This document shows positions 1 through 64,000 of a DNA stretch of 64,000 bases, in pieces. The first letter of the stretch is position 1; every line of letters begins with the position of its first letter. A program made the position numbers and the translations under genes. Origin of the DNA: Croceibacterium sp. (GTDB lineage Bacteria > Pseudomonadota > Alphaproteobacteria > Sphingomonadales > Sphingomonadaceae); NCBI GenBank assembly GCA_039927815.1, contig JBDSUJ010000034.1:1170-65169 (forward strand), given 5' to 3'. The notes under the pieces are model-generated. The model did no database searches and was not told the origin of the DNA. It saw nothing but the letters and a program-made list of their open reading frames with translations.

Positions 1-36
1 GCCGAAGTTGCCCGCGTGGTGCGCGAGGAAGACTAG
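1..36 (+). CDS. 3' end of a CDS running off the window, possibly the T2SS ATPase GspE C-terminus
   Basis: Frame 1 reads AEVARVVREED-stop, ending 3 nt before gspF. That is the usual position of gspE, but only 11 codons are visible. Confidence 0.3.
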   Translation, partial: AEVARVVREED

Positions 37-39
37 CGG

Positions 40-1281
40 GTGGCGGCGTTTTCCTATCAGGCGGTCGACGGCACGGGCAAGCGTACCCGCGGCGTTATCG
101 AAGCCGGCAATCTGTCAGGCGCGCGCCGGGCCTTGCGCGAACGCGCGCTGCTGCCGCTATCCGTGGCGCAGACCCATCGCCCCGAGGCCGCGAATGCCGC
201 CGGCGCGCCTGTGCCGCTGGCCGAACGCCTGCGCTGGCGTGGCCGGGTGTCGAGCCGCGCCCTGTCCACCGCGACGCGCCAACTGGCCACGCTGATCGGC
301 GCCGATGTCCGGATCGAGGAAGCACTCCGGCTGGTTGCCAACCAGGCCGAGAACGCCGCGCTCAAGTCGATCCTGCTCGATGTCCGCTCGGCGGTGCTCG
401 AAGGCGCCAGCTTCGCTCGCGGACTGGCGCGGCATCCCAAAGCGTTTCCCGATTTCTTCCACGCCTCGATCGAGGCCGGCGAGCGCTCGGGCCGGGTTCC
501 GGAAGTGTTGTCGTACCTCGCGGATTTCGTCGAGGCGCGTCATCGGGCCAACCAGAAAGTGCGCCTCGCTCTGCTCTATCCGGCGCTGCTGGCGGGCGTG
601 GCGGTGTCGATGATGACGCTGATGATGATCTACGTGGTGCCCGACATCGTCCGCGTATTCGTGACCCGTGGGGCCGATCTACCGCTGCTCACGCGGTTGC
701 TGATCGCACTCAGCCATTTCGTCTCGGCGTATGGGCTGGTGGTGTTGGCCGCGCTGATTGGCGGGCTAGTGTTCGCGCGGCATGAATTGGCCAAGCCCGA
801 TAAGCGACGGGCACTGCACCGCGCGCTGGCCACCCGCCGGCCGCTCGCTCGGTTCGTACGCCAGGCCAATTCGGCGCGCTTTACCGCCACGCTGGCGACG
901 CTGGTGCAAAGCCGGGTACCCTTGCTCGACGCGCTGACCGCCGCCGCGGCGGTGATCCCCAACCTTCACGTCCGCGCTCAGGCCGAAGCGGTTGCAGCGC
1001 GGGTGCGCGAGGGCGACAGCGTGCACGGCGCCATGGGCCAGGCCGACGCGTTCCCGTCGATGTTGGTGGCGATCGTGGCGAGCGGTGAAAGCACCGGCAA
1101 GCTCGGTCCGGCGCTGGCGCGCGCGGCTACCGAGCTGGACCGCGACGTCGAGGCGCAAGTCGCCGTGATGGTCTCGCTGGTAGAGCCGGCGGTGCTGCTG
1201 CTGATGGGGGGGCTGGTGCTGCTGATGGTGATGGCCATCCTGCTGCCGATTATCGGCCTCAACGATCTAGCGACAGTTTAG
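40..1281 (+). CDS. gspF: Type II secretion system inner-membrane platform protein GspF
   Basis: 413 aa with GTG start. N-terminus AFSYQAVDGTGKRTRGVIEA is typical of GspF/PilC. Two repeated T2SSF-like halves, each followed by hydrophobic segments. Confidence 0.9.
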   Translation: MAAFSYQAVDGTGKRTRGVIEAGNLSGARRALRERALLPLSVAQTHRPEAANAAGAPVPLAERLRWRGRVSSRALSTATRQLATLIGADVRIEEALRLVANQAENAALKSILLDVRSAVLEGASFARGLARHPKAFPDFFHASIEAGERSGRVPEVLSYLADFVEARHRANQKVRLALLYPALLAGVAVSMMTLMMIYVVPDIVRVFVTRGADLPLLTRLLIALSHFVSAYGLVVLAALIGGLVFARHELAKPDKRRALHRALATRRPLARFVRQANSARFTATLATLVQSRVPLLDALTAAAAVIPNLHVRAQAEAVAARVREGDSVHGAMGQADAFPSMLVAIVASGESTGKLGPALARAATELDRDVEAQVAVMVSLVEPAVLLLMGGLVLLMVMAILLPIIGLNDLATV

Positions 1282-1289
1282 CGCTGACG

Positions 1290-2063
1290 TCACTCGATGC
1301 GGGTATCGTAGCGGAATCCGGCCAGGAACGGCAACCGCTGCACCGCCATGGCGGTCGGCCACAGGCTCAAAGCTCCGGTTCGCGCTAGGCGCAGCTCGAA
1401 CAAGTGCTCCTGGCTTCCTTGCGCGACCAGCGCGCCGGAACTGGAACTGACGTTCGGCGTGATCGTGAACAGCCCCGCGGGCAGTTCGGCCGGCGCGGAC
1501 GCAAGGCCCTTGGCAAAGCACTGCGACGGGGAGAATCGCATCGTGCCTTCAGCGGACTGGCGAGTCCCGCCGAGCACCAGTTGCGCGATGTCGACATCAG
1601 CCAGAAACCGGCACGCAAACGGCAAGTTCGGTGCGAGCGCGGATACCAGCGTGTCGTCGACTTGCCCGGTGACCTTGACAAAGCGATAGCTGGTTCCGGA
1701 CTTCGTCACGCTGCCAGCCAGATCGCTGCCCCCGCCGGCAAGATGGAAATCCGCACTGGCCCCGAGCGCCATAAGCGACCGTACGGGCGCGAACTGCCAG
1801 TCGATGCGTACTGTCGAGGCAATGACGGCCTGCCCATTCCAGATCGTCCCACCGACCCGCATGCCATCGCTCTCGCCCAGCACAACGCGCGCCGGAATTA
1901 GCGCGATCAGCCCGACCAGGTATGCTATCGCGGCGACCAGGATGAATATCAGCGTTCGCGGCGGCAACCGGCGCCTGGCGATCGGAGGTTGCTGAAGTGC
2001 GTATGGATCGACGTCTGCTGCTGCAATCCGTGCCGTCATTCCTGATTGCATCGTCCGTCCCAT
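1290..2063 (-). CDS. gspN: Type II secretion system protein N (GspN-like)
   Basis: One N-terminal TM segment (LIFILVAAIAYLVGLIALIPA) is followed by GTIWNGQA and W-containing repeats typical of the T2SSN family. Start is uncertain (ATG at 2063, 2051 or 2039). The 5' Pro/Arg-rich extension of the 324-aa ORF was rejected. Confidence 0.65.
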   Translation of the reverse strand: MGRTMQSGMTARIAAADVDPYALQQPPIARRRLPPRTLIFILVAAIAYLVGLIALIPARVVLGESDGMRVGGTIWNGQAVIASTVRIDWQFAPVRSLMALGASADFHLAGGGSDLAGSVTKSGTSYRFVKVTGQVDDTLVSALAPNLPFACRFLADVDIAQLVLGGTRQSAEGTMRFSPSQCFAKGLASAPAELPAGLFTITPNVSSSSGALVAQGSQEHLFELRLARTGALSLWPTAMAVQRLPFLAGFRYDTRIE

Positions 2064-3058
2064 CGTTATGGACGCCGGCGCAAGCGGCCAAGGTTGCCTT
2101 CGTGGCCGCGTTGCTGGTCCCCAAGACCGGGCAGCACGCCGCACTGGGCCGGAGCATGGAACGCGCCGCCCTGATGGCGCAAGCGGAAACGGACAAGAAA
2201 TCGCTGCTGGTATTCGATACCGGCGGCACGGCGGCAGGTGCGGCGGCTGCGGCTCGCGCGGCACGCAAGGCAGGCGTGGCGGTAATCCTCGGCCCGGTGT
2301 TTGCTGCGGAGACCGTTGCAGTGCTGACCGCGGTCGCCGGCGCGATCCCGGTGATCAGCTTCAGCAATGATGCGGCGCTGCTAGAGCGGGGGGCGTTCCT
2401 GCTCGGGATTACCGCCCGGCAGGTCGTCACCGGCGTGCTGACCTATGCCGCCCGGCGCGGGGTGATGCGCGTCGCGGTCAGCGGGCCGGGTGACGACTGG
2501 GGCAAGCAGGCCCGCACCGCCGCGCTCGCGATCGCACCCGGTCTTGGGCTGACCGTGACCCAGCTTCCCGACGACGCGCGCGATATCGTGCTTCCGGTGG
2601 GCGCCAGCGGCAGCGCCGACGGGTTGCCCGACGCGCTGCTGATGACGAGTGCAGGATCGCTGGCGGCGATTGCCCCGGCCGCCGCGGCGCAAGGCATCCA
2701 GCTGCTGGCGGCCACGCCCGCGCTCGATTTCGCTCCCGAGATCCTCGGGCGGATCGAAGGCGCGTGGGTCGCAGCGCCCGAGCCCGCGCGCGTTGCCGGC
2801 TTTGCCCGTCAGTTCGAGGACCGTAACGGATCGGCCCCGGGCACGATTACCGTGCTCGCTTACGACGCGGTCAGGATTGTGGGCCAGGCCCGCGTGAGCG
2901 GCGGCGTGGATCGTTCGGCGCTGCTGGTACAAGGCGGGTTCAAGGGGATTAGTGGCGACATCCGCTTCCGTGACGATGGCAGCGCGGCCCGGACGATGGC
3001 GATCCTGGCGGTAGTCGGCGGCGCACTGCGGACCGTCGCGCCGGCGCCCACTGCCTGA
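1997..3058 (+). CDS. Periplasmic binding protein, Leu/Ile/Val-binding or LpoA-like (penicillin-binding protein activator-like) family
   Basis: 353 aa. Signal-like N-terminus (RRLLLQSVPSFLIASSVPSLWTPAQA). Pattern LLVPKTG...A....GA.LA....D......LLVFDT.G......A......GV.VILGP is typical of type I periplasmic binding proteins. Confidence 0.65.
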   Translation: MRMDRRLLLQSVPSFLIASSVPSLWTPAQAAKVAFVAALLVPKTGQHAALGRSMERAALMAQAETDKKSLLVFDTGGTAAGAAAAARAARKAGVAVILGPVFAAETVAVLTAVAGAIPVISFSNDAALLERGAFLLGITARQVVTGVLTYAARRGVMRVAVSGPGDDWGKQARTAALAIAPGLGLTVTQLPDDARDIVLPVGASGSADGLPDALLMTSAGSLAAIAPAAAAQGIQLLAATPALDFAPEILGRIEGAWVAAPEPARVAGFARQFEDRNGSAPGTITVLAYDAVRIVGQARVSGGVDRSALLVQGGFKGISGDIRFRDDGSAARTMAILAVVGGALRTVAPAPTA

Positions 3059-3068
3059 GGACACGGCG

Positions 3069-3620
3069 ATGACAGGCGCGCCGAGCCGGCACAGCGCCGG
3101 TTTCACGCTGATAGAACTGCTGATCGCGCTGGTGCTGTTCGCACTGATCTCGCTCGCCGGCGCCAGCCTGATCGAAACCACCGCGGGCGTGGCCCAGCGC
3201 ACCGCCGGGCGCACCGATCGGCTCGCCGAGATCCAGCGCGCGCTGTATCTGATCGGGGCCGATTTCGAGCAGTTGACCGCAGGGCCGGAGGCCGTCGCCG
3301 GGCGGGTAAGCTTGACCCGGGCGAGCGTGGGTGGGGACTATGCGGTCGATTACTATTTGGCAGGCGAGGCAGTCCATCGGGTCGCTGCCGGAGCGGACCG
3401 CGTGATCCTGTCCGGGGTGTCCGCGCTCGGCTGGCGGTACTTTCGAGATGGCAGCTGGCAAGATCGTCCTGCCGATCCGCTGTCTGCTCAGCAGCAGCAG
3501 GCCACGGCTCCTTCGGCACCCATGCGCCCGCGCGGGGTCGAGATGACGCTCACCGTCACCGGCACGGTCGGGCTGGCGGGCCCGGTGCGGCGGGTGTTCG
3601 AATTGCCCGCCCAGCCATGA
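3069..3620 (+). CDS. gspJ: Type II secretion minor pseudopilin GspJ
   Basis: Prepilin-type N-terminal methylation motif GFTLIELLIALVLFALI. Size 183 aa. Conserved RAL.LI..D.EQ segment. ATGA-coupled to gspK. Confidence 0.8.
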   Translation: MTGAPSRHSAGFTLIELLIALVLFALISLAGASLIETTAGVAQRTAGRTDRLAEIQRALYLIGADFEQLTAGPEAVAGRVSLTRASVGGDYAVDYYLAGEAVHRVAAGADRVILSGVSALGWRYFRDGSWQDRPADPLSAQQQQATAPSAPMRPRGVEMTLTVTGTVGLAGPVRRVFELPAQP

Positions 3621-4519
3621 CCCGTCCGCACTTGGTGCCGCCCCGCGAGAGCGAACGTGGCATGATCCTGATCAACGTGCTGGTCATCGTGATGTTGGCG
3701 ACGTCGGTCTTGGCACTGATGCTGGCAGGCGACGATGCTGACGTCGAGCGCAGCACCAGCTTGCGCTCGGCCTCCCAGGCGATGGCTTACGCGCGCGGCG
3801 GCGAGTTGACCGCGGTGGCGGCCTTGCGCCGCGATCTGGCCGCCGGCGGACCGAGCGATGCGCTAGATGATGGCTGGGCTAAGATCGGCGATAACGCGGC
3901 CCCAATCGCCGGTGGCCGGTTCACGCTCGCGGTGATTGACGCGCAGGCCAAGTTCAACCTCAATTCCCTGACCGGAGGGGGGATCCTCGCCGGTGCATCG
4001 CTTGAGCAAATTGTCCACGCTGCAGGGCTGCCGGCCGACATCGCCAAGCAGATCGGCCAGGGAATCCAGCTCACCGGGCCGATCGGCGATCTGGCGGACC
4101 TGGAAAAAGTCGGCTTCACACCGGCGCAAGTCGCGCAACTGGCACGCTTTTGCACGGTCTTGCCGACACCTACAGTAGTGAATCTCAATACCGCGGACGA
4201 AGCGCTGATCGCGATCCTGACCGGCAACCCAACGGCGGCCCGCACGCTGGTGCAGGCCCGCATGCGGGCCGGTCATTTGACACCGGCCGACCTCTCGGCG
4301 GTGTCGATCCTGCTGCCGCCGGGCACCGGGCTGCGATCGGACTATTTCTGGGTGCGCGCGCGCGTCACCAATGGCCGGACCCGCCAACAACTGACCAGCT
4401 TGCTATATCGACGGATGGGGGAGAAGGGGCCGGAAGTCTTAGCCGTGCGGCGGTGGCGGGGTCCGCCCCCGCTGCAGGCGCCGGCGCTCTCGGAGCCGTT
4501 ACCGGCAGCAGAAAAGTGA
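3617..4519 (+). CDS. gspK: Type II secretion minor pseudopilin GspK
   Basis: 300 aa. N-terminal GMILINVLVIVMLATSVLALM hydrophobic segment followed by the A...YARGGE..A segment typical of GspK. Overlaps the gspJ stop by 4 nt. Confidence 0.8.
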   Translation: MTRPHLVPPRESERGMILINVLVIVMLATSVLALMLAGDDADVERSTSLRSASQAMAYARGGELTAVAALRRDLAAGGPSDALDDGWAKIGDNAAPIAGGRFTLAVIDAQAKFNLNSLTGGGILAGASLEQIVHAAGLPADIAKQIGQGIQLTGPIGDLADLEKVGFTPAQVAQLARFCTVLPTPTVVNLNTADEALIAILTGNPTAARTLVQARMRAGHLTPADLSAVSILLPPGTGLRSDYFWVRARVTNGRTRQQLTSLLYRRMGEKGPEVLAVRRWRGPPPLQAPALSEPLPAAEK

Positions 4520-4546
4520 AGGGCGGCACCATGAGGTGCCGCCCTT
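4519..4546. terminator. Bidirectional intrinsic terminator hairpin between convergent gspK and a lipoprotein gene
   Basis: Perfect 12-bp stem AAGGGCGGCACC / GGTGCCGCCCTT with the 4-nt loop ATGA. It starts at the last base of the gspK stop codon. It is followed by TTTC on the + strand and flanked by an A-rich run on the other side. Confidence 0.75.
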
Positions 4547-4552
4547 TCGCAA

Positions 4553-4834
4553 TTAAGCCGCGCCGTTGTCGAGCGGTTCGCTGGCCGGGGCCAGCGGGGG
4601 AACGCAATTCGGCGGCTGGTGGATCGGATCCGATGTCGGGGAAGCGTTGAACGCCGCCGCGAAACAAGACCCAAACAGGCTTTGGAAAGCGACCGAGGGT
4701 GCGGCCGTTGGAGTCGGTGTTGGTGCAGTTGTCGCGGTAGGAGTGGGCGTCCTGCCATTCCCACCACCGCACGCGGCCAGCGAACTGGCCATGACGGCAC
4801 TTCCGCTTAGCCTTAACAGGGTTTTGATGCGCAT
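4553..4834 (-). CDS. Small lipoprotein, unknown function
   Basis: Signal peptide with lipobox SLAAC. Thr/Pro-rich linker TPTPTATTAPTPTPTAAP. GAGGAG Shine-Dalgarno about 8 nt upstream of the ATG. Confidence 0.6.
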   Translation of the reverse strand: MRIKTLLRLSGSAVMASSLAACGGGNGRTPTPTATTAPTPTPTAAPSVAFQSLFGSCFAAAFNASPTSDPIHQPPNCVPPLAPASEPLDNGAA

Positions 4835-4852
4835 GATTGCGAACTCCTCTGC

Positions 4853-6481
4853 TTAAGGCTTGGCGGGGATGGCGGCGACGGCGTCACGATCTGAACGCTT
4901 TCCTCCGGGGATCGGCGTGTTCAGGTAAGGGAACGTTGCTTGCAGATCGCGAGCCGAGATCGGCGCACCATCGGTGTAGGCCACGGTCCCAGTCGGTGCA
5001 TTCTCAGGCTTGCACAAGCCTAGATCCATCTGCACGCCGTTGATTGGCACCGGGTAACAAAGCCGACCCATTGCCACCCGCAGCACGATGTCCACGACAT
5101 CGTCTCCAGGGCGGCGCCCATTCGGGAAACCGGCCAGATCGTCGGCCACCACACCGTAGCTCTTCTGCGTGGCGTACGGTGTCACCGGAACCTTGGTGTT
5201 CAGCCGCAGCATCTCAGCCCCTCCCGTCACGATGGTCTGCTGGTTAAGGCCCTTGATGCCGGTCAGGAACGTGGCGACCAGATCGAGGCGCGGGAAGTTG
5301 TTCGGCGCCAAGTTGGCAATGTTAGTGTTGAGCGTGGCATTGACCGGGGCGCGGAACAGTTTGTCCAAGATGGCCGGGAAGGTCGGATTAGTGACATAAT
5401 CTGCTAGTGCGGCGTCAGCCGTCGGCTTGACCGCATTGAACAAGTCCTTGCGGTTAAGGCCAATGACCAGTTCGTTGACCAGAGGCATGCCAAGACGGGA
5501 CATCTGGACATAGGCGCCCCCGTTCTGCGTTGGCATGTCGTAAGTCGGCGTTGGATCGAACAGCTTTGCCTGCGGGAGACTGCTGGTCGCCCAGGCGCCG
5601 ATCACCCCGTTGTTGCTCGCCGCACCAGTCAGGCAGGAAGCTGGCAGCTCCATCGCGATCGTGGTCACATTGCGCTTGCCGACGAGATCGTCGTTGTTCC
5701 GGCTCTGGGTGATACCGCCCGGGAAACCCTTGCCATCGGCGGCAAACGGAGCGCTGTCGCCTTCGATCGGGACAAAATCGACTAGATCGAATATCGGTCC
5801 CAAGTTGACGGCGAATGCTTCTTGCCGCTGACCCACGAACACCCGACCCCCAGCCGAGCAGCCTGGCACAGCGACAGTATAAATGAAGCTGTTAGCATAA
5901 GCCTGGTACTGCGGCAGCGTCTTGGTACCGATGTTGTCAATCGGCTTGGCGAAGCTAGTACCGCCGCCGGCCGCATTAGTAACAGTGGCGCGAGCTCCGC
6001 TACGCATGTCTCCGGTGATCTGCGTGATCGTGTAGTTCTCGATCTCGTTCTGATCAGGATCGTTGGCCGATGTAATCTGGTCCACCGCGCGCAGTGGGAC
6101 GGTGATGTCCTTCCCGCCGATGGGCAAAGCAATGCCATTTCCGTTTCGCAGCGAGTTGCTGAACTTGAAGGAATAGTTTATGTCTTCCTTCGCGTCGCCA
6201 TCGCTGTCGATGTGGATTTCATACAAGGCATTGGGATCCAGTACGAAGTAGTTGGGTCCTGAACCCGGGCTTTGATCCGGATAATAGTTCGCGATGATCG
6301 TCACCGTCGCTTCGCGGCCGGTCTCATAGCTACGGAACATATATAGATCGGTGTTATCGATCTTTTGATATTTGGCAATTTCCGGGGCTTCTTTGTGGCT
6401 CGAGGCCCACGCCGATCCTGTCGGCGTGGCGCACATAGCCGCCGCGGCCGTGCCTAATGCAAGCTTCTTCAATATAGACAT
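4853..6481 (-). CDS. Secreted DUF4331-like protein
   Basis: Start chosen at MSILKKLALGTAAAAMCATPTGSAWA (AGGAG upstream). The predicted mature N-terminus SSHKEAP and the following YMFRSY...NYYP...GPNYF pattern match my memory of the DUF4331 family. The upstream 25 codons of the ORF were rejected. Confidence 0.75.
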   Translation of the reverse strand: MSILKKLALGTAAAAMCATPTGSAWASSHKEAPEIAKYQKIDNTDLYMFRSYETGREATVTIIANYYPDQSPGSGPNYFVLDPNALYEIHIDSDGDAKEDINYSFKFSNSLRNGNGIALPIGGKDITVPLRAVDQITSANDPDQNEIENYTITQITGDMRSGARATVTNAAGGGTSFAKPIDNIGTKTLPQYQAYANSFIYTVAVPGCSAGGRVFVGQRQEAFAVNLGPIFDLVDFVPIEGDSAPFAADGKGFPGGITQSRNNDDLVGKRNVTTIAMELPASCLTGAASNNGVIGAWATSSLPQAKLFDPTPTYDMPTQNGGAYVQMSRLGMPLVNELVIGLNRKDLFNAVKPTADAALADYVTNPTFPAILDKLFRAPVNATLNTNIANLAPNNFPRLDLVATFLTGIKGLNQQTIVTGGAEMLRLNTKVPVTPYATQKSYGVVADDLAGFPNGRRPGDDVVDIVLRVAMGRLCYPVPINGVQMDLGLCKPENAPTGTVAYTDGAPISARDLQATFPYLNTPIPGGKRSDRDAVAAIPAKP

Positions 6482-6556
6482 GACGTGGCTCCTAACCCTC
6501 TGCGACCAAAAACGGCTATTATATTCAATACGATTCGAACTGGGTGCGAGTTGCAT

Positions 6557-7306
6557 TCAGAACAGGGAATCCGCGACTTTCGCGAAACCGAAGGGCTTGT
6601 CGGGCTCTTTCACGACCAGCGAATTGGCGATATCGAAGTCCGGCTGGGCGCTGTCCGCAACTTGCTGCCAGGTCCATTCCCCCGAACCCAAGGCCAGCAC
6701 CGTGGTCGCTGTGTCCGACGTCAGGAAGATCAGGCGCGGGCCGCCTTGCAGCTGTGCGCGACACGCGGCCGAGGCGGCCTCGATCGTAGTCGCCACGGTT
6801 GTGCGAATGATATCGAGGGCCTGCGGCTTGAGCTGCAGGTCCGGCTCGACCCAGGTCTGGTTCCACATCGCCAGCGCATTCGCCACAGACCGCCTGCTGT
6901 CCGGAATGGTCGGCAACTGCTCTTGAACCGCGGGACTGGTTTGCAGCGCGACTTGCACTGGATAGGTCAGATCGCACGCGCCGGCCGCTTGCGTGTCGGC
7001 CTGCTCCAGCAACGCAACAACCATGGGCGATACAACGGGTAATTGCACCGGCGGGGGCATCACAATAGGCTGGGGGGGTGTTGGCGGGACCTTGTGCGGC
7101 TGCGGTTGCTTGGTCGGTGCGGGGTTGGGTGGCCCGGGATCCTTGACGTCGAAAGTCGCCACCACCGGCAAAGGCGTGGACTTGCTGTGGCCGACCGACA
7201 GCAACAGCGCCAAGGCAGCCAGCGCGTGAATGCCGACCGCGATTCCGGCGGACGTCATGCGTCGGCGTGTGCTGTGGCCCCCATAACGGTCGGCTGCAGT
7301 GGTCAC
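6557..7306 (-). CDS. Membrane-anchored protein with Pro-rich linker (TonB-like N-terminus, unrelated C-terminal domain)
   Basis: TM segment IAVGIHALAALALLLSV, then KDPGPPNPAPTKQPQPHKVPPTPPQPIVMPPPVQLP, then a ~150-aa domain with no family I recognise. GTG start at 7306, or ATG at 7258. Directly upstream of the DUF4331-like gene on the same strand. Confidence 0.55.
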   Translation of the reverse strand: MTTAADRYGGHSTRRRMTSAGIAVGIHALAALALLLSVGHSKSTPLPVVATFDVKDPGPPNPAPTKQPQPHKVPPTPPQPIVMPPPVQLPVVSPMVVALLEQADTQAAGACDLTYPVQVALQTSPAVQEQLPTIPDSRRSVANALAMWNQTWVEPDLQLKPQALDIIRTTVATTIEAASAACRAQLQGGPRLIFLTSDTATTVLALGSGEWTWQQVADSAQPDFDIANSLVVKEPDKPFGFAKVADSLF

Positions 7307-7385
7307 CGGTCATCACCCCGCCAACGCGTGCGACGCGGCCGGGCAAGCCACTTGCCGGCCCGGCCGCGTCTTTACCCGGGGCCGA

Positions 7386-9347
7386 TCAGAAGGCAACGTG
7401 CGCCCCCGCGGTTACCGAATGGATCCGGCGATCATCACCGAACTGACCCTGGTAATCGATCGCGAACGACACTGGACCGCCGTCCGAAATATTGAGCGAG
7501 GCGCCGGCGTCGTAGTAGTTCCGCTCGAACGGTGAGACCGTGAAGGGGAACGCCGATGTTCCGAGTGTGGGAGACAGGAAGTTCGCGCTGAACACCTGCG
7601 GATCTTTCATGAACTCGTGATACCAGCCGCCGCGGATCTCAGGGCGGACGATCATCCGGCCAGAGGCAAATTGCCCGCCGAGCCGCGCCCCCAGATGGCC
7701 GCGGAGCGATTCGTATTCCTGCGACGAAACGTTGAGCGCGGCGATCGAGCCGCCAGATTCGGAAAAGCCGTCGATCTGGACCTTGGCGTAGCGCACCGCG
7801 CCGAACGGTTCGAGAGTGACCCCGCCGAGATTAAGGGAGGCGCCGACACTTCCGCCGCCCGCGACGATGTCGCCATTTGTCTGGCTAAACGGCGTTGCCG
7901 CGAACGTCCCGAAAGTAACGTCACGCTTCAGGTCGAAGCTGAGATCGGTGTAGCTGCCCCAGGCGTCGACGAACAACGGGCCGAACATCGCAGTTGCGTA
8001 AGCACCGCCGAACCAGCTTTCCAGTTCGCTACGGACCACATTGGCCGACAGGCGCGGACGAACCAGGTTATAACCACCGAAAACGCCAATCGCGGTGCCG
8101 CCCCCCAGCCGATAATCGAGACCGCCGAGTACGTGAGGGCCTTCGAACTGAACTTCAGGGCGATCGGCCGCTGCGTCAAACCGCCCGAACCTGTCGCCGG
8201 CGGCGAACCACGCGCCGATCCGGCCGTCCGGGTCAAGCGTGGTGGCGGCGCCATCGGGCATGACGCCATTGCCGCGTAAGGTGTGGGTGTAACCGAGCAC
8301 GGTGTTTTCAGTGACTTCGACTGGATTGAGGGCCAGTTCGCCCAAGGTCGAAAACGCCGCCGGCGACAGGGCGGTCAGGGCCGCTGACTGAGCCCCAGGC
8401 GTCGCGTAAAGGGCATCAATCGAATTGAACAAGCCCAATGTGGCTGCGGTCGGGATTCCGACGAATTGATCGAGTTGACCGCCAACCGCGGTCTGGTTGG
8501 CGGTGCCGCCCATCGTCGCGAATGGATCGAGTGAGATGGCCAGGCCTTCATACAGCGTATTGCCGCCCAGCGCGCCGATCAGGGTCGCGCTGCCGGTCGT
8601 CAGGTTGATGCGATACAGCGATGTCACCCGGGTAGTCGGATTGGTCAAAGTCGCCAAGGCGGTGCCGTCACGCCCGATGTCGAACCCGACATTTCCGAGC
8701 GTGGTGACGCCGGTCGGGCCGACCGAGAACAGGGTCCCGGTGTTCGGGCTGGTGGTTGCGTTGCCTTGCGTGGCCAGCTGAGCCGGGGCCAAAGCGCCCC
8801 GGGTATCGATCACAAACAGTGTCGTGCTGGTCGCGCCCGCAACGGGGTTGGTGTAGGCCGCGCCCGCGACGTTGACGATGGCACCTGCGAGAGGGTCGCC
8901 GGCGGCATAAGCAAGCGTCCCGTCGTAAGCCGCAAGCGCGCCCGTGTCTGGGTTAAGGCGAAAATCCTGCCGAGTCTGCGTGTCGACCCGAATGCGGTCG
9001 ACGGTCGGGTTGAAGTCGAATGCGATGCCGCCGATCGTGGGGTTCGCCGTGGGCCCGACCTTGGTGGCCACACCGGTACGCGTGTCGATGACATAAACCG
9101 TTCCGACGTTGCTGATCCCGTACAGAACGCGTGGCGCAGCGGGGCGAAAGTCGATCGCCGCGAGGCTGGTGAGCGGGTCCAGACCGGTCACCGTGACGGT
9201 AGATGTTATCGTCCCCGGGCTTGCCGCATTTACAGTGACAATTTTATTGCCACCCGAAATTGTCTTGACCGACTGCGCATCGGCGCTGCCCGAAAACGCC
9301 AACGCCATCGCCCCGGTTGCAGTCGCAACAAGCCAACTTGACTTCAT
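7386..9347 (-). CDS. Autotransporter with DUF4394-like passenger domain
   Basis: Signal peptide MKSSWLVATATGAMALAFSGSADA. The passenger contains LAAIDFRPA...LYGISN.G.VY.ID..TG motifs recalled from DUF4394. The C-terminal ~270 aa has alternating beta-strand character and ends in ...AGAHVAF (terminal aromatic), typical of an autotransporter beta-barrel. Confidence 0.75.
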   Translation of the reverse strand: MKSSWLVATATGAMALAFSGSADAQSVKTISGGNKIVTVNAASPGTITSTVTVTGLDPLTSLAAIDFRPAAPRVLYGISNVGTVYVIDTRTGVATKVGPTANPTIGGIAFDFNPTVDRIRVDTQTRQDFRLNPDTGALAAYDGTLAYAAGDPLAGAIVNVAGAAYTNPVAGATSTTLFVIDTRGALAPAQLATQGNATTSPNTGTLFSVGPTGVTTLGNVGFDIGRDGTALATLTNPTTRVTSLYRINLTTGSATLIGALGGNTLYEGLAISLDPFATMGGTANQTAVGGQLDQFVGIPTAATLGLFNSIDALYATPGAQSAALTALSPAAFSTLGELALNPVEVTENTVLGYTHTLRGNGVMPDGAATTLDPDGRIGAWFAAGDRFGRFDAAADRPEVQFEGPHVLGGLDYRLGGGTAIGVFGGYNLVRPRLSANVVRSELESWFGGAYATAMFGPLFVDAWGSYTDLSFDLKRDVTFGTFAATPFSQTNGDIVAGGGSVGASLNLGGVTLEPFGAVRYAKVQIDGFSESGGSIAALNVSSQEYESLRGHLGARLGGQFASGRMIVRPEIRGGWYHEFMKDPQVFSANFLSPTLGTSAFPFTVSPFERNYYDAGASLNISDGGPVSFAIDYQGQFGDDRRIHSVTAGAHVAF

Positions 9348-9510
9348 GATATTCCCCACCTGTTTAACGCATGCGGGAGCGACCCGCACGTCGTGTGCAT
9401 AGGGTTATACGTCTCCCCGTCGGCAGCGGATGCATCAGCATGAAAATAAAGTTGCCGCGCTTGATTTAATTTTGCTTTTAAAGAAGTCGAAGCTGCCGCT
9501 AGTGGGCAAA

Positions 9511-10296
9511 ATGACACCACCCGACACGCTGCTATTTGGACTTCCGCTCGCGTATTCGATGACATTAGGGATTGTCATCGGCCTCGTCATCGGCAGTTAC
9601 TTAGCGACAACTTATGCAAGATGGCCCCGCAGCCAACGCACCAGCGGCGCGACGCGGTCGGCATGCGACACCTGCCATCGAAAACTTCGCTGGTACGAAT
9701 TGGTTCCGGTGATTTCGTGGCTGACGTTGCGCGGGCGCTGCCTGCGGTGTCACGCACCCATTCCCGGGGTTTATTCGGCGATTGAGGCGCTGTGCGCAAT
9801 TCTTGGAGCGGCGACGTTCGCCATGGGACAGCCTACGCTGGCGCCGTTCGTGTGGATGCTGGTTGCCCTGGCTTTTTTCGACGCGCGGCTGTTGTGGTTG
9901 CCTAATCGGCTGGTGGCAGCGTTGGCGTTGGCGGCTTTGCTGGCGCCTATGCCCGAGCCCAGCGTAAGCCTCACTTGGCGCCTGGCGGCCGGCGTGGGCG
10001 CTGCTGCGGGTCTGTGGCTGATCGCGGCCTCCTATCGGCGATGGCGCGGACGCAACGGGCTGGGCGGCGGAGACATCAAGCTGCTCGGCGCGATTGGTCT
10101 GTGGTGTGGGCCGATGCACTTACCAGCCATCGTGCTGCTGGCGTGCGGCACGGGCCTTGCCGATGCCGCTGGGCGGGTGGCTCGCGGCGCCGATGCGAGG
10201 ACACTGCGCCTCCCCTTGGGGACCTATCTCGCCGGTGCGACGATTTTGTTGGCCGTTGTGAAACCGATCGGGGTTCGAGTCATTGAATGGGCTTGA
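9511..10296 (+). CDS. gspO: Prepilin peptidase (A24 family, PilD/GspO type)
   Basis: N-terminal Cys pairs CDTCHRKL...RGRCLRCHAPI and the catalytic-region motif GGGDIKLLGAIGLW. Start at ATG 9511, or alternatively 9559. Confidence 0.85.
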   Translation: MTPPDTLLFGLPLAYSMTLGIVIGLVIGSYLATTYARWPRSQRTSGATRSACDTCHRKLRWYELVPVISWLTLRGRCLRCHAPIPGVYSAIEALCAILGAATFAMGQPTLAPFVWMLVALAFFDARLLWLPNRLVAALALAALLAPMPEPSVSLTWRLAAGVGAAAGLWLIAASYRRWRGRNGLGGGDIKLLGAIGLWCGPMHLPAIVLLACGTGLADAAGRVARGADARTLRLPLGTYLAGATILLAVVKPIGVRVIEWA

Positions 10297-10443
10297 TACA
10301 AAATATTACCAGCAGGGGGCAGGATGGTTCGGCATTACAGAAATCAATTCCGCGCGCCCGGTGTCTCGGGTTTCGCCTGGCGTCTTGGCGCCTGGCCGCA
10401 ATTTCGGTGACTCTGTCCTCAAATCACGGGCGCGACAGCGGCG

Positions 10444-11019
10444 GTGGGTGATAATCAAGCCTTGTCCCACCGATCGGACCACGAGAGGCTTGCAGAAGAC
10501 CTCCAGCAGGTCGGGGACCGTGAATTGCACGCGCTTCATCGCGTCTATAAGGCGACCTCACGGAACCTGTTTGCGATTTGCATGCGGGTAACGCGAAACC
10601 GTGAGACCGCCGAAGACGTATTGCAGGAAGTGTACATCAAAATCTGGAACCGAGCTGCCGGCTATGATCGCGCGCGGGCTCACCCGCTGGTCTGGCTGTC
10701 GGCGATCGCTCGCAATAGCGCGATCGACGCGGTTCGCGCCCAAGGTCGGCACCAATCGCAGGACCTCTCAAGCGTACCGGAACTGGTGGACGACTCTGCC
10801 CCCGTGGATGAAGACATGGTGGCCCGCGAGCAAGAGCAGCGGGCGCTATCGATGCTGGACGAGCTTGCTCCCGATCAACAGGAACATATCAAGGCTCTCT
10901 ACTTTCACGGTATGACCTACGGGGAATTGGCTAACCAGGAAGGTGTTCCTCTCGGCACTATCAAGAGCCGCGTGCGCCGCGGCCTGATCCTGTTGAACGA
11001 ACGGTGGGCCAATGACTGA
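10444..11019 (+). CDS. ECF-type RNA polymerase sigma-70 family factor
   Basis: Region 2 (AEDVLQEVYIKIWNRAAGYD...HPLVWLSAIARNSAIDAVR) and region 4 (ALYFHGMTYGELANQEGVPLGTIKSRVRRGL) are clearly present. GTG start. Confidence 0.9.
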   Translation: MGDNQALSHRSDHERLAEDLQQVGDRELHALHRVYKATSRNLFAICMRVTRNRETAEDVLQEVYIKIWNRAAGYDRARAHPLVWLSAIARNSAIDAVRAQGRHQSQDLSSVPELVDDSAPVDEDMVAREQEQRALSMLDELAPDQQEHIKALYFHGMTYGELANQEGVPLGTIKSRVRRGLILLNERWAND

Positions 11020-11797
11020 CGAGTCTTTGCCCCCCGAAGAGCAGGAAGCCCTGGCAGCAGAGTTGGCACTGGGATTGCTCGAAGGTGAGGAGCGCGCGGG
11101 CGCCCTACGGCGGCAAATGGCTGATACGACGTTCGCGGCCGATGTGGCGCGTTGGGAGCAGGAGATCGCGCGCTGGATCGAAGAGCTTCCGGCCGAACAG
11201 CCGAGCGACGATCACTGGCGGCGGATTGAACGGGCGCTCGTCACCGGAAATGACAACGATGCCGGGTCCGTCAGGGCCTCCTCTTCGGGCGCGGGATGGA
11301 AATGGGGCACGCTTGCCGCGTCGTTGGCCGCAGTCGTGTTTGCGACGCTGTGGGCCGTGCGCGAGCCGCTCGATGCACCGGCGCAGCACGGGCCGATCGT
11401 GGCATCGGCTGGAGGCGTGATCCTTGATCGGAGTGGGCCGCCACAGGTCACGCCGCTAGCGGTCGGCGACCTCCGTGTCGGGCGCGCCGACGTCAATCAG
11501 GACAAGCTGCTGATCCAGGCCGCCTACGACCGTCGCAACGGTGTGTTGCTGCTCCGCCTTGGCGACATTGGCGATTCGACCCGCGTGCCCGAACTGTGGC
11601 TGATTGCGGACTCGGTGCCACGCTCATTAGGGTTTTTCATGCCCGGGGCCGCAGTGAAGACCACGCTGGATGCGCGCGACCGGCGCGCGCTTGAAAACGG
11701 CGCGGTGATCGCGGTCACCTTGGAGGCGCCGAGCGACAAGCCGCATGACAAGCCAGCAGGCCCGGTGCTGGGCAAAGTGGAGCTGTCCGCAATCTGA
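11012..11797 (+). CDS. Anti-sigma factor, RskA-like (single-pass, periplasmic C-terminal domain)
   Basis: Overlaps the sigma gene stop by 8 nt. N-terminal LAAELALGLLEGEER...ARWE helix pattern, central TM (WGTLAASLAAVVFATLW), and C-terminal LWLI...P.SLG...G pattern of the anti-sigma-K family. Confidence 0.75.
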   Translation: MTDESLPPEEQEALAAELALGLLEGEERAGALRRQMADTTFAADVARWEQEIARWIEELPAEQPSDDHWRRIERALVTGNDNDAGSVRASSSGAGWKWGTLAASLAAVVFATLWAVREPLDAPAQHGPIVASAGGVILDRSGPPQVTPLAVGDLRVGRADVNQDKLLIQAAYDRRNGVLLLRLGDIGDSTRVPELWLIADSVPRSLGFFMPGAAVKTTLDARDRRALENGAVIAVTLEAPSDKPHDKPAGPVLGKVELSAI

Positions 11798-11838
11798 CGG
11801 CCTACAGCCGCGGTAAAGGCTCCGGGCGAGCCCTGGCT

Positions 11839-12204
11839 CTACTTGTTTTCGAGAGTGGTCTTGTCGGCCAGGACGACTCTCACCAGTGAACCGCCTAACT
11901 TTCCGTTTATCAGCGGATGATAAGTCACGGTGACTTGGTCGCCGGGCTTCAGCGACGAGCGGCGCCACCCGCCATGAACGAGGTTGTTGGGGCTGGTCAT
12001 CTCGATGGCGAAGTTGCGTTTGGTGCCGCGAGTGTCAGCGACATCAACATGCATCCATGAATGCGGGTTGGTCCACTTGAAGTCGGTCACTACGGCTGCC
12101 GTGGTGACATCCTTCTTCATGTCGAACATGGCGAAGCTATGGTGCGCCAACGCCGCGCTCGAGGAGGCGGCCAGGATCAGGGTCACGACTGTCTTGCTGT
12201 GCAT
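11839..12204 (-). CDS. Small secreted DUF6152-like protein (paralog A1)
   Basis: 121 aa. Signal peptide ends AALA, followed by HHSFAMFD. Conserved W.NPH, GWRRSSLKPGD. One of four paralogs in the window. Confidence 0.8.
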   Translation of the reverse strand: MHSKTVVTLILAASSSAALAHHSFAMFDMKKDVTTAAVVTDFKWTNPHSWMHVDVADTRGTKRNFAIEMTSPNNLVHGGWRRSSLKPGDQVTVTYHPLINGKLGGSLVRVVLADKTTLENK

Positions 12205-12216
12205 GGTCTGCGCTCC

Positions 12217-12633
12217 TCAGTTCGTGGTCGGGACGTTGATCGGGCCGGTGCCGGTACGGATGTCGCCCAGCACGCGGCCGTCCGCCATCGTCACGTTCTT
12301 AAATAAGCCGCCCTTCTTGCCGCTCCGCAGTGGATTGAGGACCAGCGTCACCTTGTCGCCGGCTTTCAGAGACGAGCGGCGCCACCCTTGCCGCGTGAGA
12401 TTGTTCGGGCTGTTCAGCTCGACGCTCCAGCGCACTGGGGGTCCGCTTGCACCGGCGACGTCGAGTTCGATGAAAGCGTGCGGGTTGGTCCACTGGAATT
12501 GAACAACCTGGCCTTTGAGGGTGACGGCTTTGGCCTGGTCGAACATGGCGAAGCTGTGGTGGGCGCTGGCCGGGGCGGCACTGGTCACCGCCACCAGGGC
12601 GGCTCCGGCGATAATGGGGTTCCAAAAGCTCAC
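12217..12633 (-). CDS. Small secreted DUF6152-like protein (paralog A2)
   Basis: 138 aa. Signal peptide ends PASA, followed by HHSFAMFD. Conserved WTNPH, GWRRSSLKAGD. 12 nt upstream of paralog A1. Confidence 0.8.
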   Translation of the reverse strand: MSFWNPIIAGAALVAVTSAAPASAHHSFAMFDQAKAVTLKGQVVQFQWTNPHAFIELDVAGASGPPVRWSVELNSPNNLTRQGWRRSSLKAGDKVTLVLNPLRSGKKGGLFKNVTMADGRVLGDIRTGTGPINVPTTN

Positions 12634-12648
12634 GTCAGGTCCTTTCGC

Positions 12649-13539
12649 TCATTTCGTCTTTGCGCGCTCGTCCAGCGTCTGCTGACCGCGGTCGGTGCCG
12701 GGCAGGTTGGCATTGCGTGCCTCGGTACATTCGACCTCGCCAATGTCCGCTTCTGGCACTCGGTCCCACCGCTTGGTGTTGTGCCACTCCCCTTTCCAAT
12801 TATCGGGGTCGGTCATGATATATTCGATTTCGAGGACCTGCCCCGCGTTGAGAAGCTTGATGCGCTCCACCATGTGAAACTTCTCGCCGACGGGCAGTCC
12901 CTGATCGATCCAGTGGTGATCGGTTTCAAAGCCCTGCGTGTCCACGATCAGCGTGTCGTCCTCCCAATGGCCGAGGGATTCGCCGTTGTACGTCGGAACA
13001 TAGATGTCGGGATCGGTATGCGCGCGGCCGTCGAGGTAGATGGTGCGGAAACTGTTGGTGAAGCCGGCGGTCATGTAGATGGCCGTCGGTACCTGGACGA
13101 ACATGATCGGCCACACGCGCGTCATGATCATCGGCATGCCGGCGGGATAGCATTGGCCGATGCTGTCGCGGTAATTGACGCCGCGCGCGCGAGACGCCGC
13201 ACCTTCGACGAGAGCTTTTTTTCCTGCGTCGTAAAACTCGGGATAAGGCGGCCCGAACATGAACTTGTTGAACCCGGCGCTCAGGTCGATGAACCAGGTT
13301 CCGGTCATGTCGAACGGCGGCTTGGGCCGCGGCTTGGCGAGGTTGGCCGGATCGAGTGCGCCCGCGAGGCCGGGATGGCGTTGCTGCATTACTTCGAGCT
13401 GTTCGGGCGGGATGGCGCGCGTTCTGTCTCGCTCCTGCGCGGCAACCGGCGCGACAGCCACCACGACCGCCGTCAGCGCCAGCCCGCAGTGGCGGGCACA
13501 CCTCGTCAAATCGATGGCACCAATGGTCCTTTTTGTCAT
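12649..13539 (-). CDS. Periplasmic protein of unknown function (partner family, copy P-A)
   Basis: 296 aa. N-terminal signal/anchor GLALTAVVVAVAPVAAQE. Shares motifs C.P.GMP.IM, R.IY.DGR.H.D, GESLGHWEDDTLIVDT, HMVERIKL and ECTE with ORFs 61529-62278 and 62733-63521. Confidence 0.75.
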   Translation of the reverse strand: MTKRTIGAIDLTRCARHCGLALTAVVVAVAPVAAQERDRTRAIPPEQLEVMQQRHPGLAGALDPANLAKPRPKPPFDMTGTWFIDLSAGFNKFMFGPPYPEFYDAGKKALVEGAASRARGVNYRDSIGQCYPAGMPMIMTRVWPIMFVQVPTAIYMTAGFTNSFRTIYLDGRAHTDPDIYVPTYNGESLGHWEDDTLIVDTQGFETDHHWIDQGLPVGEKFHMVERIKLLNAGQVLEIEYIMTDPDNWKGEWHNTKRWDRVPEADIGEVECTEARNANLPGTDRGQQTLDERAKTK

Positions 13540-13581
13540 CCCCGTAGCACTCCCGCCACCCGCCGTCGAATTCGATTCGGC

Positions 13582-13618
13582 ATAGTTGACATTGCAATTA
13601 GAATAGTTGACCTGTCAA
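13582..13618. promoter_or_regulatory. Candidate operator/promoter elements in the divergent intergenic region of cluster A
   Basis: Direct repeat ATAGTTGAC at 13582-13590 and 13603-13611 (21-bp phasing). Palindrome TTGAC-CT-GTCAA at 13607-13618. On the minus strand, TTGACA (13618-13613), a 16-nt spacer and TGCAAT (13596-13591) form a plausible sigma-70 promoter for the 296-aa gene. Confidence 0.35.
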
Positions 13619-13722
13619 GAAAGTCAAGGCGAGTGAACGAACGCAAGTTCAGCCACATCGACCGATTGGGCGCTTCAATACACTGTTTAATAATAATAAA
13701 TAATCGTGCGAGGGGGGAAGTT

Positions 13723-16323
13723 ATGACGACACAGGGGGCGACGTCGGGATTTGGGCTGCAGGCGATTCGATCCACGGCGCTGATCGGTGCCGGCTGGCTC
13801 GCACTAGCGGCAAACGCCGCACACGGGCAGGCAGTCGCCCAACAGCCGCGGGCGACCGACGCCAACGCCGCCAAGGACGCCAACGGCACCAACGCCGAGA
13901 GCGATGACGGCACGCGGACCACGGACATCGTGGTGACCGCTGAACGCCGAGCGATGAACCTGCAGGATACGCCGCTCTCGATCCTGGCGGTGACGCAGGA
14001 GACGGTCGAGGCAAAGGGTATCCAGGATCTTCAGGACCTGTCGCACTTCACGCCGAACCTCAACATCACGCCGACGCGCGGCAACGGCACGGGTGCGGTC
14101 AACTTTACCATCCGAGGCATTTCAGGCGGCGGCGGCGCGGCAGGCGAGCGCGGCGTCGGCCTTTATGTCGACGGCATTTTCATGCCCCGCACCAGCGGCT
14201 CCGTGCTGCGCGTGCTCGATATCGACCGGATCGAAGTGCTGCGGGGGCCGCAGGGCACCCTGTTCGGACGCAATTCGACCGGCGGCGCGATCCGAATCTT
14301 CAGCAAGCAACCGACCGATGTTCTCGAAGGCTCGCTGGAAGTCACCGGCGGAAATTTCGATCGTCGTGATGTTGTCGGCATGATCAACGTGCCGCTCGGC
14401 AATGGCTTCGCGGTGCGGGCGCAGGGCGCATACCTCAACAAGGGCGGCTTTGTCCGACGTGGTACCGAGATGCTCGGCGCCGAAAGGGATTATGTTGGCC
14501 GCATTCAGGTGGCGGGTGAGTTAACTCCTGACCTAAAAATCACCGCAGGCTTTCTCTACAACAAGTCGGAAGCCAACGGTTCGCCGTTCGTGGTCCAGGA
14601 ATTCGACTTGCGGCCTGGCATCGACGGGATCATCCAGGGCAATTACGGCGGCTGGCTAAACGATGCCTTCAAGGCTGCGGGCCAAGCACCAATCGCGCCT
14701 TATAACGACCCCCGCTTTGTCAAGGGCCCGTACGCGGCGTCGGACGTGTGCTTCCTCGATGATTTCGACCCCGATTACGACCCCGCCTGCAACCAGATCA
14801 ACAATGATGACTACTGGCAGGCAGATTTGCGGATCGACTGGAAGCCGACCGACGATTTGAGTGTGCACTCGATCTCCGGTTACTCGAAGCTCAAGCATCG
14901 GGCGCAGAACGATCTGGAAATGATCGGCTTCGAACGACGCTATGACGACATCGATTCAAAGGTATTCTATCAGGAACTGCAGCTCAACGCGGCGCTGCTT
15001 AACAACGCGATCGATCTGGTTACCGGTGTGACGTACTTCCACGAAGACAGCGCGGCGCCGAACAATTACGTTCTCAACCGGCGCGGCACCGCCACGTATC
15101 CGAGTAACAAGGGCAATCCGCCCAATTCAGACGGCGGCCTGTACACGCGCACTATCAGCGACGTGTTCCAGACCTCGGATTCGTTCGGGCTATTCGGCAG
15201 CGCCACCTGGCACATCATCGACGGCCTCAACCTGACGGGCGGCTTGCGTCAGGCGTGGGACCACAAGGACTATCGCCAGAACCGCTACCAACCGCCGACG
15301 ACGCAGTTCCAGGGCCCCGACTTTGTCTTTCGGCCAGGAGTGACTTCGTCATCCGCATCGAAGAGTCAGTCGTTCCAGGCGCTCGATTATCGTGCGACGC
15401 TCGATTATCACTTCACGCCCGATATCATGGCCTATGCCACGGTATCCAAGGCGTACAAAGCAGGCTCCTTCAGCGCGACGCTACAGGGCTACACCCCACC
15501 CCCGGCCACGGCACCGCCAGGCACCTTGGGCATCGGCGGCGACGCGAACCAGGACAGTATCGTCGCGACGCTGCCGAATGAAAAGGTCATCAATTACGAG
15601 GCGGGCGTACGCGCCACGCTGTTTGATCGCCGCCTGCGGATTAACCCGACCATCTTCAAGATGGAATGGAGCAACCGTCAGGCGGCCGTGCGCGTCAATT
15701 GCGGGACCGCGGGGACGGCGCTTGCTAACCTGGTCGCCGGCAGCGCCGCGTGCCCGGTCGGCTTCTTGCCACTTGTGCAGGACCAAGGCACCGCTAAGAT
15801 CAAGGGCCTCGAGGTTGATGCGCAGCTCGTGCTGATCCCTGGGCTGACGCTGGACGGCAACCTGGGACTGACCGATTACAAGCTGACCAATGTTCCGGTC
15901 GTTGCGGCGGGCGCGTTCCCGATCGCTCACTTGTTCCCCGACATTCCTAAAATCAGCTACAGCCTGGGCTTCTCTTACGGCATCCATGAAGCCTTCGGGC
16001 GGGCAACGATGAGCGTGAACTACGCGTTCGTCGGCAAGCAATGGGTCTACCCCGACGACAATCCCGATTCGACCTACCGGCTCCCGTCCTATGGCCTGGT
16101 GAATGCGCGGTTCCAGATCGAACCGGCCAACTTGCCGATCACTTTGACGATCGCAGCGAACAACCTGCTTGGCGAAGTTTACGCGACTTACGCCCAGCGG
16201 TTCGGCGGCGGGTTCTGGGATTCGGGCGCAGGTACGGGCATTGCAGCTCCGCCGCGCAATATGCTGAGCGTGGTTCGTGGCCGCCCGCGCGACCTGAGCC
16301 TGTCGCTGAAGTACAGCTTCTGA
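13723..16323 (+). CDS. TonB-dependent receptor (cluster A)
   Basis: Real start is ATG 13723, preceded by GAGGGGGGAAG. Signal peptide ends ANAAHG. Plug-domain motifs DIVVTAERR...LQDTP.SI and IEVLRGPQGTLFGRNSTGGAIRI. C-terminal barrel ends SLKYSF. No N-terminal signalling (STN) extension. Confidence 0.9.
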   Translation: MTTQGATSGFGLQAIRSTALIGAGWLALAANAAHGQAVAQQPRATDANAAKDANGTNAESDDGTRTTDIVVTAERRAMNLQDTPLSILAVTQETVEAKGIQDLQDLSHFTPNLNITPTRGNGTGAVNFTIRGISGGGGAAGERGVGLYVDGIFMPRTSGSVLRVLDIDRIEVLRGPQGTLFGRNSTGGAIRIFSKQPTDVLEGSLEVTGGNFDRRDVVGMINVPLGNGFAVRAQGAYLNKGGFVRRGTEMLGAERDYVGRIQVAGELTPDLKITAGFLYNKSEANGSPFVVQEFDLRPGIDGIIQGNYGGWLNDAFKAAGQAPIAPYNDPRFVKGPYAASDVCFLDDFDPDYDPACNQINNDDYWQADLRIDWKPTDDLSVHSISGYSKLKHRAQNDLEMIGFERRYDDIDSKVFYQELQLNAALLNNAIDLVTGVTYFHEDSAAPNNYVLNRRGTATYPSNKGNPPNSDGGLYTRTISDVFQTSDSFGLFGSATWHIIDGLNLTGGLRQAWDHKDYRQNRYQPPTTQFQGPDFVFRPGVTSSSASKSQSFQALDYRATLDYHFTPDIMAYATVSKAYKAGSFSATLQGYTPPPATAPPGTLGIGGDANQDSIVATLPNEKVINYEAGVRATLFDRRLRINPTIFKMEWSNRQAAVRVNCGTAGTALANLVAGSAACPVGFLPLVQDQGTAKIKGLEVDAQLVLIPGLTLDGNLGLTDYKLTNVPVVAAGAFPIAHLFPDIPKISYSLGFSYGIHEAFGRATMSVNYAFVGKQWVYPDDNPDSTYRLPSYGLVNARFQIEPANLPITLTIAANNLLGEVYATYAQRFGGGFWDSGAGTGIAAPPRNMLSVVRGRPRDLSLSLKYSF

Positions 16324-16385
16324 TCGATACGGAGGGTGATCTGCACGGTCCACCCCCCGGCGAAAGCATGGCAGAGTGCGACGAG

Positions 16386-16880
16386 CTACGACAGCCCGCT
16401 CGCAGGCTCATCATCGACAGGCGGCGAGCGTTGGGCATCAACGCGCGTGGCGATGGTGGTGAGGGTCGTATCAAAGACCAGCTTCTGCTTCGGGGTCAGG
16501 TCCTGCAGGATCGCTTCGAAATAGCGGGTCCTCATCGCGGTGATCTTTTCGAAAACCTCGCGCCCGGCCGGGGTTTCCGTGATAATCTTGAATTTGCGGT
16601 TCCTGGAGCTTGATTCCCGCACCACCAGGCCATTGCGGATCAAAGAAGCAACCGCGCGGCTGACCAGGCCCGGGTCGATCTCGAATGACGACGATACGTC
16701 GACGGCAGTCGCGGGCCCAAACGAACAAGTCACCGCGATCACGCGCCATTCTGACACCGACACGTTGAACCGGGCTTGCATTTCGCGGGCCAGTTCGCGC
16801 TCCACCATGCGGGTCAACAGGTGCATCCGCAAAGGGATGAAATACTCGCCAGTCTGGCTCCAGGTGCGAGGCAAGGACAT
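16386..16880 (-). CDS. MarR family transcriptional regulator
   Basis: 164 aa. Winged-helix core VSVSEWRVIAVTCSFGPATAVDVSSSFEIDPGLVSRAVASLIRNGLVVRESSSRNRKFKIITETPAGRE. Confidence 0.85.
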   Translation of the reverse strand: MSLPRTWSQTGEYFIPLRMHLLTRMVERELAREMQARFNVSVSEWRVIAVTCSFGPATAVDVSSSFEIDPGLVSRAVASLIRNGLVVRESSSRNRKFKIITETPAGREVFEKITAMRTRYFEAILQDLTPKQKLVFDTTLTTIATRVDAQRSPPVDDEPASGLS

Positions 16881-17011
16881 CGGACAACGAGTTGCCTTGG
16901 CGGAGTGGAAATAGCAATTGGCAAACCGGACCAGCTCGCAACTACCGACGACGCGGCGCTTTCCGCCAGTGTGCTGCGCTGTAGGCGCGAGCTTATGGAC
17001 TTAGCTTCGCC

Positions 17012-17551
17012 TTACACTGCTTTGTAGAAGCGTATTTTGACTGCGGGTTCGCCCTTGGGTCCCTTGGCGCCTTCAAGCGTTCCGACGAACGCGGTCTGCC
17101 CGAGCCATTGGTATTTGCCCAAGGGAGCCTCGAAGCGCGGTGAAGTGCGCGCCGGTTTTGGAGCTTCCCCGGGCTTCGGCATGCACAGCGCGCCGTCGTT
17201 CACGACGTTGATGATCACACCGTCGTCGGTCTTTAGCATGTAGTCGGCGTGAACGTCGACGCAGCCGTCGGCGCGGACCAGTTGCCAGTCCCAACCGCCG
17301 GGAATGATCGTGCCCCTGATTCCCGGGCCTTCAAAAGTCCCGCTGGTGATGGGGATCAGGTTGCGGCTTCCGTAGGGCGTCTTGCCCGGCACGATCGCGG
17401 AGGAGAGCGTGACCAGTTCTTCAAACGCGAACTCGAGGCGGGGTGAATTTGGCGCAGGATTATCCGCCGCGGCCAGGGGGCCGCACACAAGTCCCGCAGC
17501 CAAGCCTAGTCCCAGCCGGCGCACCCGATCGATCGATCTCATCAGCTTCAT
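17012..17551 (-). CDS. Secreted DUF3237-like protein
   Basis: Start at MKLMRSIDRVRRLGLGLAAGLVCGPLAAA, with GAGGGG upstream. The body (PYG.R..IPITSGTFEGPGIRGTI.PGG.DWQL.R.DG...V.A.Y.L.TDDG..I) matches my memory of DUF3237/UPF0311. Confidence 0.7.
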   Translation of the reverse strand: MKLMRSIDRVRRLGLGLAAGLVCGPLAAADNPAPNSPRLEFAFEELVTLSSAIVPGKTPYGSRNLIPITSGTFEGPGIRGTIIPGGWDWQLVRADGCVDVHADYMLKTDDGVIINVVNDGALCMPKPGEAPKPARTSPRFEAPLGKYQWLGQTAFVGTLEGAKGPKGEPAVKIRFYKAV

Positions 17552-17594
17552 CCCCTCTTCTGACTGCCTTAGCATGACGCCGCGCCAATGGCCG

Positions 17595-18260
17595 TCAATC
17601 CTCTCCGAAGTGCACCGACTCGTCCAGTCGAGAGAGGAAATCCAGCCCGTTGATCACGTGGGCTCGCATCGCACTCTCCGCCGCCTTTGCATCGCCCGCC
17701 ATCACGGCATCGACGATGACGCGGTGGTCCTGAACCGCGGCGCGCAGGCGCTCCCCGCGGTAGAATGTCTCGAACACCAGATGATGGATCGGGGTATTCA
17801 GCCGCTGGACAATGCTCTTGATCACATGGTCGCCCGCCCCGTCCATGATCAGGTTGTGCCATTGCGCGTTCAGACGTGAGAACTGTTCCGGCGCGGGCCC
17901 CGCCACACACGCTTCCATCTGTTCGGCGATGGCGTTCAGTTCGGCCTTTTGCGCTGCGCTTGCTCGCGCGGTAAAATCGGCGGCACAGATGCCCTCCATC
18001 GCCCCCCGAGCATGATAGAGCTGGCGCACTTCCTCCATCGTCGCATTTCGGACCGACGCCCCCCGGAATTCCTCGACATCAACTAGACCTTCCGCGTCCA
18101 GGCGCTGGAGCGCCTCGCGCACCTTGAAACGGCTGCCCCCGGTCTGACGAATTATGTCGATTTCGACCAGACGCTGGCCCGGAACGAGCCTCCTGCGGCG
18201 GATCTGGCCACGGACCCAATCAGCAATCTCGACCGACGATGGCCCCTTTTTTTCTAACAT
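17595..18260 (-). CDS. GntR family transcriptional regulator (FadR/FCD subfamily)
   Basis: N-terminal winged helix (IADWVRGQIRRRRLVPGQRLVEIDIIRQTGGSRFKVREALQRLDAEGLV) plus a helical C-terminal ligand domain. Confidence 0.9.
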   Translation of the reverse strand: MLEKKGPSSVEIADWVRGQIRRRRLVPGQRLVEIDIIRQTGGSRFKVREALQRLDAEGLVDVEEFRGASVRNATMEEVRQLYHARGAMEGICAADFTARASAAQKAELNAIAEQMEACVAGPAPEQFSRLNAQWHNLIMDGAGDHVIKSIVQRLNTPIHHLVFETFYRGERLRAAVQDHRVIVDAVMAGDAKAAESAMRAHVINGLDFLSRLDESVHFGED

Positions 18261-18388
18261 TTGCAGTCTCGTTGACTTGAAAGGGCAGTCTCCTGGTAAT
18301 CAGCGATATTGTCAACAATTTCGTCATCGTGATTTTCGTTGCACTGTCGCCGCGCGTGGCCTTGATGGCAGTTGGAGGAGAGAGGTTC

Positions 18389-20092
18389 ATGGCGACTAGG
18401 CGCGTGAGCGCGATGGCGCTGGCGTTATTGTGCAGCGGTCCGCTCGCCGCGCAGCCGTACCCTGATGTGCTCGTCCAATCGCGTTACGTCAAAGTGCGTG
18501 ACGGCACCCGCCTCGCCATCAGCATTTACCGGCCCGCAACCGGCCCGTCGGCCACGCAGGCGCGCCTGCCCGTGGTGTTCGCCTTCACACCCTATCGCGC
18601 GCGTTATCGCGCCCCTGACGGAAAGATCACCGAGGCCGCCTTAGGCGACAACCTGGGTATGCGCTCGCTGTTGCGCGCCGGATATGTCGTGGCCGTTGCC
18701 GATGTCCGCGGCAAGGGGGCCTCGTTCGGGCATCGCCGGGGTTTCCAGGACCGGACCGAGGCGCAGGACGGCTACGATCTCGTCGAATGGCTGGCGCACC
18801 AGCCCTTTGCCGATGGCAAGGTGGGGATGGTCGGTTGCTCGTACTTGGGAGGGTCCGCCTTCCAGGTTGCGACAACTGCACCCCCGTCGTTGAAGGCCGC
18901 GTTCATCGGCGCGAGCGACCTCGACAAATACGCCTTTGTCCGAAACGGCGGGATCACCGCACAATTCAACACGCGGCCCGATGAAGAGCCGGCCGTCGAC
19001 CTCGCCACCGTTCCGATGGACGAGGACAAGGATGGCGCGATGCTGCGCGCTGCCGTCGCAGAGCACGCGGCGAACACGCCGATGGGTCCACTGTGGTACG
19101 GGATGCCCTACCGGGACAGCCAGTCCGCCTTTACCAAGACCGCGTTCTGGGAAGAAGTCGGGCCTTACACATATCTCGACAAGGTAAAGCGGGCGGGGAT
19201 TGCCACTTACTTCTGGGGCAACTGGCAGGACGAGCCCACCAGCCAGATCATCCTCTCGGCCGCCAACCTGGGAAGTCGTATGCTCGCCGGGCCGGGCGGC
19301 CATTGCGTGCCACCTCCGGGTTTTGACTTGCCGGGAGAGATCGTCGGCTTTTTCGATCATTATCTGAAGGGCCTGAACCACGACTATGGTCGCCTGCCGC
19401 GTGCGACTTACTGGGTCGAGGGGCTGGGCGGAACCGGCCGCTTCGTGATCAGCAACGAACTGCCGGGCGTCGAGTCCCGCCCGGTTCCATGGTATCTCGC
19501 CGCCGCCACGGGTGCGCCCGGGTTGGACAGTTCGACAGCGCCGCTGGAGACTACCGCTTCCTTCAAGGTCGATTACGATCTTCCGCCGGCGGACTATTTC
19601 GCATTCTGGCCTGGGCCCATGGGTGCAAAAGGGCTGAGCTTCACCAGCGCGCCCGTTTCTCAACCGATCAAGCTCATCGGGTATCCGGTGGCCCAATTGA
19701 CGGTGGCGTCCGACAATCCCCAGGCCGACGTCTTCGTTTACCTCGATCGCATCAAGGTGGACGGCAAGGCGGATGTTGCTGCGTTTGGTCGCCTCAAGCT
19801 ATCGCACCACAAGCTAGCGCAGGCCCCTTACAACACCCTCGGGTTGCCGTGGCACTCTGGGCTTCAGGCGGATGTCGCTCCGCCGGCCCCGGGGGAAGCG
19901 GTGCCGCTGTCGATTGCGCTGACGCCTGTTTCGCTGGTCGTCGCGCCGGGCGAGCGGTTGCGCTTCGTGGTCACGGGCGCCGACCCGCGCCAGCGCAATT
20001 TGAAGGCCATTCGGCTCAATCCCGCCCCGCAGATCACCGTGCGCGTGGGCGGCCCAGCCGGTTCTCGCATCGATCTGCCGTTGGCTCCGTGA
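18389..20092 (+). CDS. Secreted CocE/NonD family hydrolase (S15 X-Pro dipeptidyl-peptidase-like alpha/beta hydrolase)
   Basis: Start at MATRRVSAMALALLCSGPLAAQ (GGAGGAG upstream). Motifs RDGTRLAISIYRP, GYVVAVADVRGKGASFG, and the nucleophile elbow GMVGCSYLGG. Confidence 0.85.
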   Translation: MATRRVSAMALALLCSGPLAAQPYPDVLVQSRYVKVRDGTRLAISIYRPATGPSATQARLPVVFAFTPYRARYRAPDGKITEAALGDNLGMRSLLRAGYVVAVADVRGKGASFGHRRGFQDRTEAQDGYDLVEWLAHQPFADGKVGMVGCSYLGGSAFQVATTAPPSLKAAFIGASDLDKYAFVRNGGITAQFNTRPDEEPAVDLATVPMDEDKDGAMLRAAVAEHAANTPMGPLWYGMPYRDSQSAFTKTAFWEEVGPYTYLDKVKRAGIATYFWGNWQDEPTSQIILSAANLGSRMLAGPGGHCVPPPGFDLPGEIVGFFDHYLKGLNHDYGRLPRATYWVEGLGGTGRFVISNELPGVESRPVPWYLAAATGAPGLDSSTAPLETTASFKVDYDLPPADYFAFWPGPMGAKGLSFTSAPVSQPIKLIGYPVAQLTVASDNPQADVFVYLDRIKVDGKADVAAFGRLKLSHHKLAQAPYNTLGLPWHSGLQADVAPPAPGEAVPLSIALTPVSLVVAPGERLRFVVTGADPRQRNLKAIRLNPAPQITVRVGGPAGSRIDLPLAP

Positions 20093-20143
20093 ACAATAAT
20101 GACACCGGCGCAAGACGCCGACGCGACTTGAGGGAGAATTGCC

Positions 20144-22864
20144 ATGATTATTGACAAGCAGGGGCTCCGCCCCGCGATCTTGATGCTGGGCGTTTCGCTG
20201 GGCACGCTGGCGATGGCCAGTCCCGTTTCCGCGCAAGACCGTCCGGTGCCCAGCGCGACAGTTCCGGCCGACCCTGAGGGCGCCGGTCCAACTCCTGTTA
20301 CCGATACGCCTCCCGAAACGATCGTGGTGACAGGAAGCCGGTTGCGCGGCGTAGCGCCAGTTGGGTCCAGCGTCATCGCGCTGGGCCGCGCGGAGATCGA
20401 AAGCTCAGGCGCGGTGACCATCGACCGGATAATCAAGGAAATCCCGCAGAACTTCGACCTGGGCGTGTCCGAGAACTCGCGCGGCCAGTCGGGCGGGAGC
20501 GGCAATATCACGTACGGCAACTCGGTCAACTTGCGGGGGATCGGCCCTTACGCGACCCTGGTGATCATCGATGGCCACCGCGTGACCAGCAACAGCCGTT
20601 CGATCGACCCCTCGGTGCTGCCCTCGCTCGGTGTTGAACGGGTCGAGGTCGTCGCCGACGGCGCGTCGGCGATTTACGGGTCGGACGCCGTGGCGGGGGT
20701 CGTCAACTTGATCCCGCGTCGCACGCTCGATGGCGGCGAAATGTTTGCCCGCAGTGGCTTTTCGGACGGGGGCGACTTTAGCGAAAAGGCGGTTGGCCTG
20801 GCACTGGGCAAGCGCTTTTCGCGCGGACAAATCATGATCGCGGGCGAGCATGTGGAACGTTCCAACCTCTCGGGCGACGACCGCAATTTCTTCGTCAGCA
20901 ATCAACTCCCGTTCGGCGGCACTGACGGGCGAACCACGCGCTGCAATCCCGGCAACATCCGAGTCGGTTCCACGTTCTACGCCATTCCAGCCGGCGGGGT
21001 CACCCAGGCGAACGCCGGATCTCTGGTGGCAGGCACGCGCAACTTGTGCGAGCTGCTGCGGGGCCAAGACCTGATCCCCGAACAGAGCTACAATACCGTG
21101 AATAGCACGGGCACGTTCGACATTACGGGCAGCATCAGTCTGTTCTACGATGCGTTCTATTCCAAGCGCGATTTCTACCGCCGCGGCAGCTACATCGCGC
21201 TTAATAACGTGAACGTGCCGCAGACGAATGCATTCTTCGTGCGCCCGGCTGGATTTGCCGGCAACAGCTACGGCATCGATTACCTCGCTTTGGAACTTCC
21301 GCCCGGCAACACCGCCGGTTACGCCAAGAGCTGGCAGGTAACCCCCGGGATCCGCGTCAAACTGCCGCACGATTTCCAATTCGAAGCGCTGGTTGGGCGC
21401 GGCAAGACCGATGACTTCTCGGGCCTCTATACCGCGGTTAATAATGGCGCGCTCACTACGGCGTTGGCCAGCAGCGACCCGGCCAAGGCGCTCGACGTCT
21501 ATGGTCTCGGACGGACCAATCCGGCGATCTTGCCGGGGTTGGCTGACAATATCTTCCTAGCGCCGACCAACGGCGACTTGTGGACCTACGCAGCCCGGAT
21601 CAACGGATCCTTGGTGGATCTGCCGGGCGGTTCGGTTAAGCTGGCGGCGGGGTTCGAGCGGCAGGACTTCAACGTGGCGCTGGGGTCCGCGCGCGGTGGA
21701 CCAACCCTGCCGATCACTTACCGCAACTTCGGCCGTACCGTGGATTCTTTCTATGGCGAGTTGTACATCCCGATCTTCGGGCCGGGCAACGCGATACCGG
21801 GGTTCGAGCGGCTGGAACTGAACGCCGCGGTCCGACATGACAAGTACAGCGACGTTGGCTCGACCACCAATCCAAAGTTTGGGATCAACTGGTCGCCAAT
21901 CGACGCGGTCAAGCTGCGCGCCAGTTACGGCACATCGTTCCGTGCGCCCACTATCCCCGAAATCTACGGCAATTCGAACAACCTGTTCGTCCAACCCTAT
22001 TCCAACCCCGCCGGCGGGACCATTATCGGGGTAGCCTTGTCCGGCCAGAACCTCGACCTCACGCCGGAAACCGCAAAGACTTGGTCGGTGGGCGCGGATA
22101 TCACGCCCGTGCCGCGGCTGCGCCTCGGCGCGACCTACTGGAGCGTGAATTACGACAACCAGGTCGTCGCCAATCTGTCGAACCTCGCGATCCTAGGCAG
22201 CGAAGCGTTCTACGCGGGCACCGGCATCATCCTGCGTGGGGCGGAAGCGGCCGCGAAGGTCGCCGCGCTGAACGGTTCCGGCGTCGGCTTCAGTGGCGTG
22301 CCACCCGTGCCGGTGACCCTGTTCGTCGACGGGCGCGGGCGCAACCTGGGCACTTCGGTTACGCGCGGTATCGACGTCGTCCTCGATTGGCGGATCAACT
22401 TGACCCCGCAGGACATGATCTCACTCAATGCAGCGGGAACGTACCTCACCACTTACCGCGTTGCCGCAACCCCGAACGCCCCGCAGATTGACCGCCTGAA
22501 CACCATCTTCAATCCGCTGCGATTCAAAGCGCGGTCCAGCGTTTCGTGGGATCACGCTCCGTTCAATGTTCGCGCCACGTGGACGCACATCAACGGGTAC
22601 ATCAACAACGTGCCCACGGTGCCGCAGCAGGTGGGCAGTTTCAACCCGGTCGATCTTGCGATCACTTTCAAGGTCGGAGACGAGTCGGCGAGCGGCTTTG
22701 TCGCCAAGGGCGCTTCGGTCACGCTCGAAGTTCGCAACGCCTTTGACGAGGCGCCGCCTTATGTGAACATAACCCCCAGCGGAAACGGCAGCGGGGGTTA
22801 CGATGCCTCTGCAGCCGATCCGATCGGGCGCTTGTTTGCCGTGAGCGTCAGGAAATCTTTCTAG
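20144..22864 (+). CDS. TonB-dependent receptor
   Basis: 906 aa. Signal peptide ends SPVSAQD. Plug motifs ETIVVTGSRLRG, VERVEVVADGASAIYGSDAVAGVVNLI. C-terminal ...FAVSVRKSF. Confidence 0.9.
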   Translation: MIIDKQGLRPAILMLGVSLGTLAMASPVSAQDRPVPSATVPADPEGAGPTPVTDTPPETIVVTGSRLRGVAPVGSSVIALGRAEIESSGAVTIDRIIKEIPQNFDLGVSENSRGQSGGSGNITYGNSVNLRGIGPYATLVIIDGHRVTSNSRSIDPSVLPSLGVERVEVVADGASAIYGSDAVAGVVNLIPRRTLDGGEMFARSGFSDGGDFSEKAVGLALGKRFSRGQIMIAGEHVERSNLSGDDRNFFVSNQLPFGGTDGRTTRCNPGNIRVGSTFYAIPAGGVTQANAGSLVAGTRNLCELLRGQDLIPEQSYNTVNSTGTFDITGSISLFYDAFYSKRDFYRRGSYIALNNVNVPQTNAFFVRPAGFAGNSYGIDYLALELPPGNTAGYAKSWQVTPGIRVKLPHDFQFEALVGRGKTDDFSGLYTAVNNGALTTALASSDPAKALDVYGLGRTNPAILPGLADNIFLAPTNGDLWTYAARINGSLVDLPGGSVKLAAGFERQDFNVALGSARGGPTLPITYRNFGRTVDSFYGELYIPIFGPGNAIPGFERLELNAAVRHDKYSDVGSTTNPKFGINWSPIDAVKLRASYGTSFRAPTIPEIYGNSNNLFVQPYSNPAGGTIIGVALSGQNLDLTPETAKTWSVGADITPVPRLRLGATYWSVNYDNQVVANLSNLAILGSEAFYAGTGIILRGAEAAAKVAALNGSGVGFSGVPPVPVTLFVDGRGRNLGTSVTRGIDVVLDWRINLTPQDMISLNAAGTYLTTYRVAATPNAPQIDRLNTIFNPLRFKARSSVSWDHAPFNVRATWTHINGYINNVPTVPQQVGSFNPVDLAITFKVGDESASGFVAKGASVTLEVRNAFDEAPPYVNITPSGNGSGGYDASAADPIGRLFAVSVRKSF

Positions 22865-22895
22865 GAGCGGCGCGAAGCGCCACACGCCCAATACG

Positions 22896-24008
22896 ATGAG
22901 CGATGACTTTGTAACCCTGGTGCTGGCCGGGGACCTCATTCTGGACGAACCGGACCCGGGCTACTGGCTCTCGGGCATCGCCCCTGCTTTGCGCGCGGCC
23001 GACCTCGCGATCGGTCATCTTGAGGTACCGCACACGGACTGCCACGACGAGGTAGGAGGCGACGTCCCATCTCCGGGGGCGCCGCCGGAGAATCTCGCTG
23101 CGCTGGCCCAGGCGGGTTTCGCAATGGTGAGCCTGGCCGGCAATCATATGGCGGATTGCGGACCGCAGGGCATCGCCGACACCATCGCAGGCCTCGGCGC
23201 TGCCGGGATCGCCCATGCGGGTGCAGGTGCTGACCTGGCCGCGTCGCGCCAAGCTGCGTTCGTTACTGTAAAAGGCCTTCGGATCGCCCTGTTGAGCTAC
23301 AACTGCGTCGGGCCCGAGTTCGGCTGGGCTGGGCCAGGCAGCGCTGGGAGTGCTTATCTTCCCCTGGAAGTGGCAGGTGGAGGGCCAGTGACGCCGCGCT
23401 CGACGATCGCGGCGATTGCCCCTCAGGCGTACGACATTCTCGCTGAGGATATCGCTACCGCGCGAGCGCAAGCGGATATCGTGCTGGTAGCGTTGCACAA
23501 GGGGCGCGTGCACACTCCGGCGGCGCTTGAACCCTACGAAAGCCCGTTGGCCCGCGCCGCGATCGACGCCGGGGCGGACGTGGTGATCGGCCACCACGCG
23601 CACATCGCGCGCGGGATCGAATTCCATCGCGGCAAACCGATCTTCCACGGCCTTGGCAACGGTTGTGTCGTCACGCGCGCTTTATCACCGGCCCAGGATC
23701 ACCCCGCGCGGCGCGAGTGGGCGGAGCAGCGCAAGGTCCTGTTCGGTTTCGAACCCGACCCGGAATATACGCTCGCGCCGTTCCATCCTGAGGCGAAGCA
23801 CGCCTTCCTCGGGAGAGTTGAAGTGGCGCGGAATGGGGCAGTGCGCGCCTCGATCGTACCCGTGTGGGTAGAAGCGCCGGGCAGGCCAGTGCTGGCGAGC
23901 GGCCAGCGGGCGGAGCAAGTGCGGCGGTATATCGAGGCTATTACCGTCAGCGCCGGGCTGGATGCGGTCACCATCGGCGACGATGGCCGGGTGGCTCTCG
24001 CCGCATGA
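22896..24008 (+). CDS. CapA family (PGA_cap, metallophosphoesterase-like) protein
   Basis: 370 aa. Motifs LAGDLILD, AIGHLE.P, SLAGNHMADCG, VIGHHAHIARGIE. No signal peptide. No capB/capC homologs nearby. Confidence 0.75.
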   Translation: MSDDFVTLVLAGDLILDEPDPGYWLSGIAPALRAADLAIGHLEVPHTDCHDEVGGDVPSPGAPPENLAALAQAGFAMVSLAGNHMADCGPQGIADTIAGLGAAGIAHAGAGADLAASRQAAFVTVKGLRIALLSYNCVGPEFGWAGPGSAGSAYLPLEVAGGGPVTPRSTIAAIAPQAYDILAEDIATARAQADIVLVALHKGRVHTPAALEPYESPLARAAIDAGADVVIGHHAHIARGIEFHRGKPIFHGLGNGCVVTRALSPAQDHPARREWAEQRKVLFGFEPDPEYTLAPFHPEAKHAFLGRVEVARNGAVRASIVPVWVEAPGRPVLASGQRAEQVRRYIEAITVSAGLDAVTIGDDGRVALAA

Positions 24009-24454
24009 CGGCGCTGCACCGCATCGGTGTATGGATCGGAGGCGCCGCGCTGCTGGCTGCGACGGCAATCGACACCATCGCGGTGATCGGGCGCAACATC
24101 GGCCTGCCGATCATCGGCTCGATCGAACTGGTCCAGACGGCTGTGCTGGTGTCGGGCGTGTTCGGCCTGATCTTTGCCACCTGGGGCGAGGAGCACGCCC
24201 GAGTCCGCATCCTTACTGACCGCCTCCCGCGCGCGGGTGCGCTGGCGGATATCATCGGGCCTTTGTCGATGGCACTGTTCTTTGGCTGCCTGCTGACCGG
24301 CTCGCTGTGGCTGGCCAGCGACCTGTGGAGCGGTCACGAGCGAAGCGAAGTGCTCGGTATTCCGTGGGGCGCCCTGCGGCTCACGGCGAACCTTGGGTTG
24401 GCGGGCTGCGTGTTAGCTTCGCTCGCGGTGCTTTTCCGGCGCACCCAGCGATGA
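24005..24454 (+). CDS. TRAP transporter small permease subunit (DctQ-like)
   Basis: 149 aa, four hydrophobic segments. The ATG overlaps the capA-like stop (ATGA). Immediately precedes the DctM-like gene. Confidence 0.75.
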   Translation: MTALHRIGVWIGGAALLAATAIDTIAVIGRNIGLPIIGSIELVQTAVLVSGVFGLIFATWGEEHARVRILTDRLPRAGALADIIGPLSMALFFGCLLTGSLWLASDLWSGHERSEVLGIPWGALRLTANLGLAGCVLASLAVLFRRTQR

Positions 24455-25758
24455 TTTACGCGACTCCCGCCACCGGTGCACTGGGCCTGCTCGTGCTCTT
24501 CGCGCTCATTTTGAGTGGGGTGCGCATCGGCGCGGCGCTCGGTCTTGTCGGGTTGGGTGGGCTGGCGGTCGTGCTCGGGCCGGAACCGGCGTTGATCAAG
24601 GCGGGCGTGGTCACCATCGACACATTGACGCGATACGAGCTTGGCACGCTGCCGCTGTTCCTGCTGATGGCGCACGTGTTCTTCGCGGTCGATGCCAGCC
24701 GCGACATGTTCGATGTCGCCGCACGGTTCCTGGGCCACCGGCGGGGCGGGCTCGCCTATGCCGCTGTGGCCGGCTGCGCGGGCTTCGGCGCCATAAACGG
24801 CTCGAGCCTCGCGACCGCGGCAACGATCGGTTCTGTCGCGCTCCCGGAAATGCGCCGCCGCGGCTATTCGGACGCCCTGGCGACGGGCACCGTCGCCGCG
24901 GGCGGTACTCTGGGCCAGATGATCCCGCCCTCGGGCGCGCTCATCGTTTATGGCATCATTGCCGAGACGTCGATCGGGCAACTGTTCACGGCCGCGATCA
25001 TTCCGGGAATTTCTCAGGCGCTGTTTTATTTCGTGGTGATCTGGCTGCTCGTGCGGTGGAAACCGGGCGTCGCGCCGGCGTCCGAACGGGCGGGGTGGCG
25101 CGAGCGGTGGGAGTCCTTGCGCCGCGTCTGGGACATGGCGCTGCTCATCGCGGTAGTCATCGGCGGGATCGCCGTGGGTTGGATCAGCCCGTCCGAGGCC
25201 GCTGCCATCGGGGCGGCGGGTTCCCTCCTCATCGCGCTAGTCCGGCGTCGGCTCGGCTGGTCAATGCTGTTCTCGGCCTTCGAGGCGACCCTCAAGACGA
25301 GTGGGATGATTTTCCTCATCATCATCGGCGCGCTGGTGTTCTCGGTCTTCATCGGCGTCACCGGCCTCGCCGAAGCGGCCAGCTCCGGGATCGCGGGGCT
25401 GCACCTGGGCCCGACCGGCACGCTGGTGGTTATCGCCTTGCTGCTGCTGGTTCTCGGCTCGGTTCTCGACGGGCTCGCGCTTATGTTGCTGACCACGCCG
25501 ATCCTGCTGCCGATCGTCGAGTCCACCGGCATGTCGGCGCTGTGGTTCGGTATCTTCATCACCCGGGCGATGGAAATGGGCTTCGTCCATCCGCCGCTCG
25601 GCATGAACCTTTATGTGATCCAGGGGGTGGCAAAAGATGTTCCCATCGGCCGTATCTTCAAAGGCGTCCTGCCGTTCCTGGCCAGCGACTTCGTGCACTT
25701 GTTCTTGCTGATCCTGGTCCCCGGCATGGCGCTATGGCTGCCCTCGGTGCTGAGATGA
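24451..25758 (+). CDS. TRAP transporter large permease subunit (DctM-like)
   Basis: 435 aa polytopic protein. Motifs ...GFGAINGSSLATAATIGSVALPEM and GTLGQMIPPS are typical of DctM. ATGA overlap with the DctQ-like gene. Confidence 0.9.
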   Translation: MIYATPATGALGLLVLFALILSGVRIGAALGLVGLGGLAVVLGPEPALIKAGVVTIDTLTRYELGTLPLFLLMAHVFFAVDASRDMFDVAARFLGHRRGGLAYAAVAGCAGFGAINGSSLATAATIGSVALPEMRRRGYSDALATGTVAAGGTLGQMIPPSGALIVYGIIAETSIGQLFTAAIIPGISQALFYFVVIWLLVRWKPGVAPASERAGWRERWESLRRVWDMALLIAVVIGGIAVGWISPSEAAAIGAAGSLLIALVRRRLGWSMLFSAFEATLKTSGMIFLIIIGALVFSVFIGVTGLAEAASSGIAGLHLGPTGTLVVIALLLLVLGSVLDGLALMLLTTPILLPIVESTGMSALWFGIFITRAMEMGFVHPPLGMNLYVIQGVAKDVPIGRIFKGVLPFLASDFVHLFLLILVPGMALWLPSVLR

Positions 25759-26642
25759 CGGGCCCTATTGCCCACGTCGGGCCCAACCTGCCGATGGACC
25801 TTCTGCGGGCAACCGGCCGTCACGCGGGCGCAATAGCGTTCGATCCCGATCGTTCTACGCCGGTCGCAGACCAGTGGATGGAGACGAAGTTCGCCCCGTG
25901 GGCCAAAGTCATTCTCGAGGGGTGGGCAGCCGGCGAATACGACGAGCTGGCACAAGTTCTGTTCAGCCGGGCGGACGACAGCGCGCAGCGCTTATATTAT
26001 TACGTATGCGAGCTGCAGCGGCGGGGACTCGTTGGTGGACCCGAGCCGCTGATCCTCGATATCGCGAAAGTTCCGCGTGCCAGCAGCATCGATCACACCG
26101 CGCATTGCGTGCGTCAATTGACCGTGCGGTTGGAGGTCGACGAGGACGTGCTGGTCACCGCGATCGAGACTTGCAATGCGGAGCGATCCGTTGCTGCCAG
26201 CGCGGTTGGGAGGCCGGTGTGCCTTCTCGCCGGCACTCCGCCGCCTGACGGACGGCTGCATGCTGCCATTCGTCAGGCCGGCTTCGTCCCGGTCGGGCGG
26301 ACTTTGCTCGAAACCTGGAATCAGCTGGGTTCACCGGTCGACTTGACCACTGGCGACGCCTGCGCCGCGTTGGCCCGCCAGATACACGGCGATCCGCAAG
26401 GGCCGCGGTCGTTTGCTGATCCCGGCGCCATGTTGAGCGGTGCATTATCCGCCACTGGCGCGACGGCTGTCATCCTGTGGCAGACGGAGGAAGACGAAGC
26501 GCAGGCCTGGCATCTGCCGGCTCAGAGAGCAGCCCTGTCCACCGCAGGCGTATCGGCTCTGGTCATGACCCGCCGCGACTGGCTCGGCCGCGATGCTGCG
26601 GCACACGAAATCACCGCGTTCCTCGGGGGAATTAAGGCATGA
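25755..26642 (+). CDS. Divergent 2-hydroxyacyl-CoA dehydratase family (BcrC/BadD/HgdB-like) protein, short form
   Basis: 295 aa. ATGA overlap with dctM. N-terminal IAHVGPNLPMDLLRATG and C-terminal AVILWQTEEDEAQAWHLPAQRAALSTAGVSALVM resemble the family termini (...P.E...A.G / ...G.P.L..). The upstream 233 codons of the track ORF lie inside dctM and were rejected. Confidence 0.5.
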   Translation: MTGPIAHVGPNLPMDLLRATGRHAGAIAFDPDRSTPVADQWMETKFAPWAKVILEGWAAGEYDELAQVLFSRADDSAQRLYYYVCELQRRGLVGGPEPLILDIAKVPRASSIDHTAHCVRQLTVRLEVDEDVLVTAIETCNAERSVAASAVGRPVCLLAGTPPPDGRLHAAIRQAGFVPVGRTLLETWNQLGSPVDLTTGDACAALARQIHGDPQGPRSFADPGAMLSGALSATGATAVILWQTEEDEAQAWHLPAQRAALSTAGVSALVMTRRDWLGRDAAAHEITAFLGGIKA

Positions 26643-28723
26643 GCCTGCTCAAGGGCCATCGCGTCGCCATTGTCGGCGGGATGGCGAACCGGCCATTGGC
26701 GCGGTTCCTCGCTTCTCTTGGCGCGGAGCTGGGCGGCCCCGTCGAAGGGGCATCGTTTGTCATCGACGATCTCGGGCTGGAGGCGACCCGCGCCTTGCCA
26801 ATCGCCGAATCCACGGTGCACGTGTCGGTCACACCATTTGGCTCGGGCGGGCCGCGCAGCCAGTGGCGGGGCAGCGAGCTGGTGGCTTCCGCCACCGGAG
26901 GCGCCCTTCGCGTCACCGGAGAGCCGGGTCGTCCGCCGGTCAAGGAAGCCGGTGATGCCTGCACGTTCCACGCCGACATGGTCGCCGCCGCCGGAGCGAT
27001 GGCGGCGCATTACGCACGTGGCACCCACGGCCGGGGCCAGCATGTCGACGTATCGATCCAGCAGGTCGCCTTCAGCCGCAACACGAACGGCGTGCTTGTC
27101 TGGCAGTTCGACAAGCGGAAGCTCCATCGGGTGGGCGGCAAGCTGGCGTACGGCAAGGCGACCATCCGCGCGATCTGGCGGCTCGCGGACGGGTGGTGCT
27201 TCCATTCGCTGATGACCGGGAGGCTAGGCGCGCCAGCGAACCGTGCGCTGGCGGAGTGGATGGACGAGGAGCCGGCGGAAAATCCGCTGCGCGGCGTCGA
27301 TTGGCTGAGCTACAACCGCTCGACCCTGCCTGCCGAGACCCGCGCACAGTGGGAAGCGGCCATCGCCGCGTTTTTCGCCCGGCGCACCAAGCAAGACATC
27401 GCCGACGAAGGGCTGCGCCGCGGCATCAACGCCTGCGTGGTCAACGAGCCTGCCGATGTGCTCGCTGACGCCCATCTGGCAGCGCGCGGCTTCTTCGACA
27501 CCGAGGACGGCCTGCCGCGGAGGTTTGCGGGGATTGTCGAAGGCGGGCACGCGACGCCGCACGAAAGCCATGGCGGTTCCCGCCCGGGCCCCCTGGCAGG
27601 CGTGCGGGTACTCGACTTTGCTTGGGCGCTGGTGGGCTCGATCACGACCAAGACGCTCGGCGACCTGGGTGCCGACGTCGTCAAGATCGAGAGCCGCACC
27701 CGGCCCGACCTGTCGCGCATGGACGTGCAGGTTTCGGCCTCGCAGCATGGCGATTTTGATGACAAGCCATGGTTCGCGCACCTCAACTCGTCCAAGCGGA
27801 GCGTGACCCTGAATCTCAAGCAGCCGGCTGTCTGGGAGATCCTGCGGCCCCTGATCGAATGGGCCGATGTGGTGGTCGAGAACTTCTCCCCCGGGACGAT
27901 GGCCAAGCTCGGGCTTGGATACGCAGACCTGCAGGCGATCAACCCGCAAATCGTGATGGTCTCGGGCAGCGTCTACGGACAGACCGGCCCCCTGGCGCAG
28001 GAATGGGGCGTGGACGGTACCGGGGGCGCGCTGTCGGGCCGGACCTTCCTGACCGGTTACCCAGGCGGTGATCCGGTGATACCCGGCGCTGTGCCCTACG
28101 GCGATGTAATCGTACCGTTCGTGATGGCGGCTTGCGTCGCTGCCGCGTTGCAAACGCGCCGCGAAAGCGGGCAAAGCTGCCACATCGATGCGTCGATGTA
28201 TGAAATCTGCGTCCAGCAGATGCGGCCCTATCTCGCCGCCGCGATGGCAGGGGAAAGCCCTCAGCGTGCCGGGAATGCCGATCCGGGCGTGTTCTTCCAG
28301 GACGTGTTCCCGGCTGCGGGCGAGGATCGCTGGGTCGCGATCAGTGTTGCGGATGAGCCCGAGTTGGAACGGCTGAAAACCGTGACGGGCAGCGACATCG
28401 CGGGCTGGACCGCGACCCGTGACGACCACGCAATCGCGGATCAGTTGCAGGCCCTCGGGTTCGCCGCGGGGGTCGTGCAGGATTGCGAAGACATGATCGA
28501 GCGCGATCCGCAACTGACCGAGCGCGGGTCGCTGGTCGAACTCGACCATCCCGTGCTGGGTCCGTTCGGGCATATCGCCACCCCGATCCGCTTTTCGCGC
28601 GACGTCCCACAGCCGTACCGTGCTCCGCGCATGGGTGAGCACGGGCGCGAAGTTGCCGCGGAACTGTGCAACCTTGACGACGCGCGGATCGATGAACTGC
28701 AGCAATTGGGAGTGTTCGAGTGA
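26639..28723 (+). CDS. Tandem-domain family III (CaiB/BaiF) CoA-transferase
   Basis: 694 aa. Residues ~320-694 form a canonical module (LAGVRVLDFAWALVGSITTKTLGDLGADVVKIES...). Residues 1-~310 form a second, more degenerate module (LKGHRVAIVGGMANRPLARFLASLGAEL...SATGGALRVTGEPGRPPV). ATGA overlap upstream and GTGA overlap downstream. Confidence 0.85.
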   Translation: MSLLKGHRVAIVGGMANRPLARFLASLGAELGGPVEGASFVIDDLGLEATRALPIAESTVHVSVTPFGSGGPRSQWRGSELVASATGGALRVTGEPGRPPVKEAGDACTFHADMVAAAGAMAAHYARGTHGRGQHVDVSIQQVAFSRNTNGVLVWQFDKRKLHRVGGKLAYGKATIRAIWRLADGWCFHSLMTGRLGAPANRALAEWMDEEPAENPLRGVDWLSYNRSTLPAETRAQWEAAIAAFFARRTKQDIADEGLRRGINACVVNEPADVLADAHLAARGFFDTEDGLPRRFAGIVEGGHATPHESHGGSRPGPLAGVRVLDFAWALVGSITTKTLGDLGADVVKIESRTRPDLSRMDVQVSASQHGDFDDKPWFAHLNSSKRSVTLNLKQPAVWEILRPLIEWADVVVENFSPGTMAKLGLGYADLQAINPQIVMVSGSVYGQTGPLAQEWGVDGTGGALSGRTFLTGYPGGDPVIPGAVPYGDVIVPFVMAACVAAALQTRRESGQSCHIDASMYEICVQQMRPYLAAAMAGESPQRAGNADPGVFFQDVFPAAGEDRWVAISVADEPELERLKTVTGSDIAGWTATRDDHAIADQLQALGFAAGVVQDCEDMIERDPQLTERGSLVELDHPVLGPFGHIATPIRFSRDVPQPYRAPRMGEHGREVAAELCNLDDARIDELQQLGVFE

Positions 28724-30009
28724 GCGCACCACTATCGGGCGTGCGAAGCCGCAAGACGCTTACTTGCACCGCCGAAGCGACGGCATTTCAGAAGGCATTC
28801 GGTCAAGACCTCAAGCGGCAGGTGGTCGATGAGGGCGAACCTTTCGTCATTGCCCAGGCCGACACGCCGCACGAAATCTTCCATGCCATGGATATCCCGG
28901 TGATCTCCAACCAGTGGTGGTCCGCGTACATTTCGGCCAAGCAGCTTTCGGGGCGCTACTTCGATGCGATGGCGCAAGCCGGCTACCCGGCCAACAGCTG
29001 CAAGTACTGCTCGCTGGGCCTCGCCTGCACGATCGCCAATGATCCGACGACTGCGCCTTGGGGCGGCCTCCCCACTCCCACCGCGATCGTGGCGCGGCTA
29101 ACGTGCGATTGCATCCAGCACGTCTTCACCCAGTGGGCAGCCGCCATGGGCACCGACTTCTTCGCAATGGAAGCGCCAGCGTGGGAAACCAAGACGCTTG
29201 ATTGGTACACTCGCTCGAGCACCGAATGGGAAAGCCTCTATCAGCCCGACCGCATCAACCTGATGGTTCAGGAGATGGGGGATTTGATCACCTTGCTAGA
29301 ACGCAAGACCGACCGCCGCTTCGACCGCGCCAAACTGGACGCGTTGATGCAGCGTATCGACGTGCAGGAGCGGGCACTGTGGGAAGCCGCCCGCGCGATC
29401 GGCGAAGCGCGTCCATGCCCGGTTTCGATCGCCGAGCAGATGCCCAATACGATGATCCCCCAGTGGCATCGGGGCTCAGACTGGGCGGTTGCGCATTCCG
29501 AGAAGTTCCGCGACGAGGTCCAGCAGCGGATCGACCAGGGCCTCGGCGCGGCGAGCCATGAGCGGTTGCGGCTGATGTGGATCGGGGCCGGGGTGTGGCA
29601 CGACCCGGGGTTCTATCAGGCGCTTGAAGAGAGCCTGGGAGCTGTCTTCGTCTGGTCCATGTACCTACCCTTCGCCGGGCCCCAGTACATTCGTGAGACG
29701 CACGGGCGGACGATGGACGCGCTGGCCAGCCGGATCTGCTCGATCAACGAAGTGCTGCACCTCCCGCCGTGGATGAATGGCTGGATGGTCAGCGAGGCCA
29801 AACGCTGCGAACTCGACGCCGCCGTCATGCTCCTGCCGCCCGACAACCGGTTGTCGCAATCGGGTACCAAGCTGACGGCGCTGGCGCTCGAGGAAGCGGG
29901 CGTGCCGGTGCTCATGATCGATGCCGACATGGTCGATGCCAAGATCTGGGACCACGCCAAGATGGTGGGCCTGGTCGCGCAGTTCCTCGAGCAGCGGGGG
30001 CTGACGTGA
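28720..30009 (+). CDS. 2-hydroxyacyl-CoA dehydratase family (HgdA/BcrB-like) protein
   Basis: 429 aa. PHEIFHAMDIPVIS, NSCKYCSLGLAC, RLMWIGAGVWHDPGFYQALEESLGAVFVWSMY and the C-terminal LEEAGVPVLMIDADMVD follow the architecture of the HGD-D family. Confidence 0.65.
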   Translation: MSAPLSGVRSRKTLTCTAEATAFQKAFGQDLKRQVVDEGEPFVIAQADTPHEIFHAMDIPVISNQWWSAYISAKQLSGRYFDAMAQAGYPANSCKYCSLGLACTIANDPTTAPWGGLPTPTAIVARLTCDCIQHVFTQWAAAMGTDFFAMEAPAWETKTLDWYTRSSTEWESLYQPDRINLMVQEMGDLITLLERKTDRRFDRAKLDALMQRIDVQERALWEAARAIGEARPCPVSIAEQMPNTMIPQWHRGSDWAVAHSEKFRDEVQQRIDQGLGAASHERLRLMWIGAGVWHDPGFYQALEESLGAVFVWSMYLPFAGPQYIRETHGRTMDALASRICSINEVLHLPPWMNGWMVSEAKRCELDAAVMLLPPDNRLSQSGTKLTALALEEAGVPVLMIDADMVDAKIWDHAKMVGLVAQFLEQRGLT

Positions 30010-31046
30010 CGCCCGTGCGATCCCTCGCCCTGCTCGTGGCGGTGCTCCTGGGAGCATGCACGCGGCCGATTCCGCCGGGCGTTACCGAGCTGACCTACGC
30101 CACCCCCTACGCACCGACCCACCCATTCAGCCGCGCCGACCAGCGGTGGATCGACCACATTGAGTTAGCGTCGGGTGGATCGCTCAAGATCGTGCCGATG
30201 TGGTCTGGCGCGCTGTTGTCATCGGATATGTCGCTTGAGGAGCTGCGCCACGGCGTGGCCGATATCGGCTTGGTCACACCGATCTATACCCGCGGCGGGA
30301 CGCATCTCGTACGCATCCAGTCGGGGTTCTACAGCGGCGCGGACTCGATCGCTTCCCAAGTGGCGCTCTACGGTTGCCTCGAGCGTTCTGTGCCGGAACT
30401 GTCACGCGAGTTGCACGGGCTGCATGTGCTGGCGGTGCAGGGCGGGCTTCTGCCCGGGATCGTCACCAGCAAGCGACCGGTGAAGTCGTTGGCCGATCTG
30501 AAAGGCTTGCGGATCCGTGCCCCAACCGAATTGCTTACCGTCCTGCGCGGCCTTGGCGCCGATCCAGTCAACATGCCGATGGGCGACGTCTATTCCGCGC
30601 TGGCGCGGGGCGTCATCGACGGCGTGATTGCCCCGATCGACACGTTTCGCGCGCTCCATTTCGACGAGGTGGGTCATTACTACGCGACGCTCTCCGTGCC
30701 CCGGGGCGCCTACCCTTCGCGCGCGATCGGCGATGCCGCATGGGCCCGGCTGACCCCTGTGCAACAGCAACTATTATTGCAGTCGCGGTCCGTGTGGGAG
30801 GCAGACTTGCGCGATGAGATAGAGAAGGGCGCGGTGACCGGGGCTGCGGCCGCCAAAAAGTCAGGAGTGCGGATCGTCGACTTCGCCCCGGCCGAGCAAG
30901 CGCGGTTCGACGCGCTGTACCTGGCCGACGCGCAAACCAACGCGCGGGCGCTCGCGGCCTTCGGCATCGACGGGCTCGACGCCTTCCGCAAGGCGCGCGC
31001 GAGCGTCCGCACCAGAGACCATATTCAATGCAGAGGGGCCGCGTGA
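30006..31046 (+). CDS. TRAP transporter substrate-binding protein (DctP-like), lipoprotein
   Basis: GTG start overlapping the previous stop (GTGA). Lipobox LLGAC. Core GLRIRAPTELLTVLRGLGADPVNMPMGDVYSALARGVIDGV is typical of DctP. Confidence 0.8.
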   Translation: MTPVRSLALLVAVLLGACTRPIPPGVTELTYATPYAPTHPFSRADQRWIDHIELASGGSLKIVPMWSGALLSSDMSLEELRHGVADIGLVTPIYTRGGTHLVRIQSGFYSGADSIASQVALYGCLERSVPELSRELHGLHVLAVQGGLLPGIVTSKRPVKSLADLKGLRIRAPTELLTVLRGLGADPVNMPMGDVYSALARGVIDGVIAPIDTFRALHFDEVGHYYATLSVPRGAYPSRAIGDAAWARLTPVQQQLLLQSRSVWEADLRDEIEKGAVTGAAAAKKSGVRIVDFAPAEQARFDALYLADAQTNARALAAFGIDGLDAFRKARASVRTRDHIQCRGAA

Positions 31047-32245
31047 ACCAGCCACTGACGGGTATCCGGGTGGCTGATTTCAGCCATGTCATGGCCGGGC
31101 CTTTCGCCTCTCATCTGCTACGGCTGATGGGTGCGGAAGTCATCAAGATCGAACCCAAGAGCGGCGATCAATTCCGCGACTATAGTCCCGATCCCGGCTT
31201 TGCCGGCATGAGCCCGCCCTTTATCGCGGCCAATGTCGGGAAGAAGTCGATCGCGCTCGACCTCAAGGATCCGAACGAAAACGCGATTGCCCGCTCGATC
31301 GTCGAGCGCAGCGACGTGTTGATCGAAAATTTCCGGCCCGGGGTCATGGCTCGCCTCGGTCTTTGCTACGAAAAGGTCCAGCAGACGAACCCCGGGATCA
31401 TTTATTGCTCGGTCTCGGGTTACGGCCAGAACAGCCCTCAGCGCGATTGGCCGGCCATCGACAATATCGTTCAGGCCACCGCGGGCATGATGATGCTGAG
31501 CGGCGGAGAGGGCGAACCGCCGGTGCGCGTCGGCTTCCCGATCGTCGACACGCTGGCCGGGCAGACCGCCGCGCTCGCGATTCTGGGTGCCATCGTCCAG
31601 CGCCAGGCGACGGGGCAGGGGGCGCAGATCGATGTCTCGATGTTCGATGCCACGCTCGCGTTCATGACGTCGGCCATCACGCCCTATCTGGTGACCGGTC
31701 GCGCCATGAAGCGGATGGGCAATACCGGCTATAGCGGGTTGCCAACGGCCTCGCTGTTCACGTGCCGCGACGGGCGCCAGATCTCGCTCGGGATCGTGCA
31801 GGACAACCAGTTCGCCGCCTTCGCCAAGCGTGTCGGCCGGGAGGACTGGCTGACCGACGAACGCTTCAGCACGCCGACGGCGCGTCGAGCAAATTTCGAT
31901 GCCGTTCACGCCGAACTGGCGACGACGTTCGCCCAGCGCGACGCGGCGCAATGGGAAGCCGAATTGAGCGCCAACGGAATCCCGTGCGGCATGATCCGCA
32001 CGGTCAACGAAGCCGTCGATCTGGCGAGCGAGGCAGGCCTCCTGCACGTGGCTATCCCGGGCATTCCTCAGATTGGCACCCTGGCCATTCCCAATGCCGG
32101 CTTCCAGATGAAGCCGGGCTCGCCCGGAACCGCCGAACCGCCGCCCCGGCTCGACGAGCACCGCGAGGAGATTCTCGAATGGCTCGCGCACGATCCCGGA
32201 GATAAAGGTAAGGGCGTCAAAACCGGCGGTGGAGAGGCAAAATGA
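31043..32245 (+). CDS. Family III (CaiB/BaiF) CoA-transferase
   Basis: LTGIRVADFSHVMAGPFASHLLRLMGAEVIKIEP... is the canonical N-terminus. GTG 31043 gives a GTGA overlap with dctP. An in-frame ATG at 31028 is the alternative start. Confidence 0.9.
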   Translation: MNQPLTGIRVADFSHVMAGPFASHLLRLMGAEVIKIEPKSGDQFRDYSPDPGFAGMSPPFIAANVGKKSIALDLKDPNENAIARSIVERSDVLIENFRPGVMARLGLCYEKVQQTNPGIIYCSVSGYGQNSPQRDWPAIDNIVQATAGMMMLSGGEGEPPVRVGFPIVDTLAGQTAALAILGAIVQRQATGQGAQIDVSMFDATLAFMTSAITPYLVTGRAMKRMGNTGYSGLPTASLFTCRDGRQISLGIVQDNQFAAFAKRVGREDWLTDERFSTPTARRANFDAVHAELATTFAQRDAAQWEAELSANGIPCGMIRTVNEAVDLASEAGLLHVAIPGIPQIGTLAIPNAGFQMKPGSPGTAEPPPRLDEHREEILEWLAHDPGDKGKGVKTGGGEAK

Positions 32246-33228
32246 AAAAAAGCATACGTTGCACGGCCATGACGGGCTTGATCGCGCTGGCCGTCCAGGC
32301 CGCGGCACAACAGCCGCCGTCGCCTGCTCCAGGAGGGGCCGACCTGGCCCGGGCGATGGAACAAGCCAACAAGCTGCCCGACACCCCCGGCGATGGCCCT
32401 TACCCCGCGGTGATGGAGCTCGATCCTGGCTTGCCCAATCACGTGGTCTATCGTCCGGCAGACCTCAAGCCTTTCGCAGGGGGCAAGCTGGGCGTTTTCG
32501 CATGGGGCAATGGCGGTTGCGCGGACGACGGCGCCAGCCAGCGCCAGCACCTCGCCGAGATAGCCTCGTACGGCTACCTCGTCGTCGCGCCTGGCGCGTG
32601 GCGCAGCGGACCCAATGCCAAAGTTGCCCGCCAACCAGCCCGCGCCGCTCCGGCTGGCGAGCGCTTGCCGCCACCCGCGACGAGCGCGGCAGACGTCAAG
32701 CAGGGCCTCGATTTCGCGCTGGCCGAGAACGCTCGCCGGGGTAGCAAATACGCCAACCTGATCGACAAGCGCGCGGTTGCGGTAGGCGGGTTCAGCTGCG
32801 GCGGGCTCCAGGCCATCTCACTTGCGGCCGATCCACGGATCGGCACGGTAGTGGTCCAGAACAGCGGCGTATTCAACGATGCCAGCGAGTCGATCGGCGG
32901 CATGAAGGTGTCGAAGGACGTCTTGAAAAACTTCCGTACTCCGGTGCTCTACCTGCTCGGCGGCCCGACCGATATCGCCTACGCCAACGGCAGCGATGAC
33001 GTAAAGCGTATCACCAACGTGCCGCTGGCGTTCGTCAATCTGCCGTTTGGCCACGGCGGAACTTACGCGCGCCCGATGGGCGGCACGGCGGCCGGGATCG
33101 TGGTCGACTGGCTCGAGTGGCGCCTGCGTCACAATGCCAGCGCCGGGCGCAGCTTTATCGGAGCGAACTGTCGGCTATGCGTAAATCCCGAGACCAAGAT
33201 TGAACAAAAGAACTTCCCCGCTCAATAG
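32242..33228 (+). CDS. Secreted alpha/beta hydrolase (dienelactone hydrolase / chlorophyllase-like fold)
   Basis: Signal peptide MKKSIRCTAMTGLIALAVQAAAQ. Nucleophile elbow GGFSCGG. ATGA overlap with the CoA-transferase gene. Confidence 0.65.
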   Translation: MKKSIRCTAMTGLIALAVQAAAQQPPSPAPGGADLARAMEQANKLPDTPGDGPYPAVMELDPGLPNHVVYRPADLKPFAGGKLGVFAWGNGGCADDGASQRQHLAEIASYGYLVVAPGAWRSGPNAKVARQPARAAPAGERLPPPATSAADVKQGLDFALAENARRGSKYANLIDKRAVAVGGFSCGGLQAISLAADPRIGTVVVQNSGVFNDASESIGGMKVSKDVLKNFRTPVLYLLGGPTDIAYANGSDDVKRITNVPLAFVNLPFGHGGTYARPMGGTAAGIVVDWLEWRLRHNASAGRSFIGANCRLCVNPETKIEQKNFPAQ

Positions 33229-33233
33229 GTCAC

Positions 33234-34010
33234 TTAGTTTGTGACCAGCGGCAGCAGTTCGATTGCGTTGGAAATACCTAGCCGGCGGTAAGCGCGTTGG
33301 CGAAACGTCACCACCGAGGTTTTGGCGATCCCGAGCCGCGAGGCCGTCGCCGCCACGCTCAGACCGCAGGCGGCGCAAGCGCAAACCTCGCGCTCGCGCG
33401 AAGTCAGCGCGGGCCAGCGTCCGGCAAAGCGGTGGGCGAGTTGGGCAGGTGTCAGCGCAGGTCCGTGTGCCGGCAATGGTCGCGCCAACGCCAGCATCGG
33501 CAGCGCCAACCGGGCAATCGCGGTGACCGCCTCCAGTTCGCGTTCGGACAACCTGCCATGGCTCGCGTGCCGGGCGACATTGAGGCCCGTCCAGCCGTCC
33601 TTGCCGCGCAGGACGACTGAGATCCGCTCCACGATCCCGGGCTCCTCGAAGAACCGGCGCCTGAAGCCGGTCGATCCGATGTCAGCCGGACGGACCCGTT
33701 GCACCGCGACATCGCCCGTGCGGGGGGCCGCTCGGTACAGATCAGCGATCGGATCGAGTTGCTTGTAATGCAAGCTATAGTCGGGGAGCAGATCGGCAAT
33801 GCGCTGCTCACAATGAAAGTAGTGCAGGGCGTCCTGGCCGCTAGCTGCCTCGAACAAGTACAGCCGGCGCGTTCCCGAGGTGAGGCTGTCGATGCCGTCG
33901 CGGACAGCGCCGCCGAAGTCCTCGCTGCCGATCGCGCCGATTAGCGCTTCATAAGCCGGTCCGATCGTGGGGGGCAGGCGCCAATCGGTCACGCACCAGA
34001 TATCTGTCAT
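33234..34010 (-). CDS. LuxR-family transcriptional regulator (C-terminal HTH)
   Basis: C-terminal LTSREREVCACAACGLSVAATASRLGIAKTSVVTFRQRAYRRLGI. Start at MTDIWCV, with GGGGAGAG upstream. Confidence 0.8.
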   Translation of the reverse strand: MTDIWCVTDWRLPPTIGPAYEALIGAIGSEDFGGAVRDGIDSLTSGTRRLYLFEAASGQDALHYFHCEQRIADLLPDYSLHYKQLDPIADLYRAAPRTGDVAVQRVRPADIGSTGFRRRFFEEPGIVERISVVLRGKDGWTGLNVARHASHGRLSERELEAVTAIARLALPMLALARPLPAHGPALTPAQLAHRFAGRWPALTSREREVCACAACGLSVAATASRLGIAKTSVVTFRQRAYRRLGISNAIELLPLVTN

Positions 34011-34117
34011 CGACTCTCCCCGCATGTCCCGTCGGCATCATGCCTTGTCGTCTCCCCAGAGGACAGACCTTGAATGCTCGCGGCATTACTCGGAGCGAAA
34101 ACCAAAGGGAAAAGTCG

Positions 34118-35011
34118 ATGCTCGACGGCAAGGTAATGATAACTGTCGCCCTCAATGGAGGGATGCAGCAGGACCGTGATGGAGCAGTGGTACCCAAGCA
34201 GCCGGATGAAATCGGCGAAGCCGCCGCGCGATGCTGGGAGGCGGGCGCTTGTGTCGTGCATGTTCACGCCCGCGGTCCGGACGGTAAGAACAGCGGCGAC
34301 AAGGGCATTTACGCGGAGATAATCCGGCAGATCAGGGCGCGCAGCCCGATCCTGATCCAGACAACGAACGGCATAGGGGTGCGCCGCGATCCGGAATCAG
34401 GCCAGTTCATCTGGCCGAGCGACAAGGAACGCCTCGGCCTACTCGAGATCGAGCCGCAGCAGGACTTGTTCGGCATTGCGGGCGGCTCGGCCGACTTTCA
34501 CAATCCCGAAGGCGGTTATCCCGCAGAGACCCCGTACGTGAATTCGCCGCAATTGCTCCGGCGGACCATCGAGGCTGTCTATGCCAAAGGCTCTGCCCTC
34601 GAATACGAAATCGTCGAGGCCAGTTCGCTGCACCGGCTGATGCGCTATGCCGATGAAGGGTTGTTCGACCGCCATCGCAATAACATCTGGCTCCTCCATG
34701 GCGGCGGATTCGGCGCGACGCCGCCGGTCGCCCGCAACGTCATCTTCAACATCGATGAGGGCCTGCGCATGTTTCCGCAGGCGATCTGGGGCGTTACCGC
34801 CACGGGGCGCGACATGTTCCGAATTGCCACGCTCGGTCTGGCGATGGGCTGTGATCTGGTGCGGGTCGGGTTCGAGGACGGGATCCACTTGCCCGATGGC
34901 ACCGCCGCGCGCGACAATGCCGAAATGGTTCGGGCCGCGGTCACCATCGCCGCGCTCTACGGACTCACCCCCGCAAGCGTTCCCGAGGCGCGCGTCCGGT
35001 TCGGGTTGTGA
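34118..35011 (+). CDS. BKACE family (3-keto-5-aminohexanoate cleavage enzyme-like, DUF849) protein
   Basis: MITVALNGG...P.QP.EI...A..C.EAGA.VVH.HAR...G and IQTTNG motifs. Confidence 0.85.
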   Translation: MLDGKVMITVALNGGMQQDRDGAVVPKQPDEIGEAAARCWEAGACVVHVHARGPDGKNSGDKGIYAEIIRQIRARSPILIQTTNGIGVRRDPESGQFIWPSDKERLGLLEIEPQQDLFGIAGGSADFHNPEGGYPAETPYVNSPQLLRRTIEAVYAKGSALEYEIVEASSLHRLMRYADEGLFDRHRNNIWLLHGGGFGATPPVARNVIFNIDEGLRMFPQAIWGVTATGRDMFRIATLGLAMGCDLVRVGFEDGIHLPDGTAARDNAEMVRAAVTIAALYGLTPASVPEARVRFGL

Positions 35012-36252
35012 ACGATACCGTGAACCTGCGGGCCAAGGCACGGGCGACGATAGCGGTCTGCACCGCGATTTATTTGCTCGACGGCCTGATTCATACGATC
35101 CTTGGTCCGCTCGCGCCCGACATCGCGCGCTCGCTTTCGCTCGGCAAGGCAGAGCTCGGCCCGATCTTTTCCTCAAACCTGATCGGTCAATGCATCGGCC
35201 TGGTGGTGTTCCCGCCGATTGCGGATCGCATCGGGCATCGGCTCACGATTGCGCTGGCAGTACTAGGCTTCGCGGTGGGCCAAAGCGCCAGCGCGCTGGC
35301 CGAGGGCGGTACCAGCTTGTTTGCGCTTCGCTTGGCGACAGGAGTGTTTTTGGGTGGATGCCTGCCAAGCTGCCTGGCGCTGGTCACGCAGGCCACCGAC
35401 CCGGCGCGACGCGGGTTGTCTGTCCTGATTTTGTTCACCGGTTACGGACTTGGCGCAGCGATCGCCGGAGCGGTGGCCGCGGGTTTCGCGCTCTACGGCG
35501 GCTGGCGCATGAGCATGATCGCGGTCGGCGCGGTCTCGTTTGTCGCGGCTGCGGCGGCCTGGCTTGCCTTGCCTGACGGCCGGGCCGAGTCCGAGCCGGC
35601 GCTGGTGCACGGCGCCTTTTTCAAACTCCTCGCATCGGACTTTCGCGTCGGTACGATTCTGCTGTGGCTCATTTTCGCATCCATGCTGACGATCAGCTAT
35701 TGCCTCAATTCGTGGCTGCCGATCATGCTGGTGGAGGCCGGGCACAGCGAATCGTTCGCCGCGCTTTCGATCACGATTTTTGGCTTTGGGGGCGCGATCG
35801 CGGCACTCCTGGTCGGGCTGCTGATCGACCGCCACGGTGCAATTCCCGTCCTGATCGGCTTTACCGCCGCGGCGGCGGCAACGCTGTTCGCCATCGGTCA
35901 GATGCTGACAACCGCATCGGCACCGGCGCTGATTGCAATGCTCAGCGCCGCCGGCTTCTTCAGCCTGGGCGCCTATGGCGGGGTCAACGTCGTGCTCGCC
36001 GATTTCTATCCGCAAGGCGTGCGTGCAACCGGCATCGGGTGGGCCAAGAGCGTCGGCCGGCTGGGTACCGTGATCGCGCCGATCCTGATCGGTTTCGCGC
36101 TCGCGGCCGGTGTCGCGGGTTCGTTCGTTATCTCGTTGTTCGCGATCCCTGCACTTGTGACGGGTGTGGCGCTTGCGGCCATCTCGACAACCCGGCCGTG
36201 GCGCAGTCGACCGGCAACGGGCAGGCGGGCAAGAGCCGCTCCCTCGATCTAA
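35008..36252 (+). CDS. MFS transporter
   Basis: 414 aa, about 12 hydrophobic segments. The loop motif PPIADRIGHR lies between TM2 and TM3. GTGA overlap with the BKACE gene. Confidence 0.85.
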   Translation: MNDTVNLRAKARATIAVCTAIYLLDGLIHTILGPLAPDIARSLSLGKAELGPIFSSNLIGQCIGLVVFPPIADRIGHRLTIALAVLGFAVGQSASALAEGGTSLFALRLATGVFLGGCLPSCLALVTQATDPARRGLSVLILFTGYGLGAAIAGAVAAGFALYGGWRMSMIAVGAVSFVAAAAAWLALPDGRAESEPALVHGAFFKLLASDFRVGTILLWLIFASMLTISYCLNSWLPIMLVEAGHSESFAALSITIFGFGGAIAALLVGLLIDRHGAIPVLIGFTAAAAATLFAIGQMLTTASAPALIAMLSAAGFFSLGAYGGVNVVLADFYPQGVRATGIGWAKSVGRLGTVIAPILIGFALAAGVAGSFVISLFAIPALVTGVALAAISTTRPWRSRPATGRRARAAPSI

Positions 36253-37272
36253 ATCCGCAGCAAACGCGCCGCGTTGCCGTATTCGATCGCGGCGAGCGCC
36301 TCCGGTGCAAGTCGCAGCCGGGCAAGAGCGGCGCGCGACGCGGCCAGGGTGCCCCACGGGAAGTCGGTGCCATAAAGGACGGCGCCTTCGGGCAGCCAGG
36401 TCCGCAGGGCGGCCATGGCGGGCGGACTGGTGACGCTCGCCGTGTCGACGTAAATCTTTGCCAGCGCCGCAGCGGCTCCTTCGGGAACCCGCGCGCCGAG
36501 TTCGCGATTGACGAAGCCCATCGCGATCACCCGCTCGGCCACCATCGGGAAAATCCCGCCGCCGTGGGAAAAAGTGAACCGCACCGACGGGCTTCGGCTC
36601 AATGTTCCTGACCACAACAGGCTGGCGATGGTCCGCCCGGTATCGACTAGGAACTCGATCAGCGGAGTCGCGACGTCGCGCACCAACCCGGCGCAACAGG
36701 GCGCGTTTGGTGGGGTGGACGTAAACCGCGATCTTGCGGCGTTCAAGCCATTCGAACAGCGGGCGGAACTCCGGTTCTCCCAGGTACCGGCCGCCGTAAT
36801 TGGTCAAAACGCCCACTCCACACGCGCCGTCGAGCGCCAGCGCTCGCTCGGCTTCTCGGATGGCACCGTCGACGTCGGGCAGCGGCAACGCGGCGAAAAA
36901 GCGAAAGCGGCCCGGGTGCGACTTGCCGAGCGCGGCGGCGTAGTCGTTGCAGTCACGCGCGACACTCCGCGCCTGGGCGTCATCACCAAAATGGACGCCG
37001 GGCGAAGAGATCGACAGTACCGCCGTGCGCACCCCGGCTTCGTCCATTGCCGCGAGCGATGCTTCGGGAGCCCACGCCAGTACCGCGCCGACGCCGGTCG
37101 CGAACATGTCGAGCCAGGATTTGGCAAGCGGTTTGTAAAACGGCGGCAGGAAATGATGGTGGACGTCGATGGCCGGGGTAGCGGGCGCTGGCGCATCTTC
37201 GGCGCGGACCGGGGCTCCCACCGTCAGCGTCGCGGCCGTCCCGGCAAGCATGCTTCTGCGCGTACAAATCAC
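36249..37272 (-). pseudogene. Amidohydrolase_2 (ACMSD/LigW-like metal-dependent hydrolase/decarboxylase) with a Tat signal, interrupted by a +1 frameshift
   Basis: The N-terminal ~190 codons (MICTRRSMLAG...IDVHHHF...IAVYVHPT) and C-terminal ~155 codons (...EFLVDTGRTIASLLWSG...RFTFSHGGG...YGTDFPW) belong to the same family but sit in different frames. The span is 1024 nt (3n+1). The frame switch lies at GTCCACCCCACCAAAC (complement of 36705-36720). Confidence 0.65.
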
Positions 37273-37378
37273 GAACCAAACATCCAGGCAGCCATCGGCG
37301 CTATCCCATTTATTCTCTTATGCAGGAATTTTATCGGCGAAACCGGCCGGGCGTGCAATAGGCGAGCGCGGAGGAAAC

Positions 37379-38644
37379 ATGAGCCCGAACGGTAACGGAC
37401 CCGCTGGCGATTTCGCTGATGTCGCTAGCGGAGAATTCGCGCGCGGATGGAAAGTCCTCGGCGGCGCGTCGTTCGGAGTCGGCCTCGGCATCGCCGGCCT
37501 GCTGACTTACAACTTGGGGCTGTTCACGACCGACTTGGGAAACGAGATCGGCTTGCGTCCTTCGACTTACGGCGCAGCGCTCCTTGGCCTCAACGTGGCG
37601 TTGGCGTTCGCCATGCCCGTGGTCGGGCGCATCGTCGATCGTGTAGGTTCGCGAGCCGCCGCCGCTGTGGGCGCGGCAATGCTGTCCGGCGGCTTCCTCG
37701 CGCTGTCCCGGGTCCAGTCGGTGACCGGCTATGTGGCGGTGCTGATCCTGATCGGATTCCTCGCCAGCTTATCCTCGCCCGTCGCCCATACGCGGGCGGT
37801 GGCCGAAAGGTTCACGCAACGCCGCGGCCTGGCGCTTGGCATCACGCAAGTTGGGATCGGCCTTGCGGCCGCGTTGGTGCCCCCCATTGTCGCGGCTCAG
37901 ATTGGTAGCGGCGGCTGGCGCAGCGGTTTTTTGCTCCTCGCGGGGCTCGCCGCCGCCGGCGTCGTCCCGGCGGTCCTGGGCTTGCCGGGCAAGAGAGCGG
38001 GCATCCACCGTGATCAGGGTGCACGCGAAGAGGTGGTTGCTTCACCGTGGTCGTCCCCGACCTTTCGCCTGCAACTCGCCGCCTTCACAGCAATGTCGCT
38101 CGCCTTCATCGGAATCATCGCACACTTCGTGCCGATGCTGCGAGCCAGCGGGTTGTCACTGGTCGCGGCGGGGGCGCTGGCCGGGATGATCGGTTTGTCG
38201 GTGATCGTCACCCGCCTGGTCGTCGGGTGGCTCGCGGACCGGGTTGAGCCGGCGTGGCTGGGCGCCGTGAGTTGTGGAATCTGCGCGGCGGGAGCGACCG
38301 CCCTGGGGCTCGGGGGCGCCCGCCTGGCGTTGCCCGCCGCACTGGCCCTGGGATGTGCCATCGGGGCCGAGGCCGACCTTATCGGCATCCTGACAGCCAG
38401 AAACTTCCCGTTGCGTGGCTATAGTCGCGCTTACTCCGCACAATATAGCGCCTTCACGCTGGCCGCCGGGGTCAGCCCTTTGCTGGTCGGCGTGATGGCT
38501 GAGGCTACGGGGAGCTACCGTATTCCGCTGCTCGCTAGCGCTGCCTTGTTGACGCTCCCGATCGTACTCTTTGTCCTCCTTGCGCGGCAACGCGGCACCC
38601 CGCCGGCTGGCAATTTCGCGGATCCGCAATCCCCCACCAAATAA
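37379..38644 (+). CDS. MFS transporter
   Basis: Start ATG 37379 follows GGAGGAAAC. 421 aa with about 12 TM segments and the motif VVGRIVDRVGSR. Confidence 0.85.
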   Translation: MSPNGNGPAGDFADVASGEFARGWKVLGGASFGVGLGIAGLLTYNLGLFTTDLGNEIGLRPSTYGAALLGLNVALAFAMPVVGRIVDRVGSRAAAAVGAAMLSGGFLALSRVQSVTGYVAVLILIGFLASLSSPVAHTRAVAERFTQRRGLALGITQVGIGLAAALVPPIVAAQIGSGGWRSGFLLLAGLAAAGVVPAVLGLPGKRAGIHRDQGAREEVVASPWSSPTFRLQLAAFTAMSLAFIGIIAHFVPMLRASGLSLVAAGALAGMIGLSVIVTRLVVGWLADRVEPAWLGAVSCGICAAGATALGLGGARLALPAALALGCAIGAEADLIGILTARNFPLRGYSRAYSAQYSAFTLAAGVSPLLVGVMAEATGSYRIPLLASAALLTLPIVLFVLLARQRGTPPAGNFADPQSPTK

Positions 38645-38710
38645 TTCTTGATGCCCGGAATAAATATTCCTATCGTCGATAATTATAAGAAGAGGCGTGG
38701 GGAGATGGAG

Positions 38711-41209
38711 ATGGGCAGGAAGCTATTCCTAGGTGTGTCCGCGGCGGCGCTGATGTGTCCGCTGCATGCTCTGGCGCAAGACGCGGCGCCCGTACCGCAA
38801 AGCACGCCGCAAGCGAATTCACCCAACGGGGCCGCCGTGCCCACGGCAAGCCCGCAGGCAGAGGGCGAACTGGGCGAGATTGTCGTGACCGCGCAGCGGG
38901 TTGAGGAAAGCAGCCAGCGCGCGCCAATCGCGCTCGACGTGATTTCCCCCGAGGAGCTGGTGCGCCAGAACGTGATCCGCGCGGAGGATTTGTCCCGCAC
39001 GAGTACCGCCCTGTCCGCCACGGGCAGCACGGGCGGGCCGACAACGGTGTTTTTCGTCCGGGGCGTCGGCAATGCGACCGTCAACGCCTATTCCGATCCG
39101 GCGATCTCGTTCAATTACGACGGCGTCTATATCGGCAGGCCCAGTTCGACCTCGGGCGTGTTCTATGATCTGCAGCGCGTCGAGATTCTCAAAGGTCCGC
39201 AAGGGACGCTTTACGGCCGCAACGCCACTGGCGGCGCGATCAACGTTATCCCCAACCGTCCCAAGCTGGGCGCCACTTCGTACGAGCTCTCGATCGGGTA
39301 CGGGAACTACAACTGGCTGACCGGGCAAGTGGCAGTCAACGCGCCGCTCGGTGACAAGGTGGCTGTGCGCCTGGCCGGCTCGATCTCAAGTCGCGATGGT
39401 ATACAGAGTGACGGAACCGGCAAGCAGCGTGAATACGCCGGTCGCATCCAGATCTATGCCGAACCGACCGACCGCCTCAGCTTGCGCCTGGCCGGCGATG
39501 CTTCGCACCAGGGCGGCAGCAGCCTCAGCGGCTTCTATCTCGGGAAGGTCGATCCCACCTTCGGCCCGACCGGGTTCGCCGGATACAACTTTACGCCTAT
39601 CGGCTTCTCCGCCCAGCAAGGACAGTTTGATCCGGCTTCGCAGGCGCTGCTCGCTTCGCGATTCGTTTCACAGGCAGGCCGGGCCGGCCAAGTCATCGAC
39701 GGAATCCCGTTCAACGATGACGACTACTGGGGCGTCACGGCGGAACTCAATTATCAGACCGACGCGGGCACGCTCACAGTCCAGCCTGCGTACCGAGAGG
39801 CGCAGCTCGCCTATCAGTTTAACGGCGTATTCCGCGGGGCGTTCTCGGCCGAGAAGGACAAACAAACCAGCGTCGAGGCCCGGTGGGCGGGCGATATCGG
39901 CAATGCGATCGATTATCTGATCGGGGGCATCTATTTCGACGAGAAGATCGCCGCCACCGCGCGCTACAACCAGCACACGCTGACACCGTACCAGAATTTC
40001 TCCACCAGCACGGAATCGTGGGCCGGGTTCGGCAAGGTCACCGCGCACTTGACCGATCAGCTGAGCCTGACAGCGGCGGGCCGCTACACCTCGGACAGGA
40101 AGAGATTCGACGGCACGTCCAACGTCTATATCCTGTTCTGCGGCAATCCCGCTCCTCCGCAGGATTTCTGTCCCACACTGCCGTTCGTCCCGGTGCTCGA
40201 TACCGAACAGCAGTTCGTCGATTTCTACACTTCGCGCGGTATTCCGATCACTCCGGTGCCGTTGTTCGTGCTGCCGCCGTTTGCCGGTGGATCGCAAACC
40301 GCGCCGTTCGTCTTGCGCTCACCCATCGTGATCAACTCGGGAATCAAAAACGAGAAGTTCACCTATCGACTAGCCGCGCAGTACGACGTCACGCCGCGCA
40401 ACATGTTCTATGCCAGCTTTGAAACTGGCTACCATGCCGGCGGCTTCTCGTTCGCGCGCGGCGTGGAAAGCTATTTGCCCGAGACGATCGAAGCCTACAC
40501 CCTGGGCAGCAAAAACCGGTTTTTCGGCAATACCCTGCAGGTCAACCTCGAAGCGTTCTGGTGGAAATACAAGAACCAGCAGTTCAGCCAGTTCGGCTAT
40601 GACCTGGGCAACCCTCCGGCGACCGTGTTCCTCACCCGCAATATTGGCGATAGCACGATCAAGGGCCTGGATTTCGACATCGACTTCAAGCCGATGCGCA
40701 ACACGCTGTTGTCCGCCTCGGTCCAATACCTCGACTCGGTCTACGACAGCTTCACGTACTTCGTCCCCAACCAGGGCCTGCCGCCCGTTTCCACGTGCGC
40801 CTTTGCGCCCATCACCCAGACCGTGAACGGGGCTGTCCTGGCGCTGTATAAGATCGACTGTTCGGGCAAGCGGGCGTTCAATTCGCCGCGCTGGTCATTT
40901 ATCCTCAATGCCGAGCAGACCATACCGCTCAACGACTTCCAGATCGTGCTCCAGGCCGGCACCCGCTATCGCAGCTCGAGCTATTCGACGGCCGACTACC
41001 TGCCGTATCTGCAAGCGAAAGCGAATTTCGTCAGCGACGCCTCGATCACTTTCAGCGACAATGATGGCGGCAGGTTCGTGAGCGTGTACGTGCGCAATAT
41101 CGAGGACAGCCAGCGGCAGCTGGGCGGGACCATCAATACCGCGAACCTGGTCGTCTCCGCGGTCGAACAGCCGCGGACTTACGGTGTACGCATCGGCGGC
41201 AAGTTCTAG
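38711..41209 (+). CDS. TonB-dependent receptor
   Basis: Signal peptide MGRKLFLGVSAAALMCPLHALAQD (alternative ATG at 38705). Plug motifs GEIVVTAQR and VEILKGPQGTLYGRNATGGAINVI. C-terminal ...YGVRIGGKF. Confidence 0.9.
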   Translation: MGRKLFLGVSAAALMCPLHALAQDAAPVPQSTPQANSPNGAAVPTASPQAEGELGEIVVTAQRVEESSQRAPIALDVISPEELVRQNVIRAEDLSRTSTALSATGSTGGPTTVFFVRGVGNATVNAYSDPAISFNYDGVYIGRPSSTSGVFYDLQRVEILKGPQGTLYGRNATGGAINVIPNRPKLGATSYELSIGYGNYNWLTGQVAVNAPLGDKVAVRLAGSISSRDGIQSDGTGKQREYAGRIQIYAEPTDRLSLRLAGDASHQGGSSLSGFYLGKVDPTFGPTGFAGYNFTPIGFSAQQGQFDPASQALLASRFVSQAGRAGQVIDGIPFNDDDYWGVTAELNYQTDAGTLTVQPAYREAQLAYQFNGVFRGAFSAEKDKQTSVEARWAGDIGNAIDYLIGGIYFDEKIAATARYNQHTLTPYQNFSTSTESWAGFGKVTAHLTDQLSLTAAGRYTSDRKRFDGTSNVYILFCGNPAPPQDFCPTLPFVPVLDTEQQFVDFYTSRGIPITPVPLFVLPPFAGGSQTAPFVLRSPIVINSGIKNEKFTYRLAAQYDVTPRNMFYASFETGYHAGGFSFARGVESYLPETIEAYTLGSKNRFFGNTLQVNLEAFWWKYKNQQFSQFGYDLGNPPATVFLTRNIGDSTIKGLDFDIDFKPMRNTLLSASVQYLDSVYDSFTYFVPNQGLPPVSTCAFAPITQTVNGAVLALYKIDCSGKRAFNSPRWSFILNAEQTIPLNDFQIVLQAGTRYRSSSYSTADYLPYLQAKANFVSDASITFSDNDGGRFVSVYVRNIEDSQRQLGGTINTANLVVSAVEQPRTYGVRIGGKF

Positions 41210-41253
41210 CCGCACCGCGGCGCATACAAACTGATCGGACGGAGAGAAAAAGC

Positions 41254-42162
41254 ATGTCGGCGAGAGTGAACGATCTCCACTACGTGGGACTGGCGGTGCC
41301 CGATTTGGCCGCCGAGCGCGAGTTCTTCGCCGATACGTGGGGGCTGGTGGAAGTCGGCGAGCAGGATGGGAAAGTCTATTTCGCCGCGGAAGGGTCTCCT
41401 CATCCCTTCGTCATCCGCTTACGCCAGGATGAGGAGAAGAAGACTGACCTGATCGGATTCTCGGCCGAATCGAGAGACGATGTCATCGCGCTGTTCGCGC
41501 AAGTGAAGGCGGCCGGCGCCAGGATCATTTCCGACCCCGCACCCGCTGAAGGGCCCGCCGGCGGCTATGCGTTTCGGTTCTTTGATCCCGACGGCCGTGC
41601 GATCGAAGTGATCTGCGATACCCAAAAGCGCCAGCATCGCGCCTTGGCACGGGGGGAAGCTATTCCGATCGGACTTAGCCATGTCGTCCTCCACTCCCCT
41701 GACATCGGCAAGCTTGAGACCTTCTATCGCGAGGCGTTGGGCTTCCGCCTGTCGGATTGGATCGGGCAGTTCATGGTCTTTCTGCGCTGCAATTCGGTGC
41801 ACCACCGGCTGGCGATCCTGCCCGGACCCCCGGCGCTCAACCACGTGGCCTTTGACGTGAGTTCGGTCGACGAGTTGATGCGCGGGCTCGCGCGGTTGAC
41901 CGAGAAGGGTGTCAAGCTGTCGTGGGGGCCCGGTCGCCACACCGCGGGCAACAACACCTTCACTTATTATCTGACGCCGAATGGAAATGCAGTCGAATAT
42001 ACTTCGGATCTCGAAGACGTAGATGACGAGAATTGGGTGCCACAAACTTATGAGGCGACTCCGGCGATTACCGACCAGTGGGGAACCGGCCGGATCATCA
42101 CCGGAAACGTGCCCCATGCCGAGATGACGCCCGACAAGGGCCTGTGGCAAGTGCCGGTCTGA
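41254..42162 (+). CDS. Type I extradiol ring-cleavage dioxygenase (VOC superfamily, two-domain)
   Basis: 302 aa with two glyoxalase-like modules. L.HVVL...D...FY...LGF..SD, HHRLAI, LNHVAFDV and GPGRH....N.F.Y...P.G...EY are typical of catechol 2,3-dioxygenase-like enzymes. Confidence 0.85.
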   Translation: MSARVNDLHYVGLAVPDLAAEREFFADTWGLVEVGEQDGKVYFAAEGSPHPFVIRLRQDEEKKTDLIGFSAESRDDVIALFAQVKAAGARIISDPAPAEGPAGGYAFRFFDPDGRAIEVICDTQKRQHRALARGEAIPIGLSHVVLHSPDIGKLETFYREALGFRLSDWIGQFMVFLRCNSVHHRLAILPGPPALNHVAFDVSSVDELMRGLARLTEKGVKLSWGPGRHTAGNNTFTYYLTPNGNAVEYTSDLEDVDDENWVPQTYEATPAITDQWGTGRIITGNVPHAEMTPDKGLWQVPV

Positions 42163-42170
42163 GCGAGCGC

Positions 42171-43289
42171 ATGATCGCAAAAGCTTTGGTGGTCGGCGGC
42201 GGCGTCGGCGGAATGAGCGCGGCCCTGGCCCTTGCGCGTAGCGGCGTTGAGGTAGAGCTCGCCGATGCCGATCCGCAGTGGCGCTCCTATGGCGCTGGCA
42301 TCAGCGTAACCGGGCTGTCGCTGCGGGCGTTCGACGACCTCGGGCTGCTGGGCGAAGTACGCGAGAAGGGCTTCGTCGGCGCGGGCATTCGCCTGCGCAA
42401 CGTCGGCGGCGGTTTGATCATGGAGAGCCCGCCTGTCGCCGCCGATGCGCTTCCGATATCGCGGAGCGGCGGGATCATGCGCCCGGTCCTGCACGACATC
42501 ATGTCACGGCGCGTGCGGGCTAGCGGGATAGCCGTCACACTTGGCGCCGAAGTCTCGCGCTTCGAGCAGGACGCGAACGGCGTAGCTGTCGAATTCCCCG
42601 GCGGCCGCACGGAGCGTTATGACCTCCTTGTTGCCGCAGACGGCATTTTCTCCAAGATCCGCCAGCAGCTGTTTCCCGTGGCGCCCGCGCCGCAGTTCAC
42701 CGGCCAGGGATGCTGGCGGATAGTGGCGGACCGCCCGGCGGGAGTCGATCGCCCCGAAATGTTTTTGGGTGGGCCGGTCAAGCTCGGCTTCAACCCGGTC
42801 TCACGCGACAAGATGTACGCCTTTATCCTCGAGCACGTGCCCAGCAATCCGCGATACAGCGCGGAAGAGCAGCTCGGTCACGTGGCGGACTTGCTCGCCC
42901 CATTCGGCGGCTACGTCGCTCAGGTCCGTGAGCAGCTCGGGGAGAACTCGATGGTCAATTACCGGCCGCTCGAGTGGGTCTTGCTGCCCGCTCCGTGGCA
43001 TCGCGGCCGGGTCGTCCTGATCGGCGACGCGGTCCATGCCACCACGCCGCATATGGCGTCGGGCGCCGGGATGGCGGTCGAGGACGGACTGGTGCTCGCC
43101 GAGGAATTGGCGGCCAACGACGATCTCGAGCAGGCGCTCATCGCCTTCACGGCGCGCCGGTTCGAACGCGCCCGGATGGTGGTCGAGAACTCGGTCCGCA
43201 TCGGCGAGATCGAGATGGCGGGCGGCAACCAGATGGATGCCAACGCGATGCTGGGCGATACGATGCACAAACTCCAGCAGCCGTACTGA
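42171..43289 (+). CDS. FAD-dependent aromatic monooxygenase (salicylate/3-hydroxybenzoate hydroxylase-like)
   Basis: GxGxxG (VVGGGVGGMSAALALARSG), DG motif (LLVAADGIFSKIR), and GDAVHATTPHMASGAGMAVEDG. Confidence 0.85.
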   Translation: MIAKALVVGGGVGGMSAALALARSGVEVELADADPQWRSYGAGISVTGLSLRAFDDLGLLGEVREKGFVGAGIRLRNVGGGLIMESPPVAADALPISRSGGIMRPVLHDIMSRRVRASGIAVTLGAEVSRFEQDANGVAVEFPGGRTERYDLLVAADGIFSKIRQQLFPVAPAPQFTGQGCWRIVADRPAGVDRPEMFLGGPVKLGFNPVSRDKMYAFILEHVPSNPRYSAEEQLGHVADLLAPFGGYVAQVREQLGENSMVNYRPLEWVLLPAPWHRGRVVLIGDAVHATTPHMASGAGMAVEDGLVLAEELAANDDLEQALIAFTARRFERARMVVENSVRIGEIEMAGGNQMDANAMLGDTMHKLQQPY

Positions 43290-43303
43290 AGGGGCGAGAC
43301 GAC

Positions 43304-44263
43304 ATGGCCTATGGGCTTGCTACGGTTATCATCGATCATGCGCCGCACGCGGTCCTGGTGCGCGACGATCGGTTTGTGCCCTTGCGCCACTGGGGGGAAG
43401 AACGCGACCTTCTCGAGCTGCTTGGCGATTGGGACACGGTTGTCGTTCGGGTGCAGCAATGGGCCAGCGACGAGCGCGCCTTCGCGGCAGGGCAAGACTT
43501 CGGCTCAGCGCAAGTGGAGGCGCCTTATCGCCCAGGGCAGGTGTTCTGCACCGGTGCAAACTATAAGAAGCATGTCGTGGGCCTGATCATGGGCGATCCG
43601 TCGATGCGCACGGCCGAGCATGAAAACCTGTCTCCTGACGAGCTGCGGCAGCGGATCGAAGCGATGATGGACCAGCGCGCCAAGTCGCTGCCGTTCGTGT
43701 TCCTCAAGCTGCGTTCTTGTGTCGTCGGACCCCAGGCCGATGTGATCATGCCCCGGAATGTCGAAAAGCCGGACTGGGAGCTCGAGCTTGGCGTCGTGAT
43801 CGGCAAACGCGCGCATCACGTGCCGGCCGCCGAGGCCATGGACTACGTCGCCGGCTTCGCGGTCGTGAACGACGTGACCGCACGCGAGCACATCTTCCGC
43901 CGCGACGGCTCGGCAATCGGGGCCGACTGGCTGTCGGGCAAATGCTTCCCCACTTTCCTGCCCTTCGGGCCCATGATCGTGCCGCGCAGCCAGGTCGCCG
44001 ATCCTTACGACCTCCAGCTGACGCTCAAGGTCAACGGCAAGACCTATCAGGACGAAAACACGTCCGACATGATGGCGTCCATCGAGCGGCAGATCGAATA
44101 CCTGTCCGACCGCGTCGTGCTCGAGCCCGGTGACCTCATCTGCACCGGCTCGCCGTATGGAAACGGCTCGGCGTTCGGCGTCTTCCTGAAACCGGGCGAC
44201 CAGATCGAGGCTACGATCGACGGACTCGGTACGCAGCGGAACAAATGCGTCGCCGAGAGCTAA
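43304..44263 (+). CDS. Fumarylacetoacetate hydrolase (FAH) family protein
   Basis: GANYKKH, DWELELGVVIGKRA, GFAVVNDVTARE, GDLICTGSP.G. Confidence 0.85.
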   Translation: MAYGLATVIIDHAPHAVLVRDDRFVPLRHWGEERDLLELLGDWDTVVVRVQQWASDERAFAAGQDFGSAQVEAPYRPGQVFCTGANYKKHVVGLIMGDPSMRTAEHENLSPDELRQRIEAMMDQRAKSLPFVFLKLRSCVVGPQADVIMPRNVEKPDWELELGVVIGKRAHHVPAAEAMDYVAGFAVVNDVTAREHIFRRDGSAIGADWLSGKCFPTFLPFGPMIVPRSQVADPYDLQLTLKVNGKTYQDENTSDMMASIERQIEYLSDRVVLEPGDLICTGSPYGNGSAFGVFLKPGDQIEATIDGLGTQRNKCVAES

Positions 44264-44910
44264 CTGTCACGCCTGCGCAGACCTTCGGTGATCAGTTCGA
44301 TGACAAACGATTCATATCGGCGGCCCAGTTCGTCCATGTCGGTCTCGGGCGCCACCACCAGCTCGATCAGCGGGGCCCCGCTAGAGAAAAAGTCGCTGAT
44401 CCCGACTATGGCCAAGTGCAAGAACAGCGGGTCGAAGCGCCGCAGCACGCCTTCCTTGTCCAGTTCCTGCAGCTTTGCGTAGTTTGCGAGCGGCCGGCGA
44501 TTCCACTCGCGCATCTTCTCACGCACTTCCGGGGAACTGGCGGAATCCAGCTCCTCGATCATCAGCCGCTGCATGTGTTTGGCGGACCGCGTGAACCGGA
44601 ACGTGTAGTGAATCATGTCGCTCAGCAGATCGACCGGATCGCCTTCATCCGGCGGTGGGCGGTTGGCCTCGGCGCCGATTTGCTTGGCGACCTCGAACAG
44701 GAGATTCTCACGTGCACCGAAATAATAACGCACTAGCGACGGGTCGGCATTCGCGCGCCGGGCAATAGCCGAGCTGGTCACTTGCGCGGGCGGAAGTTCT
44801 TGCAAAAGCTCGCGGGCGGCGGCGATCAGGCTGTCACGACCTACGCCGCTTGCCGCCGCGGTTGGCCGCCCTTTGCCCCGCCGCTCAGGTTTGTCGCGCC
44901 CCGCTGCCAT
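44260..44910 (-). CDS. TetR family transcriptional regulator
   Basis: HTH segment SLIAAARELLQELPPAQVTSSAIARRANADPSLVRYYFGARENLLFEV. Start at MAAGRDKPERR. Stop codons overlap convergently with the FAH gene. Confidence 0.85.
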   Translation of the reverse strand: MAAGRDKPERRGKGRPTAAASGVGRDSLIAAARELLQELPPAQVTSSAIARRANADPSLVRYYFGARENLLFEVAKQIGAEANRPPPDEGDPVDLLSDMIHYTFRFTRSAKHMQRLMIEELDSASSPEVREKMREWNRRPLANYAKLQELDKEGVLRRFDPLFLHLAIVGISDFFSSGAPLIELVVAPETDMDELGRRYESFVIELITEGLRRRDS

Positions 44911-45014
44911 CCGGCCGCGTGCTACGCGTAACAATCCCGCGCGACAACCAAAGTTGCGACACAATATTCTTGCGAGAAGGAATTAGCGCTGTAGGTTCGA
45001 CAGCGGAGAGAGGA

Positions 45015-46004
45015 ATGAAAATGGCAAACTGGCCCTTCCGCCACGGCGTGCATGACATCGGCAACGGGCTCTACGGTTACGTCCAGCCGGACGGCACGTG
45101 GGGTTTTTCCAACGCCGGATTGATTGCGTCGCAAGGTGAGACGCTGCTGATCGACACGCTGATGAGCGTGCCGCTGACGCGCGCGATGCTGGATGATTTC
45201 GCGAAAGTGCCCGGCGGCGGGAAGATTGACCGCCTGATGAACACCCACGCCAACCCCGATCACTTCTTTGGCAACGGGGTCGTCGAAGGCGCCGAGATTA
45301 TCTCAACCACGAAGACACGCGAGGAGATGGCGGGGTTCAACCCGCAGGCGCTCGGCAACTTGTCCGCCAATTGGCAATCCATGGGCGAGGCGGGCGAATT
45401 CCTGTTCGAGACGATGGGCCGCAAGTTCGATTTCAGCGGGGTGGATACGCTTACGCTCCCGGGAACGACCTTCGACGACACGCTCACGCTCAGGGTCGGC
45501 GACAAGACCGTCGAGTTGACCGATCTCGGCCCCGCGCACACCGAATCCGACACCATCGCCTGGGTGGTCGAGGACCGCACTGTGTTCACCGGCGATCTGT
45601 TGTTCAACGAAGGGCACCCGATCGTATGGACGGGGCCGATGGCAAACTGGATTGCGGCGTGCGACTTCATCATCGCGCTCGACCCTGCGGTCGTCGTGCC
45701 GGGGCACGGTCCGATCACCGACGTGTCCGCCGTACGCAACATGAAGGCTTATTTCGAGCACTTGCGCGACCAGGCGCGCGGTCGGTTCGAGGCCGGCATG
45801 GACTGGCGCGCGGCCGCGCGCGACATTCCGATCAAGGACTACGCCCAATGGACCGATCCCGAGCGGGTCGTCGCAAACGTCTACTCCTTGTACAAGCAAT
45901 GGGACCCGCAAATCCCGCTTGCTCCACCGCCGGTCCTGTTCTCCGAGATGAACCGCTATCGCAAGGAACATGCCGCGCGGCACGAGTGCGACCATGTCCA
46001 TTGA
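45015..46004 (+). CDS. MBL-fold metallo-hydrolase
   Basis: LLIDT......, NTHANPDHFFGN (HxHxDH-type motif) and VVPGHGP. Confidence 0.8.
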   Translation: MKMANWPFRHGVHDIGNGLYGYVQPDGTWGFSNAGLIASQGETLLIDTLMSVPLTRAMLDDFAKVPGGGKIDRLMNTHANPDHFFGNGVVEGAEIISTTKTREEMAGFNPQALGNLSANWQSMGEAGEFLFETMGRKFDFSGVDTLTLPGTTFDDTLTLRVGDKTVELTDLGPAHTESDTIAWVVEDRTVFTGDLLFNEGHPIVWTGPMANWIAACDFIIALDPAVVVPGHGPITDVSAVRNMKAYFEHLRDQARGRFEAGMDWRAAARDIPIKDYAQWTDPERVVANVYSLYKQWDPQIPLAPPPVLFSEMNRYRKEHAARHECDHVH

Positions 46005-47283
46005 GCTGAACGCCACCCACGATCCGGCGCGCACAAGCTGGGTCGAGAGCGCCAATGCGGCGGATGGCGACTTCCCGATCCAGAACCTGCCCTTCGGCGT
46101 GTTCGACGACAGTAAAGGCGCACGCGGCGGCGTGGCACTGGGCGATTCCATCATCGACCTGTCCGCGCTGATCGCGGCCGGAGCGCTCGCCAGCGAGGCG
46201 GCGCAAGCAGCGGCGGGGTCGTCATTGCTGCCGTTGTTCGCGCAAGGGCGCGGCGCCGCTTCGGCATTGCGCGCGAGCCTGTCGGACCTCTATCGAGCCG
46301 ATGGGCCGACCGACCGCGCCGCGGCCCGGGCCGCCTGGGTGCCGATGTCCGCAGCGCGCATGATGATGCCGGTGAAGCCCACGGCCTTCACTGACTTTTG
46401 CACTTCGGCCGACCATATCTTGCGCATGGCCGCCAACGGTGGCCGCGCTCCGCAGCCGGCCTGGGCCACTCTGCCGGTGGCCTACAACGGCCGCGCGAGT
46501 TCGGTCGCGGTCAGCGGGACGCCGGTCGTTCGCCCGGTGGGGCAAGTTGTTCCGCCCGGTTCGAGCGCAATGGTTGTCGCGCCCGAGCCGATGCTTGATT
46601 TCGAGCTGGAATTTGCCGCTTGGCTCGGCGGACCGGTCAATGCGCTCGGCGAAACGGTTGACATGACGCGCGCCGACGACCTGCTGTTCGGCTGCTGCCT
46701 GCTCAACGATTGGTCGGCGCGCGGCATCCAGTTTTACGAGATGCTGTTGGGCCCCCACCTTGGGAAGAGCTTCCTGACCTCCATTTCACCCTGGGTGGTG
46801 ACGATTGAGGCCCTGGCGCCCTTTCGGGTGGCCGCACGGGGGCGCACGGCAGACCAGCCGGCCGTGCCGGGGTATCTCAACGACGCTTTCGACCGCAGCT
46901 CCGGCGGGCTCAATATCGAGCTCACGGCCGACCTGGACACTGGCTCGGGGCCGATGACGATTGTGCGCACTAACTTGGCCGAACTGTTCTGGACCCTGGC
47001 CCAAATGGTCGCGCATCAGGCATCCGGAGGCGCGCCGCTGGAAACGGGGGACCTGATCGCCACCGGCACGGTCTCGGGCGCGGCGGAAGAAGCGCGCGCC
47101 TGTCTGGTCGAAATCACCCGGCTGGGCAAAGATCCCCTCGTGCTCCCCGACGGAACCCAGCGCGTCATGCTCGAAGATGGTGATAGCCTGACCTTGCGCG
47201 GGCGCGCGGTGGCACAAGGCTACGTCTCGATCGGCTTCGGTTCCTGCAGCGGCACGGTGGTCCCCGCCATGGCCGGCTCATGA
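45994..47283 (+). CDS. fahA: Fumarylacetoacetase
   Basis: N-terminal domain motif DFPIQNLPFGVF, the C-terminal FAH fold (ELEFAAWLG, LLNDWSARGIQ.YE..LGP.LGKSF), and GDLIATGT.SG. Confidence 0.85.
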   Translation: MSIELNATHDPARTSWVESANAADGDFPIQNLPFGVFDDSKGARGGVALGDSIIDLSALIAAGALASEAAQAAAGSSLLPLFAQGRGAASALRASLSDLYRADGPTDRAAARAAWVPMSAARMMMPVKPTAFTDFCTSADHILRMAANGGRAPQPAWATLPVAYNGRASSVAVSGTPVVRPVGQVVPPGSSAMVVAPEPMLDFELEFAAWLGGPVNALGETVDMTRADDLLFGCCLLNDWSARGIQFYEMLLGPHLGKSFLTSISPWVVTIEALAPFRVAARGRTADQPAVPGYLNDAFDRSSGGLNIELTADLDTGSGPMTIVRTNLAELFWTLAQMVAHQASGGAPLETGDLIATGTVSGAAEEARACLVEITRLGKDPLVLPDGTQRVMLEDGDSLTLRGRAVAQGYVSIGFGSCSGTVVPAMAGS

Positions 47284-48335
47284 GCGGCGAAGTTACCACC
47301 TGCGGCGATCGCCGGCCAATCCCGGTCACCGCGCGCGGCAAGCATCTGGTGGTGGACATTCACTGCCATCTCGGAATCCCGGCCGCCGACGCGATCGTCC
47401 AGGCGAAGTATCCCGGCCCGCCGCCGGGCATAAACGACTTCACCAGCCCGAAGACGATGGAAGTGAACCGGGCACAGTTCGCGGCGATCGGCCGCACGCT
47501 CAACACCCTGGATACACGCCTCGCCGATATGGACCGGCTGGGAATCGACGTTCAGGCGATCTCGCCCAGCCCGGGGCAGTACTTTTACTTCACCGACCCC
47601 GAGACCGCTCGCGAAGCGGCGAGGACCGTCAACGACGGCATGGCCGAGGCAGTCGCCACGCACCCCGATCGCTTTGTCGGAATGGGCACCGTGCCGCTCC
47701 AGGACCCGCGGCTCGCGATCGACGAGATGCGCCGCTGCGTCACCTCACTCGACTTGCGCGGGATCGAGATCAGCACCAACGTCAACGGTCGGGATTTGCA
47801 TGCCGACAGCCTGCGGCCGTTCTGGGCAGCGGCCGAAGAACTTGGCGTGTTGATCTTCGTGCACCCGCTCGGCTTCACCCAAGGGCAGCGGATGAGCGAG
47901 TTCTACTTCAACAACCTGATCGGCAATCCGCTCGAATCCACCCTCGCAATCGGACACCTGATTTTCGGCGGCGTCCTCGATGCCTACCCCGGCCTCAGGA
48001 TCTGCGTCGCTCACGGCGGCGGCTACATCCCGGGCTATTGGGGACGCATGGATCACGGCTGGCGCGCTCGGGCGGATTGTTCCGAGCATTGCCGGCACGA
48101 GCCGTCGAGCTACTTGCGCAAGCTGTGGCTCGATACGCTGGTGTTCGACCAGGACCAGCTCGACAGCCTCGTCCGCACCCATGGCGCCGACAAGCTGTGC
48201 CTCGGCACGGACTACCCGTTCGATATGGCCGAGCCCGATCCGGTCGGGTTTCACGCGCGGCTGACACAAGAGGACCAGGCCAAGGTCCTCGGGATCACTG
48301 CCGCCGAGCTGCTTGGTCTCGAAAGAGTCGGGTGA
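47280..48335 (+). CDS. Amidohydrolase_2 family metal-dependent hydrolase/decarboxylase
   Basis: VVDIHCHL (HxH), FVHP, VAHGGGYIP, LGTDYPFD. ATGA overlap with fahA. Confidence 0.85.
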   Translation: MSGEVTTCGDRRPIPVTARGKHLVVDIHCHLGIPAADAIVQAKYPGPPPGINDFTSPKTMEVNRAQFAAIGRTLNTLDTRLADMDRLGIDVQAISPSPGQYFYFTDPETAREAARTVNDGMAEAVATHPDRFVGMGTVPLQDPRLAIDEMRRCVTSLDLRGIEISTNVNGRDLHADSLRPFWAAAEELGVLIFVHPLGFTQGQRMSEFYFNNLIGNPLESTLAIGHLIFGGVLDAYPGLRICVAHGGGYIPGYWGRMDHGWRARADCSEHCRHEPSSYLRKLWLDTLVFDQDQLDSLVRTHGADKLCLGTDYPFDMAEPDPVGFHARLTQEDQAKVLGITAAELLGLERVG

Positions 48336-49132
48336 GCGCTTCACTCTCACCGATGTTCCGCATGCCCGTTTCGTTTGGTCCGGCACCGGGGCCGCGCAAC
48401 GTTCCGCAAGAGCACCGTCATCGCCGGTACGAGAAGGACGCGGTCACCTTGACGGTATCGGCGCGCACCGATCCGGACTTGCTGGCGCGGCTGCTTCCAC
48501 CAGGATTCGTGGTCGAGGCGGAGGCGCGGATTGAGGTGAGCCTGATGGTACTCACCAACATCGGGTGGCTGGCGGGGCGGGGCTACAACATCGCGATGGT
48601 CCGTATCCCCGCCCGGTGGAGTGGGAAAGAAAGTGTCTCGGGCTACTTCGTCCCAGTGGTGTGGGAGAGCATGGTCGACCCCATTCTCACAGGCCGCGAT
48701 GAGCTGGGTTGGCCGAAGATTTTTGCGGAAATCCCCCAACCGACGGTTGAAGATGGCCATTGGCGCGCTTCGGCGAGCTGGGACGGTTTCAGATTCCTGG
48801 AGGTAAGCGCAACCGGTTTCACGACAGGCACACAGTGGTCGCCGCCGCTTCCGATGATGTTCCACAAATACGTGCCCCGCACCGGCGAGTGGGGCAAAGC
48901 AGAGATCGATTACTTCACGGTCACCTCGCCCGACGGATCCGAGGTGAAGGTTAAATCCGCCACGACGGGCGACGGCCGGTTCGCATTCCACCGGGCGCGC
49001 TGGGAAGACATGCCGACGCAGTACCCGATAGTGAATGCGCTCGCCGAATTGCCTCTCGCCGACTTTAGCCGTGCAATCCTGACCGAAACCACCGGCGGTG
49101 ACGATGCCAGCGGACAACGGAGGCTCATGTGA
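48332..49132 (+). CDS. Acetoacetate decarboxylase (ADC) family protein
   Basis: PMFRMP..FGPAPGPRN N-terminus and beta-rich body (GYNIAMVRIPA...GYFVPVVWES...PILTGRDELGWPK) match ADC-family proteins as I recall them. GTG 48332 overlaps the previous stop. Alternative start at ATG 48353. Confidence 0.65.
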   Translation: MSASLSPMFRMPVSFGPAPGPRNVPQEHRHRRYEKDAVTLTVSARTDPDLLARLLPPGFVVEAEARIEVSLMVLTNIGWLAGRGYNIAMVRIPARWSGKESVSGYFVPVVWESMVDPILTGRDELGWPKIFAEIPQPTVEDGHWRASASWDGFRFLEVSATGFTTGTQWSPPLPMMFHKYVPRTGEWGKAEIDYFTVTSPDGSEVKVKSATTGDGRFAFHRARWEDMPTQYPIVNALAELPLADFSRAILTETTGGDDASGQRRLM

Positions 49133-49632
49133 GCGCGACGCGGCGGGTCGTGACGGGTCACACGCCCGACGGGCGTTCTGTGGTGCTGAACGACGGGCCC
49201 GTCCCAAACGTTCGTGCACTCCCCGGCGCCCGTTTCGACGAAGTGTGGTCCGTCGAAGCTACGCCCGCCCCGCTTGGCCTCACGCCTCCGGGCGAGCCGA
49301 CTTCCGGCACGCCCTCGATCGCGCTCGGCTCCGGCGCCGGCAATCTTATCCGGGTGATCGAATTTGCCGCGGCAGACAGTGGCGGCGTCCGCAGTCCGAT
49401 ACATCGTACCCGGACCATCGACTATGGCATTATGCTCGAAGGCGAAATTGTCCTGATCCTCAGTGACAGCGAGGTCATGTTGCGGGCCGGCGACATCGTC
49501 ATTCAGCGCGGGACCGACCATGCATGGGAGAATCGTTCCGCCGCGCCGGCCAGGATAGCGTTCATCTTGATCGACGCCGATTTCGACAGCGCGCTGGCGA
49601 AGCTCACGCAAGGCCAGGAGTTCATGCGATGA
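49129..49632 (+). CDS. Cupin domain protein
   Basis: 167 aa. H.T.TIDYGI.LEGEI.L......V.L.AGD.V.Q.GT.HAW.N cupin motifs. GTGA overlap upstream and ATGA overlap downstream. Confidence 0.75.
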   Translation: MSATRRVVTGHTPDGRSVVLNDGPVPNVRALPGARFDEVWSVEATPAPLGLTPPGEPTSGTPSIALGSGAGNLIRVIEFAAADSGGVRSPIHRTRTIDYGIMLEGEIVLILSDSEVMLRAGDIVIQRGTDHAWENRSAAPARIAFILIDADFDSALAKLTQGQEFMR

Positions 49633-50933
49633 GCGAGCGGCCGGCTGCCGCGTTGGCCCCTACCGTTGGACGGCAGCAGGCCTTTTGGACGTTGTTCGTG
49701 CTGTTTCTGGTCAACGCCTTCAACGTCGGCGACCGCACGCTGCTCGGCGTGGTCACTGAGCAGGTTAAACAGCAGCTCTCGCTCTCGGACACCCAGATTT
49801 CGCTCGCGAACGGCTTGTTGTTCGTGTTGTTCAATCTGGTCGGCGGGCTGCTGATTGCGCGGTTCATTGATCGGGGAAACCGCAAGCGCATTCTCGCGCT
49901 TGGCGTTGCCGGATGGTCGATTGCCACCGCTGCGACAGGCTTGGCGCATGATTTCTTCACCTTGTCCCTGGCGCGGATCGGGGTCGGTATCGGCGAGGCG
50001 ACCGCGTTTCCTGCGGCGATGTCCATGATCCCCGACCTTTTCAGCCGGGCGACGCGCGGCAAGGCGATCGCCGTGTTCCAATCGAGCACTTTGATAGGCA
50101 TCATCGGTGGCACCATCCTAGCAGGCGTGCTGGCCGCATCGCTCGGTTGGCGGGTGATGTTCGGAATCTGCGGTGGAGCCGGGGTAGCCCTTGCGCTCGT
50201 GCTGGTCGTGACCGTGCGCGAGCCGTCACGGGAACGCGCCGGCTTGGCTGAACGAGCCACGCTGCCGTGGGGGCGCGATTTGCTCGCCGGAGTGCAACGT
50301 ATCCTGCGCCAACCAGGCTTTCCCGCTCTGGCGGCGGGGTTCGGCGTTTCCGGAATGATGGTTGCGGTGCTCGGCGCCTGGGGACCGGCGTTCCTGCAAC
50401 GCGCACATGGGGTGCCGCTGGTGCAAGTCGGAGTGGTCATCGGCCCTGCGGTCGGCATCGGCGGGATTACCGGCATGCTGGTGTCCGGCGTGTGGGCCGA
50501 TCGGCTGGCCGCGCGCCGAGGCGATAGTCTGGCAATGTTACGCGTTCCGTTGATCGCGCTTCCGCTGTCCATTCCGTTTGTGGCGGGGTTCGTTGCCGCC
50601 CCCACACTGGGGCTGACGATGCTGTCGGCAGCGGTGATGAATTTCCTGGTCAGCTGCGCGTACGCCCCATGCGTCAATTACGCGGTCACCAATGTTGATC
50701 CTGGCGACCGGGGGCTGGTGTCGTCTGTCATGCTGGCCGCCTCGGGATTGATCGGCAGCGCCCTGGGGCCATTTATCGTCGGCGTCTTGAGCGATCTGTT
50801 GACTCCGACATACGGCGCCAACGGCCTGCGCTATGCCATAGCTTCGATGATCCCGACGCCAGCGATCGCGCTGGCCTTCCTGTGGCTGACGGTGCGCCAG
50901 GTGCGCGGCCGGCGCGCGCCGCCCGTTACATGA
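49629..50933 (+). CDS. MFS transporter
   Basis: 434 aa, about 12 TM segments, with FNVGDRTLLGVV and RFIDRGNRKR loop motifs. Confidence 0.85.
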   Translation: MSERPAAALAPTVGRQQAFWTLFVLFLVNAFNVGDRTLLGVVTEQVKQQLSLSDTQISLANGLLFVLFNLVGGLLIARFIDRGNRKRILALGVAGWSIATAATGLAHDFFTLSLARIGVGIGEATAFPAAMSMIPDLFSRATRGKAIAVFQSSTLIGIIGGTILAGVLAASLGWRVMFGICGGAGVALALVLVVTVREPSRERAGLAERATLPWGRDLLAGVQRILRQPGFPALAAGFGVSGMMVAVLGAWGPAFLQRAHGVPLVQVGVVIGPAVGIGGITGMLVSGVWADRLAARRGDSLAMLRVPLIALPLSIPFVAGFVAAPTLGLTMLSAAVMNFLVSCAYAPCVNYAVTNVDPGDRGLVSSVMLAASGLIGSALGPFIVGVLSDLLTPTYGANGLRYAIASMIPTPAIALAFLWLTVRQVRGRRAPPVT

Positions 50934-52045
50934 GGGAAGGCCGAATTCTCATCGTCGGCGGCGGGATTGGTGGCCTCACAGCCGCGACCGCGCTTGGTCA
51001 GAAGGGGTTCGACGTCACGGTCGCGGAACGTAGCGACGGGCGCGGCGTCGAGGGCGTGGGGATCAGCCAGCAGGCCAACGTCGTGCGCGCGCTTGCCGGC
51101 CTTGGGCTGGCCGAGGACTATCTGGCTGCCGGCTTCGCCTACGAAGCCGTAGAGATTTACGCGGCTGATGGCGCGTTGCTGGCTCGGGTCCCTTCCAGGT
51201 CGCTGATCCCGGGGTATCCCGCCAGCTTGGGCATATCACGTCCGGCGCTCCTGCGCGTTCTTCACACGGCGGCGACCGACGCTGGGGCCGTCATCCGAAA
51301 CGGCGTGCAGGTGCGTGAAATTGTCGACGGCGCGGACCATGTCGAGATTGCGATGTCCGACGGTTCCAGCGCGCGTTTCGACGCGGTGATCGGCGCGGAC
51401 GGAATCCATTCTCAAATGCGCCGAACGCTGTTCCCTGAGGCGCCGATACCGCGTTTCACCGGGCAATCGGTATGGCGTTACAATCTGCCCCGGCCCGAGG
51501 GATTCGACGCGCTGCACGTTTATAATGGGCCGACCGGCGTCGGGCTGGTCCCGATGAGCGCGGAGCAGATCTACCTCTACGCCACGTCGCCGGAACCCGA
51601 CAATCCGCAGTTCCCCAACGATGGGCTCGCCGCCCGGATGCGCGAGCGGTTGCGCGGCTGCGCGGCGCAGATCAGGGACATCGCCGAGCATATCGTTGAC
51701 GACGCCGCGGTGGTCTATCGCCCGCTCGAGGCCGTTTTTCTCGAAGGCGACTGGCACAAGGGACGCGTCGCGCTGCTCGGCGATGCGGTTCATGCCACCA
51801 CCCCGCATCTCGGGCAGGGCGGCGGAATGGCAATCGAAGACGCGGTCGTCATGGCCGAGGAGTTCGCCCGTCACACGAGCCCGCAGCAGGCGTTCGGCGC
51901 GTATCGCGAGCGCCGATTCGAGCGCTGCCGCTATGTCGTCGAGCGATCACTGGAAATCTGCCGTGGGCAGCTCGGGCAAGGCCCGCTTGTCGACAATGCC
52001 AAGGCCGGCTTCGAGATGCAGGCGCGGCTGGCAGAGCCGCTTTAA
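50930..52045 (+). CDS. FAD-dependent monooxygenase
   Basis: ILIVGGGIGGLTAATALGQKG, VIGADGIHSQMR, GDAVHATTPHLGQGGGMAIEDA. ATGA overlap with the MFS gene. Confidence 0.85.
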   Translation: MREGRILIVGGGIGGLTAATALGQKGFDVTVAERSDGRGVEGVGISQQANVVRALAGLGLAEDYLAAGFAYEAVEIYAADGALLARVPSRSLIPGYPASLGISRPALLRVLHTAATDAGAVIRNGVQVREIVDGADHVEIAMSDGSSARFDAVIGADGIHSQMRRTLFPEAPIPRFTGQSVWRYNLPRPEGFDALHVYNGPTGVGLVPMSAEQIYLYATSPEPDNPQFPNDGLAARMRERLRGCAAQIRDIAEHIVDDAAVVYRPLEAVFLEGDWHKGRVALLGDAVHATTPHLGQGGGMAIEDAVVMAEEFARHTSPQQAFGAYRERRFERCRYVVERSLEICRGQLGQGPLVDNAKAGFEMQARLAEPL

Positions 52046-52048
52046 GTT

Positions 52049-52723
52049 TCAGCCGATCGTCGGTGGCACGAAGGCAGCCCCTTCGGATACCAGTTGGGCC
52101 TGGGCGGCGTCTTCACGGGCCAACGCGCGCTGCACGGCCGGGCGCTGCTCATTGGCGCGCGTGTGGGCCGCGAAGCGAGGGAAGCGCGAGACGTCGTAGC
52201 CTGCACCGGCGACCCGCCAGAACACCCAATACAAATAGCCGTCCATGACTGACCACCGATCACCGTACCACCAGGTCGCACTGACGAGGCGGTCCTCCAC
52301 AAGCGTGAAATACTCGTCCAGCGCGCCCTCCGCCATTTGCTTGACGATTACGGCATTGTCGGCACCGGCGAGCAGCATCGGCATGCGGACGCGCGTCACC
52401 AGCGGATGGAGGGTGGCGGCGCAGAAGCACAAATCCGCGAGGGTTTCCGCGCGCTGAGCGCGCGTCGCTGCGTCGGGCAGCAGTCGCGCCGCCGGGTGGC
52501 GATCGTGGAGGTACGATAGGATGGCGACGTTTTCCGTCAGGACGACGCCGTCAATCTCCAGCGCTGGCACTTTGCCTTTTGGATTCACACGCGTGTAGTC
52601 CGACGACTTGTGTTCGCCGCGCATGAACCGGACGAGCCGAGTTTCGTATGCCACGCCGGCTTCCTCGAGCGCCACCATGGTAACCCGGGCGCACGTGAAC
52701 GGCGCCATATACAAGATCGTCAT
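52049..52723 (-). CDS. Glutathione S-transferase
   Basis: N-terminal thioredoxin-like domain with NPKGKVPALEIDGVVLTENVAILSYL, plus a helical C-terminal domain. Confidence 0.85.
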   Translation of the reverse strand: MTILYMAPFTCARVTMVALEEAGVAYETRLVRFMRGEHKSSDYTRVNPKGKVPALEIDGVVLTENVAILSYLHDRHPAARLLPDAATRAQRAETLADLCFCAATLHPLVTRVRMPMLLAGADNAVIVKQMAEGALDEYFTLVEDRLVSATWWYGDRWSVMDGYLYWVFWRVAGAGYDVSRFPRFAAHTRANEQRPAVQRALAREDAAQAQLVSEGAAFVPPTIG

Positions 52724-52924
52724 CGCGATGCTCCAGTTGGCGGCAGATTCCGCTATCCAGGCCTCAATATAGCGCTATATTCTGGAGGAAAGAATTATGA
52801 GCGGCTGAGCTCAGCACGAGAGTCGAATGCCAGAGCGCGGCAGCGCTCATCACCTTGGCAGACGCAATTCCTGTGCGCGCATCAAGTCGCTCGCCGTAGA
52901 TTTCCACCAAGGAGGGTTTTTCCG

Positions 52925-53254
52925 ATGCGCATCCCGATCTTTATGCTTCCGGCACTCATGTCGACAGGACTTCTTGCGGCACTTTCTTCGCCCGCCATCG
53001 CTCAGAGCGCGCCTGCTGTGAAAGCGGCTCATCTCTCTGCCAAAGACAGTCTTGTCGGGACGTTACTGGATGATCCTGCGGCGAACGAAATACTCAAGCG
53101 CATGATTCCGAGCGTGTACGCGAACGATATGTTTCAGACTGCGGGTCGTACTTTGACGCTCAGTGCCATCCAGCAATATGAGCCCGATGCGCTCAGCGAT
53201 GCCAATTTAGCGAAGATTCAGGCCGAGTTGGACAAGATCCCTGCAAAGGGTTGA
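52925..53254 (+). CDS. Small secreted protein, unknown function
   Basis: 109 aa. AAGGAGGG Shine-Dalgarno 8 nt upstream. Signal peptide MRIPIFMLPALMSTGLLAALSSPAIAQ. Confidence 0.55.
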   Translation: MRIPIFMLPALMSTGLLAALSSPAIAQSAPAVKAAHLSAKDSLVGTLLDDPAANEILKRMIPSVYANDMFQTAGRTLTLSAIQQYEPDALSDANLAKIQAELDKIPAKG

Positions 53255-53264
53255 CGACCGAACG

Positions 53265-54947
53265 TTGGGACCACGGAGCCACCGACGCGCAGGCAGTCGC
53301 TCCGTGCCCCTCGTCGCCGTAGCCTTGTTGGCCGGCCTGTGCGGCACGGCCGCAGCGCCGCAAAAGGCCGCTGCGCAAGCGGTTTCCAGAGGCGATGGAG
53401 ACCGGTGCGCCGCCCTGGCGCGAGTTGCCATGGCAGGCGTCAATATAGAAACCGCAGAGCTTGCTGCCGCTGGCCCGATGCTCAACCGCCCAACCGGCAG
53501 CGGACCTGCGCAAGCATTGCCCCAGCACTGCCTGGTGCGCGGCACGATCAATCGCCGCGTCGGTGTGGGGGGGCGCACGTTCGGGATAGGGTTCGAACTG
53601 CGCATGCCCCTGTCGTGGAACGGCCGGTTTCTGTTCCAGGGGGGCGCGGGGCTAGACGGCGTGGTCGCACCCGCCACTGGAACGACGTCAAACTCGGCAC
53701 TGCCGCCGGCGTTGACGCGCGGGTTTGCGGTGGTGTCGACTGACGCGGGACACAGCGGTTCTCCGATCGATGCCTCGTTCGCAACGGACCAGCAGGCACG
53801 CGTCGATTACGGCTACAACGCGCTCGATAAGGTAACGCTGACCGCCAAAGCGCTGATCACCGGGTTCTACAGCGAGGCACCGCACTTTTCCTATTTTGTC
53901 GGCTGCTCCAACGGCGGGCGCCAGGCGCTGACGGCCGCGCAGCGCCTGCCGCTTTATTTCGACGGCATTGTCGCCGGCGATCCGACGATCCGCTTTTCAC
54001 GCGTGACGCTTGACCAGGTCTTCAACTTGTCGGTGCTCGCGCGCATCGCACCCAAGGATGCCCAGGGTCGGCCAATTTACTCGCGCGCATTTTCGGACGC
54101 CGACCTGAAACTTGTGCGCCAGGGGGTGCTTGCCCGTTGCGATGCCACAGACGGCCTCGCGGACGGCATGATCAATGATTGGCAGTCGTGCGGTTTCGAT
54201 CCGGCCGTCCTGGTTTGCAAGGGAACGAAGTCGGCAACCTGTCTAACCCAGGCGCAGGTTGAGGTCCTCCATGACCTTCATCGCGGTCCCCGCGTGGCGG
54301 ATGGAAAGCTCGCCTATGGCGCGTTCAACTACGACACCGGCATCGCCTCATCCACTTGGCGCGGGATGCGGCTGGGCACTTCGGATACCGGTACCGCCAA
54401 TGCCGCCGACGCGACGCTCGGCCTCGGGGCGTTCCGCTACCTCCAGCTTACGCCGCACGATGCCAAATTCGATCCCCTGACCCGGCTCGATGTTGACGAT
54501 CTGGTCGAGCGCACGCGTGTCACGGCCGCCTTGACCGATGCGGACGATCCGTTCCTCGCCACTTTTGCGGCCCGAGGAAAGATGATCGTGTACAACGGTT
54601 TGTCTGACCAGGGCCTCGCGTCGAGCGTCCTCGTTGATTGGTATGACAGGATGCTCAAGGCAACCGGGGCGGGCGCGCGGGAATCGGTCCGCCTGTTCCT
54701 TGTGCCGGGAATGCTTCATTGCGGTGGGGGCGAAGCGACCGACCGGTTCGAGATGCTGGACGCGATCATGGACTGGGTCGAAGGTGGTGCGGCGCCCGCG
54801 CGCATTGTCGCGGCATCCAGTCGCGAGACAGGGCTCACTCGGCCTCTGTGTCCTTATCCCGCCACCGCGCATTACGCGGGAGGCGACGTGAATTCTGCGG
54901 CGAGCTTCACCTGTTCAATTCGCTCACGGTCTGGTGCCCCATCTTAG
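53265..54947 (+). CDS. Secreted tannase/feruloyl esterase family hydrolase
   Basis: Family-specific Cys-Ser nucleophile motif YFVGCSNGGRQAL paired with PGMLHCGGG near the C-terminus. Signal peptide LVAVALLAGLCGTAAAPQKAAAQA. Start is TTG 53265 or, more likely, GTG 53304. Confidence 0.85.
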   Translation: MGPRSHRRAGSRSVPLVAVALLAGLCGTAAAPQKAAAQAVSRGDGDRCAALARVAMAGVNIETAELAAAGPMLNRPTGSGPAQALPQHCLVRGTINRRVGVGGRTFGIGFELRMPLSWNGRFLFQGGAGLDGVVAPATGTTSNSALPPALTRGFAVVSTDAGHSGSPIDASFATDQQARVDYGYNALDKVTLTAKALITGFYSEAPHFSYFVGCSNGGRQALTAAQRLPLYFDGIVAGDPTIRFSRVTLDQVFNLSVLARIAPKDAQGRPIYSRAFSDADLKLVRQGVLARCDATDGLADGMINDWQSCGFDPAVLVCKGTKSATCLTQAQVEVLHDLHRGPRVADGKLAYGAFNYDTGIASSTWRGMRLGTSDTGTANAADATLGLGAFRYLQLTPHDAKFDPLTRLDVDDLVERTRVTAALTDADDPFLATFAARGKMIVYNGLSDQGLASSVLVDWYDRMLKATGAGARESVRLFLVPGMLHCGGGEATDRFEMLDAIMDWVEGGAAPARIVAASSRETGLTRPLCPYPATAHYAGGDVNSAASFTCSIRSRSGAPS

Positions 54948-55021
54948 CGGCGCGTACCCCGTGTGTTGCGTGTTCGCTTAGCGGTTGGCTCTCGGAGCAA
55001 AACGACATGAAGGAGCCATGC

Positions 55022-55549
55022 ATGACGATTTGGAAGGACAAGTCTAGCCTGGCCGCCGCAGCGTTCCTGGCGTTCATGCCGGCAACCACTGCCTTCGCTC
55101 AACAAGCGCCGCTGACGGTCAGGTCACTGGCCGATCGGGCGGCGATTTCCGACTTGCTTACCAGCTATTACAATAACTTCGGCGGCGGTGTCGGAAGCAA
55201 GGTTGGCGAGTACTATGCCGAGGACGGCGAAATGGTCCTCGGCCAGAACCACTACAAAGGCATCGCGGCGATCAAGGGCGCCTATGCCGCGGTTCCCGCC
55301 GACGCGCCGCAGCGCAAGTCCTTCGCCCTCAACATCCTGATCAGCAACCTGCTGGTCACGGTTCACGGCAACACGGCCACGGCGCGACTGGTATTCACCG
55401 AAACGACCATCGAGAAGCAGGGCGACGCACCCAAAATCCTGACCCAAGGTCGGGAGTTCGATAATCTGGTCAAGCGCAAGGGCCGCTGGCTAATCCTGAA
55501 GCGCCAGATCACGGGACCCAAGGGAGTGCCCGACGACTGGCGAGACTGA
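55022..55549 (+). CDS. Secreted NTF2/SnoaL-like domain protein
   Basis: Signal peptide MTIWKDKSSLAAAAFLAFMPATTAFAQ, with GAAGGAG upstream. I.DLL..YY......, the ...G...A...F.E.. pattern and the RKGRWLI tail are typical of SnoaL_4-like proteins. Confidence 0.7.
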   Translation: MTIWKDKSSLAAAAFLAFMPATTAFAQQAPLTVRSLADRAAISDLLTSYYNNFGGGVGSKVGEYYAEDGEMVLGQNHYKGIAAIKGAYAAVPADAPQRKSFALNILISNLLVTVHGNTATARLVFTETTIEKQGDAPKILTQGREFDNLVKRKGRWLILKRQITGPKGVPDDWRD

Positions 55550-55568
55550 TCGCTCCAGCTGCCGAGGC

Positions 55569-56129
55569 CTAGCGGGCCGCGCGAGGATCCTTTTCGCCGA
55601 GGCCCGGATAGAACAGCGACTTGTTCTGGCGCGATTCGTTGTACACGACGCGTTTCTTGAACTTCCACTCGCCATTGATCCGCGCGAGCTCGTCTTCGTA
55701 GTGGCCCATGAAAAGCACTTCGACCTGCCCGTGAGTGGTCTTGTTGGTCAACGCGAACCAGTACGCGAAGCTGGTGGCGGTATCGCCATTGACCATGATC
55801 ACGTGGTTCACGATCTGGTGCTGGTTGCGCTGCCGCTCGGTCGCGCCGACCGGGATCGTGCCCATCACCGCGCCGCCGCCGAACTTGCTCATCGCCTTGC
55901 GAATGGCAGCCGCGCCATGTTCAACCCCGCCGACCCAGTCGAGCACGCCATCGTCGGCCCAGGTTTTCATCACAGTTTCAATATCGCCGGCGTCGACCGC
56001 CACCATGTAGTGGTTCGACATATTCTCGATCAGCGCCCGGTCGTCGGCGTAGCTGTTCTTGGCGCTGACCGGGCTTGCGGTCATGGCTAGCGCCATCGCG
56101 GCCAGAGCTATCAAAGCTTTTTCAATCAT
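55569..56129 (-). CDS. Secreted NTF2/SnoaL-like domain protein
   Basis: Start MIEKALIALAAMALAMTASPVSA, with AGGGGGAAG upstream. DRALIENMSNHYMVAVDAGD...W.DDGVLDW and INGEWKFKKR are characteristic. Confidence 0.75.
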   Translation of the reverse strand: MIEKALIALAAMALAMTASPVSAKNSYADDRALIENMSNHYMVAVDAGDIETVMKTWADDGVLDWVGGVEHGAAAIRKAMSKFGGGAVMGTIPVGATERQRNQHQIVNHVIMVNGDTATSFAYWFALTNKTTHGQVEVLFMGHYEDELARINGEWKFKKRVVYNESRQNKSLFYPGLGEKDPRAAR

Positions 56130-56166
56130 GCTTCCCCCTTGTTCCGGCCGTTTACGACGGCCGCGA

Positions 56167-57762
56167 TCACACCAGTGGCAGTTCAACCGCTGACGCCCAT
56201 ACTCCATGCACCTGGCTGCTCAGCTTGAACGGCAGGATCACGCGGGCAAGATCGCCGTCTTCCATGCGCTCGGCGTCAAGGATGACGAGTTCCGAGCGGG
56301 CTTCGGCGAAGTTGCTGGCGACCCCGACCAGGTAGCCGTGGCCTTCTCCGCCGCCCTTGCGGGGCACGAAGGTCAGCTCCTGCAAGCCATGCGTGGGTCC
56401 GGTGAAATACTTGTGCAGCTCGCCGCTCTTGAGGTCGAAGCGACCGTAACTGTTGACCGGCGGGCGGGCGAGACCCGGCGAATGGGCGCGGTCGAACGGC
56501 CTCTCCGGATCGACGAACGAGGTGTAGAGATAGCGCGTTTCCAGGCTGAGGACCTGCGGGTCGACTTTGCCGAGGTCGGAGATGCTCGTCGGCCACAACA
56601 CCTCTTCGGTCCACCCGCCGCTGCGCGAGGACATGTCCAGCGTGATCTTGCGCACCAATGCGCGCGCGAGTTCGGGCTGGAACGGGGTGCCATCGACATT
56701 GGGGAAGAAGGGGAAGAAATTGCCGTCATAAAACGGGGCATACAGGACGACCTTATGGCCTTCGTCGTGGGCGTTGAAGGTGTGCATCATGCAGCGCAAC
56801 GGACCTTCGAACCAGCGCATGTCCTTGGCCTCGCCGTCGCGTGGCAGCACTCCGATGCGGCTCCGTTGGGTCTTGTCCCAACCCCAGTGAACCTTGCCGC
56901 TCTCCAACCGCTCCGGGCTGGTAACGTAGCCGGCGAAGGGGAAGATCATGTGCTTCTGGGTCAGCGCCATATCATGCATGATGCTGACATACGGGACGCG
57001 CGTGCGAATCTCCTGTTTCACCACACCACGCGAATCGAGACGGTAAACCCACAACGCATCGCTGGCGAGCCCGTCGGCTTCGTTACCGTAAGCGATCATG
57101 TCTCCGGAAACCGGATCGATCTTGGGATGGGCGGTGAACGTCTGGCTTTTCCAGCCGCCGTTGAAATCCCAGGTGCCGATCGTCGCCAGCGTGTTGGGAT
57201 CGATCTGGTGCGGGAGTCCGTCTTCCTTGAGCGCAAAGAGCTTGCCATTGTGGACCAGCGGTGCGGTGTTGGCGACGGTGCGGCGGTTGGGATGCGCGGG
57301 ATCCCGCACCATTGGATCATCGGTATAAGGGTTGCGGTAATAGCCGTAGAGCTGCCGGCCGGCGGACCGAAGCCGGGTGAGGCGCTCGGTCTCGATCCAG
57401 CGGCCTCTGAAGTCCACCTTGCCGTTCTTGATGCGGAACATGCTTATATAGCCGTCGGCATTGAGAGGGGCGTCGTCAGGGAACTTCGGCGGATAGTAAA
57501 ACTCGCCGCCCACGCGGTAGAAGGCTCCGTCCATGTCGGTGGGGATCTTGCCGACCACTTCGCAATCGCGGACTTCGGCGTCGAACCTCAGCGGAGCGTT
57601 GAAGCCCCGTCCCGGAGCTGTGTTCGCCAGCGGATTGAGCGACTTCCCATCCCACGGCGACGGGCTGCCATCCGCGTCACCAGCTTGGGCCCGGGCGGCG
57701 CCGGCGGCCTGGGCAGCAACCACCGTGCCGAGTGTGGCGCCCATGAACTCTCGCCTCTTCAC
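56167..57762 (-). CDS. Carotenoid cleavage oxygenase family protein (lignostilbene dioxygenase-like) with twin-arginine signal
   Basis: GTG start (VKRREFMGATLGTVVAAQAAGAARAQA) overlaps the upstream stop (GTGA). Body motifs FNAPLRFD.E, G.IP.D.DG.FYR.G, TAHPK.DP..G and HDMALT match RPE65/CCO enzymes. The usual four conserved His positions appear to be present. Confidence 0.85.
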   Translation of the reverse strand: MKRREFMGATLGTVVAAQAAGAARAQAGDADGSPSPWDGKSLNPLANTAPGRGFNAPLRFDAEVRDCEVVGKIPTDMDGAFYRVGGEFYYPPKFPDDAPLNADGYISMFRIKNGKVDFRGRWIETERLTRLRSAGRQLYGYYRNPYTDDPMVRDPAHPNRRTVANTAPLVHNGKLFALKEDGLPHQIDPNTLATIGTWDFNGGWKSQTFTAHPKIDPVSGDMIAYGNEADGLASDALWVYRLDSRGVVKQEIRTRVPYVSIMHDMALTQKHMIFPFAGYVTSPERLESGKVHWGWDKTQRSRIGVLPRDGEAKDMRWFEGPLRCMMHTFNAHDEGHKVVLYAPFYDGNFFPFFPNVDGTPFQPELARALVRKITLDMSSRSGGWTEEVLWPTSISDLGKVDPQVLSLETRYLYTSFVDPERPFDRAHSPGLARPPVNSYGRFDLKSGELHKYFTGPTHGLQELTFVPRKGGGEGHGYLVGVASNFAEARSELVILDAERMEDGDLARVILPFKLSSQVHGVWASAVELPLV

Positions 57763-58679
57763 TTGTCGCCGCCCGAGGTCCACGGTGAGCGTTGGTAGTA
57801 CGGAGCTTGGTAGAATGTCGCCACCACGGCGGCGATGCACCCATCCTGGACCTTGAACATCTCAAGAAACGCCCAGCTCTGCGGTTCCTGGAACACCGAC
57901 TTCGCCTTGGTCCCGTCGGTTAGAAGATAATCGTCGAGCACACCCTTGTGATCGATAAAGCCGCGCGCCATCGCAATCTGGCGCTCTTCGTCCACCAGCA
58001 CGATTTCTCGCCGCACCCGGTTGTTGAAAGCGTACCGCCCAGACCGGAAGCCGCCACCGATATCGGCAAACAGCATGCCGTTTTCCCGCCGCGTCGCATC
58101 GCTGCGAAAACAGGTGCCGCGGATTTCGCCGTTGTTGTGCTGGAGGGTGTCGAAATAGCCGTTCGCGTGGGCGATCAACTGTTGTCGGCTGAGTCGTTTC
58201 TCTCTCGGCGCAGTCTGCATGATAATGGGATCGTGGACGTACTCGGACACCTTGCCGATTGGCGTGGGCGGGCTGCTCAGGTTCCGGCGGGTCGAAATCA
58301 CATGTTCGACCTCGGTGATTCTTCCGCCAACGACTTTGAGGCGGATCGCGAGGAAGCCTTCTATTTCGCGTTGCCGTGTCGCGGTGAATATGCCGACTGC
58401 TCCCAGCCGCGGATCGGACAGGATGAGCGCCGGCCCGGGCTCTTGCGTCACGGTGTCCCAAGTCCCGTCGGTAAACGGCATTGCGACATTGTTTTCCGTA
58501 AAGCGAACTCGGGCGGCAAACGGGGCCAATTTGGGATCGTGAGCGAGGTAGGCAGCGCGGTACTTGGCCGCGATTGCTTCAAGGCAGACCCGGTCGCAAG
58601 CTTGGGGTTTTGCGGCGAGTCCCGTCGGCACCGCCGCGGTCATCATGAGACAGGCAACAAGAGCCCTCAGGAATTTCAT
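57759..58679 (-). CDS. Secreted protein of unknown function (306 aa)
   Basis: Signal peptide MKFLRALVACLMMTAAVPTGLAA. GGGGAGGA Shine-Dalgarno. Translationally coupled to the oxygenase gene. No family recognised. Confidence 0.65.
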   Translation of the reverse strand: MKFLRALVACLMMTAAVPTGLAAKPQACDRVCLEAIAAKYRAAYLAHDPKLAPFAARVRFTENNVAMPFTDGTWDTVTQEPGPALILSDPRLGAVGIFTATRQREIEGFLAIRLKVVGGRITEVEHVISTRRNLSSPPTPIGKVSEYVHDPIIMQTAPREKRLSRQQLIAHANGYFDTLQHNNGEIRGTCFRSDATRRENGMLFADIGGGFRSGRYAFNNRVRREIVLVDEERQIAMARGFIDHKGVLDDYLLTDGTKAKSVFQEPQSWAFLEMFKVQDGCIAAVVATFYQAPYYQRSPWTSGGDK

Positions 58680-58909
58680 GTCAGGTGATCCTCCCCGCGA
58701 GCCTACCTTTACCGGTAAGTCTCACCCAATATTCATGGCGCGCCGAATATTCTTGATCGCACTTTATCAGGATGAGTTGACTACTCAACCCAAATGACGG
58801 CACATCGGCAACGGGACCGACAAATTTACAAAGCCCGCGGGGGCCGATCTCGGGCGTATTTGCGTCCTGGTCGAGACCCAACCAGCGCGGCAACAGGGGG
58901 GAAATCACG

Positions 58910-61477
58910 ATGAAGGCAATTCGAATCACGGCTGGTGCACTGACCGTCAGCAAAATGGGCCTGGCAATCGGGTTGGCGATGGGGGCTTCGGCAACCTTCG
59001 CCCAAGGTACCCCGGTTACACCCAAACCTGCCGATGACGGCACCGGCGAGATCGTCGTCACGGCACAGTTCCGCGAACAGAACCTTCAGGACACACCACT
59101 GGCCATCACCGCGGTCAACGCCGCGCTGCTGGAGGCGCGCAGCCAGACGGACATCAGCCAGGTGGCCAACCAGGCGCCTTCGGTCACTCTTAAGCCCCAG
59201 GGCGCGGCGTTCGGACCCGCGTTGGGTGCCAATATCCGGGGCGTAGGCCAGTTCGACTTCAATCCCGCGTTGGAACCGGGCGTCGGGTTCTATGTCGACG
59301 ATGTGTACTACGCCACGCTTACCGGCTCGATCCTCGATCTGCTCGATCTGGACCGGGTCGAGGTCCTGCGCGGACCGCAGGGAACCCTGGCGGGCCGCAA
59401 CTCAATCGGCGGCGCGGTCAAGCTCTATTCGCAGAAGCCCACGGGCAGCGGCACGGGATATGTCTCCGCTGCGTACGGCAGCCGCAATCGGGTCGACTTG
59501 CGAGCCAGCGCCGACTTTCATCTCGCCCAGGGCGTGGATGTCCGCCTGTCGGGCGTTTCAAAGCAGCAGCAAGGGTACATCGATCGGCTCGACTTCGGCT
59601 GCGTCTATCCCGCGGGCGGCACGGCCACCTTTGTTCCGGCTTTCCCCACTGCGACAAATCCCACCATGGCGCCAATGCTGGTCAATCCTGTCGGCGGGGT
59701 CCCCGCGCGAACCAACAATCCCGGGTGTCTGGCCGCGAAAGAAGGCGAAGTGGGATTCATCGCGCTCAGGGGTCAGGTCCGCCTGCGCCCGACCGACAAT
59801 ATCGATATCAACCTGATCGGCGACTACACCGATGACGACCGCACCGCGGCGGGCACGGTGATCCTGCAGCGCAATTATCCGGACGGCACCGTGGCCAGCC
59901 CGCGCTATCCGCTGCCGCTGATCCCCGCTCCCGGGTCCTCGCCCGCGCAGAATTATGCGACCGCCACCGCACCGACCCGGGACATCAACCCGTTCGCCGC
60001 GCCGAACACGCTCCTGTCATACGACAACCGCTTCCTGTGTGGGCCCTATTGCAACTACGCGACTTACGACAATCCGGCTGATGGCCCGTTCCGAGCCTCC
60101 ACGGCGGATGGGCGCGTCCATTTCAAGGGTTGGGGCGTCTCGGGCCAGGTTGACTGGGATCTGTCCAAGGCATTCCAGGTCAAGTCGATCACCGCCTACC
60201 GGGCCTACACCTCGATATTCGCTAACGACAACGACGCCTCTCCGCTCGCACACAGCCTCGGCTACGGCCCGCTGACATTCTCGTTTTTCAGCCAGGAACT
60301 GCGCCTCAACGGTTCGGTCGGCGATACCATCGAATATACTCTGGGCGGTTACTACAGCACTCAGAAGTCGGTCTATGCCTCGTTCCAGGACTTGCGGTCC
60401 TCGGCGCTTGAATTCCAGCAGCGCGATCCGGTTAACGCCGACAGCAAGGCGGTCTTCGCGCACGTCGCGTGGAACCCGATCGATCCTCTGACCCTCACCG
60501 GCGGCATCCGCTACACGAAAGAATCGAAAGACTACACTTACATCCGGGAGCGGCCCTACAACGATCCGACCGCAACGACTGCAGCCGCCGTCCTGCCGCT
60601 CAACGGGACCGTCGGCCACTACGAAGGCGACCGGATCGATTACCGCGCGAACCTGCAATACGCGATCACCGACGACGTGATGGCGTACGTTCAGTATTCG
60701 ACCGGGTTCAAGGGCGGCGGTGTCAATCCGCGGCCGTTCTTCGTCCAGCAGGCACTGCCGTTCAGCCCTGAAACGCTCGAGGCATACGAAGGCGGCCTCA
60801 AGACCGATCTGTTCGACCGGCACGTGCGGCTCAACCTTGCGGCTTACCTCAGCAAGTACAACGGCATCCAGTTGTCGCTCGGCAACTGCACCGCGATCAC
60901 GGGCGTGGGTTTCGGCGCGCCGTGCGCCCTCCCGGTCAATGCGGGCAATGCGGACATCAAGGGTTTCGAGGCTGAAACCACCATCAAGCCGATCGCTGGC
61001 CTGACCATCGATGGCTCGCTCAGCTATCTTGATTTCAAGTACAAAAGCTTCGGTACTTTCACCTCCGGCACGACCACCGTATCCGTGGGCGGACCGACCA
61101 ATCTCAACGGACCGCAGTACGGCAACTATCCTCCGTTCACTCCGAAGTGGAAATGGAGCGCGGGCCTCCAGTACGAGATCCCGCTCGGCACATCCGGCTC
61201 GCTCACGCCGCGGGTGGATGCCTCGTACCAGGGCACGGTATTTGCTGCCTCGGCCAACCGCCCGAGCAATCGCATCGAGGCTTACACGGTTGCCAACGCG
61301 CGGATGACGTGGCGCAATGAGCAGGAAGACCTGAGCATCTCGGTCGAGGTCACCAACCTTTTCGACGAGTACTATCTGCTGACGATTTTCGACCAGACCG
61401 TGGGCGGCCAAGGATACGCGACCGGCCAGCCCGGGCGCCCGCGCGAATGGGCGATCAGCGCCAAGAAAAAGTTCTGA
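58910..61477 (+). CDS. TonB-dependent receptor (cluster B)
   Basis: 855 aa. Signal peptide ends SATFAQG. Plug motifs GEIVVTAQFREQNLQDTPLAI and VEVLRGPQGTLAGRNSIGGAVKLY. C-terminal ...WAISAKKKF. Confidence 0.9.
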   Translation: MKAIRITAGALTVSKMGLAIGLAMGASATFAQGTPVTPKPADDGTGEIVVTAQFREQNLQDTPLAITAVNAALLEARSQTDISQVANQAPSVTLKPQGAAFGPALGANIRGVGQFDFNPALEPGVGFYVDDVYYATLTGSILDLLDLDRVEVLRGPQGTLAGRNSIGGAVKLYSQKPTGSGTGYVSAAYGSRNRVDLRASADFHLAQGVDVRLSGVSKQQQGYIDRLDFGCVYPAGGTATFVPAFPTATNPTMAPMLVNPVGGVPARTNNPGCLAAKEGEVGFIALRGQVRLRPTDNIDINLIGDYTDDDRTAAGTVILQRNYPDGTVASPRYPLPLIPAPGSSPAQNYATATAPTRDINPFAAPNTLLSYDNRFLCGPYCNYATYDNPADGPFRASTADGRVHFKGWGVSGQVDWDLSKAFQVKSITAYRAYTSIFANDNDASPLAHSLGYGPLTFSFFSQELRLNGSVGDTIEYTLGGYYSTQKSVYASFQDLRSSALEFQQRDPVNADSKAVFAHVAWNPIDPLTLTGGIRYTKESKDYTYIRERPYNDPTATTAAAVLPLNGTVGHYEGDRIDYRANLQYAITDDVMAYVQYSTGFKGGGVNPRPFFVQQALPFSPETLEAYEGGLKTDLFDRHVRLNLAAYLSKYNGIQLSLGNCTAITGVGFGAPCALPVNAGNADIKGFEAETTIKPIAGLTIDGSLSYLDFKYKSFGTFTSGTTTVSVGGPTNLNGPQYGNYPPFTPKWKWSAGLQYEIPLGTSGSLTPRVDASYQGTVFAASANRPSNRIEAYTVANARMTWRNEQEDLSISVEVTNLFDEYYLLTIFDQTVGGQGYATGQPGRPREWAISAKKKF

Positions 61478-61488
61478 CCAAACTGATG

Positions 61489-61511
61489 GGGCGCCGGCTT
61501 GTTCGGCGCCC
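61489..61511. terminator. Hairpin between the convergent TonB receptor gene and the cluster B minus-strand operon
   Basis: GGGCGCCG (61489-61496), loop GCTTGTT, CGGCGCCC (61504-61511). No clear U-tract on either side. Confidence 0.45.
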
Positions 61512-61528
61512 TCAATGCCATGCGTTAG

Positions 61529-62278
61529 CTATTTGCCCGCGGGCGCATCGCGGTTCTGGTACTCAAGCGCGAAGCTGGGATCGCATTCATAGGGCAGGAT
61601 GTGCAGGCCCTGGCGCGTCCAGCGGATGAAGCGTGCGCCGGTGTTGTCCAGCACCGCTGGATCCTCAAACCACTGCGTCGCCATCAACGACTTGCCGTCC
61701 GCGCTCAGCTTGTAGCGTTCGACCATATGGATGCGGTCCGAATGATCGAGCCCGTTGTTGGTGATGGTCGACGCGGCCAAGTGGTCGGTGTCGACCACCA
61801 GCTCGTCGCCGTCCCAGCGGCCGATCGAATGGCCCATCTTGGTGTGCGGGAAATCGGGCCCGGGGTGGCCCCTTCCGTCCATGAATATCACGCGTACCTG
61901 ATCGTAATATTCGTAGCGGAAGATCAGCGCGTCATGCGTCTGTTCGACTTCGAAGGGGAATGGGCCCTGCACGGCATAGACGATCGAGGGCGGCACGCAG
62001 ACCTTCTGCAAGGTCATCTCGTCCTCGGCCTTCCAGGTTCTCGCCTTTTCCAGCGCCTCCGGCTTGAGTTTGAGGCCGCCGAATTCCATTCTGCCGAATT
62101 CGGCCGGGCCGCTGTCGGCGAGGATGACGCTGCCCGGAGGCAGCTTCGCTGCCAGACCCGGCTCAGGCGCGAGGTCCGAGGCCGTGAAAGTGGGGCCCCA
62201 ATAGCCTGACAAGTCGGGCTCGGCGAGCGCGGCGCTCGGGACGAGCAGCAGAAGCGAGGCAAAAGCTATTAGGCGCAT
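61529..62278 (-). CDS. Periplasmic protein of unknown function (partner family, copy P-B1)
   Basis: 249 aa. Signal peptide MRLIAFASLLLLVPSAALA. Shares VCVPP, RVIFMDGRGH, GHSIGRWDGDELVVDT, HMVERYKL and PYECD with P-A and P-B2. Its ATG shares 1 nt with the upstream stop. Confidence 0.75.
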   Translation of the reverse strand: MRLIAFASLLLLVPSAALAEPDLSGYWGPTFTASDLAPEPGLAAKLPPGSVILADSGPAEFGRMEFGGLKLKPEALEKARTWKAEDEMTLQKVCVPPSIVYAVQGPFPFEVEQTHDALIFRYEYYDQVRVIFMDGRGHPGPDFPHTKMGHSIGRWDGDELVVDTDHLAASTITNNGLDHSDRIHMVERYKLSADGKSLMATQWFEDPAVLDNTGARFIRWTRQGLHILPYECDPSFALEYQNRDAPAGK

Positions 62279-62667
62279 CAGCTGTCGGTCTTGCCAAAAG
62301 CCGACTTGCCAATGGGCTTGCCGCTGGAGTCAGAGGCGGCGCGCAGGCGGGCGTAAGGTTTGCCATCGCGCGATGGCCACCCCTCGATGGTAATCACATC
62401 GCCTGCCTTCAGGATGTCACGCGTCCATCCCCGGCGTACCAGGACAACCGGTGCATTGGTCTCCACTCGCCACGGAGTTACCGTGCCTTTCGCATCCGTC
62501 ACGTCGAGCGTGATAAGGCCATGTGGGTTGGTGAAGCGAAAGCCTGTCACCTTGCCCTTGATCTTGATGTCCTTGGTATCATCGAAAAACACCGCGAACG
62601 AGTGGTGCGCCTGCGCCGCTGTGCCTGCGCAGCACAGCGCGGCCGCCAGCAATAATCGGTTACGCAT
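62278..62667 (-). CDS. Small secreted DUF6152-like protein (paralog B1)
   Basis: 129 aa. Signal peptide ends TAAQA, followed by HHSFAVFFD. Conserved FTNPH, GWTRDILKAGD. Confidence 0.8.
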   Translation of the reverse strand: MRNRLLLAAALCCAGTAAQAHHSFAVFFDDTKDIKIKGKVTGFRFTNPHGLITLDVTDAKGTVTPWRVETNAPVVLVRRGWTRDILKAGDVITIEGWPSRDGKPYARLRAASDSSGKPIGKSAFGKTDS

Positions 62668-62732
62668 CGATACTCTCCCATTTGGCCAGCGTACGATCTG
62701 GCCAGCTTCCTGACAGACGCCGCGCCGCGCCG

Positions 62733-63521
62733 TTAATCGAAACCCGTGTTGCCATTTTCATCCACCGGATTGCGATCGTTTTCCGAACACTCGAACTCGA
62801 GGAGTTTGCCGTAGCGGTCCCGCCGATACCTGACAGTTACTTCGAACGGCTCGGCCAGCGCCTTGGGATCCTCCATGCGCATCTCGTTGATCAGCACATC
62901 GGGGTTGGCAGGATCGAGATGGAGCCGCTCGGTCAAATGGAAGTTGTCCGAATGCGGCATGCCAGTATCGATATCGAGCGCGTCGGAAATGCCGATCGTA
63001 TCGGCCACCAGTGTATCGCCTTCCCAATGGCCGATGCTGTCACCCATGAAGGTGGGGTCGGGATCGTCCTCGTGCGTGCGACCGTCGGTCCAGATCGTTC
63101 GCGTCTGCATCCATGCTTCCTGCTGGATGGTGACCCGGCCGGGCGCGAACAGGAACTCGTAGGGGTACTGCGGCAGCCGCATGATTCGCGGCATCCCCGG
63201 CGGGCTGCAGTTGGACCGGTTGCGTCTGGTCACTCCCGAGGCCGTACGCGTGGCATTGCGCCACGCCGTGTAGCGGGCCAGGTATTCGCCCTTGAGCTTG
63301 GGCTGCGGCGCCGGCCCGCCGCTGGGGGCACCGCCCATCACGAACCAGACCCCGCCCCAATCGGGCAAGGCGTCGAGCGCGGCGTAATGGCCCTTGGCGT
63401 CGGCCGCGCCGCGACCCGCGGCAACGCCTGCCGGCGGGGGCGAGGCGGTTGCCGCACCAAGCTGCGCAAGCGCAGGAGCCGCCGCCGCTGTCGCGAGCAA
63501 AAATCCGAGCACTAACCGCAC
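62733..63521 (-). CDS. Periplasmic protein of unknown function (partner family, copy P-B2)
   Basis: Preferred start is GTG 63521 (VRLVLGFLLATAAAAPALAQ), 8 nt after the upstream stop. Alternatives are ATG 63557 and 63617. Motifs NCSPPGMPRIM, RTIWTDGRTHED, GDSIGHWEGDTLVADT, HLTERLHL, FECSEND. Confidence 0.75.
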   Translation of the reverse strand: MRLVLGFLLATAAAAPALAQLGAATASPPPAGVAAGRGAADAKGHYAALDALPDWGGVWFVMGGAPSGGPAPQPKLKGEYLARYTAWRNATRTASGVTRRNRSNCSPPGMPRIMRLPQYPYEFLFAPGRVTIQQEAWMQTRTIWTDGRTHEDDPDPTFMGDSIGHWEGDTLVADTIGISDALDIDTGMPHSDNFHLTERLHLDPANPDVLINEMRMEDPKALAEPFEVTVRYRRDRYGKLLEFECSENDRNPVDENGNTGFD

Positions 63522-63528
63522 CGGCCCG

Positions 63529-63897
63529 TCAGCCCACTGTGCCGAGAGTCTTGCCATCGACCAACCTGACCCCGGCATAACTGCCGCCTTTGGTGCCACT
63601 GCGCAGCGGATGAACATAGAGCTTCACCTTATCGCCCGGCTTCAGCGAGCTGCGCCGCCAGCCCTCCTGGGCGAGATTGTTGGGGCTGGTCATCTCGATA
63701 TTCCAATGCTCGCTCCCGTCCGGCGCCTTGATATCGGCTTCGATGAAGCTGTGTGGGTTCTGCCATTTGAACTTGGTTATGGTGGCATCGAGCGCGAGGG
63801 TCTTCTGCATGTCGAACATGGCGTAGCTGTGATGCGCGAGCGCCGGCACAGCCGCGATCACCGCAGCGACGGTGAGGATCAAGGTGGCTTTCTTCAT
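63529..63897 (-). CDS. Small secreted DUF6152-like protein (paralog B2)
   Basis: Start MKKATLILTVAAVIAAVPALA, with GGAGG upstream. Followed by HHSYAMFD, WQNPH, GWRRSSLKPGD. Shares a 23-nt identical DNA stretch with paralog A1. Confidence 0.8.
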   Translation of the reverse strand: MKKATLILTVAAVIAAVPALAHHSYAMFDMQKTLALDATITKFKWQNPHSFIEADIKAPDGSEHWNIEMTSPNNLAQEGWRRSSLKPGDKVKLYVHPLRSGTKGGSYAGVRLVDGKTLGTVG

Positions 63898-64000
63898 CGT
63901 GGCCTCCAACCGCGCACAGGTGGAAAATTTAGTTCGCATGAGGTTTGTCACCGAGTTCGCTCTGTCCACGTTCGGCGGCGGTCTGGCTCCCCAGCTCGGT

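What the first reader, a model, noticed from the sequence alone, without database searches (positions are those of the whole stretch)
25755..30009. Fld/Had-like trio (CoA-transferase flanked by two 2-hydroxyacyl-CoA-dehydratase-family subunits) without an activator ATPase
Family III CoA-transferase plus two HgdA/HgdB-type subunits is the composition of clostridial phenyllactate (FldABC) and 2-hydroxyisocaproate (HadA + HadBC) dehydration systems. Those systems are oxygen-sensitive and need a dedicated ATP-dependent activator (HgdC/FldI/HadI, BcrAD_BadFG family). No such ATPase is encoded anywhere in this 64-kb window. The genomic context (oxygenases, TonB receptors) looks aerobic. The smaller subunit is truncated (295 aa) and divergent. 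In both proteins, positions where I expect Fe-S ligand Cys near the C-terminus read TEEDE and DNRLSQ. This may be an activator-independent, possibly cluster-less, repurposed member of the family.
Basis: partly seen in the sequence, partly recalled or inferred. Interest (0 to 1): 0.7.

Follow-up and report, generated by a model that had tools for sequence, protein, structure and literature searches.

The report
Aerobic, activator-less dehydratase-family enzyme pair
An oxygen-breathing bacterium carries a conserved operon whose core is a relative of the strictly anaerobic, radical "2-hydroxyacyl-CoA dehydratase / benzoyl-CoA reductase" enzymes, but it has lost most iron-sulfur ligands and has no ATP-driven activator nearby, so this enzyme family probably has an unstudied, oxygen-compatible branch.

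Summary
At 25755-30009 three translationally coupled genes encode a 295-aa beta-type HGD-D protein (ORF1), a 694-aa two-domain family III CoA-transferase (ORF2) and a 429-aa alpha-type HGD-D protein (ORF3). They lie inside a gap-free nine-gene operon. That operon is part of a 12-gene cluster kept collinear in 60-80 of the 80 species examined, mostly aerobic Sphingomonadales.

- **ORF1:** it has no Cys at any position where Cys-rich relatives have one.
- **ORF3:** it keeps two of the three canonical [4Fe-4S] ligands (C94, C129). The third is an invariant Asn (N376).
- **Activator:** no BcrAD_BadFG ATPase was found in the window, in the 80 orthologous loci or in 11 loci of more distant relatives.
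- **Relatives:** the nearest ones (35-44% identity) are often beta-alpha fusions. Of 133 fusions, 128 have no ligand Cys at all. They sit in the same module in Caulobacter, Brevundimonas, Sphingomonas, Povalibacter and Egicoccus. In three of five contexts they lie beside 4-hydroxybenzoate hydroxylase-type genes, and in two of those also beside protocatechuate genes.

Best reading: an activator-independent, non-radical, repurposed HGD-D enzyme working with CoA-transferases in aerobic breakdown of an ester-linked aromatic or alicyclic acid. The reaction and substrate are unknown. I found no literature on it.

The parts
17595..18260 (-). GntR/FCD-family regulator, divergently transcribed from the cluster
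   Evidence: Pfam FCD 2.4e-25 and GntR 3.6e-10. A homologue lies in the same position in 32 of 80 loci, limited by the flank length fetched.
18329..20092 (+). CocE/NonD (peptidase S15) hydrolase, probably periplasmic; the likely true start is the ATG at 18389
   Evidence: Pfam Peptidase_S15 5.4e-42 and PepX_C. NCBIfam CocE_NonD 7.2e-59. PDB cocaine esterase and alpha-amino-acid ester hydrolase. Present in 63 of 80 loci. The signal-peptide-like N-terminus MATRRVSAMALALLCSGPLA was judged by eye.
20144..22864 (+). TonB-dependent outer-membrane receptor
   Evidence: Pfam Plug and TonB_dep_Rec_b-barrel. Present in 67 of 80 loci.
22896..24008 (+). Cytoplasmic PGA_cap (CapA/PgsA/MslH-type, metallophosphatase-fold) protein; first gene of the gap-free operon
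   Evidence: Pfam PGA_cap 1.1e-54. PDB 8gq9 4.5e-21. Present in 71 of 80 loci. It is 49-57% identical to the PGA_cap genes beside the fused HGD-D genes of Caulobacter and Sphingomonas. A PGA_cap gene also lies next to Cys-keeping relatives.
24005..24454 (+). TRAP transporter small permease DctQ
   Evidence: Pfam DctQ 3.1e-14. ATGA overlap with the PGA_cap stop codon.
24451..25758 (+). TRAP transporter large permease DctM
   Evidence: Pfam DctM 8.4e-94. ATGA overlaps at both ends.
25755..26642 (+). ORF1: shortened beta/N-type HGD-D subunit (295 aa) without cluster ligands
   Evidence: 531 homologues. 73 of 84 family members hit Pfam HGD-D. AlphaFold pLDDT 94.3. Foldseek matches HadC, BzdN, MbdN and DCCP. 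Only C85 and C156 are conserved, and neither lies at a Cys column of Cys-rich relatives. Its family HMM hits the N-terminal domain of 95 of 133 fused relatives.
26639..28723 (+). ORF2: two-domain family III CoA-transferase. Residues 1-310 form a shortened BbsE-like domain with invariant E80. Residues 311-694 form a complete BbsF-like domain with invariant D459.
   Evidence: Pfam CoA_transf_3 5.5e-113. PDB BbsF 9fn0_B 1.1e-43 for residues 318-692, and BbsE 9fn0_A for residues 60-289. Both halves are equally conserved, and D459 and E80 are present in 74 of 74 sequences. In Povalibacter the two halves are separate genes.
28720..30009 (+). ORF3: alpha/O-type HGD-D subunit (429 aa). C94, C97 and C129 are kept. 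The third canonical ligand is replaced by N376 in the invariant motif PPDNRxSQSG.
   Evidence: Pfam HGD-D 8.6e-46. PDB by sequence: MbdO 1e-13, BzdO 5.6e-13, HadB 1.1e-9. Foldseek: BzdO 2.3e-16, MbdO TM 0.79, HadB TM 0.77. Cys table. It is the most conserved protein of the cluster, median 75% identity.
30006..31046 (+). TRAP solute-binding protein DctP
   Evidence: Pfam DctP 7.6e-29. GTGA overlap with the ORF3 stop codon. Best PDB relatives are 4n6d, 4nap and 4pgn.
31028..32245 (+). Second, single-domain family III CoA-transferase (405 aa)
   Evidence: Pfam CoA_transf_3 3.2e-108. Present in 79 of 80 loci. It is the closest window homologue (32-38% identity) of the CoA-transferase that directly precedes the fused HGD-D genes of Caulobacter, Brevundimonas, Sphingomonas and Povalibacter, and of a CoA-transferase about 6 kb upstream in Egicoccus.
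32242..33228 (+). Exported alpha/beta hydrolase related to PETase/cutinase-type polyester hydrolases
   Evidence: No Pfam hit at E <= 0.01. PDB 9hl5_A 3.9e-10, PETase 9w68_A 7.1e-10, lipase 2fx5. It is 40-42% identical to the 'PETase (weak)' genes beside the fused HGD-D genes. Present in 60 of 80 loci.

Best explanation
ORF1 (beta) and ORF3 (alpha) form a heterodimer with the fold of the 2-hydroxyacyl-CoA dehydratase / class I benzoyl-CoA reductase family. This branch no longer works by ATP-driven electron injection. The beta subunit has no iron-sulfur site. The alpha subunit has lost one canonical ligand. No activator ATPase belongs to the module.

The pair is the cytoplasmic core of an aerobic catabolic operon. 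The inferred route is as follows.

- A TonB-dependent receptor takes up an ester-linked plant or algal compound.
- Two exported esterases (CocE/NonD-type and PETase/cutinase-type) release a carboxylic acid.
- A TRAP transporter imports the acid.
- A PGA_cap protein, possibly an MslH-like alpha-epimerase, and the family III CoA-transferases (ORF2, a fused BbsEF-like heterodimer, and the 405-aa enzyme) turn it into a CoA thioester and later recycle the CoA.
- The HGD-D pair transforms the acyl-CoA by acid-base or Lewis-acid chemistry rather than ketyl-radical chemistry. Most likely this is an elimination of water.
- The product enters beta-oxidation or the 4-hydroxybenzoate/protocatechuate route.

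Shown here: the gene composition, the folds, the ligand losses, the conservation of the module, the absence of an activator from 91 loci, and the link to aromatic-acid genes. Inferred: heterodimer formation (from natural beta-alpha fusions), the direction of the pathway, the type of reaction and the substrate class.
For: **Fold and pairing**
- ORF3 matches alpha/O-type subunits.
- ORF1 matches beta/N-type subunits.
- Relatives of 686-845 aa fuse an ORF1-like and an ORF3-like domain.

**Ligand loss**
- ORF1 has R22, A58, P98, A159, A175 and V239 where Cys-rich relatives have Cys.
- ORF3 N376 replaces the Cys380-type ligand.
- 128 of 133 fused relatives have no Cys at positions 94, 129 or 376.

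**No activator**
- tblastn with YjiL gave no hit better than E 0.85 in the window plus 80 loci, and none better than 3.8 in ten further loci.
- Precomputed Pfam lists for 11 contexts show no BcrAD_BadFG.

**Module conservation**
- The cluster is collinear in 60-80 of 80 species.
- Nine genes have overlapping start and stop codons.
- PGA_cap, S15, receptor, PETase-like and DctP/M genes orthologous to the window's (36-58% identity) surround the Cys-less fused genes.

**Aromatic link**
- In Caulobacter segnis and Egicoccus, pobA-like and pcaHG/B/C/D/IJ genes are adjacent. Brevundimonas has a pobA-like gene.
- Sphingomonas endolithica has a VanA-like Rieske gene. P450 genes occur.
- 3HCDH, ECH and thiolase genes lie beside P0241.
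- The window itself carries aromatic ring-cleavage genes and a tannase/feruloyl esterase.

**Selection**
- ORF3 is the most conserved protein of the cluster at 75% median identity. This argues for a working active site.
Against: - No biochemical datum exists for any member.
- Textbook chemistry (my knowledge, Buckel's argument) holds that removing the alpha-OH and a non-acidic beta-H from a 2-hydroxyacyl-CoA needs a ketyl radical. A cofactor-less dehydratase of that type is therefore chemically awkward, and the true reaction may be something else.
- ORF3 orthologues keep six invariant Cys, including two canonical ligand positions, so a cluster may still be present and needed.
- The invariance of those Cys is weak evidence either way, because 191 of 429 positions are 98% or more invariant in this shallow alignment.
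- Whole genomes could not be searched for an activator.
- The activator search used a single query (YjiL) plus Pfam annotations.
- I could not read the model coordinates, so the Cys geometry is unknown.
Confidence: 0.55

Rival explanations
1. The alpha subunit still binds an iron-sulfur cluster, for example through C94, C97 and C129 with C131 standing in for the lost Cys376-type ligand. That cluster would be catalytic. It could act as a Lewis acid, as in aconitase-type dehydratases. Or it could act as a redox centre reduced by a general cellular donor (ferredoxin or flavodoxin) instead of a dedicated ATPase. The chemistry would then remain close to that of the anaerobic enzymes.
For: - C94, C97, C103, C129, C131 and C233 are invariant in 120 orthologues.
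- C94, C97 and C129 are exactly the positions kept by the Cys-containing relatives (11 of 11).
- C131, C103 and C233 are rarely Cys in the other relatives, as expected if they compensate for a lost ligand.
- The two loops carrying these residues are the low-confidence parts of the model (pLDDT 55-71 for residues 61-110 and 64 for 371-380). This is common for cofactor loops predicted without the cofactor.
Against: - The same gene module works in Caulobacter, Brevundimonas, Sphingomonas, Povalibacter and Egicoccus with alpha domains that have E/D94, S97, S/T129 and a deletion or Pro at 376. The shared function therefore cannot depend on this cluster.
- The beta subunit, which relays electrons in BzdNO (PMC11971306), has no ligands.
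- ORF3's two closest relatives (P0242 and P0243, 41-43% identity) lack all these Cys and share its D-R-x-S motif.
Confidence: 0.2
2. ORF1 and ORF3 are catalytically dead remnants. They would serve only as a scaffold or substrate-channelling partner for the CoA-transferases, by analogy with FldA riding on FldBC. All chemistry would be done by the CoA-transferase-family and PGA_cap proteins. The CoA-transferase family also contains racemases and intramolecular transferases.
For: - Cofactor ligands have been lost.
- One to four CoA_transf_3 genes accompany every relative.
- In-frame CoA-transferase::HGD-D-alpha fusions occur among metagenome proteins P0325, P0365 and P0374.
- The CoA_transf_3 family includes alpha-methylacyl-CoA racemase and 2-methylfumaryl-CoA isomerase (PDB hits).
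Against: - ORF3 is the most conserved protein of the cluster.
- About 120 positions are 85% or more conserved across the Cys-less relatives. They include polar residues in the former active-site region (E52, Q65, K74, Q75, R178, H250, R251, E266, E281, R284, R325, R338). That is more than a scaffold would need.
- The beta-alpha pair is retained in every lineage examined.
Confidence: 0.12
3. It is a conventional oxygen-sensitive radical dehydratase or reductase. Its activator would be encoded elsewhere in the genome, and the enzyme would be used only under micro-oxic or anoxic conditions.
For: - Family membership of ORF3 and the Fld/Had-like composition.
- Whole genomes could not be searched.
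- Some sphingomonads respire nitrate (title of PMC4741004, seen).
Against: - No beta-cluster ligands and the third alpha ligand missing.
- None of 91 loci has an activator gene. In the canonical systems I know (hgdCAB, fldAIBC, hadAIBC, bzdNOPQ, yjiLM; for yjiLM) the activator is adjacent.
- The operon sits among oxygenase genes.
- The hosts are aerobic Sphingomonadales and Caulobacterales.
Confidence: 0.04

Closest known systems
Phenyllactate dehydratase FldABC + FldI, and 2-hydroxyisocaproyl-CoA dehydratase HadBC + HadI + HadA (Clostridium)
   Same: - Composition: a family III CoA-transferase plus an alpha/beta pair of HGD-D-fold subunits encoded together.
- ORF3 aligns over its full length with HadB (3o3m_A, 1.1e-9; TM 0.77). 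ORF1's model matches HadC (TM 0.81).
- A CoA-recycling cycle is plausible.
   Different: - No activator gene.
- The beta subunit is about 80 aa shorter and has no cluster Cys.
- The alpha subunit's third ligand is Asn.
- The host is aerobic.
- The operon also holds a TonB-dependent receptor, a TRAP transporter, two esterases and a PGA_cap protein.
- The CoA-transferase is a two-domain fusion, and a second one is present.
- Sequence identity is only about 16%.
Bzd/Mbd-type class I benzoyl-CoA reductase catalytic module BzdNO / MbdNO (PDB 8s02, 9g87; PMC11971306)
   Same: - These are the closest solved relatives of ORF3 by sequence (1e-13, 5.6e-13) and by fold (2.3e-16; TM 0.74-0.79). BzdN and MbdN are among the best matches of ORF1.
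- C94 and C129 align with MbdO Cys that should correspond to BzdO Cys95 and Cys128 by numbering. BzdO itself was not aligned over this region.
   Different: - BzdN carries a six-Cys [8Fe-9S] cluster. BzdO carries a [4Fe-4S]-OH2 cluster on Cys95, Cys128 and Cys380. The reductase needs BzdPQ and ATP.
- Here the N-type subunit has none of these Cys, the Cys380 position is Asn, and no PQ-type ATPase is present.
- The host is aerobic.
Double-cubane cluster protein DCCP / E. coli YjiM with activator DCCP-R / YjiL
   Same: Same fold. DCCP is the top Foldseek hit of ORF1 (7yyl_B, 1.8e-11).
   Different: - DCCP is a homodimer with a six-Cys [8Fe-9S] cluster and an adjacent activator (yjiL next to yjiM).
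- None of this holds here.
Succinyl-CoA:(R)-benzylsuccinate CoA-transferase BbsEF (PDB 9fn0)
   Same: - The ORF2 C-terminal domain is closest to BbsF (1.1e-43). Its N-terminal domain matches BbsE residues 122-346.
- ORF2 therefore looks like a heteromeric family III transferase. In Povalibacter the two halves are separate genes.
   Different: - ORF2 is a single polypeptide.
- Its N-terminal domain is shortened and has an invariant Glu (E80) where the C-terminal domain has the invariant Asp (D459).
- Its substrate is unknown.
Uncharacterised fused beta-alpha 'HGD-D family proteins' of aerobic bacteria (e.g. Egicoccus WP_373678137.1, Caulobacter segnis, Brevundimonas subvibrioides CP002102.1)
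   Same: - Same subfamily, at 35-44% identity to ORF3.
- Same neighbours: CoA_transf_3, PGA_cap, Peptidase_S15, TonB-dependent receptor, PETase-like hydrolase, and a TRAP or MFS transporter.
- No activator.
   Different: - They are single polypeptides with no ligand Cys at all.
- The window's version is split. The CoA-transferase gene lies between the halves, and C94, C97 and C129 are retained.
- None has a published function in the library I could search.

Membership tests
Pfam HGD-D (PF06050) superfamily | Significant match to the family profile, or the family fold | tested here: met
   ORF3 scores 157.5 bits against a cut-off of 28.4. ORF1 alone scores 15 bits, below the cut-off. However, 73 of 84 family members match (best 4.3e-15), and its model matches HadC, BzdN, MbdN and DCCP with TM 0.76-0.81.
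ATP-activated 2-hydroxyacyl-CoA dehydratases (HgdAB/C, FldBC/I, HadBC/I, LcdAB/C) | Alpha/beta heterodimer of two HGD-D subunits | tested here: met
   An alpha-type and a beta-type gene lie in one operon. Natural beta-alpha fusions occur in relatives. Physical association was not tested.
ATP-activated 2-hydroxyacyl-CoA dehydratases | [4Fe-4S] cluster on three Cys in the alpha subunit | tested here: not met
   C94 and C129 are present. The third position is invariant N376. An alternative ligand such as C97 or C131 cannot be excluded.
ATP-activated 2-hydroxyacyl-CoA dehydratases | Iron-sulfur cluster in the beta subunit | tested here: not met
   Only C85 and C156 are conserved in ORF1. Neither lies at a Cys column of Cys-rich relatives, where ORF1 has R22, A58, P98, A159, A175 and V239.
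ATP-activated 2-hydroxyacyl-CoA dehydratases | Dedicated BcrAD_BadFG activator ATPase, normally adjacent | tested here: not met
   Not in the 64-kb window, in 80 orthologous loci of about 21 kb each, or in 11 contexts of relatives. Whole-genome absence is not testable with these tools.
ATP-activated 2-hydroxyacyl-CoA dehydratases | Co-encoded CoA-transferase that supplies and recycles the thioester | tested here: met
   ORF2 and the 405-aa protein are CoA_transf_3 members. From my own knowledge, FldA and HadA belong to this family. The catalytic-type Asp D459 is invariant.
ATP-activated 2-hydroxyacyl-CoA dehydratases | Oxygen-sensitive syn-dehydration of an (R)-2-hydroxyacyl-CoA via a ketyl radical | not testable with these tools
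   This needs an enzyme assay.
Class I benzoyl-CoA reductase, Bzd type | BzdO-type [4Fe-4S]-OH2 on Cys95/128/380 and BzdN-type [8Fe-9S] on six Cys | tested here: not met
   Ligand numbers come from PMC11971306. ORF3 keeps two of the three positions. ORF1 has none of the Cys columns.
Class I benzoyl-CoA reductase, Bzd type | BzdPQ ATPase module | tested here: not met
   No BcrAD_BadFG homologue was found in any locus.
Family III CoA-transferases (CoA_transf_3) | Profile match over the full domain, with the conserved active-site Asp | tested here: met
   ORF2 residues 319-668 match profile positions 1-365 of 366. D459 aligns with the Asp of the GYD motif of SUGCT 9br6 and is present in 74 of 74 sequences. 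That this Asp is catalytic is from my own knowledge (Frc Asp169). The N-terminal domain is partial and carries Glu80.

The most novel reading that the evidence does not exclude
The HGD-D family is the textbook case of ATP-driven ketyl-radical enzymology in strict anaerobes. It may have a widespread oxygen-compatible branch, split in Sphingomonadales and fused in Caulobacterales, some Gammaproteobacteria and Actinomycetota. This branch would use neither an activator nor, in most members, any iron-sulfur cluster. Yet it would still catalyse an elimination on a CoA thioester. Two candidates are aryl-lactyl-CoA to cinnamoyl-type CoA, and quinoyl/shikimoyl-CoA to 4-hydroxybenzoyl-CoA. Either would be a new, non-radical solution to a reaction class thought to need radicals, and a new CoA-dependent aerobic route from plant esters to 4-hydroxybenzoate/protocatechuate.
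Probability: 0.25. Interest if true: 0.9.

Novelty: new variant of a known kind. Interest (0 to 1): 0.75.

Why it matters
All characterised members of this family need an extremely oxygen-sensitive ATPase to inject one electron. This holds for the 2-hydroxyacyl-CoA dehydratases, the class I benzoyl-CoA reductases and the double-cubane proteins.

A branch kept under strong selection in hundreds of aerobic species, without the activator and largely without the clusters, would mean one of two things. Either the scaffold supports a different chemistry that has not been described, or the 'radical-only' reaction can be done another way. Both would interest enzymologists.

It could also matter for biotechnology. 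Oxygen-tolerant dehydration of 2-hydroxy acids to acrylate- or cinnamate-type products is sought after.

The conserved neighbours point to an undescribed aerobic, CoA-dependent pathway for ester-bound plant aromatics in abundant soil and aquatic bacteria. These neighbours are the esterases, the receptor, the TRAP transporter, the PGA_cap protein and the pobA/pca genes.

The question is directly testable, because cultured hosts exist. Examples are Croceibacterium salegens, Novosphingobium taihuense, Asticcacaulis biprosthecium, Caulobacter segnis and Brevundimonas subvibrioides.

Tried and rejected
- **Profile-profile comparison of the ORF1 and ORF3 families (hhalign):** not significant (probability 0.5%). 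The link between ORF1 and HGD-D had to come from Pfam hits of family members, from the fold search and from the fused relatives.
- **ORF1 sequence or profile against PDB sequences:** nothing significant.
- **Literature (one search failed on syntax):** no paper in the held library links HGD-D or 2-hydroxyacyl-CoA dehydratase homologues with Sphingomonadales, Caulobacter, aerobic hosts, TRAP transporters or TonB-dependent receptors. This is absence from that library only.
- **NCBIfam scans of the cluster proteins:** only sub-threshold matches to named equivalogs. No substrate could be assigned.
- **Further conserved neighbours of the split-type cluster:** none beyond the 12 genes. The downstream LuxR, BKACE and MFS genes of the window are not conserved, so I left them out of the system.
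- **DctP against PDB:** the best relatives include Dde_0634 (4nap, 4pgn). It binds a D-amino acid and indole-3-acetate. This is only a weak hint of an aromatic ligand.
- **Model coordinates:** not available to scripts, so distances between the Cys of ORF3 could not be measured.
- **Whole-genome search for an activator:** not possible.
- **Poly-gamma-glutamate or siderophore utilisation as the function:** I rejected this. The neighbours of relatives are aromatic-acid genes, and the PGA_cap protein is cytoplasmic.

Full report
**Observation.**
- ORF1 (25755-26642, 295 aa), ORF2 (26639-28723, 694 aa) and ORF3 (28720-30009, 429 aa) are on the + strand. They are joined by 4-base ATGA/GTGA start/stop overlaps.
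- ORF3 is a clear Pfam HGD-D protein (8.6e-46). ORF2 is a family III CoA-transferase (5.5e-113, two stretches).
- ORF1 has no significant Pfam, NCBIfam or PDB-sequence match of its own. It is a real gene, with 531 homologues.
- 73 of 84 members of the ORF1 family hit HGD-D (best 4.3e-15; the window copy 0.019).
- Its AlphaFold model is confident (pLDDT 94.3). It matches the beta/N-type subunits HadC, MbdN and BzdN, and DCCP, with TM 0.76-0.81.
- The ORF3 model (pLDDT 82.7) matches the alpha/O-type subunits BzdO, MbdO and HadB.
- The trio is therefore a CoA-transferase flanked by a beta-type and an alpha-type HGD-D subunit, as claimed.
- The window comes from a Croceibacterium sp. metagenome-assembled genome (P0121, 100% identical to ORF1).

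**Surroundings.**
- The trio is inserted between dctM and dctP of a TRAP transporter.
- Nine genes from 22896 to 33228 have no intergenic DNA at all. In order they are PGA_cap, dctQ, dctM, ORF1, ORF2, ORF3, dctP, a second 405-aa CoA-transferase and an exported PETase/cutinase-like hydrolase.
- Upstream lie a TonB-dependent receptor, a CocE/NonD (S15) hydrolase with a signal-peptide-like N-terminus, and a divergent GntR/FCD regulator.
- ORF3 has relatives in 231 of the species genomes scanned. In the best 80 (mostly Sphingomonadales, also Asticcacaulis, Emcibacter, Rhodospirillaceae and a Pseudohongiellaceae MAG) this 12-gene set is collinear in 60-80 loci (the divergent regulator in 32). No other gene is conserved beside it.
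- ORF3 is the most conserved protein of the set (median 75% identity). ORF1 is among the least conserved (51%).

**Cluster ligands in ORF3.**
- In BzdO the [4Fe-4S] cluster sits on Cys95, Cys128 and Cys380 plus a water. In BzdN an [8Fe-9S] cluster sits on six Cys (PMC11971306).
- In alignments with MbdO and HadB (BzdO aligns only in part), ORF3 has C94 and C129 at the first two positions and N376 at the third.
- The same holds against much closer Cys-keeping relatives.
- N376 lies in the invariant motif PPDNRxSQSG.
- ORF3 orthologues also keep C97, C103, C131 and C233.
- This alignment is shallow: 191 of 429 positions are 98% or more invariant. Invariance of the Cys is therefore only weak evidence that they bind a metal.

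**Cluster ligands in ORF1.**
- Only C85 and C156 are conserved in ORF1.
- At the columns where Cys-rich relatives have Cys in the beta domain, ORF1 has R22, A58, P98, A159, A175 and V239.
- The beta subunit is therefore almost certainly cluster-less.
- That removes the relay that passes electrons from the ATPase to the active site in the Bzd enzyme.

**Activator.**
- tblastn with E. coli YjiL (fetched) found nothing better than E 0.85 in the window plus the 80 loci, about 1.6 Mb in total.
- It found nothing better than E 3.8 in ten further loci.
- Pfam scans of the cluster genes and every other predicted window gene of 200 aa or more show no BcrAD_BadFG.
- The precomputed Pfam lists for 11 contexts of relatives show none either.
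- Limits: one query sequence was used, flanks were at most 10 kb, and no whole genome was searched.

**The wider subfamily.**
- An exhaustive search of 1.84 billion representative proteins found 141 relatives at E <= 1e-30. Outside the orthologous group, identity drops at once to 35-44%.
- Many of these relatives are 686-845 aa and hold two HGD-D domains.
- The ORF1 family HMM hits the N-terminal domain of 95 of 133 such proteins (best 1.4e-22). The ORF3 family HMM hits the C-terminal domain of all 133. These are natural beta-alpha fusions, and they argue that ORF1 and ORF3 form a heterodimer.
- 128 of the 133 have no Cys at positions 94, 129 or 376. The typical residues are E/D94, S97, S/T129 and Pro or a deletion at 376.
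- They come from aerobes: Caulobacter, Brevundimonas, Sphingomonas, Povalibacter, Spongiibacteraceae and Egicoccus.
- Their neighbours are the same families as in the window. A CoA_transf_3 gene lies directly upstream in four of the five contexts. PGA_cap, Peptidase_S15, a TonB-dependent receptor, a PETase-like hydrolase, MarR, and DctQMP or an MFS transporter recur.
- The accessory proteins are 36-58% identical to the window's.
- In Povalibacter the two halves of ORF2 are separate genes. This fits the PDB result that the ORF2 C-terminal domain resembles BbsF and its N-terminal domain BbsE.
- Relatives that keep all ligand Cys (P0394, P0241, P0392, P0257) also sit beside CoA_transf_3 genes, and three of them beside PGA_cap. 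They have no activator in the DNA available.
- CoA_transf_3 with a beta and an alpha HGD-D domain is thus the signature of the whole subfamily, and PGA_cap accompanies most members. About 120 positions are shared at 85% or more across the Cys-less members, and most are shared by the Cys-keeping ones.

**What it probably does.**
- The fused genes lie next to pobA-like and pcaHG/B/C/D/IJ(/F) genes in Caulobacter segnis and Egicoccus. They lie next to a pobA-like gene, an AMP-ligase and an enoyl-CoA hydratase in Brevundimonas, and next to a VanA-like Rieske protein in Sphingomonas endolithica. P450 genes occur in several contexts. P0241 lies beside 3-hydroxyacyl-CoA dehydrogenase, enoyl-CoA hydratase and thiolase genes.
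- The window itself carries aromatic ring-cleavage genes, a tannase/feruloyl esterase and an RPE65-type dioxygenase.
- I infer an aerobic route in which an ester-bound aromatic or alicyclic acid is taken up, hydrolysed in the periplasm and imported. It would then be converted to a CoA thioester, transformed by the HGD-D pair, and passed on towards 4-hydroxybenzoate/protocatechuate.
- Orthologous modules work without any ligand Cys. The shared reaction is therefore most likely acid-base or Lewis-acid chemistry, not ketyl-radical chemistry.
- Two concrete candidates cannot be separated here.
  - **(a) Dehydration of a 3-aryl-lactyl-CoA to a cinnamoyl-type CoA.** This fits the Fld-like composition, the MarR regulators, the beta-oxidation genes and a possible MslH-like epimerase role for PGA_cap. 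It is chemically hard without a radical (my knowledge).
  - **(b) Aromatising dehydration of a hydroxylated alicyclic acyl-CoA such as quinoyl- or shikimoyl-CoA.** This fits BzdO and MbdO being the closest solved relatives, and esterases acting on chlorogenate-type esters. It is a stoichiometric possibility that I worked out myself and have not tested.

**Comparison with what is known, and novelty.**
- By composition the locus resembles FldABC or HadA/HadBC. By sequence and fold ORF3 is nearest to BzdO and MbdO, and ORF2 to BbsEF.
- It fails the defining features of the ATP-activated enzymes that I could test: the beta cluster, the third alpha ligand and the adjacent activator. It should not be filed as a conventional member.
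- Seven literature searches found nothing on aerobic, activator-less or cluster-less HGD-D proteins. Database names are generic: '2-hydroxyacyl-CoA dehydratase family protein' and 'BcrC/BadD/HgdB'.
- I rate it a new variant of a known kind, and of high interest.

**Main uncertainties.**
- No biochemistry exists for any member.
- Whole genomes were not searched for an activator.
- The substrate is unknown.

Noticed in passing
window 22896-33228: Nine genes have no intergenic DNA. There are ATGA/GTGA 4-base overlaps at seven junctions and a 19-base overlap between dctP and the second CoA-transferase gene. The enzyme genes are inserted between dctM and dctP of the TRAP transporter, which is an unusual order.
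   Followed up: yes
L088 10001-12505, L090 8691-11219, L091 4133-6636: Relatives that keep all canonical ligand Cys ('CCCC' at 94/97/129/376) also sit beside PGA_cap and CoA_transf_3 genes and have no BcrAD_BadFG gene in the available DNA. L088 also has an 809-aa double CoA_transf_3 protein like ORF2. The loss of the activator may therefore predate the loss of the clusters.
   Followed up: partly
ORF3 residue 97 (window about 29008-29010): C97 forms a CxxC pair with C94. It is Cys in 11 of 11 Cys-keeping relatives of this subfamily, but not in HadB or MbdO. It might be a fourth ligand, giving a fully Cys-ligated and hence non-catalytic cluster in the ancestor.
   Followed up: no
metagenome proteins P0325, P0365, P0374: These are in-frame fusions of an ORF2-C-domain-like CoA-transferase to the N-terminus of an ORF3-like protein (42% and 53% identity to ORF2 and ORF3 for P0325). 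They may be natural fusions pointing to a transferase-alpha complex, or assembly or gene-calling artefacts.
   Followed up: partly
L070 17752-18630 (- strand): A second, YjiM-like HGD-D gene (tblastn 3.6e-15) lies about 7 kb downstream of the ORF3 orthologue in an uncultured alphaproteobacterial MAG.
   Followed up: no
window 12388-16323: This 1311-aa open reading frame has a TonB-receptor plug that starts only at residue 525. It lies downstream of an anti-sigma gene (RskA_C, 11012-11797). It is either a receptor with a very long N-terminal extension or a mis-set mechanical start.
   Followed up: no
window 41254-57840: This stretch is an aromatic and plant-phenolic catabolic neighbourhood. It holds an extradiol dioxygenase (41254-42162), two FAD_binding_3 monooxygenases, two FAA hydrolases, Amidohydro_2, a GST, a tannase/feruloyl esterase (53265-54947), two SnoaL-like proteins and an RPE65/lignostilbene-dioxygenase-family protein (56167-57840).
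   Followed up: partly
window 34040-36252: A BKACE (beta-keto acid cleavage enzyme) gene and an MFS transporter lie next to a LuxR-type regulator immediately downstream of the cluster. They are conserved in only 1 of 80 loci, so they are not part of the system.
   Followed up: yes
window 30006-31046 (DctP): The second- and third-best solved relatives are 4nap and 4pgn (from memory, both Dde_0634 of Oleidesulfovibrio alaskensis). That protein binds a D-amino acid (PMC10443332) and indole-3-acetate (PMC9973260). This is a weak hint that the TRAP ligand is an aromatic alpha-substituted acid.
   Followed up: partly
window 4853-9389 (- strand): A DUF4331 protein (1.2e-136) lies next to a DUF4394-autotransporter fusion. 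Type II secretion and prepilin peptidase genes are nearby. These are unrelated to the finding.
   Followed up: no

Follow-up and report, generated by a model that had tools for sequence, protein, structure and literature searches.

Cluster B, at the end of the 64,000-nucleotide stretch of Croceibacterium sp. DNA analysed here (the window), is probably a co-directional operon made of two anciently diverged two-gene cassettes that were joined by rearrangement. Each cassette pairs a gene for a small DUF6152 protein (S) with one for a partner protein (P), whose products would form a 1:1 complex in the periplasm with an N-terminal-histidine metal site, and a TonB-dependent receptor (TBDR) is an optional associate; the TBDRs beside clusters A and B are referred to as T_A and T_B. 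S would be exported by the Sec route as an OB-fold of ~100 aa, and cleavage after A-x-A would expose His-His as its mature N-terminus. DUF6152 has at least 7,939 matches and no described function, and the partner family, with 13,209 representative clusters at E<=1e-3, has no solved structure. A literature search retrieved no paper naming either family, and none on the S-P pairing or on the His-His N-terminal signature of S. One S homologue carries the UniRef label 'Copper-binding protein', which is a label and not a test.

The receptor gene T_B (58910-61477, plus strand, 855 aa; Plug PF07715 3.4e-16, barrel PF00593 1.1e-39) converges on four minus-strand genes that read, in the direction of transcription, B2, P-B2, B1 and P-B1. 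These encode the B2-type S protein B2 (63529-63897, 122 aa; PF19649 3e-32), its partner P-B2 (62733-63521, 262 aa from a GTG at 63521), which has no Pfam or NCBIfam match, the B1-type S protein B1 (62278-62667, 129 aa; PF19649 1.6e-29) and the B1-type partner P-B1 (61529-62278, 249 aa). All five open reading frames and their order are where the original prediction had placed them, as are the 7-nt gap between the B2 stop and the GTG of P-B2, the 65-nt gap from the P-B2 stop to the B1 start, and the single base that the B1 stop has in common with the P-B1 start (TGATG, a junction also labelled ATGA). This last overlap suggests translational coupling. An in-frame ATG at 63557 is as plausible a start for P-B2 as the GTG and would overlap B2 by 29 nt. 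Composition is of the coding type in all four S and P genes (GC3 0.72-0.82 vs GC2 0.44-0.52, with a GC3 of 0.80 in B2), and a GGAGG lies 5 nt ahead of the B2 ATG. The promoter had been placed at or beyond the window edge, which the sequence does not show: 103 nt upstream of B2 still lie within the window, and a scan of them found no sigma-70-like promoter. Convergence with the receptor gene across a GC hairpin was confirmed. The two facing stop codons are separated by 51 nt, which contain GGGCGCCGG-cttgt-TCGGCGCCC at 61489-61511 (no strand assigned), a GC-rich hairpin with a 9-bp stem and a 5-nt loop, a free energy of ~ -23.7 kcal/mol and z-scores of -2.0 (plus) and -2.7 (minus). The terminator scan did not call this hairpin and it has no T-run; it is possibly a bidirectional terminator, though one without a T tract.

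T_B carries a TonB-box-like stretch, GEIVVTA, near its N-terminus in addition to the plug and barrel domains, and is therefore a TBDR whose dependence on TonB is predicted. The receptor is a facultative neighbour of S-P and does not belong to a conserved core. TBDR-type genes make up ~8 of the 184 genes flanking S-P loci, a hidden Markov model built from four TBDRs found a match within ~8 kb in only 6 of the 80 loci, and an S-P unit is adjacent to just 3 of the 21 T_B orthologues; on these grounds an obligate receptor/partner/DUF6152 module was rejected. The original prediction had proposed a module of these three parts whose association survives rearrangement. TBDR adjacency does recur in several gene orders (L069, L022, L034, L038, L070, L084, L085, L099, L110, L115 and a Croceibacterium atlanticum plasmid), but it is the minority state. 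The window holds four TBDRs where five had been counted, and T_A (13723-16323, plus strand) and T_B share ~35% identity over ~240 aa and are not close paralogues.

On our preferred reading T_B is loosely coupled to the operon and may import across the outer membrane whatever S-P handles. The best-surviving alternative, a genuine though lesser possibility, is that the adjacency is incidental: T_B would function with the genes on its other side (RPE65-like, a 306-aa protein and SnoaL), and the S-P operon would merely abut it, insulated by the hairpin. The convergent orientation and the GC hairpin fit this arrangement, as does the retention of the RPE65-like/306-aa/SnoaL genes beside 5 of the 21 T_B orthologues, against 3 of 21 for S-P, and so does the occurrence of B1-type units in six loci (L001-L006) with no T_B orthologue. 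However, B1-type S-P lies directly beside T_B orthologues in three contigs and in two gene orders, T>S>P (L084, L085) and P>T (L099), and the S/P clusters of L110, L115 and the C. atlanticum plasmid have T_B-like receptors of lower identity (35-36%) at their side. Such adjacency exceeds what would be expected of a cassette present at a few copies per genome.

The pairing of S with P is far more constant. In 64 of 80 loci, drawn from Sphingomonadales, Gammaproteobacteria, Caulobacterales and Acidobacteriota, the two genes lie side by side, with the orders S-P and P-S in near balance (42 vs 39). Distances within the two families co-vary (Mantel r = 0.79, a value reached in 0 of 2000 permutations and partly reflecting shared species phylogeny), and the nearest neighbours of S and P sequences agree. 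Natural S-P fusion proteins exist: seven in-frame S-P open reading frames occur among the loci, and the long proteins with a single P domain (411-487 aa) have an N-terminal PF19649 followed by a full P domain in 4 of 4 tested. The 1:1 alternation in cluster B had been taken as a sign of functional or physical pairing, and the adjacency, the correlation and the fusions bear this out, adjacency being present in other genomes and the histories of the two families being related. DUF6152 and the partner family are strongly supported as a functional pair and are probably a physical one. Together with the His-His of S, these lines of evidence make two families that had been anonymous into a single system open to experiment.

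Both S proteins of cluster B are clear members of PF19649, scoring 102.3 bits (B1) and 111 bits (B2) against a gathering threshold of 27 bits, and the annotation of the source MAG assigns S-A1 and S-A2 of cluster A to DUF6152. The signal peptide of B2 ends in ...PALA and its predicted mature N-terminus is HHSYAMFD, with an NPH loop further on; that of B1 ends in ...AQA, followed by HHSFAVFFD, NPH and Glu69. A-x-A followed by HH is present in 87 of 87 S proteins, the cleavage site itself being a sequence prediction, and NPH in 85 of 87. Across phyla, H21, H22 and H49 are conserved in 59 of 59 sequences and N47 and E69 in 58 of 59, and A20 is invariant along with H21 and H22. An AlphaFold2 model of B1 (pLDDT 85) has an OB-fold. 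All known histidine-brace proteins gain function through removal of a signal peptide that exposes His1 (PMC10952591), and predicted cleavage likewise makes a histidine residue 1 of S. Because this histidine is fixed at the signal-peptidase site across phyla, metal chelation by the N-terminal amine and imidazole suggests itself, and alternatives are hard to find. The invariant H49 of NPH is a candidate second brace histidine for T-shaped N3 coordination. Most likely, then, the HH N-terminus, the NPH loop and the glutamate form an N-terminal-histidine metal centre, either His-brace-like or of a 3-His/1-Glu type, and the putative metal is likely to be copper or another divalent metal.

P proteins gave no match to Pfam, NCBIfam or PDB sequences, and P-B2 is homologous to P-B1 and to P-A of cluster A. 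The invariant or nearly invariant positions of the family are G25 (57 of 58), C94, R129, E187, D206 and C232; by alignment, P has one conserved disulfide and conserved Arg, Glu and Asp, and no conserved metal-type ligands. The AlphaFold2 model of P-B1 (pLDDT 74) has eight beta strands, and its best Foldseek matches are CRABP/FABP proteins, which are weak (E ~2e-3, TM ~0.5 normalised to the target). P may accordingly be modelled, as a weak fold assignment, as a Sec-exported eight-stranded lipocalin-like barrel of ~230 aa.

The genes around S-P loci are diverse. Those for membrane or transport proteins recur among them, the TBDRs included, which speaks for the preferred reading. Tandem pairs of DUF6644 genes occur in 12 of the 80 loci and no DUF6644 gene is found in the 64-kb window. 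As to a candidate CopC/CopD-type pairing through DUF6644, one of four such proteins matched CopD weakly (E 0.015, with DUF2214 at E 0.013), and hhalign gave a 12-sequence DUF6644 profile a probability of 0.2% against E. coli YebZ. PF04120 ('low affinity iron permease') directly follows the B1-type units of L001-L003. Some observations tell against the preferred reading: classical metal-homeostasis genes are rare near S-P, with DUF411 seen once (L025:9522-10025, ~1 kb from a P gene), in several gammaproteobacterial loci the pair is surrounded by housekeeping genes and no transporter is close by, and a low-power scan found no recurrent Fur, Zur or CopR-type boxes upstream. A MarR regulator is encoded near cluster A and in L069 and the C. 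atlanticum plasmid.

These surroundings bear on a second alternative, which we consider unlikely, namely that S-P is a periplasmic redox enzyme in which S is catalytic (with N-terminal-His copper or a cupin-dioxygenase-like 3-His/1-Glu site), the small substrate bound by P is hydrophobic or aromatic and is imported by a TBDR where one is adjacent. The invariant HH/NPH/E set of S would suit such an enzyme, and so would the modelled P barrel, which appears fit for small ligands and is free of metal-type residues. Exported genes of aromatic-catabolism type (RPE65-like with an RR signal, SnoaL, tannase) are abundant in the window and in related loci, glyoxalase/dioxygenase, ferredoxin and cytochrome c genes each occur three times as neighbours, and the family is expanded in Acidobacteriota, Steroidobacteraceae and sphingomonads. 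Against this, the neighbouring genes are a mixed set in which no catabolic partner recurs, and the known non-LPMO histidine-brace proteins (CopC, PmoF1, YcnI/DUF1775, X325/Bim1) are mostly copper carriers and not enzymes (PMC10952591). Even less probable is a metal-free S, whose HH/NPH/E face would bind an oligosaccharide, a peptide, a lipid head group or haem, with S and P acting as a carrier or chaperone pair. In the model, NPH and E69 do lie on the beta2-beta3/L12 face of the OB-fold, the classical oligomer-binding face, and P resembles a small-molecule carrier, but the absolute conservation of His at the signal-peptidase site across phyla is a hallmark of N-terminal metal chelation.

The S-P pair, with its putative metal site, is present in this genome as anciently diverged units. 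Cluster A (11839-13539, minus strand) consists, as predicted, of a partner gene, P-A (12649-13539), followed by two DUF6152 genes, S-A1 (12217-12633) and S-A2 (11839-12204), all on the minus strand and divergent from T_A. Cluster B had been described as internally duplicated, a description that did not survive comparison of its units. B1 and B2 are 32% identical and P-B1 and P-B2 29%, and B2 is closer to the small proteins of cluster A (48% to S-A1 or S-A2) than to B1. Each unit has its own orthologues in other genomes at 60-84% identity: 61-81% for B1 (L001-L006, L084, L085), 62-84% for P-B1, 64-74% for B2 (L115, L110, L069 and the C. atlanticum plasmid) and 66-74% for P-B2 (L069, L115 and the same plasmid). 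In the six loci nearest to B1/P-B1 (L001-L006) the two-gene unit alone is syntenic with the window, and no B2 unit is present. Sequence comparison further defines a conserved P-S-S-P cluster, of which P-A and S-A1 correspond to the first half and B2/P-B2 to the second, the two halves being split between two loci here; an orthologue of T_A (52% over 803 aa) adjoins P-S-S-P in L069. The low identity between B1 and B2, their separate orthologues and the membership of one unit in P-S-S-P together indicate two ancient paralogous units joined by rearrangement, and recent tandem duplication in situ was rejected. It is very improbable that a three-part receptor/partner/DUF6152 module had its two-gene unit duplicated in place to give S-P-S-P, an idea which the 1:1 alternation, the tight spacing and the TBDRs adjoining both clusters would favour, since the units are so divergent, B2 is nearer cluster A than B1, the closest genomes have the B1 unit alone and most S-P loci are without a receptor. 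For annotation, the lesson is that an alternating S-P-S-P order need not signal recent duplication.

Among known systems, CusF and SilF are small periplasmic five-stranded OB-fold barrels that serve as Cu(I)/Ag(I) chaperones with envelope transport systems, and the CusF site is made up of His, Met, Met and Trp. S shares the OB-fold but has no conserved Met and hence lacks the Cu(I)-site methionines of CusF, and its gene is not accompanied by an RND/CusCBA system here. A CusF-like metallochaperone was rejected for S on the missing Met and the lack of a PF11604 match, and CusF is absent from the best 50 Foldseek matches of S. As modelled, P would resemble the calycins (lipocalins, FABP/CRABP, siderocalin) in having a predicted eight-strand up-and-down barrel and an N-terminal L-S/T-G-x-W strand, and differs from them, the matches being weak (E ~2e-3), in an insertion of ~80 aa, the conserved disulfide and an OB-fold partner. 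Siderocalin has a cationic calyx, which the conserved Arg residues of P recall. S-P loci also resemble TBDR loci with accessory periplasmic proteins, in which a receptor gene stands beside genes for exported proteins, with MarR nearby, but they lack a TBDR in most genomes and the low-power scan found no Fur/Zur box.

The closest parallel is with the histidine-brace proteins. CopC is encoded beside CopD, a membrane transport protein, whereas S is paired with the lipocalin-like P. Like S, the histidine-brace proteins are small and exported; once the signal peptide is cut off they begin with an invariant His, and they have another one further along the chain. Their genes, as at some S-P loci, often stand beside those of membrane transport proteins (CopC-CopD, YcnI-YcnJ) (PMC10952591). 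No sequence or Pfam relationship of S to these proteins was found, and S is predicted to differ from them in having an OB-fold instead of a cupredoxin-like or Ig-like sandwich, and in its combination of HH, NPH and Glu. S is a candidate new scaffold for periplasmic N-terminal-histidine metal chemistry. A bolder proposal, which we regard as doubtful, is that DUF6152 represents a structurally new class of N-terminal-His metalloprotein (a His brace or 3-His/1-Glu site on an OB-fold) working only as a heterodimer with its lipocalin-like subunit. This complex would be a periplasmic enzyme that activates O2 or peroxide, or else a device for specific metal transfer; it would occur in thousands of Proteobacteria and Acidobacteriota of soil and sediment, and dedicated TBDRs would sometimes feed it. 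Should the S site bind copper, it would bring a bacterial class into the small group of histidine-brace proteins and could explain part of the accessory genes at sphingomonad TonB-dependent receptor loci.

Cluster B, on a contig of a Croceibacterium sp. MAG, consists of four minus-strand genes that converge on a TonB-dependent receptor (TBDR), T_B (58910-61477, plus strand; Plug 3.4e-16, barrel 1.1e-39). Two of them, B2 (63529-63897) and B1 (62278-62667), encode small exported proteins of the DUF6152 family (PF19649; 3e-32 and 1.6e-29, respectively; hereafter S), for which NCBIfam holds no model, and each is followed by an ORF for a larger partner protein (hereafter P), P-B2 (62733-63521) and P-B1 (61529-62278), neither of which matched a family in Pfam or NCBIfam. 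All of these ORFs were recovered where the original prediction had placed them and with the spacing it described, namely a TGATG stop/start overlap between B1 and P-B1, a 65-nt gap and a 7-nt gap, the last of which holds for a GTG start of P-B2 at 63521, an in-frame ATG at 63557 giving instead a 29-nt overlap with B2. Their GC3 of 0.72-0.82 argues that B2, P-B2, B1 and P-B1 are real genes. The GC hairpin proposed for the convergent spacer is also present, as a 9-bp GC stem (61489-61511) inside the 51-nt spacer with z scores of -2.0 and -2.7; it carries no T tract and was not called in the terminator scan, and scanning 58500-64000 for sigma-70 promoters and intrinsic terminators yielded nothing useful. 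At the window edge, a possible divergent ORF (63939-64000, plus strand; ATG at 63939, MRFVTEFALSTFGGGLAPQLG...) runs off the sequence and would leave around 41 nt to the start of B2; exact-sequence look-ups with B1 and P-B1 matched no record that would carry the contig past 64000. Cluster A agrees with its earlier description, P-A (12649-13539), S-A1 (12217-12633) and S-A2 (11839-12204) lying on the minus strand and divergent from the receptor T_A (13723-16323), while the window holds four TBDRs rather than the five first counted.

The two units of cluster B had been read as an internal duplication. This reading does not hold, as the units are far apart in identity (B1 and B2, 32%; P-B1 and P-B2, 29%) and each is closer to units in other genomes. 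B2 is nearer to the two small proteins of cluster A (48%) than to B1. B1 and P-B1 are 81% and 84% identical to their counterparts in the closest sphingomonad locus (L001) and 57-80% identical to those of seven further loci (L002-L006, L084 and L085), whereas B2 and P-B2 find their nearest relatives in three other contigs (L069, L115 and L110; 69-74%) and on a plasmid of Croceibacterium atlanticum 26DY36 (locus WYH_RS16150-16165; 64% and 66%), S and P agreeing on which genomes hold the nearest relatives of each unit. In the six closest B1-type loci the two-gene unit is the sole part common with the window, and both the B2 unit and a T_B orthologue are absent from them. The B2-type unit, on the other hand, usually closes a conserved block, [P_A]-S_A1-S_B2-P_B2, of which it makes up the latter half; the block is found as P S S P in L069 (6061-8561) and L115 (1727-4259), and in part as S S in L110 (324-1120) and as S S P on the C. 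atlanticum plasmid (L162, 8015-9651). The first half of this block is the counterpart of P-A/S-A1 of cluster A (57-64%), and the block adjoins a TBDR; in L069 and L162 a MarR gene is also close by. Judged from these comparisons, the block is split in this genome (11839-13539 and 62733-63897): cluster A retains P_A and S_A1, with an extra, divergent S_A2 in the place of S_B2/P_B2, and S_B2/P_B2 now lies upstream of the B1-type unit. Cluster B would accordingly be a rearranged pair of paralogous cassettes.

The pairing of S with P, also part of the original prediction, was upheld by adjacency across taxa, co-varying distances and natural fusions. A scan of one genome per species gave 546 confirmed partner loci, the best 80 of which were analyzed; these 80 came from Sphingomonadales, Caulobacterales, several gammaproteobacterial groups, Acidobacteriota and one Verrucomicrobiia MAG. 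In 64 of these best 80 loci, no more than 400 nt separated a DUF6152 gene from a full-length gene for the partner; S preceded P in 42 cases, followed it in 39 and was on the other strand in 9. Over 58 adjacent pairs, the pairwise distances among S proteins correlated with those among P proteins (Mantel r = 0.79, reached by 0 of 2000 permutations), a value that is inflated by shared species history; this inflation does not affect the finding that the three window units fall with different orthologue sets, congruently for S and P. Seven stop-to-stop ORFs from five loci carried S and P in one frame. Searching 1.84 billion representative proteins with the partner profile retrieved 13,209 matches at E<=1e-3, and all four of the long matches with a single P domain (411-487 aa) had an N-terminal PF19649 domain, a linker, a full P and a single signal peptide. 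The possibility that such fusions are ORF-caller artefacts was ruled out by the stop-to-stop ORFs and the independent database proteins, because both sources show one signal peptide, a full S, a linker and a full P. Tandem P-P fusions also exist: several database proteins of 450-530 aa (P0252, P0262, P0274, P0275 and others) have two P domains behind one signal peptide and no further Pfam domain. In many Acidobacteriota loci the order is P, short P, S. No universal third partner emerged, as BLAST clustering of flanking ORFs gave a top family in at most 13 of the 80 loci and the 184 flanking genes tallied by Pfam family formed a mixed set. Taken together, the reading of cluster B as paralogous cassettes of paired genes is in our view highly probable.

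Among those 184 genes directly flanking S/P blocks, the commonest Pfam families were DUF6644 (10), TBDR-type barrels (8; four TonB_dep_Rec and four OMP_b-brl_4) and PF04120 (3). Viewed from the receptor side, S/P genes were present on 5 of 80 metagenomic contigs with T_B relatives (L084, L085, L099, L110 and L115). The first three of these carry a B1-type unit and a T_B orthologue (64-75% identical), in the order T>S>P in L084 and L085 and P>T in L099, and the receptors of L110 and L115 are more distant (36%). The C. atlanticum plasmid shows the arrangement S S P T MarR, its receptor being 35% identical to T_B over the full length, and a T_A orthologue (52%) in L069 adjoins P S S P and a MarR gene. 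The proposed receptor module thus stands in part: the association is real, recurs in Proteobacteria and re-forms in varied gene orders, but it is facultative and not a defining part of the cassette. T_B itself diverges from a group of genes whose products look exported (55569-58679, minus strand, and 54719-55549, plus strand); among these products are an RPE65/carotenoid-oxygenase-like protein with an RREF twin-arginine-type N-terminus (56167-57840), a 306-aa signal-peptide protein without a Pfam match (57759-58679) and two SnoaL-like proteins. The same RPE65-like, 306-aa and SnoaL genes are linked to T_B orthologues in 5 of 21 metagenomic contigs (L088, L089, L090, L092 and L098), more often than S-P units are (3 of 21), and from this synteny T_B may primarily serve that pathway. 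A functional coupling of cluster B to T_B is conceivable, and we lean against it.

Tandem pairs of paralogous DUF6644 (PF20349) membrane proteins stand beside S-P in 12 of the 80 loci (L012, L016, L018, L023, L027, L037, L040, L042, L045, L048, L056 and L079) and on a Novosphingobium humi plasmid (L163, 4089-5064); the window has none. One member gave sub-threshold matches to CopD and DUF2214 (E ~0.014), a possible kinship with CopD that we treat as a lead only, and the DUF6644 profile was not significant against E. coli YebZ in hhalign. In the closest sphingomonad relatives (L001, 7037-7462; L002, 8784-9203; L003, 4856-5275), the next gene downstream of the B1-type unit codes for a 140-aa PF04120 'low affinity iron permease' protein (3.9e-49), and L001 also has an AsnC/Lrp regulator directly upstream; tblastn of the window found no homologue of either protein. 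In gammaproteobacterial loci, the S-P pair sits among housekeeping genes of the coaD, rsmD and ftsY types. The sole classical copper-associated neighbour seen came from a Terriglobia genome (L025, 9522-10025), where a lone partner gene is followed after around 1 kb by the gene for a DUF411 protein (CopG-like, PF04214, 1.6e-25) with a glutaredoxin-like N-terminus.

As regards regulation, a low-power scan for Fur, Zur, CopR, CueR and Irr consensus boxes, with mismatches allowed, found none recurrent upstream of S-P units. In L004 (~1610-1630) a perfect palindrome, GCGGTGCTAGCACCGC, precedes the B1-type S gene by around 45 nt and may be an operator; GGTGCTA(A/G)C motifs related to it are found at the equivalent place in L002 and L003, and the region upstream of S in L006 was grouped with these. 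B1 in the window has just the 65-nt spacer, with a GCTGGCC direct repeat. Close to cluster A, an ECF sigma factor and an overlapping putative anti-sigma gene (10444-11797, plus strand) are convergent with it and end 42 nt from its last gene. A MarR-family gene follows T_A (16386-16880, minus strand), and the MarR genes found after the receptor or S/P block in L069 and on the C. atlanticum plasmid are 26-27% identical to it.

The AlphaFold2 model of B1 is a confident five-stranded OB-fold (pLDDT 85), and its nearest structures, the LysRS anticodon-binding domain and SSB (E ~3e-4), indicate a likeness of the predicted S structure at fold level only. A signal peptide ending in A-x-A is followed directly by His-His in 87 of 87 S proteins from the loci, and Asn-Pro-His is present in 85. 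An alignment of 59 S sequences spanning different phyla shows no variation at H21, H22, P48 or H49, and N47 and E69 are kept in 58; in the model, loop L12 carries NPH and beta3 ends at E69, both on the classical OB ligand face. P-B1 was modelled less well (pLDDT 74), with eight beta strands behind a poorly ordered N-terminal region of ~80 aa, and its best Foldseek matches were CRABP/FABP barrels (E ~2e-3, TM ~0.5 when normalised to the target). P proteins conserve an N-terminal L-S-G-x-W strand (G25), C94 and C232, which presumably form a disulfide, and R129, E187, R188 and D206; their alignment shows no conserved His or Met. PDB sequence searches with single S and P proteins and with profiles of 64-69 sequences gave nothing significant, and we found no solved structure or curated model for the partner family.

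The best-supported model is an autonomous periplasmic 1:1 S-P complex. S would provide a metal centre based on its N-terminal histidines, composed of H1, H2, the NPH histidine and a Glu, and P would contribute a barrel, either to bind or present a small ligand or to dock the complex; beside transporters (a TBDR, a DUF6644 pair or a PF04120 protein), S-P would act in the periplasm on whatever species is transported. The analysis shows export, residue conservation, the S fold, pairing and fusion; metal binding, complex formation and coupling to the receptor are inferred. On the metal centre itself, suggested by sequence conservation and analogy, we are evenly divided. A redox enzyme in which S is the catalytic subunit, the leading rival as to function, seems unlikely to us. 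A classical role in metal homeostasis is disfavoured by the lack of recurrent Fur/Zur/CopR boxes, by the failure of the DUF6644-CopD link under hhalign and by the scarcity of metal-homeostasis genes among S-P neighbours.

Cluster B, though just a set of rearranged paralogous cassettes, exposes a very large, coherent and testable system that is so far uncharacterised. Our literature search retrieved no paper on DUF6152/PF19649 or DUF6644/PF20349 and no mention of the partner family, and combining histidine brace with OB-fold returned general papers only. Histidine-brace proteins are defined by an invariant His at the cleavage site, and their metal site is competent only once the signal peptide has been removed (PMC10952591); DUF6152 is absent from the classes in that review (PMC10952591). 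S is like these proteins in having an invariant predicted N-terminal His exactly at the signal-peptide cleavage site. We would file the S-P system with exported N-terminal-histidine metal proteins with accessory partners, and it could prove categorically new if its chemistry turns out different.
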